Shown here one piece after another: positions 1 to 64,000 of a stretch of 64,000 nucleotides of DNA. Position numbers and translations under genes: made by a program. The number at the start of each line of letters is the position of its first letter. Positions within the stretch are counted from its first letter, which is position 1. The DNA is from Methanosarcina sp. Its GTDB lineage: Archaea; Halobacteriota; Methanosarcinia; Methanosarcinales; Methanosarcinaceae. The stretch is from the NCBI RefSeq assembly GCF_049706645.1, contig NZ_JBNAKP010000019.1, positions 153 to 64,152 of the forward strand. Reading direction: 5' to 3'. The notes below the pieces were generated by a model that did not search any database, was not told where the DNA came from, and saw only the letters and a program-made list of their open reading frames with translations.

Positions 1-81
1 AAACATATTCATTAGAAAAACAGTACTTATTAAAAACAGCAATCGTAAATCCAAAATACTTTTTTACCTCAATGGCTTTTG

Positions 82-106
82 AGGGAATCCTTGAGAAGGA
101 TTCCCT
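82..106. repeat. Perfect 11-bp inverted repeat downstream of echF (possible terminator or REP-like element)
   Basis: AGGGAATCCTT-GAG-AAGGATTCCCT, about 100 bp past the echF stop. Confidence 0.6.
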
Positions 107-202
107 TAGCTGCCATATTTAGACCGGAGAAAATTCCGTATTGTTTTTCAGGTTATTTATTTTAATTAAAGCAGCATTAAAAAAAGAATAAATTTTAAAT
201 TC

Positions 203-568
203 TTATTTTGAAGCTGCTTTTGGCGCTTTTGGAGTGTCTACTTTCGGGACCAGTGTTTTAACAGTTTCTTTCGCACCGGTTTTTGGCCTTTCATTAGATA
301 TCGTTAGACAATCTTTCGGGCAACCAACAACGCATTCGGTGCACATAATGCATCGAAATAAATTAATTTCCCACATTTTATCAGCTTTGGTAACTGTTAT
401 TGCATCAGGGGGGCATTTCTTTTGACATATCCCGCAGAGAATACAGTTTTCAGGATTGAAAACAATCCTCCCTTTAAATTCTTTAAAAGGTTCCCTTATT
501 TCGAAGGGGTAAAGTCTGGTAGCAGGTTTACGAGAAATGTTTGTTAGAACAAGGTTTAACATACCCAT
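203..568 (-). CDS. echF: Ech hydrogenase subunit F (2x[4Fe-4S] ferredoxin-like)
   Basis: Two CxxCxxCxxxCP motifs (CILCGICQKKCP, CIMCTECVVGCP); last gene of the ech cluster. Confidence 0.93.
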   Translation of the reverse strand: MGMLNLVLTNISRKPATRLYPFEIREPFKEFKGRIVFNPENCILCGICQKKCPPDAITVTKADKMWEINLFRCIMCTECVVGCPKDCLTISNERPKTGAKETVKTLVPKVDTPKAPKAASK

Positions 569-584
569 TATATCACCCTTCTTT

Positions 585-1661
585 TTATCTTTCAGTGCAG
601 CTAATGCAGGGATCTATAGTAAGTACAACTATAGGCACATCAGCGAGTCTAACACCTGGGAGCATTAGTAACAGTGAAGGTATATTTGCAAAGGTAGGAG
701 TTCTTATTTTAAGCCTTTCCAGGTTTTTAGTACCATTACCTTTTACGTAATATACAACTTCACCTCTGGGCTGCTCTGTTCTCATAATCGCTTCACCAGT
801 AGGGAAGCCCTTTATGGGTGTTGCAATTTCACCATTAGGCATCTTGGAGATCGCATTCCTTATCAGCTTAATAGATTCGTATAATTCAATGATTCTTACT
901 TTAGTTCTGGCGTAACAATCTCCATCTTTTTCAACGGCTGGCTTAAAACCGAGATCCCTATAAATGTCCCAGTCTGCTGTTTCTCTTACGTCAACAGCGT
1001 TCCCACTTCCTCTGAGTGTAGGACCAGCTGTTCCAGCCTCATATGCTAGTTGTTTTGACATTGTAGCTAATCCTACAAGTCTCTGCTTAACAGTGTAATT
1101 ATTTACAAACACTTTTTCGATATCTTTAACTTGAGATTCCACTGTATCAAGCATTTTCAGAATCATATCAATATTTTCTTTAGTCAGATCTTTGGTAACT
1201 CCTCCGACTTTGGATATTGAATGTATAACTCTGTTTCCAGTGATTCTCTCCAGTACATCTAATACTGTCTCTCTGTACTTCCAGCATTCATAGAAGAGGC
1301 TTTCAAATCCAAAACCATCGGCAAACAGGCCAAGCCAGAGGAGGTGACTGTGAACTCTGTTGAGTTCACCGACTATTACTCTTATATACTCCGCCCTTTC
1401 AGGAATCTCGGCATCGAATAGTTTTTCAACTGCCTTTGTATAAGTTATACCATGGAGGGCACTGCATATTCCGCATATTCTCTCGCAAATATACGTGGTT
1501 TGATTATAGTCCTTTGTGTCTATGAATTTCTCAAGCCCTCTGTGCACGTAGCCCAGTGAGGGAAGTGCTCCAACAACAACATCGTTGTCAAGTTCAAGTT
1601 TTAACGATACTGGTTCAGGTAAAACGGGATGTTGAGGACCAAACGGTATTACGGTTGTCAT
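585..1661 (-). CDS. echE: Ech hydrogenase large [NiFe] subunit E
   Basis: N-terminal FGPQHP, GYVHRG, ERICGIC; C-terminal DPCISCTER with no cleavable extension, as known for group 4 EchE. Confidence 0.97.
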   Translation of the reverse strand: MTTVIPFGPQHPVLPEPVSLKLELDNDVVVGALPSLGYVHRGLEKFIDTKDYNQTTYICERICGICSALHGITYTKAVEKLFDAEIPERAEYIRVIVGELNRVHSHLLWLGLFADGFGFESLFYECWKYRETVLDVLERITGNRVIHSISKVGGVTKDLTKENIDMILKMLDTVESQVKDIEKVFVNNYTVKQRLVGLATMSKQLAYEAGTAGPTLRGSGNAVDVRETADWDIYRDLGFKPAVEKDGDCYARTKVRIIELYESIKLIRNAISKMPNGEIATPIKGFPTGEAIMRTEQPRGEVVYYVKGNGTKNLERLKIRTPTFANIPSLLLMLPGVRLADVPIVVLTIDPCISCTER

Positions 1662-1683
1662 GTGATTCTCCTCTCAAATTGCT

Positions 1684-2034
1684 TTAAGCTAAGGGAGCCT
1701 TTGGACTGTTTGGTGTCAGGTAAAGGTGGCCTTTGTAGTCTATTGCTAAACCTTCGAAAGTCAAGCCGAAGAGATCCTGGTACTCATTCTCAATTAAAAG
1801 TGCACATAGATAAATGCCTGAAACACTCTTGGGTTTCTCTCCTGGTTTCACAAAGTACCTTAGATTTTTTAATTTATTGTCTTTCTCAAAGACATATATA
1901 AAATCGTGACCTTCGTTAGCTTTCAGGCATATCATAGTAGAATATCGATAGCCATCACTTTTTAAACCCTCAACAGTTTTTAGCAGCTCTCCACTGTTCT
2001 TAATTTCTGTGGAGTCTATGGTATTCTCAAGCAT
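1684..2034 (-). CDS. echD: Ech hydrogenase subunit D (NuoC-like)
   Basis: SVSGIYLCALLIENEYQDLFGLTFEG resembles the NuoC/EchD motif; lies between echC and echE. Confidence 0.9.
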   Translation of the reverse strand: MLENTIDSTEIKNSGELLKTVEGLKSDGYRYSTMICLKANEGHDFIYVFEKDNKLKNLRYFVKPGEKPKSVSGIYLCALLIENEYQDLFGLTFEGLAIDYKGHLYLTPNSPKAPLA

Positions 2035-2497
2035 TCGATGGCACCTCGCTTCCTTTCAATTTTACCTCTTTTCCTTTGATATTCCCTTTCTTCTTATTTT
2101 CAAGTATTGAAAGTGCTGCTACTACGCCGTCAAGTATGGCTTCAGGCCTTGGGCAGCATCCGGGGACATATGCATCTACCGGTATAACCTGGTCCACTCC
2201 GCCTATTACATTATAGCAGTTATGGAATATCCCGCCTGTAGATGCACAGGCGCCTACTGCTAAAACAACTTTGGGGTCAGGAATCTGGTTATAAATGTTC
2301 TTAATTACATTTACATTTTTATAATTTAGCGAGCCTGTAACCACCATTATATCAGCTTGCTTAGGAGTACCGATGTTTAAAACCCCAAACCTTTCAGCAT
2401 CATATAAGGGTGTAAGACAGGCTACTACCTCAATGTCACAGCCATTGCAGCTGTTACAATTTACATGTATAATCCATGGAGATTTTGCTAAACTCAT
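2027..2497 (-). CDS. echC: Ech hydrogenase small subunit C (NuoB-like)
   Basis: CNSCNGCDIE, GACASTGG and YVPGCCPRPEA motifs. Confidence 0.95.
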   Translation of the reverse strand: MSLAKSPWIIHVNCNSCNGCDIEVVACLTPLYDAERFGVLNIGTPKQADIMVVTGSLNYKNVNVIKNIYNQIPDPKVVLAVGACASTGGIFHNCYNVIGGVDQVIPVDAYVPGCCPRPEAILDGVVAALSILENKKKGNIKGKEVKLKGSEVPSNA

Positions 2498-2511
2498 AAG
2501 TCTCCCTCTTT

Positions 2512-3381
2512 TTACACTAATTTGACTCCACTAAAGTACAGGAATGCTATATTTACAATGGAAATTATCAGTAAAACTGTCCAGCTTAGTTTGAGCATCC
2601 ATTGCCAGTACACTCTTGCAGTAATGTTGTCTATAAGAGTTACAAAGAAGAAAGCAGCCGCAGATATAAGCACACCTATCAATGGGTTTACCGCCCAGAA
2701 TACGAATATTAGTCCTGTTAAAAACACGTATTCATAGAAGTGCCCAATCTCAATGCCGGCCATACCTGGCCCTGAATATTCGGTCGTCATACCTTTAACC
2801 AGTTCCTGATGACCGTGGTGAGAGGTTGAATAGTCAAAGGGTGACTTCTTCAATTTTATATTCAGAACAACTATCATTGCTATGAATATAAGAGGCGTGT
2901 ACATCAGCAGAGGGGTTGATGCGTCTACCAGCGCAGATAATTTGAAAGTTCCGGTAAGCAAGTATATGGCAAGAGCATATAATATTAAAATTGGTTCATA
3001 AGCCAGTATAGCCATAATTTCCCTTGAACTTCCTATCCTGGCGTATGGTGAACCAGTACTCATTCCACCTACTATGAGAGCTATCGAAGATACCGTGTAT
3101 ACAAATATTATCATCAGAATATCTGCTTTAAGCACTAACATCAAGAGGCTCAAAATTAAGAAGGCTACGTACACTACCACGTAGAAGTTTTGAGACGGGT
3201 TTACAACCAGATTGTCTTTACTGAGGAGCTTCCTGACATCATAGTATGGCTGCAAAAGGGGAGGACCGACTCTTCCCTGCAATCTTGCAGTAATTTTTCT
3301 GTCAATTCCTGCGTATAGGCAGCCAATCACAGGAGCTACAAATATAACAAGAACAGCTAATAAAATATCGTTCATGTTCAT
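2512..3381 (-). CDS. echB: Ech hydrogenase membrane subunit B (NuoH-like)
   Basis: GIDRKITARLQGRVGPPLLQPYYD and PFD...ELVKG...EYSG motifs; hydrophobic; start overlaps the echA stop. Confidence 0.95.
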   Translation of the reverse strand: MNMNDILLAVLVIFVAPVIGCLYAGIDRKITARLQGRVGPPLLQPYYDVRKLLSKDNLVVNPSQNFYVVVYVAFLILSLLMLVLKADILMIIFVYTVSSIALIVGGMSTGSPYARIGSSREIMAILAYEPILILYALAIYLLTGTFKLSALVDASTPLLMYTPLIFIAMIVVLNIKLKKSPFDYSTSHHGHQELVKGMTTEYSGPGMAGIEIGHFYEYVFLTGLIFVFWAVNPLIGVLISAAAFFFVTLIDNITARVYWQWMLKLSWTVLLIISIVNIAFLYFSGVKLV

Positions 3382-5291
3382 AATACTCCTCCTGCTAATG
3401 CAATTACAATGAGAATTATCGAAATTGCATATCCGAGTACTGTAAGTTTACTTTCTCCAAAGGTATTTTGAAGGTAGATGTTAGAGACACTGCTCTTATC
3501 GTAACTGCAAGTTCCGTTTCTGAACATTAATCCGTCTTTTTCCATGTTGTTTTCTCCACACATATAATAGTTAACTCTGCGAGGAGTGAACATGTTTCTG
3601 GTAGCGAAATAGATCAGAATAGCCAGAGCAAGCGCTCCGAAGATTGCTGCATAAGCAAATGCCCCTATTTCAGAGGTAAATTGTCCAGCCTGTCCTGAGA
3701 TCTCAGGAGCAGCTTGAAGCAGAATTTCAACCTGAGGTTTAATGAAGTAATTGTATATTGAAAATACAAATATACTTGTAACTATAATCGCCAGTCCAAG
3801 GAATGACAGTGGGAAATACGTTTCCGGTTTTTTGTGGTGAACTGCATTCTTATCCATGCTGGATGATAAGATTGTTCCCATCCACTTAGCATAGTAAACT
3901 GTAGTGAGTGCACTTCCAAGTATAAGGAATACTATCACAATAGGGTTGCTTGAAGCAGCTTCCATTGACACCCATTTTGTAAGCAATACCCCAAAAGGAG
4001 GTAAGAGCATGGATACCATTCCCAGAGCTGCAAGACTGGTAAGAAGAGGAGCCTTATTTATTAATCCTGACATGTCCTCAATATCTCTGCTTCCTATTGT
4101 GTGTTCAATTTCACCTGTGCACAGGAACAGAAGAGCTTTTGATATGGCGTGGAACAGAATAAGCATAATCGCAGCAGCTACAGCCAGAGGCGTACCAATT
4201 CCAGCGCTTGCGATAATTAAACCCAGATTTGCAATTGTAGAGTAAGCAAGTACTCTCTTGGCATTCCTCTGGGATAAGGCTAAAGCCGAGCACATAACGA
4301 AGGTAAAGCTACCGTAAACTGCAATAGCTGTTCCGAGACTCGTGCCCGCAAAAGCCGGTACTAGTTTGACGACTAAAAACACACCTGCATTTACCATTGT
4401 GCTTGAGTGCAGTAAGGCCGAAACCGGGGTTGGAGCTACCATTGCGCCTAAGAGCCAGCTCTGGAAAGGCATCTGAGCAGATTTCGCAAAGCCTCCTATA
4501 CAGAGTAAAGCAACAGGAAGGGCTACAGCGGCCATTGTTGTTGCATCAGTTCCAGCGTAAGTTCCGATTCCAGAAAGAGTACCTATATCATATGTTGCGA
4601 GCAGAATTATGCCTATAGATAGAGCAATTCCACCAACCAGGTTTAAAGCCAGAGCCCTGAAACCGTTATTTATTCCTTCTTCATCCATGTTGTATGAGAT
4701 TAACACGAACGAACAAAGAGTTGTTAGTTCCCAGAAAAGAAACAGCCATCCCAGCGTGTCAGCCATTACCAGACCATTCATGGCTGCCAGGAAGAAACTC
4801 ATCGTAAAGTAGAAAGTTTTTTGTCTGTTTAAATGCCTGTGTTCTTCATATTCATCCATATAACCGGTTGCGAATAATATAATCGCAGTACCGACTATAT
4901 TAACAATTAATATCATGATCTGAGAAAATTGATCAATATTAAAAGAAGCACCTTCGGCATGTGGAAGACTGGTAAAAGTGTAAGCAAATACAGCTGCTGA
5001 AATTATTCCTAGCCCGAGTGTAGGCCAGTTTTTATATTTTGCTGACACACCAAGAATAAATAATATCACCAGTACTTCGAGTATAAGGACAATATTTTCT
5101 AGCATTGCGAAATTTGGTTCGCCAATCTCAACTACTCCAGTACCATCCAGTACTAAACTAACTGATAAAGCTACCCCAAGTATGAAAAAAGCCCAAGCCA
5201 GGTACTTGTATAGCGATTTGGGAAGGGCTACGAATAAAAACGAAAACAGTACGGGTACTGCAATTAATAGCATAACAGTATTTTCTATCAT
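3378..5291 (-). CDS. echA: Ech hydrogenase membrane subunit A (NuoL/MrpA antiporter-like)
   Basis: FWELTT, KSAQMPFQSWLLGAMVAPTPVSALLHSSTMV, LAYSTI motifs; 637 aa, multi-TM. Confidence 0.95.
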   Translation of the reverse strand: MIENTVMLLIAVPVLFSFLFVALPKSLYKYLAWAFFILGVALSVSLVLDGTGVVEIGEPNFAMLENIVLILEVLVILFILGVSAKYKNWPTLGLGIISAAVFAYTFTSLPHAEGASFNIDQFSQIMILIVNIVGTAIILFATGYMDEYEEHRHLNRQKTFYFTMSFFLAAMNGLVMADTLGWLFLFWELTTLCSFVLISYNMDEEGINNGFRALALNLVGGIALSIGIILLATYDIGTLSGIGTYAGTDATTMAAVALPVALLCIGGFAKSAQMPFQSWLLGAMVAPTPVSALLHSSTMVNAGVFLVVKLVPAFAGTSLGTAIAVYGSFTFVMCSALALSQRNAKRVLAYSTIANLGLIIASAGIGTPLAVAAAIMLILFHAISKALLFLCTGEIEHTIGSRDIEDMSGLINKAPLLTSLAALGMVSMLLPPFGVLLTKWVSMEAASSNPIVIVFLILGSALTTVYYAKWMGTILSSSMDKNAVHHKKPETYFPLSFLGLAIIVTSIFVFSIYNYFIKPQVEILLQAAPEISGQAGQFTSEIGAFAYAAIFGALALAILIYFATRNMFTPRRVNYYMCGENNMEKDGLMFRNGTCSYDKSSVSNIYLQNTFGESKLTVLGYAISIILIVIALAGGVL

Positions 5292-5580
5292 ACAGCGTAT
5301 CCTCCGATCTATAATCCTCCGATCTGTTCATTCTCTGACGTATTGGTGGAATTTATACAGTTGAAAAACAAACCAAGTACATAAGACGTTTTTATAACCC
5401 ATTTTTCATATTCCCGAAAGGTTTTTATATTGATTTCCCAGTTCAACTGCCCAATTCCTGAGTATATAAGAATATGGACTAATAATCCTCAAATATTATA
5501 ATATTCTTATATCAAAATTACAAGAAATAATAATATGCGAATAATGTCGATATAAATTCGACATGTTGCCAATTCTTAAT

Positions 5581-5972
5581 TATAGCAAAGGCATATTTAA
5601 AGATAGTGATTTTCTTTTTACTTTTATATTACTCACAAGAATAATGGACAAAATAGCCCCCAGATATTGTTTTCTTCTTGTTTTATATTTTATAGTTATA
5701 AATACTACTGAATGCTAATTCATACTACCAACTGGTTCCAATATACTACCAAAGTGGTATAAATTAGCATACACAAAGCCCTATTTAAACATAATGGTTT
5801 TAGTTTATTTTTATATTGCTCCTGAGATTCATTTATTGACTAGCCTGCGAATATCACAGTTTTTTAAATTTAAAGACTAAAATAAACAATAAATAATAAT
5901 ATCAAATTACTACAATAATTAATATAACAAAGGGATATTTAAAGAAAGTGATTTTAACTTTATTTTTATAAT
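5581..5972 (-). promoter_or_regulatory. Three copies of a ~50-bp TATA-containing module upstream of echA (5581-5630, ~5769-5817, 5923-5972)
   Basis: Each copy has TTTAAATA on the minus strand (5594-5601, 5782-5789, 5936-5943). Copies 1 and 3 match at 30/33 nt; the middle copy matches copy 1 at 22/27 nt over the core. Confidence 0.65.
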
Positions 5973-6140
5973 AATCTTGTTATTATTCTGTATTACTTCT
6001 ATTGTATCTTATATTAATCTTGCTATCTACTGTAAAAACAGGTGTAATATAATAATGGAGCATTCCTGACAGTCTATTTTCTGACAGCCTATATTATAGA
6101 TACCTGGTGAATACTTATGGCAACATATTTTATAAGTTCT

Positions 6141-7211
6141 TCAAAACCTGAACTTATCTTTATTTTTATCCATAATTTTAACCAGGGAGAGCATTACGGG
6201 AACTTCCACAAGAACACCTACTACGGTAGCAAGGGCTGCTCCTGAATTCATCCCGAAAAGAATAAGGGCCACTGCTACAGCCAGTTCAAAGAAATTGCTC
6301 GCTCCAATGAATGTAGAGGGAGCGGCTTCCCTGTAAGGAATTTTCAGGTATTTTGCGCCTGCATACCCGATCCAGAAGATAAGATAGGTCTGCAGAACAA
6401 GAGGAAATGCAATCAGAAGAATATGCAACGGATAATTTATGATATTTTTCCCCTGAAATACAAAAATGAGGATAAGGGTAACTAAGAGGCCAAGAGGGGT
6501 TACCCATTCAATTCTCTTTATTAGCCTGTTTTCAAACCAGGTAATTCCTTTTTTCCTTATGACTACCTGCCTTGTCAGCACAGCGAGACCAAGAGGAAGT
6601 GCTACATAAAAAACGACCGAGGCGAAAATGGTCATAAGGGGCACAGGAAAATCGGTTGTAACTCCAAGGAGGAATTTTCCTAGCGGGGCAAAGAGAATCA
6701 GGATTACAAGATCGTTCACTGAAACCTGAATAAGGGCATAATTAATATTAGCTTTTGCGAGATAAGTCCAGACAAGTACCATTGCCGTACAGGGAGCAAG
6801 CCCGAGGAGAATCATACCTGCAGTGTACTGAGCCTGTAGGTCAGCAGGAATGAATGATGCAAAGATCACGTGCATGAAAAGCCATGCAATAAAAGCCATG
6901 GTAAAGGGCTTGATTACCCAGTTTACGACAAGGGTCAGAAGAAGGGGTTTAAGGTTTGCTTCAACATTGAGGATTTCCTCAAAATTTATCTTTAGCATGA
7001 TGGGATACATCATAACAAGAAGCACAGCAGCTACAGGTACGGAGACATTTGCAATCTCGATTCTTCCCAGGGTATTCGCAAAGCCTGGAAAGGCATAGCC
7101 GATTACGGTTCCCAATACTATACAAACTGCAACCCAGATAGAAAGGTATTTACTGAAAAAGTCGAGTTCTCTTTCTTCTTCAAATTCGATTTTCTCTCTT
7201 TCCCCGGACAT
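6141..7211 (-). CDS. acr3: Arsenite efflux transporter, ACR3 family
   Basis: LDFFSKYLSIWV, MMYPIM, LLGLAPCTAMV (conserved Cys), ASNFFELAVAVA, GVLVEVPVM signature motifs. Confidence 0.93.
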   Translation of the reverse strand: MSGEREKIEFEEERELDFFSKYLSIWVAVCIVLGTVIGYAFPGFANTLGRIEIANVSVPVAAVLLVMMYPIMLKINFEEILNVEANLKPLLLTLVVNWVIKPFTMAFIAWLFMHVIFASFIPADLQAQYTAGMILLGLAPCTAMVLVWTYLAKANINYALIQVSVNDLVILILFAPLGKFLLGVTTDFPVPLMTIFASVVFYVALPLGLAVLTRQVVIRKKGITWFENRLIKRIEWVTPLGLLVTLILIFVFQGKNIINYPLHILLIAFPLVLQTYLIFWIGYAGAKYLKIPYREAAPSTFIGASNFFELAVAVALILFGMNSGAALATVVGVLVEVPVMLSLVKIMDKNKDKFRF

Positions 7212-7232
7212 TTATTCTCCCTTCCCCGCTTC

Positions 7233-8117
7233 TTACTCTTTTCTTCTGTTTGCCGAAATTAAAAGTACAGGTTTTATGGTTTGCCGGAGCACCCTCTCTA
7301 CCGTACTTCCAAGCAACAGTTCCTTAACTTCACCTCTCCCCCGGGCAGTCATTATGATCAGGGTAACATCTTCAATATCGGCAAGCTTAACGATTTCTTC
7401 AGACGGAACGCCTTCAGGCACGCTGTACCTGACAGTAACTCCTGAAAAGCGTTTCCCTATTTCCTGAAGCCGGCCGATTGTTTCTGCTTTTTGCTCATCC
7501 AGCAGATCGAGATCTTTTATATTATCTATAACATAGACAAACACGATCTCCTTCAGAATTTCAGTAAACTCGTGAAGCTGCTCAACTGCCCTCATGGCTT
7601 CTTCTGAGAAATCCAGGGGTACAAGAATTCTGGAGAAGGTTGTTCGGCACGCCTTCCCATAAACTTCCTTTCCTTCTTTCAGGACATTGTACTTTTCAAC
7701 AAGAAGCATCCTTTCGGACCTGTGAGCTATATATTCCGTAGTTCTCCCCAGGAACCTGCCCTTTATAAGCCCTTTAGTAGTAGCTCCTATAATAATACAG
7801 TCAACGTTCTTTTGATTGGCAATCTCTATAATAACTTTCGCAACTTCTCCTACTACAACCAGGGTTTCGGCTTCAAGCTCAAGGTCCCTGACAAAGTTCG
7901 CGTGATATTCGATCTCTTCTTTTGCATGCCGTTCAAACATCGGGGCAAGCCCCTGAGCTTTATGGATATCCACTACATGCAGCAGAATAACTCTCTTTAG
8001 TCCGGCATTTCTTAGTTCCCCTATGCAGCCGAGCAAATCTTCCGTTTCTATGGTGAAATCAGTGGGAACAAGTACGGTTTCAATCAATCCAGCGCCCCCG
8101 GTTACAGAGTACTCCAA
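7233..8117 (-). CDS. Universal stress protein, tandem USP domains
   Basis: TVLVPTDFT and ILVPLDFS; G-x2-GRFLGRTTE and ARGRG...LLGSTVERVL; TTG start; 21 bp upstream of acr3. Confidence 0.88.
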   Translation of the reverse strand: MEYSVTGGAGLIETVLVPTDFTIETEDLLGCIGELRNAGLKRVILLHVVDIHKAQGLAPMFERHAKEEIEYHANFVRDLELEAETLVVVGEVAKVIIEIANQKNVDCIIIGATTKGLIKGRFLGRTTEYIAHRSERMLLVEKYNVLKEGKEVYGKACRTTFSRILVPLDFSEEAMRAVEQLHEFTEILKEIVFVYVIDNIKDLDLLDEQKAETIGRLQEIGKRFSGVTVRYSVPEGVPSEEIVKLADIEDVTLIIMTARGRGEVKELLLGSTVERVLRQTIKPVLLISANRRKE

Positions 8118-8513
8118 CAGCTTTTTTATTTCACTATCCCTTTAAGGCTCCATTTTATAGTATATTTTTGCAGCATAAATAAGTACTATAATGCTTCTGC
8201 CGAAGCTCGGAAGTGGGTAAATAAAGGTTATAGCTAAAGAATAAAGTAAAAAGTAGGAAGATAAAAGGAAAAGATACCTGAAAAAGGATAATGGAATGGA
8301 GCTTGTCGCTTTAAATAAATCTTTTTATAATAACACCTGAGTTACAGTGAACATCTTACTGCAACGGCTTTCAAAACCGGTATGGTTTAAAGTTCAATGT
8401 ATATCTACTAAACGTTAAGGGAATTTTCATGAGTATACTGGCATGAGAATATTGATTTAGAGTTCAAATGTGGTTAAAATTGCATTATGAAATTACTAAT
8501 TGAGGGTTCAAGT

Positions 8514-8672
8514 ATGGTTAAATGTTCTATTTGTGGGAAAGATGAAAATTCACTGCTTAGAGTAAAGCACAGGAAGCTTGGCACAATAAAGCTCTGCTTT
8601 GAATGCTGGGAAGTAGAAGATAGCAATAAAAATCTTCTTCCTTCATGTGGTGGATGTGATTGCTGCAGATGA
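8514..8672 (+). CDS. Small Cys-rich protein (52 aa, 8 Cys), probable metal-binding
   Basis: ATG 8514 follows a GAGGGT RBS; CSIC...CFEC plus terminal SCGGCDCCR. Confidence 0.65.
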   Translation: MVKCSICGKDENSLLRVKHRKLGTIKLCFECWEVEDSNKNLLPSCGGCDCCR

Positions 8673-8751
8673 TTCTGCTCTCAGGTGAATTTTTCACTTT
8701 TCTTCGCTCAGTGCTCTGCTGATTTCTGTACAGGAGTTTGCCTGCACAGAT

Positions 8752-8800
8752 AGAAAATAAGTTATTGTTCAGAAAATAAGTTATTGTTCAGAAAATAAGT
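8752..8800. repeat. 19-bp tandem repeat x2.5
   Basis: AGAAAATAAGTTATTGTTC at 8752 and 8771, partial copy at 8790. Confidence 0.8.
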
Positions 8801-8957
8801 CTATTTTTCAAGGACTTAACATAAACATATATTGATATATTCTCAATTTCTGCTTATCCAGCCTTTGAAATCAAAAGCTGGTGAATAAGTGAAAAACCTG
8901 AGTTTGGATCAGATTACTGAGAATCAGGAGTAGGTAAAAAAAGAAGTAAATTGGAGA

Positions 8958-9341
8958 TCACTTGGACTGGAGTATTTCCCCAACTTTTTCAAGGGCAAGG
9001 GCGACTTCTTCTTCTTTCAGATCCATATCCTTTGTCTTCTTGATCCCCAGCTCGGAAATTATTATATGACGGTCTACATTAAAGCCAGCCAGTTCAAGAG
9101 TTTTTCTGGCGCAGTTTACGGGACAACCGTCAATAGCAATGATCTTTTCGGAGGATTCTGCTGATTTCATAAGGCCCGGTGCTCGAGCCCCAATTCCCAC
9201 TGTACACATCATATTTCCGACTTCCTGCCTGACAAGTTCGATTGCAATTTTGTTTGAGATCTGTCCCGTGTTTGAAGCTCCTGCACAGGGAAAAATTGCA
9301 ACATTGGCTGCTCCGCACGCACATTTTGTATTTTCTGCCAT
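8958..9341 (-). CDS. DGC-domain putative zinc-binding protein
   Basis: FPCAGASNTGQ, MMCTVGIG, IAIDGCPVNCARKTL motifs. Confidence 0.88.
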   Translation of the reverse strand: MAENTKCACGAANVAIFPCAGASNTGQISNKIAIELVRQEVGNMMCTVGIGARAPGLMKSAESSEKIIAIDGCPVNCARKTLELAGFNVDRHIIISELGIKKTKDMDLKEEEVALALEKVGEILQSK

Positions 9342-9410
9342 AATTTCATTCTCTCCTATTTTTTGATTCTGGACCTTATTGAAGTTTGTAGCTGGATAAC
9401 CTTAAGCTTT

Positions 9411-9644
9411 TTATTTTTTAATCCATTTTTTGATATCATTCACGCTTGGGACTTTTCCTGCGACTTTAACATCCCCGTCAATTACAAGAGCAGGCGTGAC
9501 CATAACTCCATATCCCAGAATTTTATCGAAATCCTCTACCTTGACGATTTCAGCATCAACGCCCAGTTCTTTAACTGCTTTTTCTGCCAGTTCCTTTGTT
9601 TTTTTGCATTTTGCACATCCAGTACCCAGTATTTCGATTTTCAT
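9411..9644 (-). CDS. Small thioredoxin-family protein (MTH895-like redox-active disulfide protein)
   Basis: MKIEILGTGCAKCKK (CxxC) and GVMVTPALVIDG; start moved to ATG 9644 behind an AGGTGA RBS. Confidence 0.9.
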   Translation of the reverse strand: MKIEILGTGCAKCKKTKELAEKAVKELGVDAEIVKVEDFDKILGYGVMVTPALVIDGDVKVAGKVPSVNDIKKWIKK

Positions 9645-9759
9645 ATTTTTCACCTGAAAATTTTATTAACTTTATTCATTCTCTACATCATTTATTTGAT
9701 TTCTATACCTTCATTTCTTCGTAGGGTTATTTAGATCTTGTTTGTTTCAGTATTATTTT

Positions 9760-10812
9760 TTATGCAATCCTAAGTCCGAATGTATAACCTGAAATGGTTG
9801 CAATCAATATCACCAGGAAAATATAAGTCATTCCTTTTTTTATTCCCATTACCCTGTTGATTACAATCATACTCGGGAGGCTGAGTGCAGGGCCTGCAAG
9901 AAGCATGGCAAGAGAAGGGCCTCTTCCCATTCCAAGCAGGGTAAGCGCTTTGATGATAGGCACTTCTGTAAGAGTTGAGAAGTACATCAGCGCTCCTGTA
10001 ATAGATGCGACAAAGTTGGAAGCAAGGGAATTTCCTCCTACAAAATATGCTACAATCTCTTTTGGGAGCACTTCAACTATAATGCCTGCGAAAAATACAC
10101 CTATGAGGAGCAGAGGGGTAATTTGTTTGATCAGGAACCAGGTCTCTCCCATCCAGCTTTCAAGTTCCTCTTTTGAGAACCACTTAATAGACAGATATGC
10201 AGTAAGCGCTATCAGTGGTGTCCAGGCAATTATCTGATTTGTGTATTTCCAGCCCCAGGAGGACATGAATTCCGGCGCTACAAGAACTGCAATTAGCAAA
10301 ATAAAAAGCTGAACAGTATGTTTGTGCTCTTCTTCTCCAAAGGTTTTTATGGAACTGTGTTCCGCTCCTTTCCTTTCGTAAATCAGAGACATTGTCAGGC
10401 CTATAAACACTGAAAGAAGCACAGCCGAAAAGGCCCTTGCAGCTCCAAGGTCATATCCCAGGATTTTTGCGGTATAAACAACTGCAAGAATATTGATTGC
10501 AGGAGCAGAGAAAAGAAAAGTGGTTGCAGGGCCTATACCTGCTCCTCTTTTGTATATTCCCGCAAAAAGAGGAAGAGCCGTACAACTGCAGACTGCAAGA
10601 AGACAGCCTGAAGCCGCAGCTACGGTATATGAAATATATTTTGGGGTATCTGCGCCAAAGAACTTCAATACGGATTCTTTAGAAAAGAGGGAGGCTATTG
10701 CTCCAGCTAGAAGAAAGGCAGGTAGGAGGCACATCAGTACATGAAGGGCCAGATATTCCTGCAGCGACTGAAACCCAATCGATATTAGATATACAATGTA
10801 GTCCAGGGTCAT
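9760..10812 (-). CDS. Permease, ArsP/DUF318-like
   Basis: LAVCSCTALPLF, GAGIGPATTFLFSAPAIN, YFSTLTEVP, LLAGPALSLPS; usual partner of the thioredoxin and DGC genes in ars clusters. Confidence 0.85.
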   Translation of the reverse strand: MTLDYIVYLISIGFQSLQEYLALHVLMCLLPAFLLAGAIASLFSKESVLKFFGADTPKYISYTVAAASGCLLAVCSCTALPLFAGIYKRGAGIGPATTFLFSAPAINILAVVYTAKILGYDLGAARAFSAVLLSVFIGLTMSLIYERKGAEHSSIKTFGEEEHKHTVQLFILLIAVLVAPEFMSSWGWKYTNQIIAWTPLIALTAYLSIKWFSKEELESWMGETWFLIKQITPLLLIGVFFAGIIVEVLPKEIVAYFVGGNSLASNFVASITGALMYFSTLTEVPIIKALTLLGMGRGPSLAMLLAGPALSLPSMIVINRVMGIKKGMTYIFLVILIATISGYTFGLRIA

Positions 10813-10832
10813 TTTTCCAGATCCGGAATTCC

Positions 10833-10901
10833 TATTTCAAATATATTTGAAATAACTCTTCAACATATATATAAATTCCTGTTTCAAACGTATTTGAAAT
10901 A
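10833..10901 (-). promoter_or_regulatory. Permease promoter: TATA box flanked by two palindromic operators
   Basis: Perfect 22-bp palindrome TATTTCAAATATATTTGAAATA at 10833-10854; near copy TGTTTCAAACGTATTTGAAATA at 10880-10901; TTTATATA on the minus strand at 10868-10875. Confidence 0.7.
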
Positions 10902-11101
10902 ATTTTCTGGATCATATCCCATCATAAATCGTTCAATTTTATAATATCCAGATCCAGGCTAAAGTCCGGGACTGAAATTCAGGAATAATGTTCAAGGCTA
11001 TATATTATATATACTTCAAAAGGATCGATCGTTAATTTTAGTCAGGAGTATTCCTCCCATCAGTGTATTTATATATATATTTCTAGCAATGTTTGAAGAA
11101 T

Positions 11102-11479
11102 ATGGTTAAAATCGAATCCGAATGCATTTCCAGAAAGAGGTGCTTTCTGTATACCATTCTCCTGTTTATCCTTGCAGGCATTTTTGAGATAGGGGGAGGC
11201 TACCTTCTGTGGCTGTGGCTACGTGAAGGCAGGGAACTTATTTTTGCATTTTCAGGGGCAATTATCCTGTTTTTATACGGAATCGTGCCCACTTTCCAGC
11301 CGTCTTACTTCCACAGGATATATGCAACTTATGGTGGCATTTTTGTTGTTATGTCCCTTTTATGGGGCTGGATCTTCGATAAAATCCCTCCAGATACCTA
11401 CGATCTCATAGGCGCCCTGATTATTCTCATCGGAGTGTCAATTATTTACTACTGGCCGAGAGAGGATGATAATAAGTGA
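11102..11479 (+). CDS. YnfA/UPF0060 family 4-TM membrane protein, copy 1
   Basis: [20 protein letters not shown]; TATA (TTTATATA) at ~11068 suggests a near-leaderless start at ATG 11102. Confidence 0.88.
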
Positions 11480-11805
11480 TTGATCCTGCTATTTCTCTTG
11501 CTCTGTTTTTTCTGGCTGCCCTTTTTGAAATCGGAGGAGGCTACCTTGTCTGGCTCTGGTTAAGGGAAAATAAAGGGGCAGTCTTCGGGCTGCTCGGAGG
11601 ACTGATACTGGCGGTCTACGGGATAATCCCCACCTTCCAGCCCGCACATTTCGGCAGGGTTTATGCTGCCTACGGAGGAATCTTTATTGTTTCATCCCTG
11701 ATCTGGGGAGCCCTTGTCGATAAGAAAAACCCCGACAAATATGAGATAATAGGGGCATTGATCGCACTTGCAGGTGTGCTGATAATGTTCTATATGCCTC
11801 GCTAA
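11476..11805 (+). CDS. YnfA/UPF0060 family 4-TM membrane protein, copy 2
   Basis: [22 protein letters not shown]; GTG start overlaps the copy 1 stop (GTGA). Confidence 0.9.
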
Positions 11806-11906
11806 CGGGTCAGTGTACGGGAAAGGGCAAGAAGGAAAAGAGAAAAAGGTAGGAGGTCCAGGGTTTACCCCTAACTCTTTTTACTTAACTGAATAAACCT
11901 TTTTTC

Positions 11907-13121
11907 TCAATGAATTGTGTCGTAGGCACATTCGCCATGAAGAGAAATATCCAGGCCTACAAGCTGTTCTTCCTCTGTAACTTTCACCGGAGTTACTGCA
12001 TTTATCAACATCAGCATAATGTAGGTAAACACGAATGCATAGACAGAAGTAGCTGCAACAACCACGACTTCTTTGATAAAGAATGCAGTGCCGCCATAAA
12101 GCAGCCCGTCAGTTCCTGCCGGGTTTACGACAGTTGAAGCAAAGACTCCAAGGAGAATGGTCCCGGTAACGCCTCCAACTCCGTGTACACCCCATACATC
12201 AAGGGCATCATCCCATTCCATCTTGTTTTTAAGGTGTACTGCAAAGTAACAGACAATCGATCCGAGGATGCCCATCAGTGCAGCTACAGGCAAAGAAACA
12301 AGGCCAGCTGCAGGAGTAATTGTTGCAAGGCCTGCAACTGCTCCTGTCATAAGCCCGACAAATTTCGGTTTTCTCTCCCTGGACCATTCTATTATCATCC
12401 AGGTAATGGCTGCAAAAGAAGCTGCAATGTCGCTGTTCAGGAATGCGAGTGCGGTAATTCCGTCCACATTCAGTTCACTTCCGGCGTTAAAGCCGTACCA
12501 TCCGAACCAGAGAAGAGCAGTACCAATGGCCATTAAAGGAATACTGTTCGGTTTCGTTCTTCTGTACCTTCTTGAGCCTACATAAAAAACCGAAGCAAGG
12601 GCTGCAAATCCGGCTGTCGCATGGACTACGATTCCACCTGCAAAGTCAATAATTCCCATTTCTGCAAGCAGGCCGCCTCCCCAGACCATATGTACAAAAG
12701 GATAGTAAACAAAAAGCTGCCAGAGAACAAGGAAAATTATGTAAGCCTTAAACGTAACCCGGTTTGCAAAGGCTCCCGTAATCAGGGCCGGCGTGATAAT
12801 TGCAAACATCATCTGGTAAGCCACGAATACGAGTTCCGGGAATCCCGTATCTTTAAACATGGCAATTGGGGTAATTCCATTCAAAAACATCTTGTCCAGG
12901 TTTCCTATGATTGCACCTTCCCCGCCGCTGAAGCATAGAGAATACCCGACAATAAACCACAGAACGGTTGTCAAGCCCATAGAAACAAAACTCTGCATCA
13001 TAATTCCTAGAATGTTTCGCTTACAGGAGAGCCCCCCGTAAAAGAATGCCAGACCAGGAGTCATGAGCATTACAAGACTTGTCGCAAGCAGCATAAAGCC
13101 TGTTGAACCAGTATTTAACAT
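11907..13121 (-). CDS. amt: Ammonium transporter (stand-alone)
   Basis: LMTPGLAFFYGG, DFAGGIVVH, WFGWYGFN, DDALDVWGVHG; twin His intact. Confidence 0.95.
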   Translation of the reverse strand: MLNTGSTGFMLLATSLVMLMTPGLAFFYGGLSCKRNILGIMMQSFVSMGLTTVLWFIVGYSLCFSGGEGAIIGNLDKMFLNGITPIAMFKDTGFPELVFVAYQMMFAIITPALITGAFANRVTFKAYIIFLVLWQLFVYYPFVHMVWGGGLLAEMGIIDFAGGIVVHATAGFAALASVFYVGSRRYRRTKPNSIPLMAIGTALLWFGWYGFNAGSELNVDGITALAFLNSDIAASFAAITWMIIEWSRERKPKFVGLMTGAVAGLATITPAAGLVSLPVAALMGILGSIVCYFAVHLKNKMEWDDALDVWGVHGVGGVTGTILLGVFASTVVNPAGTDGLLYGGTAFFIKEVVVVAATSVYAFVFTYIMLMLINAVTPVKVTEEEQLVGLDISLHGECAYDTIH

Positions 13122-13648
13122 CTTTTCATCCCATCTACTTTTATATGATAACTAGGAAATCTCAAATATCTTACCTTTTTCCTATCTTATCGTACTTAAC
13201 TATTTCCACCCCTCATATTACTCGAAATATAATTTCCAGATAACTCTACGGGAAGAAACAATTAGAGATGGGGTTTCCCAATGCGGAAAAGTAGAAAACG
13301 CCGAATAAAAGAGGCATGAGATAATTAACGGCAGAAAACCCTGGTTTCATGGAAACGATCTTTTGCTATTCACAAAACTGAGCATTCTGCAAAAATTACG
13401 TTTTTTAAATTTACGCTTTAAGTCCTCTATCTTCCTGCACAGGAGAACGGCAGGATTGTGAAACATGCGGTTGCATACCCGCGATTGCGAAGTCAAGATG
13501 CCAGACAAGCCAGCAGACTCGATTAATTGGAGTTCGGCCCGAAAGCGTGTACGTTTTACTGGGTGCATAGGGAACTTAGAGAACTTTTGCCTCTATTGTT
13601 CCATATTACGGTAAAAACTAGAAAAGTACAGGTAAAGCTTGCCTGTAC

Positions 13649-14845
13649 TCAAATGTTATATGCAACCTCACCATGCTGTGTTTTGTCAAGTCCGATGTTT
13701 TCTTCACTCTCACTGACCTTAAGCCCTATCGTCCTGTTGAGTACAAACCCGATCACCAGGGTAAGGAGAGCGGCATAAGTCATTGTGAAGACAACACCCT
13801 CAAACTGGATCCACATCTGGCCGGCGTTTCCGGTAAGGAGTCCGGTAGCCGATCCCACGCTTGCATATACGCCCGTTAAAAGCGCACCTGTTATTCCGCC
13901 TACTCCGTGGACCCCAAATGCGTCCAGAGAGTCGTCATATCCGAACCTTCCTTTGAGTTCTACAGCTTTATAACATACGAAACTTGTGATAATACCTATA
14001 GGAATTGCTGCCATTGGCGTGACAAAACCCGCACCCGGGGTTATTGCAACAAGCCCTGCCAGGACTCCCGTTGCAAATCCAAGAGCAGTCGGGTGCCCCA
14101 GGTGGTGCCATTCAAGTGCCATCCAGACAAACCCTGCGGCTGCAGGAGCTATAAGCGTTGTAATGAATGCAAGAGCTGCGATCTCATTTGCAGCAAGGGA
14201 AGACCCTGCGTTGAATCCGAACCATCCAAACCAGAGCAGCCCGGTTCCAAGGAGCGTCAGAGTAACGTTATGCGGTTTTATTGCATCTACTCCATAGCCC
14301 CTTCTCTTGCCAAGGTAGGTTAAGATTGCAAGCGAGGAGATACCTGAAGTTATATGGACAACCGTGCCGCCTGCAAAGTCCAGAGCTTCTCCTGTCAGGA
14401 ACCCTCCGCCCCAGACCCAGTGGCAGACAGGTGCGTATACAAGAAGCCCCCACAGGGCAATGAACGCGATGTAAGATTTAAACTTTACACGTCCTACAAT
14501 TGCACCTGAAATCAGGGCAGGTGTAATTATCGCAAACATTCCCTGGAATGCAACAAATGCATAGGTCGGAATTGTGCCAGTTACCGAGTACGCGTCAATC
14601 CCGTTCAGGAACGCATATTCAAGACCACCCACAAACCAGTTGCCTTCTCCAAAAGCAAGCGAGTAACCTACTATCACCCATACCAGAGCCATTACTCCCA
14701 TTGCAACAAAGGAATGCATCATGCTGCTCAGGACGTTTTTACGCTGGACCAGCCCGCCGTAAAAGAGGGCAAGTCCGGGAACCATTAATAATACAAGTGC
14801 AGATGAAATCAGTACCCATACTGTATCTGCTGCTTCAATAGCCAT
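13649..14845 (-). CDS. amtB: Ammonium transporter in a glnK-amtB operon
   Basis: LMVPGLALFYGG, DFAGGTVVH, WFGWFGFN, DDSLDAFGVHG; likely start ATG 14845, 10 bp after the glnK stop. Confidence 0.95.
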   Translation of the reverse strand: MAIEAADTVWVLISSALVLLMVPGLALFYGGLVQRKNVLSSMMHSFVAMGVMALVWVIVGYSLAFGEGNWFVGGLEYAFLNGIDAYSVTGTIPTYAFVAFQGMFAIITPALISGAIVGRVKFKSYIAFIALWGLLVYAPVCHWVWGGGFLTGEALDFAGGTVVHITSGISSLAILTYLGKRRGYGVDAIKPHNVTLTLLGTGLLWFGWFGFNAGSSLAANEIAALAFITTLIAPAAAGFVWMALEWHHLGHPTALGFATGVLAGLVAITPGAGFVTPMAAIPIGIITSFVCYKAVELKGRFGYDDSLDAFGVHGVGGITGALLTGVYASVGSATGLLTGNAGQMWIQFEGVVFTMTYAALLTLVIGFVLNRTIGLKVSESEENIGLDKTQHGEVAYNI

Positions 14846-14855
14846 ATTTATCCCC

Positions 14856-15200
14856 TCAAATAGCATCAGGTCCGGCTTCGTTTGTCCGGATTCGTATTAC
14901 ATCCTCAATTGGCAGCACGAATATCTTGCCGCTTCCTACGTAACCGTCATTATCTCTTGCCCCTTTTTTTATTGCTTCAATTGTAGGCTGCAAGAAGTTA
15001 TCGTTAACTACGATCTCAAGCTTGATTTTCTCAAGAAGATTTGCTTCACGCCCCGCTGATTTGCGGGCTTCCAGATGCCCTTTTTGTGCACCATAACCGG
15101 CAACTGATGACACTGTTAATCCATTTACTTCGATCCTTTGAAGTTCCTGTTTAACCGCATCAAGCCTTTCTGGTCTTATCATTGCAATTATGTACTTCAT
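14856..15200 (-). CDS. glnK: PII nitrogen regulator GlnK
   Basis: MKYIIAMIRP, GYGAQKG, GSGKIFVLP, RIRTNE; directly upstream of amtB. Confidence 0.93.
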   Translation of the reverse strand: MKYIIAMIRPERLDAVKQELQRIEVNGLTVSSVAGYGAQKGHLEARKSAGREANLLEKIKLEIVVNDNFLQPTIEAIKKGARDNDGYVGSGKIFVLPIEDVIRIRTNEAGPDAI

Positions 15201-15204
15201 CGTG

Positions 15205-15246
15205 ACCACCAATCGGTATCCAGTATCCTACTTTATACTACTTAAA
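15205..15246 (-). promoter_or_regulatory. glnK promoter with candidate NrpR operator
   Basis: TTTAAGTA on the minus strand at 15239-15246; ACC-N7-GGT at 15205-15217 over the expected start site. ACC-N7-GGT is the motif recalled for the M. mazei NrpR regulon. Confidence 0.55.
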
Positions 15247-15389
15247 GATTTCTACCGGGGCATTGAATATTTGTCTAGTTAATAAAAACTGCTAAAGTAA
15301 ACGGAGCCTTTTCTTTTGTTACAGAGTCTGAAATAGGTTCTTCCGTTCCCAATGTGGTTAATATGGATATGTAAAAAAGGAAATCCGAA

Positions 15390-16349
15390 ATGACTGGTGT
15401 GACTTCTCTTTCTGTTTTCCGCGTTCCTGCAAGAGAGCTTTTATCCCCCAAAAACAAACTTAGAGTTATGTTCGGAGAAATTGGAAGCATAAGAAACGAG
15501 GCTGACGAGGTTTCCCTGCAAATTCTTGCTCTTTTCAGGGAGAGTGTCAGTGAGATCCACCTGAATGAGCCTGAATCCGTGTCGGATTATTTCAAGCCGG
15601 AATATTCTCATTATATTGTGGTACATACGCCCCTGGATATCCGGTTTCCTGAGAAAAGGGAAGAATGGAATATGCGTTTTTGCGGGAATGTCGGAGTTTC
15701 GGTTGTGGAATCTATAGTAGCTGAAACAGGCAGGATTTACGTAAGAGGGCTTATTGCAGTTAACGGGTCAAAGGTCTATGCTATCCTTCCTTTTATGACA
15801 ATCGATGCGGAAAAAGCGAAGCAAGCAACATTTCCTGAAGACCGCATGGCCCGTGTGCGGGCACAGGTGCTTCCTGCCGTGCTTCCTGACATAAAAGGGG
15901 AAACGATCCTGGATATTGGCAGCGGTTTCGGAAGCCTTACCCTGGAGCTTGCAAGGAACAATCCGGATTCAAAAGTTTACGGGATAGATCTTCATGATTC
16001 TCTTACAGGCCAGGCGCAGATGAATGCCGATATCCTTGGCGCGCCGAATGTTGAGTTCAGGACAGGAAGTGCCTATGCCCTGCCTTTTGAAGCCGGTTCG
16101 GCGGATATAGCTACCTGCTTTTTCATGCTTCATCACCTTGAAGACATTAAATTTGCCCTTTTTGAGATAAAAAGAGTGCTTAAAAACGGCGGCCTGTTGA
16201 TCGCAGTCGAACCGCTTGCCCAACAACACCATCACGGGCCTCAACTCTCGGAAGCCGGATGGCGAGGGCTTTTTGAAGATGTGGGCTTCGCAGTAGAGGT
16301 TGAGAGTGTGGAAGGGGCAGCGATCCTGAAAGCTGTAAAAAGAGAGTAA
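15390..16349 (+). CDS. Class I SAM-dependent methyltransferase with a degenerate TrmO/TsaA-like N-terminal domain
   Basis: C-terminal ILDIGSGFG motif I, YGIDL, GSAYALPF, LHH, RVLKNGG. N-terminus resembles TrmO (SHYIVVH, VGVSVV, RIYVRGL...NGSKVYAILPF). Confidence 0.75.
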   Translation: MTGVTSLSVFRVPARELLSPKNKLRVMFGEIGSIRNEADEVSLQILALFRESVSEIHLNEPESVSDYFKPEYSHYIVVHTPLDIRFPEKREEWNMRFCGNVGVSVVESIVAETGRIYVRGLIAVNGSKVYAILPFMTIDAEKAKQATFPEDRMARVRAQVLPAVLPDIKGETILDIGSGFGSLTLELARNNPDSKVYGIDLHDSLTGQAQMNADILGAPNVEFRTGSAYALPFEAGSADIATCFFMLHHLEDIKFALFEIKRVLKNGGLLIAVEPLAQQHHHGPQLSEAGWRGLFEDVGFAVEVESVEGAAILKAVKRE

Positions 16350-16379
16350 TCTGGAAATGTAATATAGAAAATCAGGGTA

Positions 16380-16410
16380 GAAGCTTCCTTTTTGTCGGAA
16401 AGGAAACTTC
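16380..16410. terminator. Hairpin between the convergent methyltransferase and modC genes
   Basis: GAAGCTTCCTTT / AAAGGAAACTTC stem with one mismatch. Confidence 0.5.
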
Positions 16411-16455
16411 CCTTGCTTAAAACAACATCTCACATAAAACAGGATCATAAGCGAA

Positions 16456-17586
16456 TTAGAATACAATCATATCCGAAGTCCTGATCCTTACCATGCATTC
16501 GTCTCCTTTTCCTATTTTTAACGAGTCGAAGATATGGTTTGCAATCTCAATATTCAGGACGGACTCGCTGCCTTTTAATTTCAGGGACATTATCCTGCTT
16601 GCGCCCTTGTTCACCACATTCCTTATCACGCCGCCAAGCAGGTTCTTTTGGTCTTCCTTCCGGATTGTATGGGCAACGGAACTGTCTACAAGTTCGATAT
16701 TTTCAGGCCTGATTCCCCAGCTAACTTTATCTCCTGCCATGCGCCTGATATAGGGAGCGGTAATTTCCGTACCCAGGGACCAGAGGAAAGTACACTCGCC
16801 TCCGTGCCCGTGCCCTTCTACCACGGCATCGTCAAAGAGGTTTGAGAAACCCACAAGTTCGGCTACATAACGGGTTTTCGGGTGGTAGAATATATCCTCA
16901 GGTGAGCCAAGTTGCTGTACCCTGCCATTATCGAAAACTACCATCCTGTCTGCCATAGTAAAGGCTTCGACAGGGTCATGGGTAATGAAGATTACTGGAA
17001 TTCCCAGTTTATTCTGGATTGCTTGAAGCTCTTTTCTCAATTTCAGACGGACGACTGTGTCGAGAGCTGAAAAAGGCTCGTCAAGGAGCAGGACTTCCGG
17101 ATCGGGAGCAAGGGCTCTTGCAAGTGCAACTTTCTGCTTCTGGCCGCCGGAAAGTTCATCGGGATATGCAAACTCAAGTTCTTCTATTCCCACAAGGTCA
17201 AGCATCTCGTTTACTCTTTCGACTTTTGTAGAATAATTCAGACCTTTGAGCCCGAACTCTATATTCTGCCGAACATTCATATGCGGAAAAAGGGCATTTT
17301 CCTGGAACATGTACCCTATTTTCCGTTTCTGGGCAGGGAGGTTTATTTTCTTTCTACTGTCAAAGTATACAGTATTGTTTACTTTTATAGTCCCTGCATC
17401 CGGGTTTTCAAGCCCTGCAATGCAGCGGAGAGATGTGGTTTTTCCTGAACCTGAACAGCCGAACAGGACCACAAAATCGGAACCGGCATCAAAGCTACAG
17501 TGCACTGAAAAGCTGGGATTTTTCCCTTTCTTTTTTGTGTGTTTTCTTCCGTAAAATTCCTTTTCAATGTCAACTTCAACAGGCAT
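16456..17586 (-). CDS. modC: Molybdate ABC transporter ATP-binding subunit
   Basis: Walker A GCSGSGKTT, LSGGQKQ, LLLDEPFSALD, FITHD; TOBE-like C-terminus. Confidence 0.92.
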   Translation of the reverse strand: MPVEVDIEKEFYGRKHTKKKGKNPSFSVHCSFDAGSDFVVLFGCSGSGKTTSLRCIAGLENPDAGTIKVNNTVYFDSRKKINLPAQKRKIGYMFQENALFPHMNVRQNIEFGLKGLNYSTKVERVNEMLDLVGIEELEFAYPDELSGGQKQKVALARALAPDPEVLLLDEPFSALDTVVRLKLRKELQAIQNKLGIPVIFITHDPVEAFTMADRMVVFDNGRVQQLGSPEDIFYHPKTRYVAELVGFSNLFDDAVVEGHGHGGECTFLWSLGTEITAPYIRRMAGDKVSWGIRPENIELVDSSVAHTIRKEDQKNLLGGVIRNVVNKGASRIMSLKLKGSESVLNIEIANHIFDSLKIGKGDECMVRIRTSDMIVF

Positions 17587-17614
17587 TCCTTACTCTCACC
17601 TTAAAGTTTCTTTT

Positions 17615-18280
17615 TTATCGTTCTCCCAGTTTGCTGGTAGCTGCAATAGTTATGAGGGAGATGACAACCAGGACAAGCACAAGCATGTTTGCAAGTTCGT
17701 TATTTCCTGTCTGGTATGCCCCGTAAATGGAAAGAGGCATGGTACTGGTTTTTCCCTGGATATTTCCTGCGACCATCAGGGTCGCTCCGAACTCTCCGAC
17801 AGCCCTTGCAAAGCTCAGGACGCAGCCTGCAATAATGCCTTTTTTTGCAAGGGGAAGCGTTATGAAGAGCGCAGTTTCGAATTCATTTCTCCCAAGAATA
17901 CGGGCTGCTTCCTCAACACTCCTGTCCACTGCCCCGATGGCCGAGGTGGTGGTCTTTACCATCAGAGGCAAAGAGACTACAAAAGCTGCAATGGCTGCTG
18001 CCTGCCAGGTAAAGAGTATCCCGTTTCCGGTAATTCTGGTGAAGATGCTTCCCAGCATTCCGTTTTTTCCCAGCAGGATAACAAGGATATACCCGGTTAC
18101 AGTCGGGGGAAGAACCATAGGCAGAGTAATCATAACGTCAGCTGCCCATTTTCCGGGGAACTCCCTTTTTGCCAGCATATAAGCAATTAAAATTCCCAGC
18201 ACCGCCACAAAGAGGGTTGCAATGGCTGAAATCTTGAGGGTCAGTAAAAGTGGGGTCGCGATTAATTGAAAGTTTTCCAT
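17615..18280 (-). CDS. modB: Molybdate ABC transporter permease
   Basis: LPMVLPPTVTGY, EEAARILG, SFARAVGEFGATLMVAGNI. Confidence 0.94.
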   Translation of the reverse strand: MENFQLIATPLLLTLKISAIATLFVAVLGILIAYMLAKREFPGKWAADVMITLPMVLPPTVTGYILVILLGKNGMLGSIFTRITGNGILFTWQAAAIAAFVVSLPLMVKTTTSAIGAVDRSVEEAARILGRNEFETALFITLPLAKKGIIAGCVLSFARAVGEFGATLMVAGNIQGKTSTMPLSIYGAYQTGNNELANMLVLVLVVISLITIAATSKLGER

Positions 18281-18415
18281 TAAATCCCTCTTTTTTATGC
18301 TATTTTTTTGGTCCTGAGAATTTTAGAGCTTTTTTATCAATTAAAGCTCTTTTCGGTTTCTGTTTTTCATTTTATGCTTTGTTTCTGGTTCGGAGTTCCC
18401 TAGTTAAGGGAAATA

Positions 18416-19210
18416 TTATGCTGATTTGAAGCCGTATTCTGCCAGGATTTCCTGTCCTCTGGTTCCGGTTACGAAAGCGACGAATTCCTGAGCTTCTTCC
18501 TTATCTGCTGATGCACTTACCACTGCTATGGGGTAAGTTATAGACTCGTTAACAGGGACTGTAAATGCTATTTCGTACAGGTCTTTCTGCCCGCTTTCGG
18601 CATCTGTAATGAACACAAAACCTGCATCGACTTCTCCGGTTTCCACATAAGTGAGTACCTGCTTCACATTTTCTCCAAGGATGACTTTGCCTTCAAGTTC
18701 TTCCCAGATCCCGGCTTTTTCCAGTGCATGTTTTGTATATTTTCCTATAGGTGTAGTTTCGGGGTTTCCAATTGCTATTTTCTCTACACTATCTGCAGTC
18801 AGGTCTTCTAAGGTCTCTGGGGTCTCAAAGTCTTTTTTTTCAGGCACTACCATAACGATGGTGTTTGCTGCAAAGTCTTTTCTTGAATCCTTTTCAATCA
18901 GGTTCTTCTCGGAAAGAAGGTCCATATCGCTCTCGGAAGCCGATGCGAATACATCAACAGGTGCCCCGGATTCAATCTGTGTCCGAAGAGTACCTGAACC
19001 TGCCAGATTCAGTTTTACCCCTGTGCCGGGATGGGCATTTTCAAACTCTTTTGCAATATCAGTAAACGCCTCGGTAAGGCTTGCAGCGGCTGAAACCGTA
19101 ATTGTTGTCGGCTTTTCTTCTGCCCCGGGGGAAACTGCAAGGAAGGCGACTATTCCAAGGCAGAGAACTGCTGCAAAAATCGGAAGTATCAATCTTCTTC
19201 CGTTCATCAT
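18416..19210 (-). CDS. modA: Molybdate ABC transporter substrate-binding protein
   Basis: VSAAASLTEAF, AGSGTLRTQIESGAPVDVFASA, IAIGNPETTPIGKY; N-terminal membrane anchor; start overlaps the nifN stop. Confidence 0.93.
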   Translation of the reverse strand: MMNGRRLILPIFAAVLCLGIVAFLAVSPGAEEKPTTITVSAAASLTEAFTDIAKEFENAHPGTGVKLNLAGSGTLRTQIESGAPVDVFASASESDMDLLSEKNLIEKDSRKDFAANTIVMVVPEKKDFETPETLEDLTADSVEKIAIGNPETTPIGKYTKHALEKAGIWEELEGKVILGENVKQVLTYVETGEVDAGFVFITDAESGQKDLYEIAFTVPVNESITYPIAVVSASADKEEAQEFVAFVTGTRGQEILAEYGFKSA

Positions 19211-20754
19211 ATTCCTTCCGTGCGTTCTTCTTCAGTTCCTTTACTGGTATATGCTGCCGGCTCTACCTGCATGGGTGCGGTAAAAGTATCCGTCGCTTCA
19301 AGGATCGTATTGGTGAGCCTGTCCAGCAGTTCCATCGCTCCCCTGTATCCGACAGTAAGAATACGCTGTGCGCCTACCCTGTCATGTATTGGCAGGCCGA
19401 CCCTTACAAGAGGAATGTCCCTTGCTTTTGCGATGTATCTGCCGTTTGAGTTCCCTATCAGGATATCAGGGCTGCGTTCAGTGACCGCATCATTGAGACT
19501 GTCAAAGTCAATTCCATCCAGAACCGAATATTTCAGTTCCGGCCTTATCTCTTCGAAAATTTGCCCGATTTTCTTCCCAAAGTACCGGCTTTTGCTCCCT
19601 GTGGCTACCAGCACGGGATGCATTCCGAGTTCCAGCATAAAAGTCGTCAGGCTGAATACCAGATCAGGATCCCCGTAGACCGCGGCTTTTACACCATAAA
19701 GGTATTTGTGGACATCTACCATGGCATCGAGGAGCCTGCCCCTTTCTTTCTGGTATTTTTCAGGGACAGGGCAGCCGATGATGTTGACCAGTTCCGTAAA
19801 GAAGAGGTCGGTGTTTGAAAGTCCGATAGGTATTGGGACATTATGTCCCGGAACTCCATGGGAAGCTTCAAGATATTCCACAGCCAGGTTTGCACTGACA
19901 ACACCCAGGCCGAGGCTTGCCCGGCTGTTTGGCATATCGGCAATCTCGGAAAGCGGAGTACCTCCGGAGGCTATTTTTGGAAGTCCCTCCTTCAGGGGTG
20001 CATCAAAGGTCTCGGAGATATCAGGCAGGAATATGTAATCTCCTGCAGTCTCTGCAAGGATTTCATTCAGTTCCCTCACGTCGGCTGGGGAGAGACTCTC
20101 GACCGGGATAAGGTTGAGTTTGCCATTTGCGGCTTCTTTCATATCAGGACTTTTTGCTTCCTGGGAGTTTTCCTTTGCCTTTTCTTTTTCCAGAATTTCC
20201 GTATATTCCAGAATTTCCATATTTTCCATGTAATCCATGATCTCGATATCTTCCGGAATTTTCGGTTTTTCCGGGTTTTCAGTAAACTTCCTGACAACTG
20301 CGTCCAGGGCTTTTATATACCCGCTTACATGGCTTTCCCCGTAGCTGGGGGTGGAAACCTGAATGATTATGATATCTTTTTCAGGGTCATCTCCAAGCCC
20401 TTCCTCCTCTTTGAATTCCCGGATAATCGAAGGCACATCGTCTCCTATTGTTTCGGCAAGGCAGGTGGTGGCAACTCCGATCACTTTCGGGTTGTACCTG
20501 TTGATCACGTTTCTCAACCCTTTTTTCAGGTTTTCCCTGCCTCCGTAGACCGCTCCTTTTTCACTGAGAGAACTTGATGCAATGTCCACAGGTTCCCTGA
20601 AGTGGTGGGCAAGGTGCAGGCGCATGTAGGTGCTGCAGCCCTGGGAGCCGTGGTAGAGGACCATGGTATTTTCAATTCCCTTGAAAGCGAGGGCACTTCC
20701 CATGGGCTGGCACATGATACAGGGGTTCACAGTAGCATAGTTTCTTTTCGTCAT
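19207..20754 (-). CDS. nifN: Nitrogenase FeMo-cofactor scaffold NifN
   Basis: NPCIMCQPMG, HGSQGC, TTCLAETIGDD; start at ATG 20754 behind GAGGAGGT; follows nifE. Confidence 0.92.
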   Translation of the reverse strand: MTKRNYATVNPCIMCQPMGSALAFKGIENTMVLYHGSQGCSTYMRLHLAHHFREPVDIASSSLSEKGAVYGGRENLKKGLRNVINRYNPKVIGVATTCLAETIGDDVPSIIREFKEEEGLGDDPEKDIIIIQVSTPSYGESHVSGYIKALDAVVRKFTENPEKPKIPEDIEIMDYMENMEILEYTEILEKEKAKENSQEAKSPDMKEAANGKLNLIPVESLSPADVRELNEILAETAGDYIFLPDISETFDAPLKEGLPKIASGGTPLSEIADMPNSRASLGLGVVSANLAVEYLEASHGVPGHNVPIPIGLSNTDLFFTELVNIIGCPVPEKYQKERGRLLDAMVDVHKYLYGVKAAVYGDPDLVFSLTTFMLELGMHPVLVATGSKSRYFGKKIGQIFEEIRPELKYSVLDGIDFDSLNDAVTERSPDILIGNSNGRYIAKARDIPLVRVGLPIHDRVGAQRILTVGYRGAMELLDRLTNTILEATDTFTAPMQVEPAAYTSKGTEEERTEGI

Positions 20755-20770
20755 CTCGATTACCTCTTCC

Positions 20771-22351
20771 TTACGCCTGGCTCTCAACTGCACTATCCGG
20801 TTCCGGGTTCAGGAAGCCCGGTTCGATGCCTGGTTCAATGGTTATATCTTCATACTCTTCGGCGTACGGTTCGCCTGGAGCCATTTCTTTTACTGCTGCT
20901 TTTTCTGTTCTCTCTGATTTTTTCTCTAACTTTTTCTTTGATTCTATTGCTTCGGGTTTCAGAATCCGTTGCCTGACAGCTTTCCAGACAGGGCTGTTGA
21001 TAGAGGCGTCCACCTCCTTCGCGAAGTTTACAAAGCCGTCAAAACCTTCGAACTCCACCACCCTGTCGTGGTTGAAATCACAGAAAGCAACACCCAGCTT
21101 GTATGCGATAAATCTCTCTTTTACCCCTGCAACCATGAGGTCGGCTTTCTGTTTCACGAGCAATTCGGCAAGCTCAAGAGGATTTGCATCATCCACAATA
21201 ACTGTGCCGTCCCTTACCGAATAACTGATCTGCTCGTAATCCTCTTTTTTCCCGGTCTGGGTCCCGATAATGACTACTTCCATTTCCAGTTCCGAAAAGC
21301 CTTTGATAAGCGTGAGAGCTTTTGCAGGCCCTCCCATGTAGATGGCGGCCTTTTTTCCCCTGACCCTTTCCCGAACCCCGACGATTTCAGGCATTATGCG
21401 GTTTGTTTCGGTTTCCAGGATTTTTTCGGCTTTTTCTTTCATAGCTTCAGAGCCAAAGTAATCCGCAGTTTTTCGCAGGGCCAGAGAGATATCTTCGATT
21501 CCGAAGAAACTTACGTTTAAATACGGGACCTCAAACTCTTCCTGCATCCATTTTGCAAGATACATCATGGACCCGCTGCACTGGACAAGATTAAGGTCGG
21601 CTTCGGCGGCTCTTGAGATGGATTTTGCAGTCGAGTCCCCTGTCATTGAGACTATAACCTCGATTCCCATTTGCTCAAAGAGAGGCTTTATGAGCCAGAC
21701 GTCTCCGGCCACGTTGAAATCCCCTAAAATGTTAATCTTCGGCTTTATGGTTTCAGTAGGCCTCAGGCTTTTTTTTGCAGTTCCGTCCTCCTGAGGTCTT
21801 TTGATCAGCTTTTTTAAGGCGTCACAGGCAGCCTTGTACCCGTCGGACTTGTTTCCTTTGAAACCTTCGGACTTTACGGGAAGTACCGGGATATTGTGCG
21901 TCTTGCTTGCTGTTTTGCATACGGAATCAAGGTCGTCTCCGATAATTCCTACAATGCATGTGGAATACACGAAGACCACCGGGGGATGGTAAATGCCCAC
22001 CAGTTCGTCGATTGCGTTTGAGAGTTTTTTCTCTCCTCCGAATACGACATCGATCTCTTTCATATCCGTGCTGAAACTGCTGCGGTTCGTTTCAAGCCCG
22101 CTGGATTTTGCACCCCGAATATCCCAGGTATAGCCTGCACAGCCGATAGGGCCGTGAACCAGATGGACGGCATCTGTTACGGGGTTTAAGACAACCCGGG
22201 CTCCCGAATAGACGCATGCCCGCTGGCTGATGGCTCCTGCAAGGGAGTTGTTATCGCAGGCAAGAGGAACTACCTGCCCCTTTTCCTGCTTTCTGGTGAT
22301 GTATGGTTGCCTTTCTTCGAGAGTATCCACTATCCCGGTTTTCTCAATCAT
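20771..22351 (-). CDS. nifE: Nitrogenase FeMo-cofactor scaffold NifE
   Basis: SQRACVYSGAR, HGPIGCAGY, YSTCIVGIIGDD, NLVQCSGS; ATG 22351 is better spaced from the GAGGGG RBS than GTG 22360. Confidence 0.94.
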   Translation of the reverse strand: MIEKTGIVDTLEERQPYITRKQEKGQVVPLACDNNSLAGAISQRACVYSGARVVLNPVTDAVHLVHGPIGCAGYTWDIRGAKSSGLETNRSSFSTDMKEIDVVFGGEKKLSNAIDELVGIYHPPVVFVYSTCIVGIIGDDLDSVCKTASKTHNIPVLPVKSEGFKGNKSDGYKAACDALKKLIKRPQEDGTAKKSLRPTETIKPKINILGDFNVAGDVWLIKPLFEQMGIEVIVSMTGDSTAKSISRAAEADLNLVQCSGSMMYLAKWMQEEFEVPYLNVSFFGIEDISLALRKTADYFGSEAMKEKAEKILETETNRIMPEIVGVRERVRGKKAAIYMGGPAKALTLIKGFSELEMEVVIIGTQTGKKEDYEQISYSVRDGTVIVDDANPLELAELLVKQKADLMVAGVKERFIAYKLGVAFCDFNHDRVVEFEGFDGFVNFAKEVDASINSPVWKAVRQRILKPEAIESKKKLEKKSERTEKAAVKEMAPGEPYAEEYEDITIEPGIEPGFLNPEPDSAVESQA

Positions 22352-22535
22352 CTCTTTCACTCCCCTCTGCTTCTGTTTCCAGGTTTGCAGCGGCGGTTTT
22401 CCATTTCTCCCGTTTTTATGTTATCAGTTTTTAAGTTCTCGGTTTTAACTTCCCGGTTTTGCTTTTAGGTTTAAAACTCCGTATTTTTCAACCTCTGCAT
22501 TCTTCCGGGAATCAGTTATCTTAAGGCCAGGCTCC

Positions 22536-23906
22536 TTACTGAATGGTCTCGAGCAGCCAGTCTGGCGCATCTCTGTCTTTCCTGTCAAGCAGGGTATTTC
22601 CTATGCGCTCCACCAGTCGTGCAGCTCCGGCGTACCCCATGATCGGGAAATAATGCAGGTTTGCCCGGTCCATGATCGGAAAACCTACCCTGACCAGGGG
22701 CACATCCTCTGCCCTTGATATGAATTTCCCATATGTGTTGCCGATTAGGAGGTCCACGGGCTTTCGCTTGATGATCTGGTGGAGCATGAAGAGGTCCCCT
22801 CCCGAAATAATATCGGCGTCCGGGTACTCGGAACCTATTAGTCCTTCGACTTCTTTTTCAAACTCTGAGTTCTGGGTTCCGGTGAGGACAACACCCGGTT
22901 CCATGCCCATTTCCAGTACAAGGCTCGTAAGCCCTGAGATTATGTCCGGGTCCCCGTAAATGGCTACCTTTTTTCCATGGTAATGGGGGTGGGCGTCAGT
23001 CATCATGTCAACAAGCCTTCCCCTCTCATCTTCAATTTCCGGGGGAATCGCCACACTGGCAAGTTTTGCTGCATTCATGATAAAACGGTCAGTGTTTCTG
23101 ATCCCTATGGGGGTAGGCCCTATTTTTGCCGGGACTTTATAGCGGCTTTCCAGGATCTTTGCGGCAGCCCCTCCTGCCATCCTGCAGGGAGCGATTGTTC
23201 CCACGGAGTTTGCGGAATCTTCTATATCCCCTATCGGAGTCCCACCTTTCGGGTACATGCCCTGCTCTCCGGTGAGAGGAGCGTCAAAGACATCAGTCGT
23301 GTCCGGGAAGACGATGATTGAGATTCCCATTATTGAGAGTATGCGTTTCATTTCCCGAATATCGGCAGGTTCCACGAAACCAGGGATGATGTTGAGTTTC
23401 CCGTTTGGCTTGCTTTTTCTGGCAAAGGTGGTCACGAAGGATTTTACCATATTGTCATAGCCGGTAATGTGGGTGCCCACATAGCTTGGAGTGGAGGCTG
23501 CACAGATCTTTATGGATGGGTCTATAAGCTCTTCCATCCGGACATCTTCTACGATAGTATTTACGTCGTCTCCTATGGTCTCGGCTACGCAGGTAGTGTG
23601 AATGGCGATCACGTCGGGCCTGTAGGTTGTGGTGAGGTTTTCGAGGGCTTCCTTGAGGTTTGCTGCACCTCCGAAGACGGCGGTTCCTTCAGAGAAACTG
23701 CTGGTCGTTCCAATGGGGTTTTCACGGTAGTGCCTGCTCAGGCACATGCGCAGGTATGAGAGGCAGCCCTGTGATCCGTGGCTATGTGGCATGCAGTTGT
23801 GTACACCAAGCGCAGCATAGACTGCGCCTATTGGCTGGCAGATTTTTGCAGGGTTGATGGTTACTGCTTCTCTGGTTACTTCTTCACATGGGGTATAGTC
23901 TAACAT
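22536..23906 (-). CDS. nifK: Mo-nitrogenase beta subunit
   Basis: INPAKICQPIG, HGSQGCLSY, TTCVAETIGDD P-cluster ligands; VGFPIMDR. Confidence 0.96.
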   Translation of the reverse strand: MLDYTPCEEVTREAVTINPAKICQPIGAVYAALGVHNCMPHSHGSQGCLSYLRMCLSRHYRENPIGTTSSFSEGTAVFGGAANLKEALENLTTTYRPDVIAIHTTCVAETIGDDVNTIVEDVRMEELIDPSIKICAASTPSYVGTHITGYDNMVKSFVTTFARKSKPNGKLNIIPGFVEPADIREMKRILSIMGISIIVFPDTTDVFDAPLTGEQGMYPKGGTPIGDIEDSANSVGTIAPCRMAGGAAAKILESRYKVPAKIGPTPIGIRNTDRFIMNAAKLASVAIPPEIEDERGRLVDMMTDAHPHYHGKKVAIYGDPDIISGLTSLVLEMGMEPGVVLTGTQNSEFEKEVEGLIGSEYPDADIISGGDLFMLHQIIKRKPVDLLIGNTYGKFISRAEDVPLVRVGFPIMDRANLHYFPIMGYAGAARLVERIGNTLLDRKDRDAPDWLLETIQ

Positions 23907-23919
23907 TTTTTGTCCCTCC

Positions 23920-25518
23920 TTACTCTGCTCCTTCTCCTTTCCATGGCGGGCGTATGAATCTCCAGGTGGGGCTGTGCATAGCCATATCTATGTCCCGTGC
24001 GAAATTCAGAACCCCGGAAAAGCCAGTGTAGCGACCGCTGTAGTCATACGAATGGATCTGCCTTGAGGGGATCCCGAGTTTCTGGGCCCAGTACTTGTCC
24101 TTGATTCCCGAACAGAAGATGTCGGGTTTAAGGGTCCTTAAGAGGGCTTCGGTTTCGTGGTGGTTGAGGTCGTCAATGACAATGGTTCCGTCTTGCATTT
24201 CAGGGAAAAGTCCCTCATATTCCATGAGTCCGATTTTCGTTTTCAGCTCTTCAATCCGCTCCTTGCTGACTGCGGGTTTGACGTTTTCATCTCTTTCGTA
24301 GTGCACATCCTCCAGAATTGATCCAAGAGCGTTTCCCTTCATCTGGGGGATGATCTGCCTGCCTTCGTAGTCGTCCCTGTGGGCGAACTGGTAGCCTGCA
24401 ACAATTACTTTCATGCCAAGCTCTTCGAAGAGGTTCGTATAGTGATGACTCCTGGAACCTCCGGAGTAGATGAAGGCGGTTTTTCCCTGGAGTTTCTTTC
24501 TGTACCTCTGGATTTCATCCGCGTACTTTGCGGTTTCTTCGGCAATTATTTCTTCAGTCTTCCGGGTAAGTTCCGGGTTCTCAAAGAACTGTGCCATTTT
24601 CCGGAGGGATTTGGCTGTCATCTTCGTGCCTACATAATTGACCTTCAACCAGGGAATCCCATATTTTTCTTCCATCATCTGGTTTGTGTAGTTGATGGAA
24701 CGGTGGCAGAGCAGGATACTGAGCTTTGCCCTGTGGGCCTGTGCAATTTTGTGGAACGAGCCGTCTCCGGTCAGGCTTGAAACTATTCTGTACCCGATTT
24801 TTTCAAAGATCGGCTGGATTTCCCAAAGGTCCCCTCCTATGTTGTATTCTCCGAAGATATTAATGTCAAAGGGGGTGGGGTTTTCCAGTTCTTCGGTTCC
24901 TATCAGGTTTTCCATCAGGGCGTTGCTGGCAATGTGGTGGCCTGCCGACTGGCTGACTCCTCTGTATCCTTCGCAGCGGGCGGGGATTATCTTTATCCCA
25001 TGCTCTTTTTCAGCTTCCCTTGAAACGGCTTCAATGTCGTCTCCGATAAGCCCTACGGGGCAGGTTGCGCAGATGGTGATAGCTTCTGGGTTGAAGATTT
25101 TCACAATCTCGTCAATAGCTTTTTTGAGCTTCTTCTCTCCCCCAAAGACGATATCGGTTTCCTTCATGTCAGTGCATACGCAGTAATTCATGAAGTTGTC
25201 TCCACCTTCCTCTGCCTTTGCAAGGTTCCGCCTGGTTCCCCAGGTGAAGTAAGCACAGCCTATGGGGCCGTGAACCAGGTGGACCATGTCCTTGATCGGC
25301 CCGAAGACCACACCCTTGGTACCTGCAAAGGCACAACCGCGATTTGTGAGGATGCCGGGAATTACCTTATCGTCAGCTTCTATGTGCTGTTCGGTGGAAC
25401 AGTCCCTGACAACTATGTGTTTTCTCCTGTTCCTTGCAGCTTTTTCCGGGAGCACCTTCAGCATGTTATCGACAAGTTTTTGTTTGTCTTCAATTCCCGA
25501 ACCAATTTCCGCTCCCAT
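23920..25518 (-). CDS. nifD: Mo-nitrogenase alpha subunit (group II, with ~50-aa insertion)
   Basis: RGCAFAG, GPIGC, TCPVGLIGDD, LLCHRS (FeMoco Cys), QIHSYDY (His ligand), YQFAHRDDYE. Confidence 0.97.
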   Translation of the reverse strand: MGAEIGSGIEDKQKLVDNMLKVLPEKAARNRRKHIVVRDCSTEQHIEADDKVIPGILTNRGCAFAGTKGVVFGPIKDMVHLVHGPIGCAYFTWGTRRNLAKAEEGGDNFMNYCVCTDMKETDIVFGGEKKLKKAIDEIVKIFNPEAITICATCPVGLIGDDIEAVSREAEKEHGIKIIPARCEGYRGVSQSAGHHIASNALMENLIGTEELENPTPFDINIFGEYNIGGDLWEIQPIFEKIGYRIVSSLTGDGSFHKIAQAHRAKLSILLCHRSINYTNQMMEEKYGIPWLKVNYVGTKMTAKSLRKMAQFFENPELTRKTEEIIAEETAKYADEIQRYRKKLQGKTAFIYSGGSRSHHYTNLFEELGMKVIVAGYQFAHRDDYEGRQIIPQMKGNALGSILEDVHYERDENVKPAVSKERIEELKTKIGLMEYEGLFPEMQDGTIVIDDLNHHETEALLRTLKPDIFCSGIKDKYWAQKLGIPSRQIHSYDYSGRYTGFSGVLNFARDIDMAMHSPTWRFIRPPWKGEGAE

Positions 25519-25899
25519 TTATACCAGCTCCCTGTTAACGGTTGATTCTCCGCTCTCTCCAGTCCGGATGCGGAGCGCTTCACTAATATTTGACACGAAA
25601 ATCTTTCCGTCTCCAAGATGCCCTGTCTGATTTACCTCGACGATTTTCTGAACGATTTCGCTCACATTGTCATCGTCCACGACAACCGTGAACATCCTTT
25701 TTGGAATGAAGCGGATACAGGTTTCAGATTCCTTATTTTCGGAATCAGGCAGGGGAGGATCAAACTCGAAGCAAAGCCCTTTTTGTTTCCCCCGGCCCAT
25801 TACCCTTCTTACGGTAAATGAAGGAAAGCCGCACTCCAGCAGGACGTCTTTGGTTTTCTGGACTTTATTCATCCTGATTATCGCAGTAATTTCTTTCAT
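25519..25899 (-). CDS. nifI2: PII-family nitrogenase regulator NifI2
   Basis: [33 protein letters not shown]; lies between nifI1 and nifD. Confidence 0.93.
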
Positions 25900-25924
25900 G
25901 GGATTCTCCTCTGAAAATCCGGCT

Positions 25925-26242
25925 TTAAAGTCCTGGCTTTCCAGTCCTTATGGTATAGGCTTCTTCCACAGGGCTTACGAAGATTCTCCCATCTCCGTAT
26001 TTTCCGGTTCTGGCGGATTCCACTATGGTTTCTACAACCTTGTCCTTATGTTCGTCTTCGACTACTATCAGAAGCATGGTTTTCTGAAGTTCGTCATAGT
26101 GAATGTCTGCTATATGGATCCCTTTCTGTTTTCCTCTTCCGAAAACTTCCATTTTCGTAAGGGAAATACAGCCCTCTTTTTCAAGGCTCTCGACAACTTT
26201 AGTTTCCATGCCTGGCCTGATAATTGCACGTATCATCTGCAT
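25925..26242 (-). CDS. nifI1: PII-family nitrogenase regulator NifI1
   Basis: [43 protein letters not shown]. Confidence 0.93.
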
Positions 26243-26270
26243 CGTTTTCAGCTCCTCTGCATCTCAACAA

Positions 26271-27107
<837 letters not shown>

Positions 27108-27121
27108 TTAATTTGCTTTCC

Positions 27122-27177
27122 ACCAGCTCTAGGAAGCCGGTAACCGTTGTACTATGCTATACTATTTATAACTTTGC
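27122..27177 (-). promoter_or_regulatory. nifH promoter with degenerate NrpR-type operator
   Basis: Minus strand reads GCAAAG-TTATAAATA (27163-27171), then ACCGGCTTCC (27132-27141) at the expected start site. Confidence 0.55.
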
Positions 27178-27293
27178 AATCATTGAAAAATCTGTTATCA
27201 TTAATTGCCTTTATTTTCTGAACTTCGGGAAAGGATTTAATAAATAGTTCCCTGTAAACTGCAAAGCAAAATGAATGACAGGAAGACCCTTTC

Positions 27294-28484
27294 ATGATCC
27301 CCGAAGCCTCTTATGATGTAATTGTCGTGGGCGCAGGTCCTGCAGGTTCTACATCCGCCCTGTATGCTGCAAAGAACGGCGCCTCGGTGCTTCTTCTTGA
27401 CAGAAAAAGAGAAATTGGCAGCCCTATTCAGTGTGCCGGCTTTCTTCCCGATGCTTCGGAAGTCCAGGCCCTGCTCCGTGATGCCAGGCTGCCGGATACG
27501 CTGAAAAATTATCCTGATTCCTGCGTACTGCAGCGAATTGATACTCAGCGCATTGTCCCTCCAAACTGCAATATAAAAGAGTTCGCTGTCAGGGGTGCAG
27601 TCCTTGACCGGCGCAGATATGACCAGTTCCTTGCCGAGCAGGCAGCAAGAGCAGGGGCTGAACTCATGGTCAAAACCCGCGCAACAAAAATTGAGGGCAC
27701 GACTGTTGAGACTTCAGGAGTCTTTGGAAAGCACAGAGTAAAAGCAAAAGCTATCATAGGAGCCGACGGCCCCAATTCCCTGGTCGCAAAATCAAAAGGG
27801 CTTGTGCTTAAGCCCGAATCAAGGGAAATCTCGGTTGCTATTGAATACCAGGTCAGGAATGTGGATATCGATCCTTCTGCTCTGGAGATGTATTTCGGAA
27901 AGGATTTCGTGCCCGGCGGCTATGCCTGGATTTTTCCCGAAGGCAGGGGCAGGGCAAACGTGGGAATCGGAATCCGGAGCGGAATGGCTGAGAAAAAGAT
28001 CTCTGCAAAAGAATACCTCCACCGCTTTATGCGGGATCATCCTCTTGCAGGGCCGAAATTGAAACACAGCATAATCATGAATGTGGTTGCAGGCGTTATC
28101 CCTGTAAACGGCGCTCCGGAAAGAACCGCAACCGAAAACACTCTGATTGTAGGGGATGCAGCCGGCCAGATTTTTGCAACAAACGGAGGTGGAATCCCTC
28201 CTGCAATGATCGCCGGAAAGATAGCAGGAGAAACTGCAGCCGAATTTGCAGCCGGGAAGTGCAGGCTTGAAGAGTATGACCGCCGCTGGCGAGCTCAATT
28301 CGGATCTGCACTTGAAACCTCAGTGCAGGCAAGGCAACTCATGGATGGGGTTATGAAATCCGATACTCTCATGAACGCAGCTTTCAAACTTATTTCCCCT
28401 GAGCAGATGAAAGTCATGCAATGCGGGAAACTCCCTGCTCCCGTAAAACTCGGGCTCCAGGCCCTGAACCGGGGAAAGAAATAG
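27294..28484 (+). CDS. Geranylgeranyl reductase family flavoprotein
   Basis: DVIVVGAGPAG, QCAG, IGADG, GGYAWIFP, VGDAAG...GGGI; ends in TAG. Confidence 0.9.
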   Translation: MIPEASYDVIVVGAGPAGSTSALYAAKNGASVLLLDRKREIGSPIQCAGFLPDASEVQALLRDARLPDTLKNYPDSCVLQRIDTQRIVPPNCNIKEFAVRGAVLDRRRYDQFLAEQAARAGAELMVKTRATKIEGTTVETSGVFGKHRVKAKAIIGADGPNSLVAKSKGLVLKPESREISVAIEYQVRNVDIDPSALEMYFGKDFVPGGYAWIFPEGRGRANVGIGIRSGMAEKKISAKEYLHRFMRDHPLAGPKLKHSIIMNVVAGVIPVNGAPERTATENTLIVGDAAGQIFATNGGGIPPAMIAGKIAGETAAEFAAGKCRLEEYDRRWRAQFGSALETSVQARQLMDGVMKSDTLMNAAFKLISPEQMKVMQCGKLPAPVKLGLQALNRGKK

Positions 28485-28549
28485 TCGGTATGGAAAACCG
28501 GAAAGAAGAATAACCTGTGTCTGGAGGAAAAGGATAGAAGTTAATTTTA

Positions 28550-28583
28550 TCTAATAAAAGGCAAGGTCTAATAAAAGGCAAGG
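28550..28583. repeat. 17-bp tandem repeat x2
   Basis: TCTAATAAAAGGCAAGG at 28550 and 28567. Confidence 0.75.
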
Positions 28584-28614
28584 GAGAAAAGATCTGTAGC
28601 TCGGGTCTCCATAT

Positions 28615-28983
28615 TTACTCTTCTTTCTTTTTCGCAGTTGTTTCTTCTTCCTTCTCTCCGGCTTTTACTCTGGATGCCCTTATTTTTCTTAATTCGGTTT
28701 CTGCATCTTCTTTATTATACCTTGCTTCCGGGTAGACAGGCCGGATCTCAAGGGCTTTGTCAAAGGAGGCAATAGCTTCTTCGTACCGTTTGAGGACGAC
28801 GTATTCAAGCCCCCTGAGGTTCCAGACTCCTGCAAAATCAGGTTTCAGCTTCAGAACCTTATCAAAGTACTCGATCTTTTTTTCGGGATCGGTTTCACCG
28901 ACCGCAAGCCCATACCATTCCTCTGCAGTTTTGCCTTCCACTTTCTTTTTGAATAAGCTGTCCAGAAATCCCAATGGCATCAC
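28615..28983 (-). CDS. Small tetratricopeptide repeat protein
   Basis: YFDKVLKLKPDFAGVWNLRG...YEEAIASFDKALEIRP TPR pattern. Confidence 0.8.
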   Translation of the reverse strand: MMPLGFLDSLFKKKVEGKTAEEWYGLAVGETDPEKKIEYFDKVLKLKPDFAGVWNLRGLEYVVLKRYEEAIASFDKALEIRPVYPEARYNKEDAETELRKIRASRVKAGEKEEETTAKKKEE

Positions 28984-29257
28984 TTCCTATTTAGAAGATT
29001 GTCTGGCAGGTAGAAATAGATAATTATTCTTTTAGCCAGAACGACAAAAAGAAAATAAAATCAGAATGTGGAAAAAATAAAATCAAAATGCAAAAAATCG
29101 GAACATGAGATAGAAAATAAAACCATGACGCAAATCGAAAATATAATCAGAACTCTGGATAAATCGAAAATAAATTGAAACTCCGGATGAAAACTAAAAT
29201 CAAATGCGTGAGATAGTAAAAATTTAAGAGTATTTAAAAAAAGAAAAGTTTGAAAGC

Positions 29258-30166
29258 TTACTGTGAAAGCAACTGTGTTTCATTAAGTAAGCTTCCGAAG
29301 TCGGAGGTTATTATCAGTTTGGTAGTATCTCCTGCGGTAGTTACGTTATAGGTTACTCCGCGCTCGGTGGAGTTCGCCTGCAAAGTCTGGATCTTTTCAG
29401 TGAATTCGGGTTCCGGACTGAGGTAAAGGGATGTCTGACTGTAACTGCCGTCATCCATTTTTTTAAGTTCCCTGTAGAGCTGATCGGCCGGGATGTCAGT
29501 GGAATTTGTCCTGGTGACTACTTCCTGGTAAATGCTTCCTTCCGGATTCGCCTGGGTCAGGAGGCTATCGTACTCGGTTGTAGCAGTTGCGTTTCCTTCC
29601 AGCACATCAATTACATCTTCCACGCTCTGGCGGGGACCAAGGATTACAGGGCTTCCGACTACATTCCAGACATCATAGGTATTGTTTGTCCTTGCAAGGA
29701 GGTAGTATCCATTGTACGGGACTGTTCCCCAGGGCATAAGGATTTTCTGTTCCGGAATCTGGTGGAGTTCGAACCCGTTTCCGTCAGCATAACCTGCACC
29801 GTAGCGTTTCGTTACATCTGCCCCATATAGGGAGTCCATTGTTTTTACATTCCCAAGGACTTGTTCAAATGGTGTTCCTGTAGTTCTTTGCAGGTCTACG
29901 TATGTTGCACTTATTACCCCTTCAGGGGACATGTTCAACCCGTCGGCAATGGAATTGAATTCATGGCGAACCTGCTTGCCAGGAATTTGAGAAAAAGAGA
30001 TTGTAAGATTTTCCTCTCCGTTCTCTGTAGCGGAAACATCATTGTTGCTATCTGTATTAGAGTCGTCTGTAAAGAAGATCATGAAGACTGACAGAAACAT
30101 TGTTAATGCCAAAAAAATAGCCAGATATTTCTGGTTTTTTGTTGCTGGGTCCTTTCGTTTCATCAA
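29258..30166 (-). CDS. Membrane-anchored or secreted protein of unknown function
   Basis: Basic N-terminus, hydrophobic helix (YLAIFLALTMFLSVFMIFF), then a polar T/N/D-rich domain; 302-aa ORF. Confidence 0.75.
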   Translation of the reverse strand: MMKRKDPATKNQKYLAIFLALTMFLSVFMIFFTDDSNTDSNNDVSATENGEENLTISFSQIPGKQVRHEFNSIADGLNMSPEGVISATYVDLQRTTGTPFEQVLGNVKTMDSLYGADVTKRYGAGYADGNGFELHQIPEQKILMPWGTVPYNGYYLLARTNNTYDVWNVVGSPVILGPRQSVEDVIDVLEGNATATTEYDSLLTQANPEGSIYQEVVTRTNSTDIPADQLYRELKKMDDGSYSQTSLYLSPEPEFTEKIQTLQANSTERGVTYNVTTAGDTTKLIITSDFGSLLNETQLLSQ

Positions 30167-30222
30167 TGAAACCTCATAGCGTAAAGTTAGTTTTTCTGAT
30201 AGTAGAGATCATGCACTTGATA

Positions 30223-30298
30223 TCTAAATATTGTCTAAATATATTGTTTAAATATCTCGTTTAAATATCTCGTTTAAATATATTGTCTAAATATATTG
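30223..30298. repeat. 13-bp tandem repeat x6 of TATA-like units
   Basis: T(C/T)TAAATAT(ATT/CTC)G units at 30223 (short), 30234, 30247, 30260, 30273 and 30286. Confidence 0.8.
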
Positions 30299-30409
30299 GT
30301 TTGATAAGAAGCTTTTCTAATGTTTTCTCCTGAAACCGGGTACTGAATCTCAGACCGGTAATCGGGTTTAAACTAAAATCGTTTGCCCTTAGCACATCTG
30401 CCGCCTTTT

Positions 30410-31843
30410 TCATTCAAGGGTGAGAATCTTAAGCATGTTTGTGCCGCCGGGTTTTCCTAAAGAAGGACCCTGGGTGAAAATAACGATATCTCCGCTTTTT
30501 ACAAATCCCAGTGCTTTGGCTTTTTCCGTAGTCTCTTTTTCCCAGCTCTCAATTGTTTCTTTTACAACAACAGGATAAACACCATAGGATAGAGAAAGGA
30601 ACCCGCAGGTTCTCGGGACGCGGCTGAAAGCAAGAATCCAGGTATCGGGCTTGAAGCGTGAAATCCTGCGGGGGGTTGCTCCGCTTCTTGTGGGGGTCAG
30701 TACGGCTGCAACCGGCAACTTCTGCAGGGCTTCATGCACCTGGAGAGTTATTACCTCATCCACTGACATCTCCCTTGCCGTTATACCCTTGATAATAGTA
30801 TCAAGGCCCCATTTTGTCCGGGAGCGCCAGTTTTCTGTGGTTTTTGCAATTTTTGACATCATCTCAACGGCTTCCACAGGATAATTGCCAACCGCTGTCT
30901 CTTCCGAAAGCATGACCGCATCCGTGCCATCAAGGATTGCATTGGCAACATCGGTCGCCTCTGCTCGGGTAGGCCTTATATTGTCAGTCATTGAAGCCAG
31001 CATTTGAGTGGCTGTAATTACCGGAATTCCAAGAAGTTTCGCGCTCTGGATAAGTTCTTTCTGGACTGAGGGAACTTCCTGAATAGGAATTTCGACTCCT
31101 AGGTCTCCTCTGGCGACCATGAGGGCATCGGTTTCTTTTAGAATCTCCTGAATATTCTCTACAGCCTGCCTGCGCTCGATTTTAGCAACGATATATACTG
31201 ACTTTCCTCTGGCTGCAGCAAAACTCCGGACCTTACGAATGTCCTCTGCACTCTCTATGAAAGAAATGCTGACAGTATCAATCTCCTCACTCAGGGCAAA
31301 CTCAAGGATCTTGAAGTCCTTTTCCGTCACAGGGTCAAGGAAAATCTTTGCCCCTGGCAGGTTCAACCCTTTTTGAGAATAAAGCTGTCCTCCGATAATA
31401 ACCTCGCAAAGCACATCTTTTCCCGAAACCTCCAGGCAGCGAAGCTGTATAAATCCGTCACTTAAGTAAATAATGCTCCCCGGAACCACGCTTTCCGGAA
31501 GCTGCCTGTAGTTTACGGGAATTCGTTTCTCATTTCCGGGAGTCTCGTCAACCGTAAGGGTCACAAAGTTTCCTTTGTGAAGCATGATCGGTTCTTTTTC
31601 CAGCTTCCCGATGCGGATCTTTGGGCCTGGCAGGTCTGCAAGAATCGCAACTGTCCTGTCAAGATCCGCTGCGACCTTGCGGACTCTCCGGATTACTTCT
31701 CTATGGCTTTCGAAGTCCCCGTGGGAAAAATTGATCCTTGCAACATTCATGCCAGTAAGCATAAGTTCCCTGATCACTTCCTCGGAAGAGGAAGCCGGGC
31801 CTATGGTACAGACAATCTTTGTCTTATGGTCCGGAATTTGCAT
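30410..31843 (-). CDS. pyk: Pyruvate kinase
   Basis: TKIVCTIGPAS, ARINFSHG, ADLPGPKIR, AKIE, MVARGDLGVE, ATQML, NAILDGTDAVMLSEETA; start at ATG 31843. Confidence 0.97.
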   Translation of the reverse strand: MQIPDHKTKIVCTIGPASSSEEVIRELMLTGMNVARINFSHGDFESHREVIRRVRKVAADLDRTVAILADLPGPKIRIGKLEKEPIMLHKGNFVTLTVDETPGNEKRIPVNYRQLPESVVPGSIIYLSDGFIQLRCLEVSGKDVLCEVIIGGQLYSQKGLNLPGAKIFLDPVTEKDFKILEFALSEEIDTVSISFIESAEDIRKVRSFAAARGKSVYIVAKIERRQAVENIQEILKETDALMVARGDLGVEIPIQEVPSVQKELIQSAKLLGIPVITATQMLASMTDNIRPTRAEATDVANAILDGTDAVMLSEETAVGNYPVEAVEMMSKIAKTTENWRSRTKWGLDTIIKGITAREMSVDEVITLQVHEALQKLPVAAVLTPTRSGATPRRISRFKPDTWILAFSRVPRTCGFLSLSYGVYPVVVKETIESWEKETTEKAKALGFVKSGDIVIFTQGPSLGKPGGTNMLKILTLE

Positions 31844-31919
31844 ATTTACACAGCCTTTAACGCTCAACTTTTGATCAATGCCGCCTTCATACCCCTAATC
31901 AGGTCTTCTGCAGGCTTTT

Positions 31920-32843
31920 TTATTTGTCTTTGTATATTTTAAGGGCAGCGTCGACGCTTGAGTCCTCAACAGTTACTGCATAGACAGCGTTGCACATGCG
32001 GACAGCCTCATCCAGAGGCTTCTGGTGAATATTTCTTCCGGTTGCATTCCCCTGGGCTCCGGAGATGTGGATCTGGTCATAGAGCTTTTTCAGGAAAGTT
32101 TCAGCTTCGTCACTTGTGCCGCCTGCGCAAACCACTCTGGTACGCCCTGCGGCTTTGATGGCTTCCTTGAAGATCTCGGCAGATTTTGCCCCTTCCTTCT
32201 TCGGGTAATTGACCTTTACAAAATCCGTGCCAAGGCAGGCTCCGACTCCTGTTGCTCCTGCAATAAGGTGCGGGTCCTTTTCATCTTTTACAGCTTTACC
32301 ACGTGGATAGATCCAGAGTACGGACAACATGCCGTGCTGGTGAGCATCGTAAATTATTTGAGCGGCCTGCACAAGCATTTCGGCTTCGAACTCACTGCCA
32401 AGATAGATTGTATATCCTACCCCAAGAATCTTAAGCCCGCTATTTTCTTTAAATTCAACGACCTGGTCAACATCGTACCAGAGGTTGCTGAAAGGATCAG
32501 CCTGTTCTGTCTCAACAAGGTTTGTTTTGGAGTTTACCTTTACAAGGTAGGGCACATCCCTATAGTCCATGCCGTAGCGTGCAATAAGCCCGAGCTGAGT
32601 TGCAAAAACTCCGATTTTTGCCTGGGCCGCTATCCTGAAAAGGTGTTCGGGATCAGCATCGTCTTCAGGCACTCCTTCTCCGTAAAAATCGTCATTGAGA
32701 TGCTCTACCTTCTGGTCGCCTGCAAAGAGCATTAGCCTGCCGGTTCCGCGGGTAATTTCCATATAATTATTCACATACGTCTCACGCATTGTTTTCGGGA
32801 CATCTAGAGGTACAATCACGTCCTCTTTATTAATTGAAACCAT
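31920..32843 (-). CDS. Class I (DhnA-type) fructose-bisphosphate aldolase
   Basis: FAGDQKVEH, VLWIYPRG, GTDFVKVNYP (Schiff-base Lys), AGG, GNATGRNIHQ; upstream of pyk. Confidence 0.88.
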   Translation of the reverse strand: MVSINKEDVIVPLDVPKTMRETYVNNYMEITRGTGRLMLFAGDQKVEHLNDDFYGEGVPEDDADPEHLFRIAAQAKIGVFATQLGLIARYGMDYRDVPYLVKVNSKTNLVETEQADPFSNLWYDVDQVVEFKENSGLKILGVGYTIYLGSEFEAEMLVQAAQIIYDAHQHGMLSVLWIYPRGKAVKDEKDPHLIAGATGVGACLGTDFVKVNYPKKEGAKSAEIFKEAIKAAGRTRVVCAGGTSDEAETFLKKLYDQIHISGAQGNATGRNIHQKPLDEAVRMCNAVYAVTVEDSSVDAALKIYKDK

Positions 32844-33285
32844 ATGTATAAACCTCAGTTTTATTCGATGGCAATTAGTTGGATGGTAGTAATACTGTGA
32901 AACTGTATTTATCTATAATCCTTCTTACTACCTTATCCTTCTCTGAACATTTATAATTTTTCCACCCAGTATTGACAGGTTTGTTCAGGAATCGCATTTT
33001 TTAATACTCTCCTGAAACTTCTGACTCCCCTTGTATGTTTATAAAAACTATACAATTAAAAACTGGTATGTTCCGAAAACTTAAAAATTTAATCAATAGG
33101 CAGGTTACGGTAAAATCAACATAAAAACAAGTTCAGGCCAAATAAACCTGAAGCGGACAGGTTAAATAGAACCTGAAGCAGGTTCAGTCAAATAAGCTCT
33201 AAAATTCCTTTTCCAGGGGGCAGAAAGCAAAAACAGCCCGAAAATAATATGATTGGTGTAGAGAATCACAAAATAGAAGAATTTA

Positions 33286-33358
33286 CGCCGCTTGCAGGGC
33301 TCGAACCTACGACATTCTGGTTAACAGCCAGACACTCTACCAACTGAGTTAAAGCGGC
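33286..33358 (-). tRNA. tRNA-Asn(GTT), copy 2
   Basis: GCCGCTTTAACTCAGTTGGTAGAG...CTGTTAA...GGTTCGAGCCCTGCAAGCGGCG; full cloverleaf, no encoded CCA. Confidence 0.97.
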
Positions 33359-33433
33359 TCTCTGACGGGAAAGCGGTTCTTGGTCTTACCCTCGAATCTT
33401 CTTATACAAGAGATTCTTTGGATATAAAGTTTA

Positions 33434-33508
33434 TGGGCCTGACCGGATTTGAACCGGTGACCGCTCGGTTATGAGCCGAGCGCTCTAACCTGACTGAGCT
33501 ACAGGCCC
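33434..33508 (-). tRNA. tRNA with CAT anticodon, most likely tRNA-Ile2 (agmatidine)
   Basis: GGGCCTGTAGCTCAGTCAGGTTAGAGCGCTCGGCTCATAACCGAG...GGTTCAAATCC...GGCCCA. The GGGCC acceptor stem and CTCGG/CCGAG anticodon stem resemble archaeal Ile2 rather than Met tRNAs. Confidence 0.9.
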
Positions 33509-33619
33509 TTATTGATTTTATAAAGCTATTAATAGCTTTTAGTATGGCTTTAATAATAAAGTTTTTGCACATGTATTTTTCTATTCCGGAAAGAGTAGTA
33601 AAAAAATGCAAAATTTTTA

Positions 33620-33692
33620 CGCCGCTTGCAGGGCTCGAACCTACGACATTCTGGTTAACAGCCAGACACTCTACCAACTGAGTTAAAGCGGC
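33620..33692 (-). tRNA. tRNA-Asn(GTT), copy 1
   Basis: Sequence identical to 33286-33358. Confidence 0.97.
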
Positions 33693-33756
33693 TTACGTTA
33701 TCGGATGTGCCCGTTTTGCCCACCCTATCGCGAACACTCCTAAAGCGATAATGTTA

Positions 33757-33770
33757 TTTATATATTTCGC
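33757..33770 (-). promoter_or_regulatory. BRE/TATA promoter of the tRNA operon
   Basis: Minus strand GCGAAA-TATATAAA, ~65 bp upstream of the first tRNA-Asn. Confidence 0.6.
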
Positions 33771-34663
33771 TTGGAACGGTTTTCACAACCATATATGCGC
33801 TGAAGAATCTGATAACGTGAGGGTCTTTAATCAGGGACAATACCGGCATGGCCAGCGTCGGTTTCTTCCAGCTTGCTCATTTTATTTTTCACTCACTTAT
33901 AGTCCATTCAACAAATATCTTTATTTGATTCCTATTCAATTTGTTATTTATTCGACTAATATTCTTCAGTTTCTATTGAATTAATATAATTAACTTAATA
34001 TATATTATGTTGACATTGATTATATCGATATTAATTAAACTGATTGTCGACACTAATTATCTCGATACTGATTAAACTGCCAACTACTTCTACTGCTTTT
34101 TTAAAGTATCTCACTGTGAGGCGTCCCTGTTCCACCAGAAGGTAGCCTTTTGCCTCTTACTCATATAAAAAATAATTCTTTTCGAGCCAAAACTTATATC
34201 CTTTCAGGAATAATATATTTGATTAGCTTGTTGTAACATTATGCAGCGAGGTCGGACAGGTCTGATTTTTAAGCAGTACGCTCGTTTAGCTTAAAATGCC
34301 TTTATCTGAGGCCCTGTCCGGGGGAATTAGTATATTACCAGTTAAAGGTCAAAAACGGCTTTTAAATGTAACTTCAAGGTTAGGGTCAGTTCTTTCCCGT
34401 ACTGATGGGTATCCTTTAAGATTCTTTGTATATTGTCAGGGTATCTTTTCGGTCCATGGGGTTTGACCGCCTGAATCTTGCAGTTTAAAAATGGAAACCA
34501 AGGGGGTTTATTTACGAAACGGCTAAAAATATGTCCAAAATGCCATGCTAAACTGAAAGTGAGCTCAGATGGAGAGACCCAGTACTGCAGCATTTGCAAG
34601 TACTGGACAAAAGTGGGTACTGCAAGACTCGATTCGATCATGATTTACGGATGAGGATTCTGA

Positions 34664-34885
34664 ATGGGGAATGCAAGTATTTCTATGTTTTGCAGTGTAT
34701 GCCAGACAAAGTTGAAACGCCAGGTCCTGGGTTCTAATGTTTTCTACTACTGCCGGAACTGTGGATGTGTGAGTTCGGAAGCATATTTATCAGGGGGGGT
34801 AGACGTCCTCCAATCCCAGAAACCGACATCTGTAAACAGGGCACCTTCGGCTTTAAGCCTTATGAATACGCCCGAATCGCTTTAA
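34664..34885 (+). CDS. Small zinc-ribbon-like protein
   Basis: CSVC-x16-CRNC; GAGGA RBS just upstream of the ATG (an internal ATG at MFC is an alternative start). Confidence 0.6.
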   Translation: MGNASISMFCSVCQTKLKRQVLGSNVFYYCRNCGCVSSEAYLSGGVDVLQSQKPTSVNRAPSALSLMNTPESL

Positions 34886-35268
34886 TTGAGACCTGACCTG
34901 GAAAAAGGAGTCTAGTGTTAGAAAAGTAGGAAAAATTAGCTTTTTAAAGAGCGACAATGGCTCATTAATTCGGTTTTTAATTTTTAATACTTTTTTATTT
35001 ACTTATTATGTTTTTATTTTTATGATATGGTTGTCTGTTTGTTATGTTTTATTCTATTTTCATTCTGTTTACTTATGTAGAATAGCTACCTTTTTTGTTG
35101 ATTAAAAATTCTATATGCTGCATGTGACTTTCTCAGCTAAAAAAGAGATAAAAAGTATGTTTAAAAAACCCTTTATTTGAAAAAGGAAAGGTAAGAATAA
35201 ACCGGTTTTGCTAAATAAATATAGTTTCTGTGTATAATTCCTGCAAGACCATTCGGAAAGCAGCTTTT

Positions 35269-36318
35269 TCAGTGCCCTGCTTTGAGCAGTTTGCATACAT
35301 TTTCTACTTCTGCCCTGAAATTGTCCTGGGTGATGCCATAAAGGCCTGCAAGGTACATGGCGCCGCCAGCTCCTGCGCCTTCCTTGATTGTGCCTGTTTC
35401 GTACCTGTGAAGCCCTTTGAGCTCGGACTTTCCAAATCCGGGATCTGCAACATAAACCACAGGTACACCAAGCGCTCTGGTAAGTTCGGTAAAGTTTGCG
35501 GACTTATCTTCCACAACATACCGGGTAGTGGCAATTGCCAGCTTTTCCGTATCGAAACCCAGGTGTTTGATCAGGGCATACACTGCTGCCATCTGGGTTC
35601 CGCCTGCAAGCACGACATTGACATCGGTATCCTGGAAGCCTGCAACAAGGCCTACAACAGCAGGCATCATCGGGTCTCCCATGCAGGCAATAGCCTTCAT
35701 AGGGTCATCCTTCAGGCAGCCAAAGGTCAGGCCTGAGGCTTTCATGCCTTCTTCGACAACCTGTTTCTTCAGTTCAAGGGGATTTTCATCGGCACTACTG
35801 CTAACATTTCCGTTATATCCAAGGGCCATTAAAACCCCCATCGCGGTTGTTGTGCCGCCTGGAATACTCTCTCCGATAACCACGTGGTCTACATGGTTCC
35901 TGAGCCTTCTGGCGAGAAACTTCGCCCGTTCGTAGATTCCCTGTACATCCCTGACTGCAATCGGTTCCCTGATATCTTCTCCGGGCCTGGCCTTCAGGTC
36001 GATGCACGGGACTTCCGGAGTTACGATAAGGCCGGAATTAATGAAGTGATAGGGAGCGTCCGTGAGCTTCAGTGCCGAACGGGTCATAATTGCAGGAGTT
36101 GGAGTGTCATATGGAGGTGTCATGGGGAGAACGGGCACGCTGATAATATTTCCTGTCTCCATAAGTTCCGCATCTCCTGCAGGCGTATAGTCCGTAAGTT
36201 CAGCCGTTTTTCCTGCGGCTGAAAGTTTCGGGATATGTGCGGTTTTGGTATTGGAAAGCACGCATAAAAACATTGGTCTTCTGGGTTTTCTGGTTACTTC
36301 CGGTTCGATCCAGGCCAT
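35269..36318 (-). CDS. cobT: Nicotinate-nucleotide-dependent phosphoribosyltransferase, archaeal CobT type
   Basis: [48 protein letters not shown]. Confidence 0.9.
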
Positions 36319-36426
36319 ATCGTATCTCCTTCATGCAAGCGTTGAGCCGCAACCGTTTCGCCGGTTGATCACGCCGTTAGGGTTGGGGATTATAAGCATT
36401 TCTCAATTACAGGCGTTCGCCGTTTT

Positions 36427-36569
36427 CGATCAAACCTTTTCGCAAAAAGTTTGCGTTGCACCGGTTGATCACGCCGTCACGCCGTTTTCGATCAAACCTT
36501 TTTTGAAAAGGTTTGCGATCAAGCCTTTTTTGAAAAGGTTTGCGATCAAGCCTTTTTTGAAAAGGCTTG
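36427..36569. repeat. Array of 27-bp palindromic repeats (one copy plus three tandem copies)
   Basis: CGATCAA(A/G)CCTTTTTTGAAAAGG(T/C)TTG at 36489, 36516 and 36543; degenerate copy at 36427; 10-3-10 inverted repeat within each unit. Confidence 0.85.
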
Positions 36570-36938
36570 TAATAAATGAATAGAATTCTTTCTGAAATCC
36601 AATGAGAATTCTTCAACTTACTATTTAATATTTATCCACAAACAAATATAATTTAACATTAATCAAGTTAACTTTACTTTATTTATGCTCCTTTTCGGAC
36701 TCAGCCGCACAACTGTGAATGAGCTTTTAATAAAGATCAGTTGAGCAACGCTTGGATATATCTGCATCCAACTGTCTCCAACTGCATCCCAACTAAATTC
36801 CTGATAATTTTGTTTTCAGGTTCGTTCAGGCTGTAAGGGACTGTATAGTGACCTGCATAGGATAAAAAAGAAAAGAATGAAAGCCGGAGCAGGTTTGGAG
36901 TAATCGGCTTTCCGGTTTGTGCTGAGTAGTTTTTAGTT

Positions 36939-38381
36939 TTAATATGTTCTTGCCACGTAGACGCGAGTTTCGGTTTCTCCGCCGCAGATCGGGCATTTTT
37001 CTTTCCTGTCCTTTTTCTGCTCCAGAGGAATTCCAAGGATTCCTGCACCTATTACCTCTTCCATAGCAAGTCCGCATTCCTTGTTTCCGCACCAGGGGAT
37101 TGTCGCAACACCTTCCTGGATTTTTTCCTTTACCTCTTCAAGTTCCATGCATTCAAATATGTGGTTTTCAAGTTCGGTTTTCGCTTTTTGATAGAGGTTC
37201 TCATGGATTGCTTCAAACCTTGAGCTCACGCCGGTCTCGATCTCAGGGAGCGGGATCTGTTCTTTTTCTCCGTTATCTCTTCTGACAGCCACAGCAACAT
37301 TATTTTGCAGGTCTCTGGGCCCGATTTCAAGCCTCAGGGGTACGCCTTTCATTTCCCATTTGTAATACTTTGCTCCGGGGCGGAGATCACTTGCATCTAT
37401 TTCGACTCTGATGCCGGCTTTCTTCAGGCGTTCCTGCACATCCCTGCAGGCTGTAAGCACCTCTTCTGCTCCTTTCTTAAAGATAATCGGGATAATTACA
37501 ACCTGTACAGGTGCGATCTCCGGAGGCAAAACCAGCCCTTTGTCGTCTCCGTGGATGGAAATTGTAGCTGCAATCGATCTCTCTGAAATCCCGTAGCAGG
37601 TCTGGTGGGCATAACGCTGTTCTCCATCAGGGGCTTCATACTTAATGTCAAAAGTCTTTGCAAAATTATCCCCCAGATGGTGGGCCGTACCTATCTGAAG
37701 GGTCTTTCCGTCAGGCATAATAGCATCAATAGCATCGGTGTAATCTGCGCCCGGGAATTTATCCCAGTCAGGTCTTCTTGACCTGAGCACAGGGACTGCA
37801 AGCCTGCGGTATATCTCGGTATAGAGCCTGACAGCTTCCTTAACCTGAGCCTCTGCATCTTCCCAGGTAGCGTGCACGGTATGGGCTTCTTTAAAGGAAG
37901 TAATCTCTCTGAGCCTTATCAGAGGACGCGTATGTTTTGTCTCGTAACGGAAAGTGTTGACTATCTGATAGAGTTTGACAGGGAAATCCGCATGGGACCT
38001 GACCCACATTTTGTACATCGGGTAAATGGCAGTCTCACTTGTTGGGCGAAGGGCCAGAGGGATATCAAGCGGATCTCTTCCTCCGTGGGTTACCCAGTAA
38101 ACCTCGTTCTCAAAGCCTTTGATATGTTCGGCTTCTTTCATAAACTCATTTTCCGGGATAAGCAGCGGAAAGAGAGTTTCCTGGTGCCCGCTATTGTCAA
38201 GGATTTCCCTTATAATATTGTAAGTACTCCTGCGGATCGAAAAGCCGAAAGGGTACCAGACATAGAGTCCTTTCACAGGATAACGGACATCCATTATTTC
38301 GGCCATCCACAGGAGGTCGTTGTACCATTCGCTGAATTCCTCTTTTGGAGGGAGTGCTGCTTCTTTTTCGCTTTCTGCCAT
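36939..38381 (-). CDS. proS: Prolyl-tRNA synthetase (archaeal/eukaryotic type)
   Basis: [51 protein letters not shown]; C-terminal Zn-binding domain. Confidence 0.97.
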
Positions 38382-38432
38382 ACCTTCACCGTATTATCGC
38401 AATCTGAAATAACTCTTAAATAGCTTAATTGG

Positions 38433-38590
38433 TCAAATAAATATTAAATTTATCAAATAAATATTAAATTTATCAAATAAATCTTAAACTTATCTAATAA
38501 ATTATTAAGTTCATAAATTCTTAAATTAATTTAATGAATTCTTAAATTAGTGAACTGAATTCCTGAAATAGTTAAATAAATCTTAAATTA
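38433..38590. repeat. 20-bp AT-rich tandem repeat upstream of proS
   Basis: TCAAATAAATATTAAATTTA at 38433 and 38453, a near copy at 38473, then degenerating copies. Confidence 0.75.
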
Positions 38591-38918
38591 ACCGAGTTTT
38601 TAGGGGAACTTATTCCGGCATCACACCTGAGTCCTGATTTTAATCTTCCTGATTAAACGCACAGTTCACGGGGTAATTAAGGGCTTGCTCTCAGACAGGC
38701 ACGTTATCCTGAAACCGCTCTTTTTCTCCGGAGATTCTATAAAAAGGTTTTCCGGGCTGTCATATCTTGAAATATACGGCTCCTGAGGTATATGGCATCC
38801 TGAAGTGAAATTGCCCGAATAACCTGCAATATGTCTGCCTTTATTGGAATAAAAGTTAATAACTATATTGGAAGTATGCCCCTGGAATTCTCAGGCTGTG
38901 AAAAATCGGAAAAAAGAA

Positions 38919-39563
38919 TTAATCTCCTCCGAGGGGCTTAACATTGTCTGAGACATCATGTACAAGTTCGGATTTGTCAACATCGAAAACGATCATGCCG
39001 GTATTTAGCTTCTCGGTTTCTTCTTTGGAGAGTTCGACAGCTTTGGCTTTCTTTGAAATGATCGCGCTGTTTCCAAGGGGATCTTCGATTATGATTGTAA
39101 TTTTTCTCTTGCCCTGGATTACTTCTTCGAGCATGGACAGGAGTTCCTGGCTGCGGGAGGATTTCTCTTCATCCCCCTGTACCCACCTGCTCGCGGTCAT
39201 AAGGACATCCCGGACCCGATGCAGTACACCTTCGATATTTGTCACGTACGATTCCGAAACCGATCCGGGCTCGATAGTAATCCCCATTTCCGGGATGCGG
39301 ATTGTTCCTGAGGTTGAACGGATAACTCTCGCATCCAGGTCTTCCAGGGTTTCGACTGGCATCTCATAGCGCATGGGTTCTTTACTCGAGAGGATCATGG
39401 TATCTGCAAAACGGAAACTGCATTCGCATCTTGCACTGATGTACATGATCTCCCCAAAGTAGGGAATGTTATCTCTCTGCCAGTTCATCACCAGATCTCT
39501 CTGGCACAGAGGACAGCAGATTCTTGTTTCAAACCTTTCCTGTTTAAAAAAATCCGGATTCAA
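38919..39563 (-). CDS. ZPR1-type zinc finger protein
   Basis: CPLC...IPYFGE...CEC, VIRSTSGTIRIPEMG, ITIIIEDPLGNSAI; TTG start overlaps the sepF stop. Confidence 0.92.
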   Translation of the reverse strand: MNPDFFKQERFETRICCPLCQRDLVMNWQRDNIPYFGEIMYISARCECSFRFADTMILSSKEPMRYEMPVETLEDLDARVIRSTSGTIRIPEMGITIEPGSVSESYVTNIEGVLHRVRDVLMTASRWVQGDEEKSSRSQELLSMLEEVIQGKRKITIIIEDPLGNSAIISKKAKAVELSKEETEKLNTGMIVFDVDKSELVHDVSDNVKPLGGD

Positions 39564-39940
39564 TATTTTCCACCAGTTATTTTGGATCTATCAATTTTAA
39601 TGCCTGTTGGGGTTACGACCACAGTATTTCCTTTGACACCTGCGATATCCCCATGAACATCGATAATAACGTCTTTCAGCTCTTTTAAAACCCTGTCTCT
39701 TAGCAGGTCATCGCCCCTGATATTCGAAATGTCTATCATCAGGATATTTCCGTTATAAATCTCCTGCTTAAGCTGGGATACTTGGTTGATGTTCGAGACT
39801 TCTGCGATCTTTACATAAGTTTCTGCAGGCTCGTCCTCGAGAACTTCCTCATATTTGCTGAGATCAATTTCAGTATAATCCTCGGGGCTAGTTGGACTTT
39901 TTACGTTGCTGCCAAGGAGCTTGTCTATGAGTTTTGCCAT
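39560..39940 (-). CDS. sepF: Cell division protein SepF (archaeal type)
   Basis: YVKIAE...KQEIYNGNILMIDI...GDIAG...VVVTPTGIKIDR; start at ATG 39940. Confidence 0.88.
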   Translation of the reverse strand: MAKLIDKLLGSNVKSPTSPEDYTEIDLSKYEEVLEDEPAETYVKIAEVSNINQVSQLKQEIYNGNILMIDISNIRGDDLLRDRVLKELKDVIIDVHGDIAGVKGNTVVVTPTGIKIDRSKITGGKY

Positions 39941-40117
39941 TTTGTGCACACCTTTTATATTTTTTTCAAATTCGAATAGCACTGTCCTATATTGAAATCT
40001 ATATTAATTAATTTTGCTATTATATAGCTGATCCTGATTTGCTTTCGGTTTCAGAAAGTTTTCATTCCCTGCCTGCAGGTTTCGTTTAATGAAAATATAT
40101 TTTACTTCATGGAGTTT

Positions 40118-40603
40118 TCAGAATTCCGTGTTCCAGAGTTTATCCCCTACATGGGTTATTGACTTTATGGCTTTACCTGAAGTAGCTTCGACCATCTCCG
40201 TCCCTCCCATAAGGGCTTTCCCGATTGCAAGAGGTTTTTGATGAGTCTCTTCCACTATGATTACAAGGTCCCCTTCTTTTATTTCGGAGTCTGCAGCCAC
40301 GACTCCCGGAGCCATTATGTCCGCGCCGTTTGAAACAAAACGGATAGCTCCTTTATCAACGGTTACAACACGCTTTTGAAGTCCCATCTCAAGAGCTCCG
40401 CGGACGGTAGGGAAAAGATGTCCTTCGATTTCGAAAAGCAAAGGCTTGCCATCCACAAGGATAACGGAGTATTCCTCAAGGGTGATTTTTTCCAGAGTTT
40501 TATTTTCCAGCGCTGACATCTCTTCGCCGAAAGTGGACACAAGGTCTTTCAACATTTTATTCCTGATATTCTTTCTCAGCTGAACTCTTGACTTTACTTT
40601 CAA
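40118..40603 (-). CDS. PUA-domain RNA-binding protein (DUF1947/MCT-1-like)
   Basis: FPTVRG, VTVDKGAIRFVSNGADIMAPGV, LAIG, HVGDKLW. Confidence 0.88.
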   Translation of the reverse strand: MKVKSRVQLRKNIRNKMLKDLVSTFGEEMSALENKTLEKITLEEYSVILVDGKPLLFEIEGHLFPTVRGALEMGLQKRVVTVDKGAIRFVSNGADIMAPGVVAADSEIKEGDLVIIVEETHQKPLAIGKALMGGTEMVEATSGKAIKSITHVGDKLWNTEF

Positions 40604-40805
40604 TTAATCACCGGATTTCAAATGTTATGTGTTGTTTATAGCATAGGGTTTTTGTGCCTTTTAAAGCTTATGTGGGGATATGGGGTTTCCTGAAACAGAT
40701 TTCTCTTTTCTGCTTTATTTTCGCATTTTACTCAGGGTTTTGCTCGGGTATTTGTTCGGAGTATTTACCTGGGATGAGTAACTTGGGTATTTTTACTCAG
40801 GTATT

Positions 40806-41960
40806 TTACTCAAGTTCTACAAAGAGCACTGCAAGTAACACAAGGGCACTTCCAAAAAATACGGCCTCATAACCGAAGGGCTCCAGGAAGAAGCTTCCAA
40901 AAATCGGGCCCAGCCCAAGCCCCGCATAAATTCCAGTATTAAAAAGCCCCATCGCAAAGCCGCTGGAGCTGATCCTGGAAACGGCTGTAATTAGTCCTAT
41001 GACTGCGGTTCCTCCTCCTGCCCCTATCAGGAAGAAAGCCAGTAAGGGCAACTTTACCGAGAGAAAGATCCCTGCTGCTGCGAGAATTACTCCTGTCCTT
41101 ATTATCTTTTTAGAATTGATGTTTGCCCTGCCTGCAATCAGGGAACTCAGCATTGCAGCCAGATAGGAAGCTGAAATTGCCAGTCCGATTTCGGGTTTTG
41201 TCAGGAAGCCAGCACTGTAATCAGTGTAGTTTGCAGTTAACAGGCCTGTGGCTCCATAAAGAAGCGCTGTAATTCCCCAGATCTTCCCGAAATCGGTTTT
41301 AAACAGGATTTCCCTGGCTTTTCCCATGTAATTTTTCAGTTCGGGAAGTAAAGAGGTGTCCTGCTGATTTCTTACAGGCTTTTCACTCTCTGGAAGCGTA
41401 AGCTTCTTCTCTCTTCTGTTCGGAGAAAGCAATTCTCCGGCTTCCGATAGAAGGAGAATGCAGGAAAGGCCTGCCAGAAATGTAAAGCTGATTATTGCGG
41501 TTTTAATCCCAAACTCGGCAAGCATTCCAGAGAAGAACACACCTGCAGCCAGCCCGGCATTTAGCAAAAAGTTAAATTCCCCAAGACTTTGCTGGCTGTC
41601 CTCCCATTCTGCAATTACAGAGAAAGCTGCAGGAAAAAAAGCACCGCATCCCACTCCTTCTAGAAACCTGGAAATTCCAAGAATCCACGGGCTGTCCGAA
41701 AATGCGATAAATAAACCTGAAAAGACAGTCAGTAGCATTCCGAATCTTATCACCTTCAGGTTTCCGATCCTGTCTGCCAGGATTCCGAGGGGCACGAGGG
41801 CAAGCAGGGCTCCTATAAAATATCCGGAAAATAGAAGGGCTGAAATCGCAGAACCTCCGCTGTCTCCTCCAGCAAGTTCTGGAAGAACAGGGATTATTGC
41901 GTTTGAGAGGCCCTGGAGCGCAAAAACTGACGAATAGAGTGCTAGTTTTTTGAGGTTCAT
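40806..41960 (-). CDS. MFS transporter, paralog 1
   Basis: Motif A GILADRIGN, SRFLEG; 12-TM pattern. Confidence 0.88.
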   Translation of the reverse strand: MNLKKLALYSSVFALQGLSNAIIPVLPELAGGDSGGSAISALLFSGYFIGALLALVPLGILADRIGNLKVIRFGMLLTVFSGLFIAFSDSPWILGISRFLEGVGCGAFFPAAFSVIAEWEDSQQSLGEFNFLLNAGLAAGVFFSGMLAEFGIKTAIISFTFLAGLSCILLLSEAGELLSPNRREKKLTLPESEKPVRNQQDTSLLPELKNYMGKAREILFKTDFGKIWGITALLYGATGLLTANYTDYSAGFLTKPEIGLAISASYLAAMLSSLIAGRANINSKKIIRTGVILAAAGIFLSVKLPLLAFFLIGAGGGTAVIGLITAVSRISSSGFAMGLFNTGIYAGLGLGPIFGSFFLEPFGYEAVFFGSALVLLAVLFVELE

Positions 41961-42076
41961 AGGCTTTTCGATTTTATGTGTTCAGCCCTATACGGATTTT
42001 GTACTCAGTGCTTATTTTCCCTGGATTCTGGAAACTACTCTTATTTCAAAAAATTACTCTATTTCTGAAAACTGCT

Positions 42077-42114
42077 CTTTGCTCTTACTTCTAAGCTTTG
42101 CTCTTACTTCTAAG
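42077..42114. repeat. 19-bp tandem repeat x2 between the MFS genes
   Basis: CTTTGCTCTTACTTCTAAG at 42077 and 42096, inside a longer degenerate repeat tract (~42030-42150). Confidence 0.7.
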
Positions 42115-42271
42115 AACACTCCGATTTTTAAAACTTATTCTTATTTCTAAAAATTCTTCCTGAATATCAGGAAATTTCGTGGAATAAATATCTTACGCAA
42201 TATCCCGTGCTATCCAGTTGAAGGGAACTTACTGGCATAAAACCTGGCTAAGTACCTTTTTGAAGGGTCTT

Positions 42272-43390
42272 TCACTCTCTCAGTATAAGGGCACCTGCTA
42301 GGATACAGCCATTTGCTATAAACAGTTTTTCAAAATCCATAAAATCTGTAAAAATCCCTGCAATAATCGGGGCAAGAGAAAGCCCTGCATAGATAGTCGT
42401 GTTAAAAAGCCCCATTACAAGACCCCTGTCAGCATTCATTCTGGCAACAGCCAGGGCAAAACCTACAGTTGCGACCCCGGACCCTCCACCAAGGCTTGAG
42501 AATCCCAACAAAGGATATTTTATTGCAGAGAGGGCACCAAGGACCGAAAATCCTATCCCTATTCGAATTAAGGTTTTCTCCTTTACTTTGAAGTGCCCTG
42601 CAAGCAGAGAGGTAACCATTGCACAGACATAAAGGCTGGAAATCGAGATTCCAAGCTGGGCTTTTGTTATAGTGCCCAGGCTGTAGTCAGGATAGTAGGC
42701 TACAAGCACTCCAATGGCTCCGTTAAGCAGGAAAGAACTGAGCCAGAGCCCTGAGTTGTCACCGCTCAGGAGCTCTTTAATTTCTCTGTAAGGCTTTCTG
42801 AAAAGGCCAGAGCCTTTTAATGAACCCGGTCTTCCTTCGCACTCAGGATGAACCAGTCCTCTGTACCTGGAAAGCAGGTACACGGTCAAAAGGAAAGCGA
42901 TGACTGTAAAGATAAGGATTGCTCCTTTCAGGTAGGTGTCTGCCAGCAACCCTGAGAGAAAGGCTCCTGCTGCCAGGCCGGCATTGAAAAGAAAAGTAAA
43001 TTCCCCTATATAGCGCCCTGGATTACTGAGTTTTGATAATATGGTAAAGGCAGCCGGGAAAAAAGCTCCACAGGCAGAACCTTCTATAAACCTCGCAATC
43101 AAAAGAATCCAGAGGTTTTCGAAGAACAGGATAGTCAACCCTGAAATGGCCGTCAGAACGATACCCAGCCCTATGAACTTCAAATTTCCGAACCTGTCCG
43201 CGAGAATCCCAAAGGGGAGCATTGTTCCCAGGGCTCCGAGGAAATAGGCTGAAAAGAGCAGGCTTGAGGCAAATCCTCCAGAAGAGCTGTTACTCAGGCT
43301 CGCAAGCTCCGGAAGGATAGGGATAACAGCGTTAGAGAGCCCCATTATCGTAAAAGCTGCTCCGTAAATCAAAAGCCTGTGAAGGTTCAT
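42272..43390 (-). CDS. MFS transporter, paralog 2
   Basis: GILADRFGN, ARFIEG; N-terminus clearly homologous to paralog 1 (GLSNA(I/V)IP(V/I)LPELA). Confidence 0.88.
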   Translation of the reverse strand: MNLHRLLIYGAAFTIMGLSNAVIPILPELASLSNSSSGGFASSLLFSAYFLGALGTMLPFGILADRFGNLKFIGLGIVLTAISGLTILFFENLWILLIARFIEGSACGAFFPAAFTILSKLSNPGRYIGEFTFLFNAGLAAGAFLSGLLADTYLKGAILIFTVIAFLLTVYLLSRYRGLVHPECEGRPGSLKGSGLFRKPYREIKELLSGDNSGLWLSSFLLNGAIGVLVAYYPDYSLGTITKAQLGISISSLYVCAMVTSLLAGHFKVKEKTLIRIGIGFSVLGALSAIKYPLLGFSSLGGGSGVATVGFALAVARMNADRGLVMGLFNTTIYAGLSLAPIIAGIFTDFMDFEKLFIANGCILAGALILRE

Positions 43391-43673
43391 AGCACTAAAA
43401 ACCCTTAATTAAGTATATAGTTTCTTGTCGCCATTTCTTGTCGCAGCAGCATTCTGAAACTCGCCTTCGGAAGGCTAAAATGCCTGAAACGAACCTTTAA
43501 AGGCTTCTTCAGCCGTTCGCAGGATTTTTATCTATTGCACAGTTATATAATGCGTACTAAGAAAATTGAATCTGGCTGCCATGCCTGGATTCTTACTATA
43601 TCATGACGCTTTTATTATAATAAATCGGATAGAATGCATAGCTATTTATATAATTAGTTTGAATAGGGGTAAT

Positions 43674-43812
43674 GTGAGTAATGTGAGCGGGAAACTTTTT
43701 TCACATACCATACCCCCCACTCCCCATATGACCCCCCACTCCCCAACCCGCTCACACTACTTCTACTTAACAATCTAATATTTAACAATCGAATTCGTTT
43801 TTTTACTTTTTT
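43674..43812 (+). ncRNA. Candidate intergenic sRNA
   Basis: TTTATATA at 43645-43652; 15-bp stem 43677-43691 / 43747-43761; loop with ACCCCCCACTCCCCA twice; oligo-T tracts from 43797. Confidence 0.4.
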
Positions 43813-44165
43813 AGGCTCTTAGCTCGCTGTTTCTTTATAATTTTCTTTTTATTTCTTTAGAGATTCGCTCGATTTTTTTAGACTTTTAGTTCACTTTTTA
43901 GACTCTCAACTCCCTTTTTACTTCACTGCTGATGAAGAAAGAAGAGATGAAGCAAAAAGATCAAGAAGAGCTTGTTTTGACGAAGATCCTTTTTTACAGG
44001 AACTTACTTTCACAGAAACTCTCCTTCATCCAGAGAAAACTAACCAGCTCACGCTGTTTTGAGTTCGGAGTGACAATTTAAAAAGTAATGATTTAAAAAT
44101 AGAAAATTAGATGAAATTTGAGAAAGGCTCAGGGCTCCTCATGAGATTTTTGGATTTCCCTTTTA

Positions 44166-46181
44166 TCAGAAGAGGCCTCTGCCTATCATAAGGGAAGAGA
44201 AGAGGATTGCTACCATATTTACCACTTTAATCAGGGCGTTAAGGGCAGGTCCGGCAGTGTCCTTGAAAGGATCACCTACGGTATCCCCGATTATTGCAGC
44301 TTTATGAGCTTCAGAGCCTTTTCCTCCGTGCGCTCCGTCTTCAATCAGTTTTTTTGCATTATCCCATGCCCCTCCGCCGTTATCCATCAGGAGGGCAACC
44401 ATAAACCCTACCACTATGAGGCCTATCAGGAGTCCTGCAAGTGCCTTCGGCCCCAGGAGGAAGCCTACCAGCAAAGGCACAAGTATGGCAAGAAAACCTG
44501 GCATTGCCATTTCATGAAGTGCAGCTTTTGTGACTATGTCAACACAGCGCCCGTATTCCGGCTTTGCAGTCCCTTCCATGATTCCGGGGATTTCTCTGAA
44601 CTGCCTTCGGACCTCATTTACGATTTCGAACGCAGCCTTTCCCACTGCGCTCATGGTTACTGCGCTGAATACAAAAGGCAGCAGTGCTCCAAGCAGCAGT
44701 CCTGCAAGCACCACCGGATCATCAAGGTTCAGGGCCTGGTCTCCAAGGTTTACCTTATTCCGGTAGTCCGCAAAAAGAGCAAGTGCACCAAGAGCAGCCG
44801 AGCTTATGGCATATCCTTTGGTAACGGCTTTTGTAGTGTTCCCCACAGCATCCAGGGCATCCGTAACTTTCCTGACCTCGGCTGGAAGTTTTGCCATCTG
44901 GGCGATTCCTCCGGCGTTGTCGGTAATCGGGCCGTAAGAATCCAGAGCAACTATCATGCCTGTAGTTGAGAGCATTGCAACGGCGGCAATAGCAATCCCA
45001 TAGAGACCGGTTTCGGGATCGGCTGCTCCGCCCACTACATAATACGATGCAAGAATTCCGACTACGATTACTACGGTAGGCATAAGCGTACTTTCAAAAC
45101 CTATAGACAGCCCTGAGATGATATTGGTTGCAGCCCCGGTTTCGGAGGAGGATGCAATGTTTTTCACAGGCCTGTATTTTGTAGAAGTATAGTACTCGGT
45201 GATAATAACCATGAGCACCATGATAATAATGCCTATGAGTGTCGCATAATAAAATCTCAGGCTCCCCATCAGGGCATCGGTAATAAAGTAAAATGCAACC
45301 AGGCTGATTGTCGCCGAACCGGCTACACCCTTATAAAGAGCCCGTATAATGCTTCCTTCTTTTCCTAATTTAACAAAAAATATGGATATGATGGATGCAA
45401 AGATCGCGGCTGAACCCAGTATTAGGGGATAAAGGATTGCGTTTTCGTAAATGCCGGTTATAAGGGAGCCGAGCAGCATTGCAGCCAGAGAAGTTACAAC
45501 ATAGGTTTCGAAAAGGTCGGCTCCCATACCTGCGCAGTCTCCGACGTTATCGCCTACGTTGTCGGCGATTACGGCAGGATTTCTCGGGTCGTCTTCAGGA
45601 ATTCCTGCCTCGATCTTACCTACAAGATCCGCGCCAACATCCGCAGCCTTTGTGAAAATTCCTCCGCCTACTCTGGCAAAAAGGCTTATCAGGCTGGCGC
45701 CAAAACCGAACCCTACAACCAGATTCACATCCTTATAGAGAATATAAAATCCGCTTGTCCCGAGCAGTGCAAGCCCTACTACGGCAAGCCCTGTGACCGC
45801 TCCCCCTTGAAATGCAACCGCTAAGGCTTTTTCAAGTCCGCTTGAGGCCGCGTGAGCAGTCCTGACATTTGCTCGAACTGAAACACTCATCCCAATATAG
45901 CCGGCAGCGGCAGAACTGATAGCTCCTGCCAGAAAACCTGCTGCAATTTTAAGTCCGTCATCAAGCAAAAAGAAAATTAAGAGCGCAAGAATGATCGAAA
46001 CTATTGTGATCGTTCTGTATTGACGGTTTAAGTAAGCCCTCGCCCCCTCCTGAATTGCGCCGGCAATTTCCTGCATCCTTTCGTTTCCGGTCTCTTCTTT
46101 GAGGACACTGTTTGCAAAAAACGCAGCGAAGGCCAGACTTATGATGCCTGCTAAAGGGGCGACGAATATTAAACCTTCCAT
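44166..46181 (-). CDS. hppA: Membrane pyrophosphatase, K+-independent H+-pumping type
   Basis: [48 protein letters not shown]; GNTTKA (Lys) determinant. Confidence 0.93.
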
Positions 46182-46524
46182 AAATTTCCTGTCCTCTGGT
46201 TCTGATATCCACTCAGATTTTTATTTTTTCATTCTTCAAATAATCCCTGTCCTTTAGCTTAACTTTCCTCTCGTTTCTCCAGTATAATTTATATTTATTT
46301 GATATTATAATGATGTGTACGCAATAACTTGGTGTTGTTCTGAAGTATTATTCTGAGTTTTTAAGCCTCGATTCTACGAAAGTGCAGATAATTATTTTTT
46401 ATATAAACTTTTGAACTCTTCTACCTGTTACGTTGTTTCTTTAATTGTTTTTACGAGAAACTCCAACTTTTTATCGCAGAATACACTTTTCTTTGCCAGA
46501 AGATTCTAAATAAATTCGCGGAAG

Positions 46525-46640
46525 ATAGGGATGGACAGTAGGGGTAAAAGTAGGGGTAAAAGTAGGGATGAACAGTAGAATAGAATGATAAAATGAGTTA
46601 TACATCTAAAATAAAATAAAATAAAATAAAATAAAAAAAG
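46525..46640. repeat. 12-bp repeats (AGTAGGGGTAAA) followed by (TAAAA)x6; oligo-T terminator-like on the minus strand
   Basis: Exact units at 46537 and 46549 with degenerate neighbours; TAAAA run at 46607-46636, downstream of the second hppA. Confidence 0.65.
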
Positions 46641-46764
46641 ATCTAAAAAATTTCCGGATATTAAAATAAAAAAATATCCGGAAGACCGAAAAACGAGTTC
46701 TAAATCTGTATCCTTTAGTAGAGGAAGCCTTACAACATCTGGTGTTGTAAGGCTTGATCTCATA

Positions 46765-49257
46765 TTATTCTTGATCAGCAGCCGATTCCTTCATTACTTC
46801 TCTGCTGGGATTCTCATTTCGTAGAGGGATTCTCATTCCGTAGAATGAACGCCAGACAAAGAATAGCGCAATCAAAAGGAATATGCCGCCTACATACGGA
46901 GCTATATTTCGGAATGACTCGGAGATAGCTATTTCCATGGCTAAGAGGCCAAACAGGGTAGTGAATTTGATGATCGGATTCAGGGCAACTGATGAAGTAT
47001 CTTTAAATGGATCCCCTACGGTATCACCTACCACTGTTGCTTCGTGTAAAGCTGTGCCTTTTTCCTGAAGGTCTACTTCCACTACCTTTTTGGCATTGTC
47101 CCAGCAACCACCGGCATTTGCCATGAACACGGCCTGGAACAGTCCGAATACTGCAATGGAGATCAGATAGGAGACAAAGAACGCCACGGAGTCTTTCCCG
47201 GCTGTGGGAGCAGAGAGGCAGGAAAACGCCAGAGTAAAGGAGAATATGGCGATAAATATATTGAACATGCCCTGTTGCGCATACTGAGTGCAGATTTTTA
47301 CCACTTCTTTTGACTTTTCAGTGGCTGCTTTCTGGCTGGCTTTTTCATCAAGCTGTATGTTCATCTTGATATATTCAACTGCCCGGTAGGCTCCGGTAGT
47401 TACGGCCTGGGTTGATGCCCCGGTAAACCAGTAAATTACAGAACCGCCTGCTAAAAACCCGAAGATAGTATAGGGATTGAGCAGGGTCAAAATTTCTTCC
47501 GGTTGTACTCCGAGAACGTCCTTAATGACTAGAATCAAAGAGAAGATCATGGTTGTGGCGCCAACTACAGCTGTGCCTATTAAGACCGGTTTGGCTGTGG
47601 CCTTAAAAGTATTTCCTGCTCCGTCGTTTGCTTCCAGATAGTGTTTGGCTTTATCGAAATCCGGTTTGAAATTGAATTCTCTCTGGATCTCCTCCTTTAT
47701 TTTCGGAATGGTTTCTATAAGCGACAGTTCGTAAATGGATTGGGCATTATCCGTTACCGGTCCGTAACTGTCAACTGCTATGGTAACAGGGCCCATGCCC
47801 AGCATCCCGAAGGCCACAAGGCCGAATGCAAATATGGAGGGATATATCATTATCTCGCTCAAACCATACCCGCTGGCATAATAGGCAACGAACATGAGTG
47901 CGAAGAATACCATACCGATCCAGAACGCGCTGAAGTTACCTGCAACCAGTCCGGACAGGATGTTAAGAGATGGGCCTCCTTCGCGGGAAGCTTTGACGAC
48001 CTCGGCTACATGCAGGGAATTCGGGCTGGTAAATACCTTGGTAAATTCGGGAATTAAAGCCGCTCCCAGGGTTCCACAGCTGATTATCACTGAAAGCACC
48101 AGCCAGAGCTTCTGCAACTGGGCAGGTACGTCGGCGGAACCCGGGCCCAGCAGGTAATAGCTTACGGCAAAAGTTACTGCAATGGAGAGAATGGAAGTGA
48201 TCCATACCAGGCTGGTAAGAGGCTGCTCAAAATCAAAATCATCTTTGCTGCCGAATCTTGCCTGGCTGAGTGCCCTGTTGATATAGAAAGATGTTACGGA
48301 GGTAATGATCATGAGTACACGCATGACAAAGATCCAGGTAAGCAGGGTTCCGGTCAGGGCAGGCTGCACAGCCAGAACTATAAAGGAGACGAGGGCGACT
48401 CCGGTTACACCATAGGTTTCAAATCCGTCTGCGGTCGGTCCTACACTGTCACCTGCATTATCTCCGGTGCAGTCGGCAATAACACCTGGATTTCTCGGGT
48501 CGTCTTCTTTTATTCCAAAAACGATTTTCATCAGATCGGAGCCTATATCGGCGATCTTGGTGAATATCCCGCCTGCAATACGTAAGGCGCTGGCTCCAAG
48601 GGATTCTCCTATTGCAAAGCCTATAAAGCTTGCTCCGGCCAATTCTCTGGGAACAAACAGCAATATAATTAACATCATTATTAACTCAACGCAGACCAGA
48701 AGCACGCCTATGCTCATCCCCGCATCGAGAGCGATATTTAACAGTTTCAGGGGTTTCTTTTCCAGGGATGCGAATGCTGTCCTGCTGTTAGCCAGGGTAT
48801 TCATACGAATTCCATACCACGCGACGCTGTAAGAACCCAGTATCCCTAATATAGTCCAGGCCAGGATGAGCAATACCCCGCTAAGAGGCATTTTCTGAAG
48901 GAAGCCAAAGTAAAAGGCTATACAGAAGCCGATAAAAACAAATAATATGCACAGCAGCTTACCCTGCTGGATAAGATAGGTTTTACAGGTCTCGTAAATT
49001 ATGTTGGCCACATCCAGCATGGACTGATGGGCCCTGATTCTTCTCACCCTCGTAAACTGGTAATAACCGAACAGCATGCCTAATACACAGACCACGATAC
49101 CCCAGAGCAGCAAGTTATTTTGCCCCTGGCTTAAATTCGGAATTTTAAGATTCGCTTCACTGGCAGCTGCTATTGCCGGTGTTAACGACAGTATGGCCAG
49201 GCTAAACAGGCCTTCGAGCGTTGCCTTGACCACCCTATTTTTCATTACGATCTCCAT
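46765..49257 (-). CDS. hppA: Membrane pyrophosphatase, long divergent subfamily
   Basis: [55 protein letters not shown]; 830 aa with a signal-like N-terminus. Confidence 0.9.
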   Translation of the reverse strand: MEIVMKNRVVKATLEGLFSLAILSLTPAIAAASEANLKIPNLSQGQNNLLLWGIVVCVLGMLFGYYQFTRVRRIRAHQSMLDVANIIYETCKTYLIQQGKLLCILFVFIGFCIAFYFGFLQKMPLSGVLLILAWTILGILGSYSVAWYGIRMNTLANSRTAFASLEKKPLKLLNIALDAGMSIGVLLVCVELIMMLIILLFVPRELAGASFIGFAIGESLGASALRIAGGIFTKIADIGSDLMKIVFGIKEDDPRNPGVIADCTGDNAGDSVGPTADGFETYGVTGVALVSFIVLAVQPALTGTLLTWIFVMRVLMIITSVTSFYINRALSQARFGSKDDFDFEQPLTSLVWITSILSIAVTFAVSYYLLGPGSADVPAQLQKLWLVLSVIISCGTLGAALIPEFTKVFTSPNSLHVAEVVKASREGGPSLNILSGLVAGNFSAFWIGMVFFALMFVAYYASGYGLSEIMIYPSIFAFGLVAFGMLGMGPVTIAVDSYGPVTDNAQSIYELSLIETIPKIKEEIQREFNFKPDFDKAKHYLEANDGAGNTFKATAKPVLIGTAVVGATTMIFSLILVIKDVLGVQPEEILTLLNPYTIFGFLAGGSVIYWFTGASTQAVTTGAYRAVEYIKMNIQLDEKASQKAATEKSKEVVKICTQYAQQGMFNIFIAIFSFTLAFSCLSAPTAGKDSVAFFVSYLISIAVFGLFQAVFMANAGGCWDNAKKVVEVDLQEKGTALHEATVVGDTVGDPFKDTSSVALNPIIKFTTLFGLLAMEIAISESFRNIAPYVGGIFLLIALFFVWRSFYGMRIPLRNENPSREVMKESAADQE

Positions 49258-50444
49258 TTAGCCGATCACTTCTCTCATCACATTTTTGAAAGATAAATTG
49301 GGATTCTCTATTATTAAAGACACTTTTCGACGAAATGTAAGCAATTATTTTTATGTTTTTGTGCAGTTTGCGGGGAATTAGGGTCTTTTGAGTAGGATCG
49401 AGCCTCTATAATTGCCCTTCCCCAGCAAACTTCAAATTTAAAATATATTTTTATCCTGGAAGATAACCCAAATTAGACTTTCAGGTTTTTCCCATTTTGT
49501 TTATGAGCTTAGATATCTGCATTAGTAATTATGCGCCTTATAACAGGATTCCCCTAACGGAAAGGGTAGCATGAGGCTATTTGTGACGTAGTCCCTGTTG
49601 CACTCTAAGAGTAATATATCTATTTTGTTACAGTGTACGTCACGTTGATTAGTGTTATTAGTAGTGATAATTGGTCACGATCAGCAGAGTCAGCTCTATA
49701 GCTAACTTCTCGATGTTCATGAGTCTCGAATCTATTTTTAGTCTGGATGCGGTTTCGTCGAAATATATTTTAATGTAACTAAATTTGAGCCGTTAAAGTG
49801 TCATTTTCGACAAGGCGTAAACAGTTATTTTTTATATAAGCTTTTTTGCACCTTTGTCTGATCGACAACCTCTAAGTTATTTTTACGATAATTCCTCTCT
49901 TTCTACTAATAGTATCTGTTTTCCTATCGAAGAACCCAAACTACAGCCACAATTATGATCTGCTGATCAGGCAATATAAAAAGAAAGAACTGTAATAAAA
50001 AGTTTGCTGAGAGGCAAACCCCGGACATTCTATCTTTTAACGGGTTCGTTCTAGGTTTTTTCAATTAAATTGCTATAAATTATAAAGATATCGGTAAAAT
50101 TCTGATGGAAAAAAGTAATTCTATTTGTAATTTGTATTTTTCAGTTATTTATATACTAAATCAATAAGGTAATAAGTTTCCGGCTTCCTAAACGGGAATG
50201 TAAGAAAACGAAGTTTTTTATTCAGATTCCATAATAATAAATTTTCAAAGAGCATGTTGGTAAAAAAAGGCTAAAGAAACGTTATTTATAAAACTAGCTG
50301 CATAATACGGTGAAAGTAGATTTATATAAGATAGCCATACTACGTGTATGCTCCTATTGAAAAACAGGTTCATTCAGAAATTGAATTGGGCAGTTTCTGT
50401 AGACTCCAACTTAAAATATCTTTATCAGTTTAGAAACACTAAAT

Positions 50445-50557
50445 TACTATAAATTAATTATCATAAAGTGGATTATTATAAATTAAACTATTATACATTA
50501 AACTATTAAAATTAAGTTATTGTAAATTAAATTATTATAAACGAATTTATTATAATG
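50445..50557. repeat. ~15-bp AT-rich tandem repeat upstream of the third hppA
   Basis: TATTATAAATTAAAC-like units at 50445, 50474, 50489, 50504, 50518, 50533 and 50548. Confidence 0.7.
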
Positions 50558-50620
50558 AATACTTCCAGTACTCAGCATCAAAATAACTTGTGTGATATTT
50601 TCCGGAGGACGGTTAAATTT

Positions 50621-52654
50621 ATGGATGTGTTAATCTACCTTGCACCAATATGTGCCCTTATTGGTCTGATTTTTGCAGGTATATCCTATAAAAATGTCCA
50701 AAAAGAAGGCGAAGGTAATGACGTTATCAAAAAAATTACTGCATCAATTCACCATGGCGCCATGGTTTACCTTAACAGGCAATACCGTGCAATCGCTGTT
50801 TTCGTAATTTTATTTTCAATTATAATCGCATCAATCCTTCCAAATGGGATTCTTACGGCATTATGCTTTGTCTTCGGCGCAGTGTTCTCCGCAACAGCCG
50901 GGTATGCAGGGATGCTCACAGCTACCATTGCAAACGGCAGAACAACAAATGCTGCCACCAGGGGGATTGGCCCTGCATTCAGGGTTTCGTTTGCGTCAGG
51001 CACGGTTATGGGGATGAGCGTTGTAGGTCTCGGTCTGCTTGGTTTATCGGCTTCATTTATAATTATTACAAATTATTATACAAGTCTCGATTTTACTACA
51101 GTTATGAATATCGTTGCAGGCTTTTCACTTGGAGCCTCGTCTATTGCTCTTTTTGCCAGAGTAGGTGGCGGAATTTTCACAAAAGCTGCAGATGTCGGGG
51201 CTGACCTTGTAGGCAAGGTAGAAGCCGGGATTCCTGAAGACGACCCGAGAAATCCTGCTGTAATTGCCGACAATGTAGGTGATAACGTCGGAGATATTGC
51301 AGGCATGGGAGCCGATCTCTACGAATCTTATGTCGGTTCTATCGTCGCTACAATGCTTCTTGCAGCATCAACAGCAGCAATGACCTTTCCTGGCATTTCA
51401 GTTGAGAACGCTATTCTGGTTCCACTGCTGATTTCAGCGGTTGGAATTCTTGCATCCGTTGCAGGTACATTTTTTGTCCGTACAAAGAAGACCGAGGCCT
51501 CGGCAATCCATATGGCTTTTAATCTGGGGTTGATTGCTGCAATCGTTCTTACAGTCATTGCCTCATATTTCATTACATCTCAGCTTCTCGGAGAATATGG
51601 ATTGAAGGTCTTCTTTGCAAGTGTTGCGGGGCTTATCTCCGGTTTCCTTATAGGACAGATCACAGAGTACTACACATCGTATGATAGAAAACCGACCCGT
51701 ACAGTTGCAGATTCGTGCTTAACCGGTTCGGCTACAAATATTATCACAGGTTTTGCAAAGGGAATGGAATCCACCCTCTGGCCGGTTATTATCATCAGCG
51801 CTACAATCTATATTTCCTACCTGCTTTCCGGCCTCTACGGCATTGCTATTGCAGCCGTGGGAATGCTTGCAACGCTGGGGATATCACTGTCTGTCGATGC
51901 ATATGGTCCTGTAGCTGACAATGCAGGCGGCATTGCAGAAATGTCTCACCAGAAGAAAGAGGTACGTGAGATTACCGATACTCTTGATGCGGTAGGAAAC
52001 ACGACTGCTGCTATGGGTAAAGGTTTTGCAATCGGTTCGGCAGCGCTCACCGCACTTGCCCTCTTCTCTTCATATGGCATTGCAGTAAATCTCACTGCTA
52101 TCGATGTTATGAACCCTAACGTGTTCATAGGGCTTATCATCGGTGCAATGCTGCCTTTCCTCTTCTCATCAATGACCATCCTGGCCGTCGGAAAAGCCGC
52201 AGGTGAAGTCGTTATGGAAGTGAGGAGACAGTTTAAAGAGATAAAAGGCCTCATGGAAGGCAAAGCTGATCCTGACTACGGCAAGTGTATTGCAATCTCA
52301 ACGCACTCTGCCCTGAAAGAGATGATCGGACCCGGTGTACTCGCAGTTGTTTCGCCCCTTGCCGTCGGGCTTATACTCGGGCCTGGCGCACTTGGAGGAC
52401 TGCTCGCAGGCTCTGTAGTTTCGGGTTTTATGCTCGCAATTACAATGTCTAACGCAGGCGGGTCGTGGGACAATGCGAAGAAATTTATTGAAGCCGGAAA
52501 TTTCGGCGGAAAAGGTTCGGACGCACATAAAGCAGGTGTGACTGGCGATACTGTGGGAGATCCTTTCAAGGATACAGCAGGTCCGGCAATCAACATTCTC
52601 ATAAAGCTTATGAGTATTGTAGCGGTTGTGTTTGCACCTCTGTTTATCGTCTGA
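50621..52654 (+). CDS. hppA: Membrane pyrophosphatase, K+-dependent, probably Na+-pumping
   Basis: [36 protein letters not shown] (Ala and Gly determinants); ATG 50621 behind GGAGGA. Confidence 0.92.
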
Positions 52655-52662
52655 TATCCGTC

Positions 52663-52682
52663 TTTTCCTTTTTTTATTTTTT
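52663..52682 (+). terminator. Oligo-T terminator after the third hppA
   Basis: TTTTCCTTTTTTTATTTTTT just after the stop codon. Confidence 0.55.
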
Positions 52683-53025
52683 ATAATGGTGCCGGTGTTC
52701 CTATATTTTCTATAATCATTGTTTAATCTCTGCAGCAGGCACTCCAGTCCTTAAATAAACCTCCTGTTTATAACTGCGATAAATTATTTACTGTAGTTTT
52801 CACAGATAAGAGTTTTAATCTACTGATCTCTGAAAGGAACACGCTTTCCTATTTGAGGGAAATCAATTAAAAACTTTTCGTTTTGCAGCGGTCCGAAGCG
52901 GATGCTCAGATCTGTTTAAGGGGAAAACAGCAAGAATGGATGAATTAAAAGGTCAAAGATTACTGTCTGTGCTTTCCGATCAAAGCGGGAGATCACAGGT
53001 TAAAGCTTGAACAGGTCAGGAGAGA

Positions 53026-53484
53026 TTAGTTAACTCCCCTTACCTGCAGTAGCTGGAACTCGATTTCGTCCGGGACTGTAGCCAGGAATATAAATGTGTT
53101 GTACCCGAGTTTCTGGACTTCTTTAATCGCACTTGCCTGAGCTTCGGTCAAATCCCTTGAGTCGCTTACGATGCAGAATGATTTCCGGTTTCCTGTGTTG
53201 ACAAGGAAATTAAATACACTTCCGTGAGTATTCAGGAACGCAACCAGATTTTTAAGTTCTTCCCAGGTACTGCACATGTGAATGTTCTTGGATCCCATGT
53301 TTTCCACGTACCAGTCCCTGCTCACGTAAGAGTAGGACGCATACTGTTCATTCAGTTCATCGTGAGCTTTGAGGATTTTGTTAATATCCTTCCTCAAGTT
53401 TATCCATTTCCAGCTCTGCGTTGTGAAATAACGGGCTGCCACTATCTCAAAGATAGCCTGCTTATCTTCATTTTCGAGTCTCAT
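53026..53484 (-). CDS. Hypothetical protein
   Basis: 152-aa ORF with GTGGA RBS-like sequence, 36 bp downstream of the DHPS-like gene on the same strand. Confidence 0.7.
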   Translation of the reverse strand: MRLENEDKQAIFEIVAARYFTTQSWKWINLRKDINKILKAHDELNEQYASYSYVSRDWYVENMGSKNIHMCSTWEELKNLVAFLNTHGSVFNFLVNTGNRKSFCIVSDSRDLTEAQASAIKEVQKLGYNTFIFLATVPDEIEFQLLQVRGVN

Positions 53485-53520
53485 TTTTCCACGTCTTTAT
53501 TTTGTCTGCGTTTCTTATGC

Positions 53521-55002
53521 TCAGAACACATCGTCCTGGGCATAGCTTCTATTAAACTGCAGGGCAAGTTCGGCTTTTTCCAGTTCCCTTCCCAGATATG
53601 CGGCATGATCCAGGCGGGAGACCAGTTCCAGTTCAAGCAGTGTGTCCATAACCTCCCTGGCACTTTTTCCCACAATTGAGGCTTTCTCGTGTTCGGCAAC
53701 AATCAATCCGCCATTTCCACTTATGCGGTCCGGTACTGTACGGATGCGGATTGGGCCTGCAGGGTCTACACGCCAGCCTTTCGAAGGTCTGGCCTGAATC
53801 GCATTTTCCGGGAGCGGAAAATCAGGCCGCCTGCGTTTTTCTTTAATGCAGAGAAGGTCAAGCCCCAGGTCTTTTGGAGAACTTTCCCTTATGCTGGAAA
53901 GCATCATCATCTCGGAAGCCCTTTTAAGCTCCCTGATAGAACCCTGTGCCTTGTCACTGAACTCGGGGGTGAAAAGGATGCTTGCTCCGGCTTCTGCTCC
54001 GATTCCACAGAGTGTGGCATTGACTCCTATGGTATCCACATCCATAAGTTCAGTGACATTGCCAGCTCCGAGGAATACTGGAATCTCGGGGTACATCCTG
54101 TGAAACTGATGGTAGCGTACGATGGATTCGGTAATGTCGTGTCCCACAGGATCAAGAACAGGATCAGCTATAATTTTTTCAATTCCAAGCCTGCGGGCAG
54201 CTTTGACGTTCCTGATAAGGCTCTCCAGGCTTCTTTCCTCATCCGGGATTATAACGGCAGCAATCCCTGCCCTGGCAATTGTAGGGCCTGCAGTCTCAAG
54301 ATTCGTGCTATTGAGGCTCAGGACAAGGTCAGCTCCTGCTTCTACTCCTTCTTTTATCAGTTCAGGGTCAAGGGTATCTATGCTTATCGGAGCTTCTGTA
54401 AAGGCTTTTGCAAGGGATACAGCCCTTTTAGCATGCTCCGGGAGGGTATTCAGGGTAGCCCCTAGATCGATTATATCTGCTCCCCGGGCGATAAAAGCTT
54501 CGATTTTTACCTGGAGTATCGGAGCATCCATTTCCAGGGCTCCTACAATTTCTCCCATAACCTTCATACGAGCCTTTCCCCCGATTTTTACACCTCTGAG
54601 TGTAAGGGGTGAGGAGGCTTCTTCTTCGGTTTTACTTATTAACTCGAGGGCCATCTCCTTCCGAACATCAGCAAGAAGTTCACAGGCAGGGATTTTTTTG
54701 GAAAACTCGATTTTTCCGGCAAACGGGAGTACAAAACCAAGATCATAGGCATGCTTTGGTCCAAGCCGGATTTTACACCCCAGTTCTTCAGAAGCTTTTG
54801 AAAAATCTCCTGCTACAAGCCCTGGAAGCAGAATAAGGTCATAATATTTCGAAAAACCGGCTTCCTGAAATGTTTTAATCAGTTTTTTAGGGGTAATAAA
54901 GGCGGCAATATCAATATCGGCTACGAGGATGTCGGCTTTTTCCCCGATTGCTTTCCTGACGGTATTTTCCGCAAGCCGCCCTGTTGCAATCAAAATCTTC
55001 AT
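53521..55002 (-). CDS. Dihydropteroate synthase-like protein (pterin-binding TIM barrel plus DUF4346-like C-terminus)
   Basis: MKILIATGRLA, GPKHAYDL, GADIIDLG, ISIDT, IADPVLDP, GNVTELMDVDTIG, LDHAAYLGRELEKAE. Confidence 0.85.
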   Translation of the reverse strand: MKILIATGRLAENTVRKAIGEKADILVADIDIAAFITPKKLIKTFQEAGFSKYYDLILLPGLVAGDFSKASEELGCKIRLGPKHAYDLGFVLPFAGKIEFSKKIPACELLADVRKEMALELISKTEEEASSPLTLRGVKIGGKARMKVMGEIVGALEMDAPILQVKIEAFIARGADIIDLGATLNTLPEHAKRAVSLAKAFTEAPISIDTLDPELIKEGVEAGADLVLSLNSTNLETAGPTIARAGIAAVIIPDEERSLESLIRNVKAARRLGIEKIIADPVLDPVGHDITESIVRYHQFHRMYPEIPVFLGAGNVTELMDVDTIGVNATLCGIGAEAGASILFTPEFSDKAQGSIRELKRASEMMMLSSIRESSPKDLGLDLLCIKEKRRRPDFPLPENAIQARPSKGWRVDPAGPIRIRTVPDRISGNGGLIVAEHEKASIVGKSAREVMDTLLELELVSRLDHAAYLGRELEKAELALQFNRSYAQDDVF

Positions 55003-55127
55003 GTTTTTTAGATAGAAGCGCTAATAAAAAAGAGTATCTGTTTGAAACGCATCGGTTAAAAATTATCAGGAAATGAAAAGCCCGAAATTTTCAGCTTTGA
55101 GAACCCGGGCTTTTACCTGAGCCTGAT

Positions 55128-56309
55128 TTAATTTATAAAGTCAATTATTGACTCATCATGTTTCTTTCTAAGGGCCCCTGTCCCAGTCCTTAATCGGTCT
55201 GCAGGCGTCATTTTTCCGAACCTTCTCTCCTGCATGGGGTCAGTTTCGGCTCTTGATTCCAGAATTCCGGCTCCTGCCTGAGGGCCCAGAATCTGGGCAG
55301 ACTGCACACCTGTCATGATGGCCATTACCCTGACCTTACCTTCATAATCCTCCCTGATCCTCGCACCCCAGATGACGTTTGCGCTTGGGGAGAGTTCGTA
55401 GGTAAGCATGGATGCAATCTCCTCGGCTTCCTTGAGGCTCAGGTCAGGCCCGCCGGTTACATGCACGAGGCTTCCGGTTGCACCCTTGTAGTCAACATCA
55501 AGCAGGGGGTGGTTTAAGGCGGTCCGCACTACTTCAGTGCTCTTGTCCTGGTTTTTCGACTCACCTACGAGCATAACTGCAACCCCGCCGCAGCTCATAA
55601 TAGTCCTGATGTCGGCGTAGTCAAGGTTTATCAGGGAGGGTACTGTGATCGTCTCCGTAATCCCTTTTACGGTCTCGGCAATCAGCTGGTCCATTACGGA
55701 AAAAGCCTGGTCGATAGGAAGATTCGGCACGTAATTAAGCAGCCTGTTATTGTCCAGGACAATTACGGTGTCGGCTGCCCTGCGCAGGTCTTCAAGGCCT
55801 TCTTCGGCTTTGAAAATCCTGGCTCTCTCAACTCTGAAGGGGCTGGAAACCATTCCTACGACGATTGCTCCCTGCTCCTTTGCCACTTCGGCAACTACAG
55901 GGGCAACCCCTGTCCCGGTACCTCCGCCTAAACCTGCAGTAATGAAGACAAGGTCAACGTCCTTTAACACTTCTTCAAGGGTACCCCTTGCAAGTTCCGC
56001 AGCCTTCTTTCCTGTCTCGGGGTAACCGCCTGCTCCAAGTCCCCGCGTGAGAGTTTTTCCCACGAGGATCTTCTTGTCAGCTCTCACATTGTCAAGGTGC
56101 TGCTTGTCGGTATTGATACAGACCGTTTCTGCGCCTTCGATTCCTATGTTATAAAGACGGTTTACTGTGTTATTCCCGGCCCCCCCGCATCCGACAATCA
56201 TGATTCGCGGTTGCCCGAATTCTTCGAAGTCGTCATCAGAGGAGGAATTCTTCCGATATTCCTTCTCTTTTTCGCTGAATTTCATTGCTTCCTGTACTAT
56301 AGATTGCAA
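55128..56309 (-). CDS. ftsZ: Cell division protein FtsZ
   Basis: [40 protein letters not shown]; TTG start behind GAGGGG. Confidence 0.96.
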
Positions 56310-57344
56310 TTCTATCCCCTCGACTGGATCTATGTCTAATAGTTACGTTTGACTCCCCACCCTTTACATCGGGGGTCACATACCTTTCAATACTCTGAGT
56401 GGAGTTATGAGATAACTTTCAAAACCTACTAAAGATTTTCATCCGTTATCTTTAATAAGTTGGCACTCTGCCGAACTTAACTATTTCGTACATATTTAAA
56501 CAACATTCTTAAATTGTTTATCAAGTTTAAATATGTCACCCATAAATCTCATATATTCACTCTTTTACTTCGTTTAACATTTGATTCTCAAAGATGAAGG
56601 GTGAGGGACTGCCAAAATGTTTATATATATTAACTTAATTTTTTATCGAAAGTTCTGATTTCCTCAGCAAAGCTCTCCTGATTATGCAAGTCAGGGCAAT
56701 TTTCATATCTCATTTTCTCTATTCTTTTGATGCCATGCCTGACTTCAGGGGCTAACACTGCAAGCCTTTAATTTGTTTTTGATATAACTTTCGACCCGGA
56801 ATTCTTTCAATTTAATGAGACTGTTTATATTATTACTTTTAAGTAGAATTCTCCTCTTAAAAACTGTTTCGGTATTATTCCAAGATTTCGAGGCGCTTGT
56901 TTGATTTTTTTGAGTAATGTCTTCTAAATTAATATAAGTGTTTCTATATTTGTGAATTACAGGCAGTAAACTCCAGGAAGTCTCCTAAACTTTATTTGCT
57001 CAGAAATCTTAGAATTAATTTCTTCAGTGTACTTGCCTTGAACGCACATGTGTAATGAATAACATGCTAAAACCTGGAAAATATTACTAAATTAATAGAA
57101 ATTTGTTAAACCCTTAAAGGTCATTTAAATCCTGAAATATGTGTTATCCCCCATAAAAAGTATGATACAGCCGTAAAAGGCGCTTTAAGCTACAAAAAAC
57201 GAATCAAATTCATAGTAAACCTGTTAAATCCTGGTTGTGTATAACCGAATAAAAAGTGCATTAAATTCATAAGGAGATGTTAAAGCTATAATTCTACCCG
57301 GGATTTTGCGGGAAAGCTTTAAGGCTTCAAAGCCATTTTTTACT

Positions 57345-57419
57345 TTAATCCTCAGGAATCTTAGTTACCTTAATTCCCAGGAACCCCAATTCCCTTAATC
57401 CTCAGGAATCTGAGTTATC
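57345..57419. repeat. 25-bp tandem repeat x3 upstream of the HAD gene
   Basis: TTAATCCTCAGGAATCTTAGTTACC (57345), degenerate copy (57370), TTAATCCTCAGGAATCTGAGTTATC (57395). Confidence 0.75.
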
Positions 57420-57475
57420 TTAATTTTATGAATTTTAATTCAAAATACTAAGTTTTTAATTTTGGAGTCAGAACC

Positions 57476-58138
57476 GTGTTAAAGGCATTAATTTTCGATA
57501 TGGATGGCGTTCTCGTGGATTCCATGCCGTTCCATGCAGCAGCCTGGAAAAAGGCTTTCCTTGATATGGGTATGGAAATCCAGGATAGAGATATTTATGC
57601 AATCGAAGGTTCAAATCCCAGGAACGGCCTTCCTCTGCTTATCCGAAAAGCCAGGAAAGAACCGGAAGCATATGATTTCGAAACTATTACCTCAATCTAC
57701 AGGCAGGAATTCAAACGAGTCTTCGAACTGAAAGCTTTCGAGGGAATGATGGAATGCCTTGAAGTGCTCAAAACGCGTTTTCTGCTTTCAGTAGTTTCGG
57801 GCTCTGACCATATTATTGTCCACAGTATCGTTAATCAGCTTTTTCCCGGCATATTCGATATTGTGGTTACGGGAGACGATATTACGAACTCAAAGCCTCA
57901 TCCCGATCCTTTTCTTAAAGCTGTCGAACTCCTGAATGTACGGCGGGAAGAATGCGTGGTAATAGAAAACGCTATTCTGGGCGTAGAAGCTGCAAAAAAC
58001 GCTGAAATTTACTGCATAGGGGTTCCCACATATGTGGAGCCTTCACAGCTTGACAGGGCAGATCTCATTGTAGGAGATCATCAACAGCTAATGCAACATC
58101 TTCTAAGTCTTGAGCCTGCTTCTGGGTTCAGGGTATGA
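57476..58138 (+). CDS. HAD-superfamily phosphatase (beta-PGM-like, cap C1)
   Basis: LIFDMDGVLVDS, VVSGS, SKPHPDPF, VIENAILG. Confidence 0.9.
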   Translation: MLKALIFDMDGVLVDSMPFHAAAWKKAFLDMGMEIQDRDIYAIEGSNPRNGLPLLIRKARKEPEAYDFETITSIYRQEFKRVFELKAFEGMMECLEVLKTRFLLSVVSGSDHIIVHSIVNQLFPGIFDIVVTGDDITNSKPHPDPFLKAVELLNVRREECVVIENAILGVEAAKNAEIYCIGVPTYVEPSQLDRADLIVGDHQQLMQHLLSLEPASGFRV

Positions 58139-58185
58139 AAAAATTTATTCTTTTCTTTAAAAAAGAGAATTGTGGCCCCTGAGGG

Positions 58186-60102
58186 TCACAGCAACCTTAC
58201 GGTTTCAAGGTTTGTAAGAGCCCGGGTCTCGATCTTCAGTTTCTTGTAGACCGAGCTTGCCAGGTCAACGCAGGCCTTCTCGTCCCCATGCTCAGTAAAC
58301 ACCCTTTCCGGACGGGGTTGCATCCTCTTGATGTAATCCATAAGCTGCCTCCTATCGGAGTGGCCTGAGAAACCGTCAACTACCTGGACTTCCATGTTCA
58401 TCTTCAGGATATCGGTGCTTCCGCCCTTTCCTGTCATCGGAATTTCTTTCCATCCTTTCTGGATTCTGCGTCCGACTGTCCCATCTGCCTGGTATCCTAC
58501 AAACACCAGACAGTTGCGCGGGTCGCCGGCAAAGGCTTTGAAATAGTCCATAACCGGCCCTCCGTTCATCATGCCCGAAGTCGAGAGGATAACGCAGGGG
58601 TGAGGGTTCTGGATTATCTTTTGACGCGCTTCGTGGGAGTCAACAGGCCTGAAGCATTCGGACAGGAAGGGATTCTGGCCTTTCTGGAAGATCAGTTTCC
58701 TCAGGTCGTTGTTCAGGTACTCGGGATGTGTAGCGTGAATTGCCGTCGCTTCCCAGATCATTCCGTCCAGATAGACCGGAACTTCGGGGATCAGCCCTTT
58801 TCTTATAGACTCTTCAAGCACTATCATGACTTCCTGGCTTCGGCCGACTGCAAAAGCCGGGATAAGGCAGATTCCTCCTCTTTCCACAGTATTCTTGACT
58901 ACCATCTGCAGGTGCCTTTCAGCGTCCTTAAGTGCAGGCTGGAAAGCATTGGAATTCCCATAAGTAGCCTCACTGACGACAGTTTCGACTCTCGGGAACT
59001 TATTGACAGCAGGGTCGAAAAGCCGTGTTTTCTCGTATTTGTAGTCTCCCGTAAAGACCACATTATGGAGCCCGTCTCCTATATGGAAGTGGGAAATGGC
59101 CGATCCCAGAATATGACCCGCGTTATGGAAAGTCAGTTTGATGTCAGGAGCGATATCCGTTACTTCCTCGTAGTCCAGAGGAATCGTGTGTTTGAGGGTC
59201 TTAGCTACCATGCCTGACTCGTAGGGAATCTTCTTCCCTTCTTTTGCTGCCACGTCGATATAGTCGAGCTGGAGCAGCACCATCAGGTCTCTTGTAGGAG
59301 GTGTGCAGTATACAGGTCCTTCGTACCCGTATTTGAAAAGCAAAGGAACGAGTCCCTGATGATCGAGGTGGGCGTGAGTAACTATCACGGCATCGATCTG
59401 GTTTAAGGGGAAAACTTCAGGAACATACAGGTAAGGAGTCATGTTTTCGTCCGAACCTACATTGACTCCACAGTCGATCAGGATTCTGGACTCAGGAGTC
59501 GAGAGCAGGAAACAGCTCCGTCCTACCTCTTTGCATCCGCCAAGCGATGTAACTCTTACCCACTGGTCTTTTGAGGTACACTCTTTGTGAATCTTCCTCC
59601 CCACGGATTTGAGGATTTCCTTTCTTTCCTTGAGGTTGTTTCTCATGAACTCCCTGATATTTTTTACTGTACGGGACTTTATTGGGGGAGTCCGCACAAC
59701 CTTCGGAATCCAGCCGATTTGCTTTGTGATCTCCCGGAGGGTGGCTCCGTGCTTTCCTATCACAAGACCCGGCTTTTCAGCTTCAATAATTACTTCTCCG
59801 GAATCAGGGTCAAAATAGTAGCTCGAGATTACGGATTCTTTTGGAACAACTTCTTCGATTATAGAAATAGAATCTTCAGGAGTTGCAAGTACCCTGGGAT
59901 CAGGGCGCATGGCAATCCGTGTCCTGAGTTCTTTTGCCAGGTTGCGAATAATATTCCCATCGTCTGCGAATTTCCGGGGTTCTTCAGTGTATAGCACAAG
60001 CTGAGGCCCTTCAAATTCCACATCGGTAATTGTAACTCCTGCGGGTAGGTTTTTCTCAATTTTATGTTTGAGGTCTAATAGCACGTCTTCAATAGGCATC
60101 AA
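58186..60102 (-). CDS. fttA: aCPSF1/FttA KH-domain beta-CASP ribonuclease (transcription termination factor)
   Basis: N-terminal KH domains, EVGRSC, THAHLDH, HNAGHILGS, FTGD, GFSGHSD, EHG. Confidence 0.95.
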   Translation of the reverse strand: MMPIEDVLLDLKHKIEKNLPAGVTITDVEFEGPQLVLYTEEPRKFADDGNIIRNLAKELRTRIAMRPDPRVLATPEDSISIIEEVVPKESVISSYYFDPDSGEVIIEAEKPGLVIGKHGATLREITKQIGWIPKVVRTPPIKSRTVKNIREFMRNNLKERKEILKSVGRKIHKECTSKDQWVRVTSLGGCKEVGRSCFLLSTPESRILIDCGVNVGSDENMTPYLYVPEVFPLNQIDAVIVTHAHLDHQGLVPLLFKYGYEGPVYCTPPTRDLMVLLQLDYIDVAAKEGKKIPYESGMVAKTLKHTIPLDYEEVTDIAPDIKLTFHNAGHILGSAISHFHIGDGLHNVVFTGDYKYEKTRLFDPAVNKFPRVETVVSEATYGNSNAFQPALKDAERHLQMVVKNTVERGGICLIPAFAVGRSQEVMIVLEESIRKGLIPEVPVYLDGMIWEATAIHATHPEYLNNDLRKLIFQKGQNPFLSECFRPVDSHEARQKIIQNPHPCVILSTSGMMNGGPVMDYFKAFAGDPRNCLVFVGYQADGTVGRRIQKGWKEIPMTGKGGSTDILKMNMEVQVVDGFSGHSDRRQLMDYIKRMQPRPERVFTEHGDEKACVDLASSVYKKLKIETRALTNLETVRLL

Positions 60103-60207
60103 GAATCTTCCTTTTTGTCAAAAAATGAAAAAGTATGTAGGTGTTAAAAAATAATAGGTTGAAAAAGATGTTAGTTTAATGTTAAAATAAAAAACCAACA
60201 ATTTAAG

Positions 60208-60843
60208 TTATTTAGTTAATGAAGCTCTTATGGATTTTACTTCTTCAGGATCCAGCCTCCTGAAAGCCTCCTTAGTAATTACCACTACATCGAGATTCTC
60301 TCCGGACGCTGAATCCCTTTTAGTCGCATTGTGGATCGCCCGAATGGCAAGGTCAAGGCCCTCCTTTACAGTCATATCTTCCCTGTACTGGTCTTCAAGT
60401 ACCCCATAAGCCATGGGAGAACCGGAACCTGTAGCTGAGATCCTTGTCTCTTCGATGCTTCCTCCAAGAGCATCCAGCGAGTAGATACCAGGCCCATTTT
60501 TGTCAACCCCTCCTATAAGGAGCTGGACCATCATGGGATAGTAGCGGTTGGCATTTAAAAAGTTTGACATTAAAGTTGCAATGCCTTTTATTGTCATGGA
60601 TTCGTTCCTGCGCATCTTGTAGAGCTGTGATTCTACATTTACGAGCCTCACAAGTTGCTGGGCATCCCCTACCGAACCGGCAGTGGTCATTGCTACAAGG
60701 TCATCTACCTGGTAAACCTTCTTTGCAGTTTTACTTGCGATGAAATTCCCCATTGTGGCTCTCTGTTCGCTTGCGAGCACGATACCATCGGTACAAACTA
60801 CCCCTACGGTAGTTGTGCCCTTTAGATATTTGTCATTATCCAT
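60208..60843 (-). CDS. psmB: Proteasome beta subunit
   Basis: Propeptide then [33 protein letters not shown]. Confidence 0.96.
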
Positions 60844-61101
60844 AAACATACCCTCATAATAAGTTAAAAATGAGAAAATGTCGCTAAAAAAAATGTTTTA
60901 GTGAGGTAAGTATTTTTAACTTAAATCGCAGGATTTAGCACTTCATTATCTCATTATTAATATCGCTATATATAAGTTTTCCTCCTCTTTTTTATTGAAC
61001 GCGCCTAAATTTAAATTCGGAGGAAGGTTTGGCAAAATAATTTTTTTCTTTTTTCCATTACAGGATATTCAGATCTTCTTATCTCCTGAAAAATCCGGAA
61101 T

Positions 61102-61614
61102 TTAACCGAAAAGTCCTTCGATCTCTTCAGCAAGTTTATTTACCCTTTGAATAATGTTTTCAGGTACTTCTTGCTTACGCATGAGCGCAGTCCTCTCAGC
61201 TATAGTTATTCTACTCGTTCCCTTAACAAGGTTATCGGCATGGGCAACGATTTTTTCCTCAAGGCTTCGCGGAAAATAATCATCTTCAGGAAGCCCTAAC
61301 CTCTCTGCCTCTTCTTTTGAGATTCCTGCTCCTATATGTCTTTTTATTATTTCGGAAATCTCTGGCTCTATTTCTCTGGCTCTGGCTAGCCTGTATCCTT
61401 CTATCGCATGAGTGATTTTATGAGTTCTGCATCGTCCAAAATCATGAAGAAGAGCCCCTATCTCTACCAGTTCCGAGTTTACATTATGTCCTGCTGTTTT
61501 TGCTTTATTTGCAATTTCAACGGCGAGCGACGCTACTTCCTCACAATGTTCGATCACATTGGGAGTGCATCCGGTTTCTTCAAGCAGTTTTATTGCTTCG
61601 GCTCGGGTAGTCAA
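61102..61614 (-). CDS. HD-domain phosphohydrolase (TIGR00295-like)
   Basis: VIEHC, LLHDFGR, HIGAG, EEKIVAHADN. Confidence 0.87.
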   Translation of the reverse strand: MTTRAEAIKLLEETGCTPNVIEHCEEVASLAVEIANKAKTAGHNVNSELVEIGALLHDFGRCRTHKITHAIEGYRLARAREIEPEISEIIKRHIGAGISKEEAERLGLPEDDYFPRSLEEKIVAHADNLVKGTSRITIAERTALMRKQEVPENIIQRVNKLAEEIEGLFG

Positions 61615-61624
61615 GGCAGATCAC

Positions 61625-62119
61625 TTATACTGAACTAAGAGCATCTACGCGTCTCTTCAGAACTTCTATAAAATGAGAGTTGTCGTAGAAGACCAGATCT
61701 TCTCCACACATGGGGCAGAGAAACTCAGTTTCCGTAGCTTCGTCAAAAAGGAGGCGAACGCAGCCCTGAGGGCACGTATAGAAAACATTGTTTTCTTCAA
61801 ACTCAAGGCGAGTCTTCAGGTTACGGAGCAATTTTTTCTTTTCCCTCATAAGCTGGTGCTCGATGTCAGAAAAATCCAGGCGCCAGAGGTATGTTAACCA
61901 TCCGCTGTTTGAATCTCTCTCCCTGCGGCAGATTGCAAATTTATTTTCATATAATATGAAGAGCGTTCTCCTCACGGTGTTCAGCAGAACCCCGGTCTTT
62001 GCCGCAATTTCTTCATCCGTAACCTCGCCTTCGGGCATTTTTTCTATCATCTGTAGCCCTTCTTCCCCTACAAGGCTCATGAGGTATCCTCTAATTACCT
62101 TGTCATTTACATCGACCAA
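61625..62119 (-). CDS. tfe: Transcription factor E
   Basis: VTDEEIA...LNTVRRTLFILYE, GWLTYLW, CPQGC...CPMCG zinc ribbon; TTG 62119 behind GAGGTGA. Confidence 0.94.
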   Translation of the reverse strand: MVDVNDKVIRGYLMSLVGEEGLQMIEKMPEGEVTDEEIAAKTGVLLNTVRRTLFILYENKFAICRRERDSNSGWLTYLWRLDFSDIEHQLMREKKKLLRNLKTRLEFEENNVFYTCPQGCVRLLFDEATETEFLCPMCGEDLVFYDNSHFIEVLKRRVDALSSV

Positions 62120-62258
62120 TATGTTCACCTCGCAAATGCCAATATGAATTGGATATACCAGTATTAAAATTTACATTCCCCTTTTTCTTCCGGAAACTTT
62201 CCTTAGCCCGAAAAAATTGAACTCTCTTAACCCTGGATTTATACGTTTTCGGCAAATC

Positions 62259-63434
62259 TCAGGTATTTTTTCTTTTCGTTTGTTTTTCAATAAAAGCTTT
62301 TATCCTGTTTGCCCCTTTTTTAAGCGACAGGACTGCCTCTTCCCTGGTAGATGTGCACGCGAACAGGGAAGTAAGAGGCCCATCAGGCTCTGCAACAGTT
62401 CCCTCGAATGGAATGTCAGCGCTATTTTCCCTCAGAATGACGTCCATGAGCTTTCTGTCTATAAAAAGTTCTCGATCTGAGTAGATTACTCCTCTTGCAG
62501 CAAAACATTTGGCTTCGGGTTTTTCAGGAAGTTCCCCTCTGAAGCAGCCGGCGTGGGCCTCAAAAAGGTTAATATTCATTGCCTTCTCGACAGTATCAAG
62601 ACTTCCCTGGAATCTCGGGTTTATTTCAAGTACTACAGGTCCTTTTTCCGAAACCAGGAAGTCCACTCCGTTTGAGCCCAGGAGCTTGAATTCAAGTACC
62701 AGTTCTTCAGCCAGGGCTTCCATTTCTTCAGCTTGATCAGTCCTGAAAGGGGTTATATTTCCGCAATAAGCAAAGGGTAGCCGCGAAAGCCAGGGTATTC
62801 CTATTAGCTGTTCGTTCACAGCCACTGAAATAGCTTCATTCTTTGTAGAAAGCAAGGAAACGCTTGACGGTATTCCTTCAAGAAATTCCTGGATAATAAC
62901 GGTCTGTTCCGTAAGTTCCGGGTTCAGCTCGCGCAATTCCTCAAGGCTGGCTAAAAGCTCACGCCTGTTCCTGGCAATCCGGTTGAAAATTCCTCCCCCG
63001 CCTGAGGCTGGCTTAATCATAACCGGATATTCTATTGCATCCAGTTCTTTCGGTGAATAACAGCGTGGGTGAGGGACTCCCAGGGCTTCAAGCCTTTTTG
63101 AGAGATAAAGTTTGTCTGAGGCTTTCTGCAAGGCGTCCGGACTGCTGGCCAGTACAGGGCAGGAAAAATCCTTATGGTCAAGCATCTCCAGTCCTGAGCC
63201 CGGAACAAGGGCATCAAATTCAAGTCCGAATTCAGCCATCTGAGCTTTTATCCGGGAAATCTCAACCTTGTGCAGTTCCTGTACGGTTCCGCACTCCAGA
63301 AGCGCCGATGAATGTGCGCATTCTTGCAGGTCGAGATCACGGAAAGCATCTATAGAGCAGACCGTATAGCCAGCCCGGCTTGCAGAGCAGACAACGTTCC
63401 GGGTATTAAATCCGATTACAAGGATATTCTGCAT
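62259..63434 (-). CDS. ATP-grasp fold carboligase (COG2232-like)
   Basis: DAFRDLDL, DKLYL, MIKPASGGGG, QEFLEG, GVDFL, LEINPRFQGS. Confidence 0.85.
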   Translation of the reverse strand: MQNILVIGFNTRNVVCSASRAGYTVCSIDAFRDLDLQECAHSSALLECGTVQELHKVEISRIKAQMAEFGLEFDALVPGSGLEMLDHKDFSCPVLASSPDALQKASDKLYLSKRLEALGVPHPRCYSPKELDAIEYPVMIKPASGGGGIFNRIARNRRELLASLEELRELNPELTEQTVIIQEFLEGIPSSVSLLSTKNEAISVAVNEQLIGIPWLSRLPFAYCGNITPFRTDQAEEMEALAEELVLEFKLLGSNGVDFLVSEKGPVVLEINPRFQGSLDTVEKAMNINLFEAHAGCFRGELPEKPEAKCFAARGVIYSDRELFIDRKLMDVILRENSADIPFEGTVAEPDGPLTSLFACTSTREEAVLSLKKGANRIKAFIEKQTKRKNT

Positions 63435-63454
63435 ATTTCCTCTTTCTGAACCTT

Positions 63455-64000
63455 TCATTTTGCCTGCGGAATATCGGAATGTGCCAGCGCAAAGATTCCA
63501 TAAAGGGTTTTCAGGACAGGGATCTCGCTTCCTGCTTCTGCATTGAATGACATCGGCTTCTTTATAGCAACAGTCTCATACGTTTCGGGGTCGAGTACCA
63601 GAATCGCGTTGTCTTCGATTGAAACCAGCACCGTTAAAACCGCATCCGCCATATTGCCTATTTTCTCTGCTCCTTTTAATTCCTCAGGCGTTGAGATAAA
63701 TCTTGAGCCGTCCTCAAGGGAAATCCCGTTAACTTTTTTTCCTGAACTCTTGATCTGGATAATTTTTCCTCTGAACCTGATTACATCCCCTGGCCTGAAT
63801 TCAGGAAGGCGCACGGAAAAAGTAATTCTGTAAAGGTTCTTTCCATCTTTCATTCCCACAAGGGTCGGAGATTCGGAAAAGCTGCCTCCGAGCTCCGAGG
63901 TAATTAGCCGGGAGACCTGTCTGCTGGCATTCATGGAACCCATATAAAGGTCGATACCTTCCTTTTGCTCCAGAACCTCGCTTATGAACGCCAGGCGGTC
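63455..64000 (-). CDS. nmd3: NMD3-family protein, C-terminal part (start lies beyond the window)
   Basis: Frame is open to the window edge; GIDLYMGS, LVGMKDGKNLYRITFSVRLP, ILVLDPETYE. Confidence 0.8.
   Translation of the reverse strand, partial: DRLAFISEVLEQKEGIDLYMGSMNASRQVSRLITSELGGSFSESPTLVGMKDGKNLYRITFSVRLPEFRPGDVIRFRGKIIQIKSSGKKVNGISLEDGSRFISTPEELKGAEKIGNMADAVLTVLVSIEDNAILVLDPETYETVAIKKPMSFNAEAGSEIPVLKTLYGIFALAHSDIPQAK

Follow-up and report, generated by a model that had tools for sequence, protein, structure and literature searches.

An overlapping pair of ynfA genes with opposite charge bias in Methanosarcina, predicted to encode an antiparallel heterodimeric transporter

The 64,000-nt stretch of Methanosarcina DNA analyzed here (hereafter, the window) contains two adjacent paralogs of the YnfA/UPF0060 family, whose lysine and arginine residues (K+R) are distributed with opposite bias between the two sides of the membrane. 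These proteins, denoted here copy A and copy B, very probably form a single small transporter together, in the shape of an antiparallel heterodimer that has the SMR fold and would work as a proton-coupled cation exporter. The same arrangement recurred in every intact tandem pair that we collected from two archaeal lineages, with single-gene members of the family being close to balanced.

Two overlapping YnfA genes with opposite charge bias

The upstream gene (copy A; positions 11102-11479, + strand) encodes a protein of 125 aa when read from its ATG, with a TTG at position 11093 that would add three residues if used as the start, and the downstream gene (copy B; 11476-11805, + strand) encodes 109 aa and begins with a GTG, a codon position at which ortholog comparison found ATG in the relatives. 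The two reading frames overlap in the tetranucleotide GTGA (11476-11479), within which the start codon of copy B (GTG, 11476-11478) is overlapped by the stop codon of copy A (TGA, 11477-11479). Inspection of the sequence also revealed a purine-rich, SD-like element, GAGAGGATGAT (11460-11470, + strand), located 5 nt before the GTG of copy B. This putative SD element, together with the GTGA overlap, may act as a signal for translational coupling; the overlap itself agrees with the initial annotation, which had described the two genes as translationally coupled. Some 20-35 nt upstream of the copy A ATG we found a TATA-like box, TTTATATATATATA (11067-11084, + strand), which is probably the promoter of a two-gene operon.

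Both copies belong to the YnfA/UPF0060 family over their full length. They matched the Pfam profile PF02694 (UPF0060; E = 1.3e-38 and 131.9 bits for copy A, E = 3.9e-44 and 149.7 bits for copy B, against a cut-off of 24.9 bits) as well as the NCBIfam equivalog NF002586, 'YnfA family protein' (135.5 and 143.5 bits, respectively; cut-off 114 bits), and are 59% identical to each other over 103 aa. Each displays the features by which a YnfA protein is recognized, namely a length of ~108 aa, four TM helices and a TM1 glutamate within EIGGG. The codon of this glutamate is found at 11186-11188 (+ strand) in copy A (E29) and at 11527-11529 (+ strand) in copy B (E18), in both cases within the motif FEIGGGY, and its column is invariant across a 113-sequence alignment of the family. 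The family profiles, the alignment and the helices of the AlphaFold models all support the initial description of the locus as two four-TM paralogs that keep the TM1 Glu. The source genome contains no further YnfA copies.

[quoted passage not shown] We counted K and R residues on the two sides of each copy using helix limits taken from the AlphaFold models (copy A, residues 11-42, 46-65, 70-91 and 99-117; copy B, residues 4-30, 35-54, 59-80 and 88-106). In copy A, seven were located on the side of the termini and loop 2 (K3, R11, K12, R13, R72, R120 and K125) and three in loops 1 and 3 (R41, R44 and K94), giving a bias of +4. In copy B, the corresponding numbers were two (R61 and R109) and five (R30, K33, K83, K84 and K88), giving a bias of -3. 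The hand count of the initial annotation (7 vs 3 in copy A, 2 vs 5 in copy B) was thereby reproduced exactly. The predicted topologies are accordingly N-in/C-in for copy A and N-out/C-out for copy B.

The positive bias of copy A in the window hangs on its N-terminal tail (11102-11146, + strand), a segment of 15 residues that is predicted to be cytoplasmic and carries four of the seven 'inside' K/R, along with a C-x5-C motif (C8, C14); when the tail is left out, the bias is 0. The C-x5-C motif and the K/R cluster of this tail are kept in all upstream copies of the Methanosarcinaceae (13/13), and the differences between orthologs in this segment fall mostly at third codon positions, indicating that the tail is translated. 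Counts in a single pair are too small alone to exceed chance; the pattern is far above chance because it repeats in 26/26 pairs and contrasts with the singletons, as described below.

Charge bias and gene pairing across the family

The initial annotation had suggested a survey of paired ynfA loci, and this survey was run. A pattern search with one genome per species yielded 80 loci with 2.5 kb flanks, which were scanned with the family HMM and in which K/R were counted by HMM position; loci from the same genus were then added. The resulting set consisted of 26 intact tandem pairs (13 Methanosarcinaceae and 13 Nitrososphaerota loci) and 61 true singletons. Adjacent same-strand paralogs of opposite K+R bias were found in the window and in each of the pairs (26/26): the upstream genes had biases of +3 to +9 (median 5) and the downstream genes biases of -7 to -3 (median -4.5). 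The singletons, which came from ~15 phyla, were near zero, with biases of -3 to 0 (median -1), and differed from the paired genes in both directions (Mann-Whitney p ~3e-14 each way, p-values that ignore shared ancestry). The 26 pairs descend from one duplication and are not 26 independent events. The biases of the upstream copies did not overlap with those of either the downstream copies or the singletons, and the latter two groups touched at -3 only, through a singleton situated at a contig edge (L030). Among full-length representatives of the family at 50% identity, the bias lay between -2 and +2 in 23/24.

The architecture of the pairs was equally regular. The gene order, with the N-in type (as judged by charge) followed by the N-out type, was conserved across pairs, and the start of the downstream gene overlapped the upstream gene by 4-26 nt in the majority of cases (21/26), with a gap of 2-7 nt in the other five. 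In none of the pairs did A and B share a reading frame. The charged positions of the A copies differ between the two archaeal lineages, being found mainly in the N-terminal tail in Methanosarcinaceae and mainly in the C-terminus and loop 2 in Nitrososphaerota. The sign of the bias has thus been kept while the residues that generate it have changed, which suggests selection on the bias itself. Two loci that had the appearance of biased singletons were rejected as such: one is a pair whose A copy contains three TGA stops (L089), and the other a pair with a truncated upstream copy (L034).

Within the genus, the family was present in 17 of 24 other genomes, and every one of these (17/17) carried one or two tandem pairs. 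A few decayed pairs occur besides in the same 17 genomes, where the sole intact unpaired gene is an A/B chimera (G021). The genome of M. acetivorans carries the YnfA family, too. When 301 genomes of the phylum were surveyed, pairs were confined to three genera of the Methanosarcinaceae, and single genes were found in four genomes of other families. In the Nitrososphaeria, the family occurred in 37/151 genomes, of which 35 had one to three pairs, and the lone copies were fragments only. The two genes thus always occur together, as no lone intact A-type or B-type gene was found among the family-positive genomes of Methanosarcinaceae and Nitrososphaeria, ~55 archaeal genomes in the lineages that have pairs. 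In one genome (G249), an intact B gene lies beside a frameshifted A gene, a state that could be explained by recent decay or a sequencing error, or could hint that B is able to work alone. We could not detect a tandem pair in any of the 117 family-positive genomes among 401 Pseudomonadota examined. The 61 singletons are all bacterial, except for one from Methanothrix (L035) and one from a Thermoproteota MAG (L039).

A maximum-likelihood tree built from 118 core sequences placed every downstream copy of both archaeal groups in one clade (SH-aLRT 99) and every upstream copy of both groups in a second (SH-aLRT 92), showing that the operon arose once, by one old duplication. The operon is now found in two distantly related archaeal lineages, Methanosarcinaceae and ammonia-oxidising Nitrososphaeria, a distribution for which either transfer or deep descent followed by loss could account. 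Only three fixed differences distinguish the A-type from the B-type: G versus A three residues before the Glu, H versus G in the FxR motif, and D versus E before TM4.

We also searched the family for natural fusions of the two genes. A candidate A-B fusion of 213 aa (P0021), found on a single metagenome contig, lacks TM4 in its B half and was rejected as an indel artefact, because the C-terminus of B goes on in a different frame following an A-run. Other long family hits had either a mis-called start or, in eukaryotes, an N-terminal extension that adds no TM helix. No two-domain YnfA fusion was found among the best 150 of 2,458 representatives.

A single gene of 121 aa takes the place of the pair at the syntenic site beside the ArsP-type permease in four assemblies, of which two are NCBI metagenome assemblies and two come from SRA runs. 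A different sequence version of this chimera is found in a Methanosarcina MAG, on a contig that has no ArsP match (L009). The first ~27 codons of the chimera, including the K/R-rich tail, are A-like and the remainder is B-like, with the junction positioned in the conserved FEIGGG region; by hand count, its K+R bias is +1. An assembler artefact is unlikely, since by inspection of the alignment the A and B genes in the window share no exact match longer than ~12 nt, although all four chimera contigs end at most 200 nt downstream of the gene. Such a gene would originate from a deletion by which the N-terminal tail of A and the beginning of its TM1 became attached to the remaining part of B. It is conceivable, if rather doubtful, that YnfA records evolution in both directions, with duplication producing the A/B heterodimer operon and deletion between the FEIGGG regions producing a balanced chimera. 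If functional, the chimera would represent a natural reversion from a heterodimer to a dual-topology homodimer.

Predicted fold, proposed mechanism and alternative explanations

Single-chain AlphaFold2 models, generated with the 113-sequence alignment, contained four helices in both copy A (pLDDT 88.2, pTM 0.75) and copy B (pLDDT 92.5, pTM 0.80). When these models were compared with the PDB using Foldseek, the only credible matches were Gdx-Clo (6wk5, 8vxu) and EmrE (8uoz, 8uwu, 7mgx, 7ssu, 7jk8), which together accounted for all of the top 10 matches of copy A (TM-score 0.50-0.69) and all of the top 8 matches of copy B (TM-score 0.49-0.65). The good matches of both copies had TM-scores of 0.57-0.69 over the full length and probabilities of 0.9-1.0. 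The Foldseek E-values were weak (0.02-0.6, and up to 2.6 across all of the top matches), as is commonly seen with helical bundles of 100 residues. Both copies are therefore predicted to adopt an SMR-like fold, that of the four-helix subunit of the DMT clan. The likeness to SMR is at the fold level only, as neither copy matched the SMR profile of Pfam (PF00893, Multi_Drug_Res). Copy B had a sub-threshold match to EamA (E = 0.0023; 18.6 bits, cut-off 28.2), and a search of PDB sequences with the family profile ranked six EmrE sequences first, at E-values that are not significant (0.14-0.46). EmrE and Gdx-Clo are antiparallel dimers in published structures, and a subunit of fixed orientation could reach such an SMR-like antiparallel arrangement only with an oppositely oriented partner.

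We propose the following model for the pair. Copy A would insert into the membrane with both termini in the cytoplasm, owing to its K/R-rich N-terminal tail and its C-terminus, and copy B would insert the other way round (N-out/C-out), owing to an N-terminus that carries no positive charge and to the extra K/R in loops 1 and 3. The overlapping frames and coupled translation would supply the two subunits in roughly equal amounts, and these are predicted to form an antiparallel heterodimer, similar in fold to EmrE and Gdx, in which both TM1 glutamates would face a shared central site for protons and the cation. The dimer is predicted to exchange protons for a small cation, which it would export by an EmrE-like alternating-access swap. 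Bacterial YnfA would attain the same architecture from one balanced-charge gene whose product inserts both ways (dual topology), and the archaeal pair would be the fixed-orientation version of it, derived from one old gene duplication. The opposite insertion and pairing of the two copies, which the initial annotation had predicted, were backed by every sequence-level test that we ran, namely conservation of the opposite K+R bias, co-occurrence, overlap, duplication, singleton bias and fold.

An alternative is that A and B are two separate transporters of opposite fixed orientation, each working as a homodimer or alone and merely sharing an operon, for instance for import and export or for different substrates. 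In its favour, the paralogs are only 59% identical, each type has its own fixed residues (H60 in the A-type, A15 and E90 in the B-type), and G249 has an intact B gene next to a frameshifted A gene. We nevertheless consider this explanation unlikely, as an intact A-type or B-type gene never stands alone in the ~55 family-positive archaeal genomes, in which the sole unpaired intact gene is the chimera, and the overlapping frames suggest 1:1 synthesis; moreover, given that EmrE and Gdx-Clo are known to be antiparallel, a subunit of fixed orientation needs an opposite partner. Alternatively, the charge bias might not fix the orientation at all, such that A and B would both be dual-topology homodimers and the duplication would serve dosage or substrate range. 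This is quite improbable. The biases in the window are moderate (+4 and -3), and the positive-inside rule is taken as given for these archaeal proteins; against this, the biases are opposite in 26/26 pairs, lie clearly apart from the singleton range and have been maintained despite the turnover of charged positions. In addition, single K/R changes have reportedly been enough to fix or flip the orientation of EmrE and the other E. coli dual-topology candidates, in studies by Rapp and colleagues from 2006 and by Seppala and colleagues from 2010, and the orientation of EmrE-like proteins can reportedly be fixed by one or two charges.

It is also highly improbable that the pair is not a transporter and instead forms a small membrane scaffold or sensor subunit, acting, for example, with the neighbouring permease. 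The membrane-embedded Glu is invariant, the predicted fold is SMR-like, the bacterial homologs have efflux-type phenotypes, and in most lineages the pair occurs without a permease, all of which speak for transport, even though we know of no transport assay on purified YnfA and the genomic context differs between lineages. An antiparallel heterodimeric transporter thus remains our preferred explanation for the pair.

As for the substrate of this transporter, UPF0060 was proposed to be a Tl(I) efflux pump based on fitness data, in which mutants of four bacterial strains were specifically Tl(I)-sensitive (Price et al., bioRxiv 10.1101/072470), in agreement with the link to thallium resistance made in the initial annotation. 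The YnfA protein of Shigella was described as behaving like an SMR-like efflux pump that affects resistance to dyes and antimicrobials (PMC9295541). The metal-resistance context noted in the initial annotation is real: a metalloid cluster lies just upstream of the pair, on the - strand, whose first gene, divergent from the ynfA pair, encodes an ArsP_1-type permease (9760-10812; PF03773, E = 2.9e-79). Also on the - strand are genes for an ArsE-like thioredoxin (9411-9653; TIGR00412, 113 bits), a DGC-domain protein (8958-9341; Pfam match), a Usp protein (7233-8117; Pfam match) and an ACR3 arsenite exporter (6141-7211; TIGR00832, 371.8 bits, cut-off 282.8). Palindromic operators at 10835-10899 adjoin the start of the permease gene, ~200 bp from the ynfA TATA-like box, and we saw no sign that the pair is controlled by them.

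An ArsP-type neighbourhood beside the pair was found in 5/12 loci of the genus. No arsenic cluster occurred at the Nitrososphaerota pair loci, the contexts of which were heterogeneous (HxlR regulators in two cases, otherwise unrelated genes), and an ACR3 homolog adjoins four of the bacterial singleton loci. The inference of the substrate from gene neighbourhood is weak, because the arsenic-cluster link holds in part of the genus only and is absent in Nitrososphaerota. As a tentative suggestion, the pair could transport a soft monovalent cation, for instance Tl(I), or else a species connected with the neighbouring arsenic cluster.

Relation to known dual-topology and paired systems

Families of dual-topology candidates are reportedly found either as singletons or as oppositely oriented pairs, as the abstract of the 2006 study by Rapp and colleagues is said to state. 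Among the five dual-topology candidates reported by Rapp et al. 2006 is E. coli YnfA, which has a K+R bias of 0; the other four are EmrE, SugE, CrcB and YdgC (PMC3962082 and Table 1 therein). The initial annotation had considered the arrangement as not described for YnfA. We indeed found no description of paired ynfA genes in the literature searched, a search that the full text of Rapp et al. 2006 lay outside, but the novelty was overstated, since YnfA had been among the dual-topology candidates of 2006.

The pairs provide a clean and well-sampled example of a step in the evolution of inverted-repeat transporters, in which a singleton of dual topology gives rise to two genes of opposite orientation, in a family with little biochemistry so far. 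Because the orientation of each subunit is expected to be fixed, mapping the topology, mutating the two Glu residues asymmetrically and structural work should all be easier than with a dual-topology homodimer. For annotation purposes, the two genes should be treated as subunits of one transporter.

The closest relatives of the pair are the YnfA proteins of E. coli and Shigella (in KEGG, 'small multidrug resistance family-3'), which share the PF02694 and NF002586 assignments, the four TM helices and the invariant Glu of EIGGG. The bacterial proteins are encoded by single genes of balanced charge, whereas in the archaea the function appears to be split over two fixed genes of opposite bias. A similar organization occurs in the paired SMRs (EbrAB and YkkCD of Bacillus, MdtIJ/YdgEF of E. 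coli), which are likewise adjacent four-TM paralogs with opposite K+R bias and a conserved TM1 Glu. Paired SMRs are co-expressed and thought to form antiparallel heterodimers, and YdgE/YdgF is listed as such (PMC3962082). They belong, however, to a different Pfam family (PF00893), and YnfA pairs were found in two archaeal lineages only. The single-gene antiparallel homodimers EmrE and Gdx-Clo resemble YnfA in having an essential Glu in the middle of TM1, and are the best structural matches of both subunits, but these are dual-topology proteins with no significant sequence similarity to the family (E >= 0.14) and probably different substrates.

Outside the SMR fold, the charge pattern of the YnfA family has its counterpart in Fluc (CrcB), in which singletons are balanced and 'fraternal twins' have opposite K+R bias between the termini and loop 2 on one side and loops 1 and 3 on the other (PMC3755343). 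Fluc pairs such as La1/La2 show the same pattern as the YnfA pairs, yet Fluc has an unrelated fold, belongs to an unrelated family and is a channel rather than a carrier; in eukaryotes, Fluc moreover occurs as fusions that contain an inversion-linker helix, of which there were none for YnfA among the best 150 of 2,458 representatives. In DUF606, singleton, paired and fused forms are reported (Lolkema et al. 2008, as cited in PMC3962082). The series leads, as in YnfA, from singletons of dual topology to pairs of opposite orientation, but DUF606 has a fused two-domain stage, for which the only YnfA candidate, P0021, was an indel artefact. The archaeal ynfA pair is thus a well-documented case of a known design principle and not a new concept, as SMR, Fluc and DUF606 have exemplified this principle since 2006 and the original dual-topology candidates already included YnfA.

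A chimeric single gene and an apparent fusion

The ynfA pair, comprising an upstream copy (copy A, predicted N-in) and a downstream copy (copy B, predicted N-out), is replaced in four assemblies by a single chimeric gene encoding 121 aa, at the syntenic site adjoining the ArsP-type permease (L095:4001-4366; L096:4001-4366; L097:1993-2358; L098:1968-2333). A different sequence version of the chimeric gene occurs on a Methanosarcina MAG contig (L009:777-1139), at which no ArsP match was found. About 27 N-terminal codons of the chimeric gene are copy-A-like and the remainder is copy-B-like, with the join falling within the FEIGGG region. Counted by hand, its K+R bias (K and R on the termini and loop 2 minus those in loops 1 and 3) is about +1, so that the chimeric gene may represent a reversion to dual topology. 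In all four of the syntenic assemblies (4/4), the contig ends no more than 200 nt past the gene.

An apparent A-B fusion protein of 213 aa (P0021), encoded on a metagenome contig (L094:2001-2888), was also considered as a natural two-domain YnfA. We rejected this candidate as an indel artefact of assembly, because, beyond an A-run, the C-terminus of copy B is found in a different reading frame.

Decaying and multiplied pairs

Decaying ynfA pairs were detected in six genomes. In G249 (C1:894539-895193) and at one locus of G340, which has three pairs (C25:200998-201682), the upstream, N-in copy alone is broken and the downstream copy is intact; in G004, G006, G013 and G216, both copies are fragmented. 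Several pairs per genome also occur: the Nitrososphaeraceae genomes G339 and G340 carry 2-3 pairs each, and a Nitrososphaeria genome has two complete pairs in direct tandem (G785:C1:1629741-1631367), their four genes spanning 1.6 kb, as well as a third pair elsewhere. In a Nitrososphaera MAG (L016:2368-2824), none of the codons ATG, GTG and TTG precedes TM1 in the downstream copy. Translation of this copy may begin at a non-standard codon (ATA or ATT), or the contig may contain an error.

Gene neighbourhood and the copy A tail

An ACR3 arsenite-exporter homolog lies within 2.5 kb of a singleton ynfA at 4 of about 62 loci (L038, L039, L062 and L079; three bacterial, one from a Thermoproteota MAG), with 26-45% identity to the ACR3 of the window. 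The association recurs, yet is infrequent. In the window itself, an Ech-type membrane-bound hydrogenase cluster of six genes (203-5291, minus strand), encoding complex I-like subunits and a NiFe large subunit, lies upstream of the arsenic cluster; on its downstream side, the ynfA pair is followed by two genes for ammonium transporters and one P-II gene.

Two perfect copies of the palindrome TTTCAAA-N4-TTTGAAA (10835-10852 and 10882-10899), with a TATA-like box between them, immediately precede the ArsP-type permease and lie some 200 bp away from the ynfA promoter region. Allowing up to 2 mismatches, the palindrome occurs 5 times in the window vs 1.4 expected.

A C-x5-C motif (C8 and C14; 11123-11143) is present in the N-terminal tail of copy A, which is predicted to be cytoplasmic. 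The motif is conserved throughout the upstream copies examined from Methanosarcinaceae (13/13), and Nitrososphaerota copies lack it. It is a possible binding site for a soft metal or metalloid.

What the first reader, a model, noticed from the sequence alone, without database searches (positions are those of the whole stretch)
43645..43812. Candidate sRNA: own TATA box, 15-bp closing stem, duplicated C-rich loop motifs, oligo-T end
Seen: TTTATATA at 43645-43652 predicts +1 at about 43674-43676, exactly where a 15-bp stem begins (43677-43691 / 43747-43761, one mismatch). The 55-nt loop has ACCCCCCACTCCCCA twice. Plus-strand T-tracts follow although both flanking genes are on the minus strand. 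C-rich single-stranded loops typify RBS-targeting sRNAs (established). CACUCCCC complements the nifE RBS (22358-22365) and ACUCCCCA the ftsZ leader (56352-56359); such 8-mers may be chance. The opposite strand has five G-tracts and could form a G-quadruplex.
Basis: partly seen in the sequence, partly recalled or inferred. Interest (0 to 1): 0.68.

Follow-up and report, generated by a model that had tools for sequence, protein, structure and literature searches.

The report
Abundant conserved Methanosarcina small RNA (sRNA47)
The stretch is a real, separately transcribed small RNA gene: it is the counterpart of sRNA47, catalogued in Methanosarcina mazei, and is nearly invariant across the genus and extremely abundant, but its function is untested and the proposed nifE and ftsZ targets are no better than chance.

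Summary
The element is a genuine plus-strand small RNA gene. RNA-seq contigs from related Methanosarcina cover only about 43674-43770. Their 5' ends lie at 43674-43679 and their poly(A)-tailed 3' ends at 43763-43770.

In 26 Methanosarcina genomes the core (43682-43756) is 99.4% identical to the window. The neighbouring MFS gene is 80% identical and the flanking spacer about 50%.

The sequence matches sRNA047 of M. mazei Gö1 (NC_003901.1:846462-846629, minus strand), in the same gene neighbourhood. Published tables put sRNA047 at about 480,000-700,000 RPKM, unchanged by nitrogen supply. So the object is already catalogued, but I found no functional study of it.

The mature 3' end sits at the base of the stem, not at the T-tracts. 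Those T-tracts (43798 onward) are probably terminators, since they recur downstream in all relatives.

Targeting of ribosome-binding sites by the two C-rich 15-mers is plausible by analogy (RsaE/RoxS) but unproven. A duplex-energy scan of the window showed no excess over shuffled loops.

Rivals are a protein-binding or housekeeping RNA, and a 31-codon reading frame (sORF_070) called from ribosome profiling.

The parts
43614..43622 (-). Invariant ATTATA(A/T)T box, a candidate TATA box for the divergently transcribed MFS gene (inferred).
   Evidence: ATTATA is identical in all 27 aligned Methanosarcina loci while the surrounding spacer diverges.
43628..43665 (+). Conserved promoter block of the small RNA gene, including the TATA box TTTATATA at 43645-43652 and the bases just upstream (BRE position).
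   Evidence: Mean identity to the window is 94.3% across 26 loci, against about 50% for spacer further out. The TATA centre lies about 26 nt before the observed RNA 5' ends.
43674..43679 (+). Transcription start zone (5' ends of the RNA).
   Evidence: X35 contig depth rises from 16 to 5,600, then 10,650, then 15,170 between 43673 and 43681. The main contig starts at 43678. The M. mazei Ribo-seq/RNA unit sORF_070 starts at the equivalent GTG, window 43674.
43674..43767 (+). Accumulating small RNA, about 90-95 nt, orthologue of M. mazei sRNA047.
   Evidence: X35 depth reaches 37,000 inside and is 0 outside. Poly(A) tails are joined after 43763, 43765 and 43770, which gives the strand. X46 reaches 3,000 over 43697-43765. 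The sequence matches sRNA047, and the covariance model finds one copy per locus.
43676..43691 (+). 5' arm of the closing stem: lower GAGUA, unpaired A43681, upper UGUGAGCGGG.
   Evidence: The upper 10 bp are invariant. The lower stem differs between lineages but still pairs.
43692..43746 (+). 55-nt single-stranded, G-poor loop (27 C, 15 A, 12 U, 1 G), essentially invariant in the genus.
   Evidence: No internal pairing is predicted in any of the 24 homologues. Composition is and conservation.
43696..43701 (+). Internal U6 tract in the loop. It could be an Lsm-type binding site, and it is a site of minor premature 3' ends.
   Evidence: Invariant. An X35 contig carries a poly(A) tail joined after 43703. 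Lsm binding is my inference and was not tested.
43712..43726 (+). C-rich motif copy 1, ACCCCCCACUCCCCA.
   Evidence: D5.
43731..43745 (+). C-rich motif copy 2, ACCCCCCACUCCCCA.
   Evidence: D5.
43747..43762 (+). 3' arm of the closing stem: CCCGCUCACA, unpaired C43757, UACUU.
43798..43919 (+). Series of six T5-T7 runs. They are probably terminators for the small RNA and shield the convergent pyrophosphatase gene.
   Evidence: Six T5+ runs against one A5+ run within 200 nt, where the window average is 0.64 per 200 nt per strand. All relatives have 1-6 T5+ runs and 0-1 A5+ runs downstream although the sequence is not conserved. The function is inferred.
43722..43749 (-). Canonical G-quadruplex sequence motif on the template strand.
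   Evidence: Regex match, one of two in the whole window. Formation was not tested.

Best explanation
This is the orthologue of Methanosarcina mazei sRNA47 (sRNA047). It is a stand-alone gene with a strong archaeal BRE/TATA promoter.

Transcription starts at about 43674-43678 and probably runs to the T-tracts at 43798 onward. The RNA then accumulates as a species of about 92 nt whose two ends are held in a 15-16-bp stem, with the 3' end at about 43763-43770.

The stem displays a 55-nt loop with almost no G. The loop cannot fold on itself and carries two identical 15-nt C-rich motifs and a U6 tract.

Shown:
- the transcript, its strand and its ends
- very high, nitrogen-independent abundance in M. 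mazei
- near-total sequence invariance across the genus
- maintenance of the stem

Inferred: the RNA acts in trans through the exposed loop. The most likely mode is base pairing of the C-rich motifs with G-rich, Shine-Dalgarno-like stretches (GGGGAGUG type) in mRNA leaders, which would change translation or stability. [quoted passage not shown]

I put the identity and the non-coding RNA gene at about 0.97, and the pairing mechanism at about 0.4.
For: **Transcript**
- X35 contig depth is up to 37,000 over 43674-43770 and 0 outside.
- Poly(A) tails after 43763, 43765 and 43770 show the plus strand.
- X46 shows the same body.
- tRNAs in X35 reach only 150-740.

**Identity**
- The supplement of PMC11456600 lists sRNA047 at NC_003901.1:846462-846629 (minus strand). 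It has the same core sequence and lies between the same pyrophosphatase and MFS genes.
- Its RNA level is 481,730-698,607 RPKM, with log2FC -0.21 (p 0.53) between nitrogen conditions.
- The numbering agrees with the 2009 catalogue, because sRNA154 sits where PMC3177094 describes it.

**Conservation**
- The core is 99.4% identical, against 79.6% for MFS coding DNA and about 50% for spacer.
- There is one copy per locus.

**Structure**
- z = -4.66 for the plus strand.
- All 24 homologues keep the stem and the open loop.
- Substitutions in L019, L021 and L022 give G-U pairs, which are tolerated only in the plus-strand RNA.

**Mechanism by analogy**
- In RsaE, two duplicated C-rich motifs act independently on G-rich, Shine-Dalgarno-like sites (PMC6158497).
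- M. mazei sRNA41 and sRNA154 are reported to occlude ribosome-binding sites (PMC5867862 and PMC6560208).

**Weak lead**
- Four independent M. mazei leader or intergenic 'sORF' sequences contain a perfect complement of 9-12 nt to the motif. One of them is the ftsZ leader.
Against: - No target is established. The loop's duplex energies against the whole window equal those of 27 dinucleotide shuffles: 325 sites at -18 kcal/mol or below against 322 +/- 50, and best hit -37.3 against a shuffle mean of -32.2 and a shuffle best of -39.7.
- The nifE and ftsZ sites are only 8-mers and are not among the top hits.
- The whole 75-nt core is invariant, not just a short seed. The RNA is also constitutive and roughly 8-12% of mapped reads by my arithmetic from the RPKM values. 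Both facts fit a housekeeping or protein-bound RNA at least as well as a classical regulator.
- There is no column-wise covariation. The upper stem never varies. The four 'both-sides' changes come from a spurious 28th row.
- The RNA evidence comes from relatives, because no RNA run exists for this strain. Contig depth is also a poor measure of abundance.
Confidence: 0.45

Rival explanations
1. Housekeeping or protein-binding RNA. The invariant loop (C-rich repeats plus U6) would be a platform that binds or titrates a conserved protein or the translation machinery. Candidates are a poly(C)/KH-type or Lsm-type protein, or factors that recognise the C-rich 3' end of 16S rRNA, which the motif resembles. 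Pairing with specific mRNAs would not be its main role.
For: - Abundance is extreme and constitutive, 480,000-700,000 RPKM, about ten times induced sRNA154.
- Depth is about 50-250 times that of tRNAs in X35.
- All 75 core positions are invariant across a genus whose MFS proteins fall to 42-70% identity. That is more than a seed-type regulator needs.
- The RNA is recovered strongly in ribosome-profiling libraries, at 68,000-227,000 RPKM.
- Repeated motifs in an unstructured region are typical of sponge RNAs such as CsrB/RsmZ (my own knowledge).
- No excess of pairing partners was found in the window.
Against: - No partner protein is known or testable here.
- The motif is 15 nt long and exactly duplicated, which is longer than typical protein sites.
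- Recovery in Ribo-seq may only reflect abundance and the poor cutting of C-rich RNA by MNase (inference).
- The resemblance to the 16S 3' end is recalled from memory and was not tested.
Confidence: 0.3
2. Small mRNA or dual-function RNA. The transcript would be a leaderless message for the 31-residue peptide called sORF_070 in M. mazei (VSNVSGKLFSHTIPPTPHMTPHSPTRSHYF), and that peptide would be the active product, or one of them.
For: - DeepRibo called sORF_070 on sRNA047 and manual curation marked it 'yes'.
- The authors propose that many catalogued sRNAs are dual-function (PMC11456600).
- The frame is open in all homologues.
- Two of the few substitutions are synonymous: GGG to GGA in L014-L018 and ACC to ACT in L021.
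Against: - The 'ORF' spans exactly the mature RNA, so coverage confined to it says nothing about translation.
- Translation efficiency is 0.10-0.43. That is in the range of the other low-TE sRNA and asRNA rows of the same table (about 0.03-0.5) and well below the rows with values above 1.
- There is no mass-spectrometry entry in the sRNA047 row.
- The start is a GUG with no Shine-Dalgarno sequence. In the type-B lineages the only start lies inside the stem.
- The N-terminus, C-terminus and stop position differ between lineages.
- L015 (-1) and L027 (+1) are frameshifted, though homopolymer errors in MAG assemblies are possible.
- About 25 codons show almost no third-position change while neighbouring coding DNA is 20% diverged. 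Selection is therefore on the nucleotides themselves.
Confidence: 0.12
3. Mainly a cis-acting or DNA-level element. The strong promoter and transcript would exist to control the neighbours, by shared divergent promoter activity with the MFS gene or by convergent interference with the pyrophosphatase gene. Alternatively the G-rich template strand would form a G-quadruplex that acts on DNA.
For: - Synteny with the MFS and pyrophosphatase genes is kept in every locus and in M. mazei.
- An invariant ATTATA box for the opposite direction lies 30 bp from the TATA box.
- The G-quadruplex motif is one of only two in 64 kb.
- A low-level antisense contig occurs in X35, and an antisense sORF_071 is called in M. 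mazei.
Against: - A cis role does not need a 75-nt invariant transcribed sequence with a maintained RNA stem.
- Wobble-compatible substitutions point to selection on the plus-strand RNA.
- A bank of terminators separates the RNA gene from the pyrophosphatase gene.
- A stable G-quadruplex on the template strand would hinder what is one of the most highly transcribed genes.
- Antisense depth is 16, against about 37,000 for the sense strand.
Confidence: 0.05

Closest known systems
sRNA47 / sRNA047 of Methanosarcina mazei Gö1 (catalogue of Jäger et al. 2009; listed in Supplementary Data of PMC11456600)
   Same: - The transcribed core is the same sequence, including the stem, the loop and both C-rich motifs.
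- It has the same neighbours, a pyrophosphatase (MM_0701 homologue) and an MFS gene.
- It has the same orientation, convergent with the pyrophosphatase gene.
- The M. mazei RNA/Ribo-seq unit is 93 nt, and about 92 nt here.
   Different: - It is another species or strain. The sequence after the stem and the distance to the first T-tract differ.
- The Gö1 annotation of 168 nt is wider than the accumulating RNA.
- I found no functional study of sRNA47 in the searchable library.
RsaE / RoxS of Firmicutes (sRNAs with duplicated C-rich motifs)
   Same: It is an independent small RNA with two copies of a C-rich motif in unpaired regions. In RsaE the two motifs act independently on G-rich, Shine-Dalgarno-like mRNA sites (PMC6158497).
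   Different: - There is no sequence or Rfam relationship, and the domain of life differs.
- The motifs here are 15 nt and sit in one 55-nt loop closed by a long stem.
- Expression is constitutive and extremely high rather than stress-regulated.
- Pairing with targets has not been shown.
M. mazei sRNA41 and sRNA154 (characterised archaeal trans-acting sRNAs)
   Same: They come from the same genus and are conserved within Methanosarcina. They are reported to mask ribosome-binding sites through loop sequences (PMC5867862, PMC6560208).
   Different: - They are different genes. sRNA154 lies between MM3337 and MM3338, has an unrelated sequence and is induced only without nitrogen.
- sRNA47 does not respond to nitrogen.
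Sponge or sequestering RNAs with repeated single-stranded motifs (CsrB/RsmZ type), and Y RNA-like architecture
   Same: The RNA is abundant, with repeated short motifs displayed in unpaired regions. Like a Y RNA, its two ends pair into a long stem that closes a large pyrimidine-rich loop (my own knowledge).
   Different: - No CsrA or Ro-type partner is known for this RNA.
- There is no Rfam match to these families.
- The motif is C-rich rather than GGA.

Membership tests
M. mazei sRNA47 (sRNA047) orthologue group | Sequence identity of the transcribed core to Gö1 sRNA047 | tested here: met
   In alignment A1 the Gö1 row is identical to the window from GGGGTAATGTGAG to CTTCTA.
M. mazei sRNA47 (sRNA047) orthologue group | Same genomic context and orientation | tested here: met
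   In Gö1 the order is pyrophosphatase 843903-845918 (+), sRNA047 846462-846629 (-), MFS 846843-847976 (+). The window shows the mirror image.
M. mazei sRNA47 (sRNA047) orthologue group | Expressed as a discrete small RNA | tested here: met
   Shown in relatives only: X35 and X46 contigs, plus the M. mazei RPKM values. No RNA run exists for this strain.
C-rich-motif sRNAs that target Shine-Dalgarno sites (RsaE/RoxS type) | Two or more C-rich motifs in unpaired regions of an independent transcript | tested here: met
   Two exact 15-mers lie in a loop predicted to be unpaired in all homologues.
C-rich-motif sRNAs that target Shine-Dalgarno sites (RsaE/RoxS type) | Pairing with G-rich ribosome-binding sites of defined mRNAs | tested here: inconclusive
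   The 8-mer sites at nifE and ftsZ exist, but there is no excess over shuffled loops. Genome-wide and experimental tests were not possible.
C-rich-motif sRNAs that target Shine-Dalgarno sites (RsaE/RoxS type) | Homology to the RsaE/RoxS family | tested here: not met
   No Rfam family reaches its gathering score. The best E-values in the spacer are 0.13-0.42, to unrelated models. The resemblance is therefore functional analogy only.
Small protein-coding RNA (spRNA) or dual-function RNA | Reading frame with conserved start, stop and length | tested here: not met
   The start shifts between the first and fourth codon. The stop position varies, giving 24 to more than 34 codons. L015 and L027 are frameshifted.
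Small protein-coding RNA (spRNA) or dual-function RNA | Substitutions biased to synonymous sites relative to neighbouring coding DNA | tested here: inconclusive
   There are too few substitutions: two synonymous, about three non-synonymous, plus indels. All codon positions are almost invariant.
Small protein-coding RNA (spRNA) or dual-function RNA | Ribosome occupancy above the non-coding background, or detection of the peptide | tested here: not met
   Published translation efficiency is 0.10-0.43, like the other low-TE sRNA and asRNA rows of the table. The proteomics field is empty. These are the authors' data, not a new test.
C/D-box or H/ACA guide RNAs | C (RUGAUGA) and D (CUGA) boxes, or an ACA box with a pseudouridylation pocket and upper stem | tested here: not met
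   Reading the sequence shows no UGAUGA or CUGA in 43674-43770. The loop has one G and no upper stem. There is no Rfam hit.
G-quadruplex-forming element | Four or more G3+ tracts with loops of 1-7 nt | tested here: met
   Minus strand 43722-43749, GGGTTGGGGAGTGGGGGGTCATATGGGG.
G-quadruplex-forming element | Actual folding and a biological effect | not testable with these tools
   This needs CD or ThT spectroscopy, or polymerase-stop assays.

The most novel reading that the evidence does not exclude
sRNA47 may not be an ordinary condition-specific regulator. It could be a constitutive, genus-wide housekeeping RNA of the translation apparatus. In that reading it is a very abundant decoy resembling the anti-Shine-Dalgarno sequence, and its two exposed C-rich 15-mers continuously titrate G-rich leader elements (GGGGAGUG type) or a factor that reads the C-rich 3' end of 16S rRNA. 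This would set a global threshold for translation initiation in Methanosarcina. Such a class of RNA has not been described in archaea.
Probability: 0.15. Interest if true: 0.75.

Novelty: already known. Interest (0 to 1): 0.42.

Why it matters
Methanosarcina are key methane producers, and only three of the roughly 250 catalogued M. mazei small RNAs have known functions.

This RNA stands out for three reasons:
- It is about ten times more abundant than induced sRNA154.
- It does not respond to nitrogen supply.
- It is more conserved than the proteins around it.

Despite that, no function is reported for it. Showing what its exposed C-rich loop binds would reveal either a global layer of translational control in methanogens or a new housekeeping RNA-protein particle.

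For the genome scan, the case shows that reading for a TATA box, a closing stem and a G-free loop with repeated motifs can recover a genuine archaeal small RNA gene from sequence alone.

Tried and rejected
1. **Rfam.** The whole window at gathering thresholds gave only three tRNAs. The spacer at E up to 10 gave only sub-threshold chance matches.
2. **RNA runs for this strain.** None were found. I used the invariant 83-nt core to find runs from relatives instead. The long, low-depth contigs in X23, X24, X27, X31 and X36 run into the flanks and could be read-through or DNA, so I did not use them for the ends.
3. **Is it sRNA41 or sRNA154?** Rejected. sRNA154 is elsewhere and unrelated, and the element carries number 047 in the same catalogue. 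The papers on sRNA41, sRNA154 and the 2009 catalogue are not held.
4. **Literature search** by sequence strings and by 'sRNA47' found nothing on Methanosarcina.
5. **Target scan.** The first run timed out. The repeat showed no excess over shuffles.
6. **Metagenome scan** with CCCCACTCCCC-N2-12-CCCCACTCCCC was badly chosen.
7. **Viral contigs** contain no copy.
8. **Column-wise covariation.** RNAalifold keeps only the invariant upper stem. The model-fitted alignment did not re-register the shorter lower stem, and its four 'both-sides' changes come from a spurious reverse-strand row. I therefore rely on per-sequence folds.
9. **spRNA23** of the 2025 preprint belongs to a different numbering series and is not related.

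Full report
**Observation**

- TTTATATA lies at 43645-43652.
- A 15-nt inverted repeat lies at 43677-43691 / 43747-43761, with one mismatch and 55 nt between the arms.
- ACCCCCCACTCCCCA occurs exactly twice, at 43712-43726 and 43731-43745. It occurs nowhere else in 64 kb even with two mismatches, against 0.14 expected.

Folded as RNA, the plus strand from 43674 gives the proposed stem (43676-43680 + 43682-43691 with 43747-43756 + 43758-43762) and a completely open loop. The energy is -21.05 kcal/mol against -9.73 +/- 2.43 for shuffles, z = -4.66. The minus strand is unremarkable (z = -1.65). The loop has 27 C and a single G, so it cannot pair with itself.

The flanking genes are an MFS transporter (42272-43390, minus) and a membrane pyrophosphatase (44166-46181, minus). 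No Rfam family matches.

**Conservation**

A protein-guided scan of one genome per species returned 28 loci, all Methanosarcina, with MFS identity from 97% down to 42%. Each complete locus carries one copy of the element upstream of the MFS gene, on the opposite strand. Mean identity to the window, by segment:

| Segment | Coordinates | Mean identity |
|---|---|---|
| Core | 43682-43756 | 99.4% |
| Promoter block | 43628-43665 | 94.3% |
| Start zone | 43666-43681 | 78% |
| MFS coding DNA | 42272-43390 | 79.6% |
| Spacer on either side | 43590-43613 and 43769-43830 | about 50% |

This is selection on the nucleotides of a transcribed unit and its promoter.

**Structure**

The upper 10 bp never vary, so column-wise methods find no covariation. 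The four 'compensatory' cells belong to a spurious reverse-strand row.

The lower stem does differ between lineages, and every one of the 24 distinct homologues still folds into a closing helix with an open loop of 53-57 nt:
- GAGUA-A / C-UACUU in the window type.
- AAGA / (A, C or U)-UCUU in L007, L011, L013, L014-L018, L027 and L028. Here two bases are lost from the 5' arm and one from the 3' arm.
- In L022 the A·C mismatch becomes an A-U pair and a G-C becomes G-U.
- In L019 a new C-G pair extends the helix while a G-C becomes G-U.

The G-U solutions in L019, L021 and L022 would be A·C mismatches in a minus-strand RNA. They therefore point to the plus strand.

**Transcription**

No RNA run holds this strain. 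The invariant 83-nt core did retrieve RNA-seq runs from four coded organisms.

In X35, a library with poly(A)-tailed inserts:
- Contig depth is 0 up to 43657 and 16 up to 43672.
- It then rises to 5,600, 10,650 and 15,170 between 43673 and 43681, and peaks at about 37,000.
- It falls to 7,150 at 43763-43766, to 1,050 at 43767-43770, and to 0 beyond.
- Poly(A) tails are joined after 43763, 43765 and 43770. This gives both the strand and the 3' end.
- A minor species ends after 43703, just past the internal U6.

X46 shows the same body at a depth of up to 3,000. tRNA genes of the window reach only 150-740 in X35.

The oligo-T is not the end of the accumulating RNA. Even so, T5+ runs follow the gene in every relative: the first lies 14-55 nt after the upper stem, and there are 1-6 per 200 nt against 0-1 A-runs. 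The sequence there is not conserved. I infer termination at these tracts followed by trimming back to the stem. The unusually dense series here (six runs, 43798-43919) would protect the convergent pyrophosphatase gene from a very strong promoter.

**Identity**

The supplementary tables of the M. mazei Gö1 ribosome-profiling study (PMC11456600) list sRNA047 at NC_003901.1:846462-846629 (minus strand). Its sequence contains the whole window core. It lies between the pyrophosphatase gene at 843903-845918 and the MFS gene at 846843-847976, which is the mirror image of the window.

The numbering is that of the 2009 catalogue. sRNA154 in the same table lies at 4065321-4065452 and is 132 nt, as described in PMC3177094, and the paper says its sRNAs come from that catalogue. 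So the element is sRNA47, not sRNA41 or sRNA154.

Its RNA level is 662,885 and 481,730 RPKM without nitrogen, and 698,607 and 629,986 RPKM with nitrogen, with log2FC -0.21 and p 0.53. That is about ten times induced sRNA154 (55,314-85,982 RPKM). By my arithmetic from the RPKM definition and the 168-nt feature length, it amounts to about 8-12% of mapped reads.

I found no paper in the library that studies sRNA47.

**Coding or not**

The same study calls a 31-codon GUG-initiated frame, sORF_070, on sRNA047 and curates it as translated. I consider this unlikely to be the main function, for these reasons:
- The frame spans exactly the mature RNA, so 'coverage confined to the ORF' is uninformative.
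- Translation efficiency is 0.10-0.43. That is within the range of the other low-TE sRNA and asRNA rows of the table (about 0.03-0.5), while several sRNA-listed transcripts lie above 1.
- The proteomics field is empty.
- Start, stop and length vary between lineages, and L015 and L027 are frameshifted, with the caveat of homopolymer errors in MAG assemblies.
- Third codon positions are as invariant as the others, although adjacent coding DNA is 20% diverged.
- The study used MNase. MNase cuts C-rich RNA poorly (my own knowledge), so an abundant C-rich RNA would be expected to survive as apparent footprints.

A dual function cannot be excluded.

**Mechanism**

What is shown is a very abundant, constitutive, stem-clamped RNA that presents an invariant unstructured loop. 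The loop carries two identical C-rich 15-mers and a U6 tract.

The most economical reading is action in trans by pairing with G-rich, Shine-Dalgarno-like sequences. [quoted passage not shown] M. mazei sRNA41 and sRNA154 are reported to do it at ribosome-binding sites.

- The total of 8-mer complements in the window is about what is expected: about 85 were seen, and my estimate of the expectation is about 94.
- The loop's duplex energies match those of 27 dinucleotide shuffles.
- Neither site is among the top hits.

A weak positive lead remains. The ftsZ-leader site is also present in M. mazei. Three further M. mazei leader or intergenic 'sORF' sequences carry a perfect complement of 9-12 nt to the motif, within about 25 kb of such sequence. 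G-rich motifs are enriched in leaders anyway.

The invariance of all 75 core positions, the constitutive expression and the sheer abundance fit a housekeeping or protein-titrating RNA about as well. I rate pairing at about 0.4, a protein- or ribosome-bound role at about 0.3, a peptide-centred role at about 0.12, and a cis or DNA-level role at about 0.05.

**Verdict**

The interpretation as an independent small RNA gene is confirmed by transcript data from relatives and by a published catalogue entry. The 3' end and the targets need correcting.

The object is already known as a catalogued RNA, so its novelty is low. Its function is open, and its properties are unusual enough to merit an experiment. 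Viral contigs carry no copy.

Noticed in passing
window 44166-46181 (-), 46765-49257 (-), 50555-52654 (+): There are three membrane-bound pyrophosphatase genes in a row. The 830-residue middle one (best model NF001950) has no counterpart between MM_0700 and MM_0701 in the M. mazei Gö1 gene list, so it looks like an insertion or lineage-specific gene.
   Followed up: partly
window 43798-43919 (+): Six T5-T7 runs sit inside 17-26-nt direct repeats (TTTTTTAGGCTCTTAGCTC-like units) between the convergent small RNA and pyrophosphatase genes. Relatives also have multiple T-runs on this strand although the sequence differs.
   Followed up: partly
window 56340-56390 (-), ftsZ leader: The G-rich site GGGUGGGGAGUC can pair locally with an upstream GACCCCC that resembles the small RNA's own motif. 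The same C-run ... GGGUGGGGAGUG arrangement is in the M. mazei ftsZ leader (sORF_069). A second 9-mer (GGUAUGUGA, 56376-56384) is also complementary to the loop. The fold is not significant (z = +0.69).
   Followed up: partly
M. mazei sRNA023 (sequence in Supplementary Data 9 of PMC11456600), compared with window 43683-43755: sRNA023 has the same design: a closing stem GUGAACGGG/CCCGUUCAC that differs from GUGAGCGGG/CCCGCUCAC by one compensated pair, a long G-poor loop, and a TTTATTTTT tail. It may be a paralogous family of stem-clamped, C/A-rich-loop RNAs. No second member is in the window.
   Followed up: partly
window 43696-43703 (+): The invariant internal U6 tract is followed in X35 by a poly(A)-tailed species ending at 43703. 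This suggests some premature termination about 30 nt into the gene, or an Lsm-type binding site.
   Followed up: no
window 43658-43703 (-): One low-depth contig (16, against about 37,000 for the sense strand) in X35 looks like an antisense RNA ending near 43658-43661. M. mazei tables also list an antisense 'sORF_071' over the G-rich strand.
   Followed up: no
window 43614-43622: An ATTATA box is invariant in all loci, 30 bp from the small RNA's TATA box. It is probably the TATA box of the divergent MFS gene, which would then have a leader of about 200 nt.
   Followed up: no
loci L029-L148 (metagenome contigs): (CCCCACT)n and related heptamer tandem repeats are common in soil, mat and other metagenome contigs of very different G+C content. 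They are unrelated to the small RNA.
   Followed up: no
window 21357-21379 (-): This is the only other canonical G-quadruplex motif in the window (GGGGTTCGGGAAAGGGTCAGGGG). It lies inside the nifE coding region.
   Followed up: no
window 36091-36130 (+): This is the best duplex partner of the loop in the window (-37.3 kcal/mol; GGAGUGUCAUAUGGAGGUG resembles the loop's complement with a deletion). It lies antisense to the gene at 35269-36318 and is within the range of shuffled controls.
   Followed up: no
window 33286-33692 (-): There is a cluster of three tRNA genes. I used it only as a depth yardstick for the RNA runs.
   Followed up: no

Follow-up and report, generated by a model that had tools for sequence, protein, structure and literature searches.

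The closest described counterpart of the locus examined here is the Mvp1/Mvp2 locus of Methanosarcina mazei, which Baumer and colleagues reportedly described in 2002 as a divergent pair of membrane pyrophosphatase (mPPase) genes, a 671-aa K+-independent type and a 676-aa K+-dependent type, with a long TC/AT-rich spacer between them. A divergent pair arranged in this way, with a long spacer, is also found in M. horonobensis, Methanosarcina sp. T3, and Methanosarcina sp. 2.H.T.1A.6. To our knowledge, the divergent subfamily of Na+-regulated H+-PPases has so far been characterized only in two bacterial enzymes, those of Chlorobium limicola and Cellulomonas fimi, and the 2015 study of Luoto and colleagues is said to mention a single archaeal member. 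PMC3426162 cites the 2002 study of Baumer and colleagues, and Table 1 of PMC6882861 lists the divergent Na+-regulated H+-PPases of Luoto et al. 2015; it also gives the position of the Glu residue for this class and shows that some K+-dependent H+-PPases carry E6.53. PMC9408878, citing Belogurov and Lahti 2002, gives Lys12.46/Thr12.49 as the rule for K+ independence, and on the authority of Malinen 2007 both PMC9408878 and PMC7438732 describe the M. mazei enzyme as a K+-dependent Na+ pump.

In the stretch of Methanosarcina DNA analyzed here (64,000 nt, hereafter the window), three intact mPPase genes, designated g1, g2, and g3, lie next to each other, each belonging to another subfamily (Table 1). 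Compared with Mvp1/Mvp2, the window adds an 830-aa gene between the members of the pair, so that two spacers, of 1363 bp and 583 bp, take the place of the single one; g1 and g3 themselves are 88 to 89% identical to the mazei-type genes of M. horonobensis and T3. An earlier note on this DNA had described the three genes with their positions, lengths, motifs, and spacers, and all of these are borne out by the open reading frames and by full-length matches to the H_PPase profile PF03030, which span profile positions 1-645 in each protein (913 bits and 2e-274 for g1, 606 bits and 1e-181 for g2, and 904 bits and 7e-272 for g3). The catalytic Asp/Lys/Asn motifs of TM5, 6, 11, 12, 15, and 16 are intact throughout, and GGIFTKxADxGxDL, DDPRNPxVIADxxGDNxGD, ADxFETY/ADLYESY, D[SA]YGPxxDNA, DxxGNTxxAxxK, and GGxWDNAKK are present in 3/3 proteins. 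The genes are framed by conserved neighbors: the order of the genes for FtsZ, the pterin-binding protein, and the 152-aa protein is constant in all Methanosarcina loci examined and in Methanolobus, and that of the PUA gene and two MFS genes is common to the Methanosarcina loci compared.

Table 1. Features of the mPPase locus (positions are those of the window)
Feature	Position	Strand	Description
g1	44166-46181	-	671 aa, K+-independent type
g2	46765-49257	-	830 aa, long divergent type, K+-independent-type Lys
g3	50621-52654	+	677 aa, K+-dependent type
g2-to-g1 spacer	46182-46764	-	583 bp
TATA-like TTTATATAAAAAA	~46395-46407		g2-g1 spacer, ~215 nt upstream of g1 ATG
12-nt repeats	46537-46567		g2-g1 spacer
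T-runs and (TAAAA)6	46607-46700		g2-g1 spacer
Terminator-like hairpin, then T-runs	46720-46760		g2-g1 spacer, just past g2 stop
Divergent g2/g3 spacer	49258-50620	no strand	1363 bp
Degenerate second copy of promoter-like element	49324-49352		g2/g3 spacer
Conserved promoter-like element with TATA box	~49784-49845		g2/g3 spacer
15-nt AT-rich tandem array	50440-50555		directly upstream of g3
PUA protein	40118-40603	-	downstream synteny anchor
Two MFS transporters	40806-41960 and 42272-43390	-	downstream synteny anchors
152-aa protein	53026-53484	-	upstream synteny anchor
Pterin-binding protein	53521-55002	-	upstream synteny anchor, 493 aa
FtsZ	55128-56309	-	upstream synteny anchor

Subfamily assignment relied on four features of each protein: its Ala/Lys signature, where its semiconserved Glu lies, and which NCBIfam model and which solved structure it matches best. 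These features uphold the earlier view that the three subfamilies differ. In g1, K12.46 and T12.49 lie in the signature at residues 444-456 and E6.53 in ADLFETY; the best NCBIfam model is NF001959 (1161 bits), and the best solved-structure match is the Pyrobaculum K+-independent H+-PPase (8b37, 551 bits). Orthologues of g1 in Methanolobus and Methanococcoides are 79-81% identical, g1 is the only mPPase gene at this locus in Methanolobus (in Methanolobus zinderi it stands alone at the same FtsZ-pterin-151aa locus), and its dN/dS lies at 0.04-0.11. These data suggest that g1 is an old resident of the locus encoding a K+-independent-type mPPase, predicted from its family to pump H+.

The open reading frame of g3 (50555-52654 on the plus strand) could encode 699 aa, and we place the likely start at ATG 50621, giving 677 aa, because GGAGGA lies 11 nt upstream and the orthologues are 675-677 aa long. 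g3 carries A12.46 and G12.49 in its signature and E6.53 in ADLYESY, has NF001960 as its best NCBIfam model (1012 bits), and is 52% identical to g1. Its position and orientation match those in the mazei-type loci of M. horonobensis, T3, and 2.H.T.1A.6; identity to the M. horonobensis and T3 genes is 89%, and same-position orthologues in general are 88-95% identical. As judged on these mazei-type genes, g3 resembles the M. mazei Na+-PPase in A12.46/G12.49, E6.53, length, and genomic position. The signature alone leaves the transported ion unfixed, since some K+-dependent H+-PPases share E6.53, and it is as the predicted orthologue of the M. mazei enzyme that g3 would transport Na+.

The long protein g2 (826 aa if the second ATG, at 49245, is used) is only 29% identical to g1, 26% to g3, and 21-27% to mPPases of solved structure. 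Its best NCBIfam match is the equivalog model NF001950 (1390 bits against a cutoff of 826), which served as a proxy for membership of the clade containing the C. limicola and C. fimi enzymes. It contains GNTFKATAKP with Lys 12.46, IADCTGDNAGD, and ADGFETY with Glu 6.53. g2 thus fits the divergent Na+-regulated H+-PPase class in its combination of Lys 12.46 and Glu 6.53 and in the ~23-34% identity to canonical mPPases with catalytic residues kept that typifies that subfamily; in g2 the identity is 24-29%, the catalytic Asp/Lys motifs are kept, and the family is likewise mostly bacterial. In contrast to the characterized C. limicola and C. fimi enzymes, g2 has its nearest relatives in Firmicutes (Syntrophomonadaceae). 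An AF2 model (pLDDT 72.7, pTM 0.75) recovers the 16-helix mPPase fold, with Foldseek TM-scores to mPPase structures of 0.80-0.88 (target normalized) and an E value of 3e-25 to TmPPase. The best solved-structure match is again the Pyrobaculum aerophilum H+-PPase (8b37; PMC10897367; 193 bits, TM-score 0.87-0.88), with which g1 and g2 have the K12.46 signature in common. Relative to 8b37, g2 is predicted to have an extra signal-peptide-like N terminus (residues 14-32, AAA|SEA), in line with the extra N-terminal segment noticed earlier, a 17th, C-terminal helix at 786-807, and inserted cytoplasmic helices at ~504-528. By analogy with the characterized divergent enzymes, g2 is most likely an H+ pump modulated by Na+ and K+.

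The hairpin and T-runs past the g2 stop agree with the T-rich terminator claimed earlier, and the elements of the g2-g1 spacer may serve as terminator and promoter. Comparison with Rfam gave no credible family match and no riboswitch-like element in either spacer, and the g2/g3 spacer contains no ORF longer than 46 aa. The latter spacer is ~80% identical over 1.2 kb to that of a related contig, L098, and parts of it are also conserved at loci of the barkeri and thermophila types. Repeats lying 480 bp from each other raised the idea that it had grown to 1363 bp by a ~480-bp internal duplication; this was rejected because self-BLAST gives short matches only and L098 has a collinear spacer of 1.28 kb.

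Evidence on transcription comes from orthologues in relatives, strains other than the window's own. In four digester metatranscriptomes, the g2 and g3 orthologues are represented by separate, monocistronic, divergent contigs whose ends coincide with the gene borders, and g2 transcript contigs from a thermophila-type locus end 25-43 nt past the stop codon in two runs. The g2 of the window is itself covered by soil and sediment metatranscriptome contigs that are 90-95% identical. In relatives, g2 is thus expressed rather than silent. The separate control of the three genes proposed earlier therefore holds for g2 and g3, and g1 probably has a promoter of its own, as the spacer elements suggest.

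The earlier note took g2 for a lateral insertion; the bacterial ancestry of the gene is supported, a recent arrival in this genome is not. As the note had stated for the long type, the g2 family is overwhelmingly bacterial. The closest named relatives, 72-87% identical, come from Syntrophomonas, Syntrophothermus, Formimonas, and other Clostridia, the Syntrophomonas wolfei protein being ~85% identical to Methanosarcina g2; the genomic contexts of these relatives range in GC from 0.30 to 0.63. A search of representative sequences returned mostly fragments and a few full-length clusters at 62%, 43%, and ~32% identity, the last from Armatimonadota. In neighbor-joining trees built on p-distance-derived distances, 29/29 Methanosarcina g2 sequences group together in 100/100 bootstraps, and Firmicutes sequences surround this clade. 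On the sister contig, L113, the neighboring genes are bacterial, and Methanosarcina and Syntrophomonadaceae g2 have residue states in common. Together, these results indicate that g2 has bacterial ancestry in the Firmicutes and would derive from a single transfer. A literature search returned nothing relevant on a third Methanosarcina mPPase or a Syntrophomonas link. PMC12918732, citing Fournier and Gogarten 2008, describes the transfer of ack/pta from Clostridia to Methanosarcina. Like ack/pta, g2 would be a single acquisition of an energy metabolism gene by the Methanosarcina ancestor from anaerobic Firmicutes; it differs in being another gene from another apparent donor family and in having been lost later in part of the genus.

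Across the genus, the locus holds varied subsets of the three genes. g2 occupies the same place in M. thermophila, M. barkeri, M. hadiensis, and many metagenome-assembled genomes (MAGs), and relatives have g3 and g2, g2 and g1, g3 and g1, or g2 alone. The mazei-type loci of M. horonobensis, T3, and 2.H.T.1A.6 have g3 and g1 only, in line with the two mPPases that the earlier note gave for M. mazei. Because the census was seeded mostly with g2, frequencies of these combinations are biased, and absence refers to this locus rather than to the whole genome. Decayed g1 relics with stop codons lie 3' of g2 in three pairs of contigs (L097/L098, L102/L111, and L105/L106), with deletion boundaries that differ between the pairs; g3 relics were sought in barkeri-type loci, and none was found at E <= 1e-3. 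The g1 relics mark two-gene states as derived by loss, contrary to the earlier picture of a two-gene locus to which g2 was added in this genome. Taken with the varied subsets and the g1-only locus of Methanolobus, they point to the triple as the ancestral state. The window, which comes from the thermophila/barkeri side of Methanosarcina, thus appears to hold the full ancestral mPPase set of the genus, relatives each having lost one or two members. The intact triple is rare, having been seen only here and in one closely related sediment population.

Three other explanations were weighed against this history. That contigs of different organisms were joined by assembly or binning is extremely improbable. 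Unitig breaks do occur at 46607-46636 and 50751-50780, and binning errors happen with g2, since a 93%-identical copy (P0012) is labeled as belonging to a Desulfitobacteriaceae MAG. However, in run X1 of the source isolate, neighboring unitigs share k-1 overlaps across the three-gene region, and depth stays even at ~80 (78-83). In an independent sediment metagenome (X6), a ~95% identical population has the same three genes, with contigs linking MFS to g1, g1 across the spacer toward g2, g2 to g3, and g3 to the 152-aa/pterin-binding genes, and contig L094 joins g2, g1, and MFS at 97% identity to the window. The region is not an assembly artifact. We also regard as very unlikely the idea that this genome had a mazei-like locus of two genes into which g2 was inserted recently, creating a new three-pump module. 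The bacterial character of the family and the g3-plus-g1 loci of mazei-type genomes would favor it, as would the promoter-like element of the g2/g3 spacer, which precedes g1 in genomes that lack g2 and precedes g2 here, a shift that would fit a past insertion between g1 and its promoter. Against it, g2 holds an identical position in at least 10 further lineages, drawn from both sides of Methanosarcina: the midpoint-rooted tree of the flanking genes has two groups, g2 occurs in both, and the g2 and g3 trees are congruent with it. The Methanosarcina g2 clade is monophyletic, GC3 of g2 is native, within the range of neighboring genes, and lineages without g1 retain its relics. In addition, g2 dS values against M. 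thermophila, M. barkeri, and M. hadiensis (0.60, 0.63, and 1.19) equal those of its flanks (0.47, 0.44, and 1.10 for the pterin-binding gene; 0.56, 0.54, and 1.52 for FtsZ). The transfer would therefore predate the diversification of Methanosarcina and have been followed by vertical inheritance.

A rather unlikely alternative, though one that deserves more weight, is that the locus holds three mostly redundant paralogues not yet pruned by loss, with no special switching role, one or two pumps being sufficient. Every subset occurs at the locus, g2 alone included, decay of g1 has taken place on at least three independent occasions, and near-identical g1 words, sought in the RNA runs, were listed for none of them. 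Yet strong purifying selection acts on all three genes in the lineage of the window, with dN/dS of 0.07 (g2) and 0.10 (g1) in the comparison with the 97%-identical L094 and of 0.07-0.08 for g3 against more distant relatives (0.056-0.074 is the overall range for g2). Moreover, the subfamilies differ at residues that set K+ dependence, and one of them pumps another ion in M. mazei, according to PMC9408878.

The account we favor, ancestral triple with differential loss, is in our judgment probable as a whole, from the history of the locus and its intact triple to the pump roles and separate control. The canonical K+-independent H+-PPase g1 would be the old Methanosarcinaceae resident, which the K+-dependent Na+-PPase g3 joined in divergent orientation; g2 would then have been taken up once from a Syntrophomonadaceae-like Firmicute, settling between the other two genes at a time before the Methanosarcina lineages sampled here split. 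The window would have retained all three genes intact under purifying selection, and other lineages would have lost g1, g3, g2, or two of these. Each gene would specify a homodimeric pump in which PPi hydrolysis drives cation expulsion: Na+ by g3, as shown for the M. mazei orthologue, H+ by g1, as expected from its family, and most likely H+ by g2, modulated by Na+ and K+ as in the characterized divergent enzymes. With separate g3 and g2 mRNAs and a probable g1 promoter, the energy of biosynthetic PPi could be directed independently into a Na+ or an H+ gradient. The PPi-energy module that the earlier note proposed, switching between H+ and Na+ gradients, would be a putative role of such a set.

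All three proteins belong to described mPPase subfamilies, and the locus is therefore no new kind of machine; its value is comparative, with three PPi pumps of different coupling occurring in all combinations at one locus in one genus. More tentatively, the ancestor of Methanosarcina may have received a bacterial, Syntrophomonadaceae-type divergent mPPase across the domain boundary, possibly from a syntrophic partner, given that the proteins are still ~85% identical. It might then have become the most widely retained mPPase at the locus, and the sole one in several freshwater and digester lineages. The genus could be seen as a natural mix-and-match of three pumps, one for Na+, a canonical one for H+, and one for H+ that is sensitive to Na+. 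Which of them a lineage retains may follow habitat salinity and bioenergetic mode, and no strain but this one would be known to carry the whole set. The ~85% identity between Methanosarcina and Syntrophomonas would offer a clean example of interdomain transfer of an energy-conserving gene in anaerobic consortia, and the divergent subfamily would gain an archaeal, genetically approachable host. A strain with the complete ancestral set would be a ready system for the contribution of each pump to Na+ versus H+ economy, salt tolerance, and low-energy growth.

Three intact membrane pyrophosphatase (mPPase) genes lie side by side in the window, as an earlier note on this DNA had claimed: the open reading frames, end-to-end matches of g1, g2 and g3 to Pfam PF03030, the catalytic motifs of helices 5, 6, 11, 12, 15 and 16 (all intact in each protein) and spacers of 583 bp (g2-g1) and 1363 bp (g2/g3) all agree. 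The ATG at 50621 is most likely the start of g3, predicting a product beginning MDVLIYLAP, because GGAGGA lies 11 nt upstream and orthologues are 675 to 677 aa long.

Features of the mPPase region and nearby elements in window coordinates
Feature	Position	Strand	Description
tRNA cluster	33286-33692	-	order Asn(GTT), Met(CAT), Asn(GTT)
g1	44166-46181	-	K+-independent type; 671-aa ORF
Repeats in g2-g1 spacer	46537-46636		12-nt repeats (AGTAGGGGTAAA, 2.6 copies) and (TAAAA)6
Hairpin, then T-runs	46720-46760		3' side of g2
g2	46765-49257	-	long divergent type; 830-aa ORF
Degenerate second copy of promoter-like element	49324-49352		480 nt away from the first
Promoter-like element	49784-49845 (also given as 49804-49840)		conserved, ~60 nt, with TATA box (TTTTCGAC..GTAAACAGTTATTTTTTATATAA); upstream of g2
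AT-rich tandem array	50440-50555		~eight 15-nt units (TAAATTATTATAAAT); 65 nt upstream of g3 start
g3	50555-52654	+	K+-dependent type; 699-aa ORF, 677 aa from likely start

The three-gene region is real. Unitigs from the sequencing run of the source isolate tile 42000-54000 with k-1 overlaps and an even depth of 78-83, and in an independent freshwater-sediment metagenome (X6) a ~95% identical population carries g1, g2 and g3 at similar depth. Contigs of X6 link the MFS transporter gene to g1 and the spacer upstream of g1 to the region after g2. They also connect g2 with g3 (48964-51319) and g3 with the genes for the pterin-binding and 152-aa proteins. A 97% identical JGI contig (L094) joins g2, g1 and the MFS gene. 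The (TAAAA)6 run is a break point of the isolate unitigs, and at this site the related population in X6 carries a deletion of 122 bp.

All three proteins belong to known families, and their proposed assignment to three different subfamilies is well supported. Each matched a different NCBIfam equivalog model (g1, NF001959, 1161 bits; g2, the 807-position NF001950, 1390 bits against a cut-off of 826; g3, NF001960, 1012 bits). g1 and g3 share 52% identity, and g2 shows low identity to both (29% to g1, 26% to g3). The K+ switch residues (12.46/12.49) are Lys/Thr in g1, Lys in g2 (GNTFKATAKP) and Ala/Gly in g3, and the semi-conserved Glu at 6.53 is present in all three. The best solved structure for g1 is the Pyrobaculum K+-independent H+-PPase, which is also the best, if weak, match for g2; g3 is closest to the K+-dependent Vigna and Thermotoga enzymes. 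By its residues, g1 has the K+-independent signature of H+-PPases. Divergent Na+-regulated H+-PPases, reportedly described by Luoto in 2015, are said to combine low identity to canonical enzymes with a full catalytic set. The published description, as far as Table 1 of PMC6882861 gives it, includes K12.46 and E6.53. g2 matches in its low identity, catalytic set, K12.46 and E6.53. Two enzymes of this class, from Chlorobium limicola and Cellulomonas fimi, have been characterised. The passages of PMC9408878 and PMC7438732 that cite Malinen 2007 state that Na+ pumping by the K+-dependent M. mazei enzyme has been shown by experiment; synteny makes g3 its putative positional orthologue.

An AlphaFold model of g2 (pLDDT 72.7; TM-scores of 0.80-0.88 on superposition with mPPase structures) has a 16-helix core to which three elements are added: a hydrophobic N-terminal segment modelled with low confidence (residues 14-32), which is signal-peptide-like (AAA|SEANLKIP) and conserved in bacterial relatives; two short inserted helices (residues ~504-528); and a 17th helix (residues 786-807). 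After this helix comes a 20-residue acidic C-terminal tail, LRNENPSREVMKESAADQE (residues 811-830; columns 888-908 of alignment A3), which is common to the g2 proteins of the window, M. thermophila, M. barkeri and M. hadiensis and is missing in protein P0037 and nearly all aligned bacterial relatives.

The best 120 homologues of g2 all come from Methanosarcina (88-100% identity). A protein 93% identical to that of the window (P0012) is labelled "Desulfitobacteriaceae bacterium", but mis-binning of its 3.2-kb MAG contig, probably Methanosarcina DNA, is a likelier explanation than a second transfer. Searching with a profile of 39 metagenomic relatives (72-87% identity) brought up proteins of Syntrophomonas wolfei, S. 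curvata, Syntrophothermus lipocalidus and Candidatus Formimonas warabiya, as well as other Clostridia and one Bacteroidales MAG; the GC content of contigs hosting g2 relatives ranges from 30 to 63%. In the phylogeny that had been called for, a neighbor-joining tree of 104 sequences, 29 Methanosarcina g2 sequences form one clade (100/100 bootstraps) nested inside the bacterial radiation, with a sequence on contig L113, adjoining polysaccharide deacetylase genes, as sister. Window g2 and the S. wolfei protein share 85.5% identity, and states of g2 such as NSRTAF, NIALDAG and VFGIKEDD recur in Syntrophomonadaceae and not in other Clostridia. Given the single nested clade and these shared states, the simplest reading of the sequences is one bacterium-to-archaeon transfer. 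Some bacterial contigs carry two g2-type copies: on L119, Syntrophomonas-like by similarity to the S. wolfei protein, they lie ~9 kb apart (10001-12367 and 21259-22365), and on L145 they are inverted (120-2531(-) and 5090-7501(+)).

Synteny was compared across the genus. The flanking order (FtsZ, pterin-binding, 152-aa, PPase genes, two MFS, PUA, SepF, ZPR1) is kept, and the PPase content between these flanks differs among Methanosarcina loci. g3 and g2 occur in the M. thermophila type, GCA_002506455, M. hadiensis and L098; g2 and g1 in M. barkeri Wiesmoor, L091 and L109; g2 alone in L103, L178/L179 and L102/L111; and M. horonobensis, sp. T3 and sp. 2.H.T.1A.6 have g3 and g1, as in M. mazei. 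Among the loci compared, only the window has all three. Relics of g1 downstream of g2 are frequent in loci scored as lacking g1, and the deletion boundary differs each time: 44 C-terminal codons containing a stop codon remain in L097/L098 and the final 141-150 codons in L105/L106, while L102/L111 have multiple frameshifted fragments. In Methanolobus zinderi, g1 is the only PPase gene at this locus and comes immediately after the FtsZ, pterin-binding and 151-aa genes, and g1 orthologues of Methanolobus and Methanococcoides show 79-81% identity. In M. barkeri Wiesmoor (L084), a 125-aa NifH-like (Fer4_NifH) ORF fragment occupies the usual g3 position (8629-9006), and the first downstream MFS gene is broken into 222-aa and 55-aa pieces.

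A tree of the flanking FtsZ, pterin-binding and 152-aa proteins separates sp. T3, M. horonobensis, M. hadiensis and L107 from the window, M. thermophila, GCA_002506455, L098, L103, M. barkeri and L102. Both groups contain g2, and the identical split appears in the trees of g2 and of g3. Synonymous divergence (dS) of g2 between the window and M. thermophila, M. barkeri and M. hadiensis (0.60, 0.63 and 1.19) is on par with that of the pterin-binding gene (0.47, 0.44 and 1.10) and FtsZ (0.56, 0.54 and 1.52). The GC3 of g2 (0.52) falls within the local range (0.41-0.56), and dN/dS is 0.056-0.074 for g2, 0.07-0.08 for g3 and 0.04-0.11 for g1. Together these data suggest that the ancestor shared by the sampled lineages already had g2, which was then inherited vertically and is probably functional. 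Thus, of the lateral insertion envisaged in the earlier note, the foreign ancestry stands and the timing does not. The triple appears to be the ancestral Methanosarcina state, intact in the window and eroded elsewhere, and the mazei-type g3 and g1 pair would be derived.

The promoter-like element lies upstream of g2 here and upstream of g1 in genomes without g2 (L095, ~9740-9800; L096, ~9800-9860), which fits insertion of g2 between g1 and its promoter; g2 would later have been deleted again in mazei-type lineages. L098 and L081 have collinear spacers that are ~90 nt shorter at the TAAATTATTATAAAT array, which is therefore expanded in the window strain.

Separate control of g2 and g3, previously suggested from the spacers, agrees with orthologue transcripts on L101, a thermophila-type locus. 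In four anaerobic-digester metatranscriptomes, g3 (7019-9105 in X41, 7113-9124 in X45, 6954-9378 in X42) and g2 (starting at 9578 in X38, 9594 in X42 and 9753 in X41; ending at 12521-12539 in X41 and X38 and 12884 in X42) lie on separate contigs with an uncovered gap between them, so that the two genes are transcribed divergently, each as a monocistronic mRNA. Depth was 11-35 for g2 versus 24-61 for g3. The g2 5' leader is 250-420 nt long, and in two runs the 3' end lies 25-43 nt past the stop codon, where the window has its hairpin and T-runs. Window g2 is mostly covered by 90-95% identical contigs in soil, sediment and rice-paddy metatranscriptomes; near-identical g1 words were found in none of the RNA runs searched.

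The locus is of interest as a natural series of gene-content variants and for what appears to be a clean inter-domain transfer of g2 from Syntrophomonadaceae-like bacteria, which would give a little-studied divergent subfamily an archaeal home. Because the organism uses both Na+ and H+ gradients, it is reasonable to suppose that the cell may be able to route PPi energy into either.
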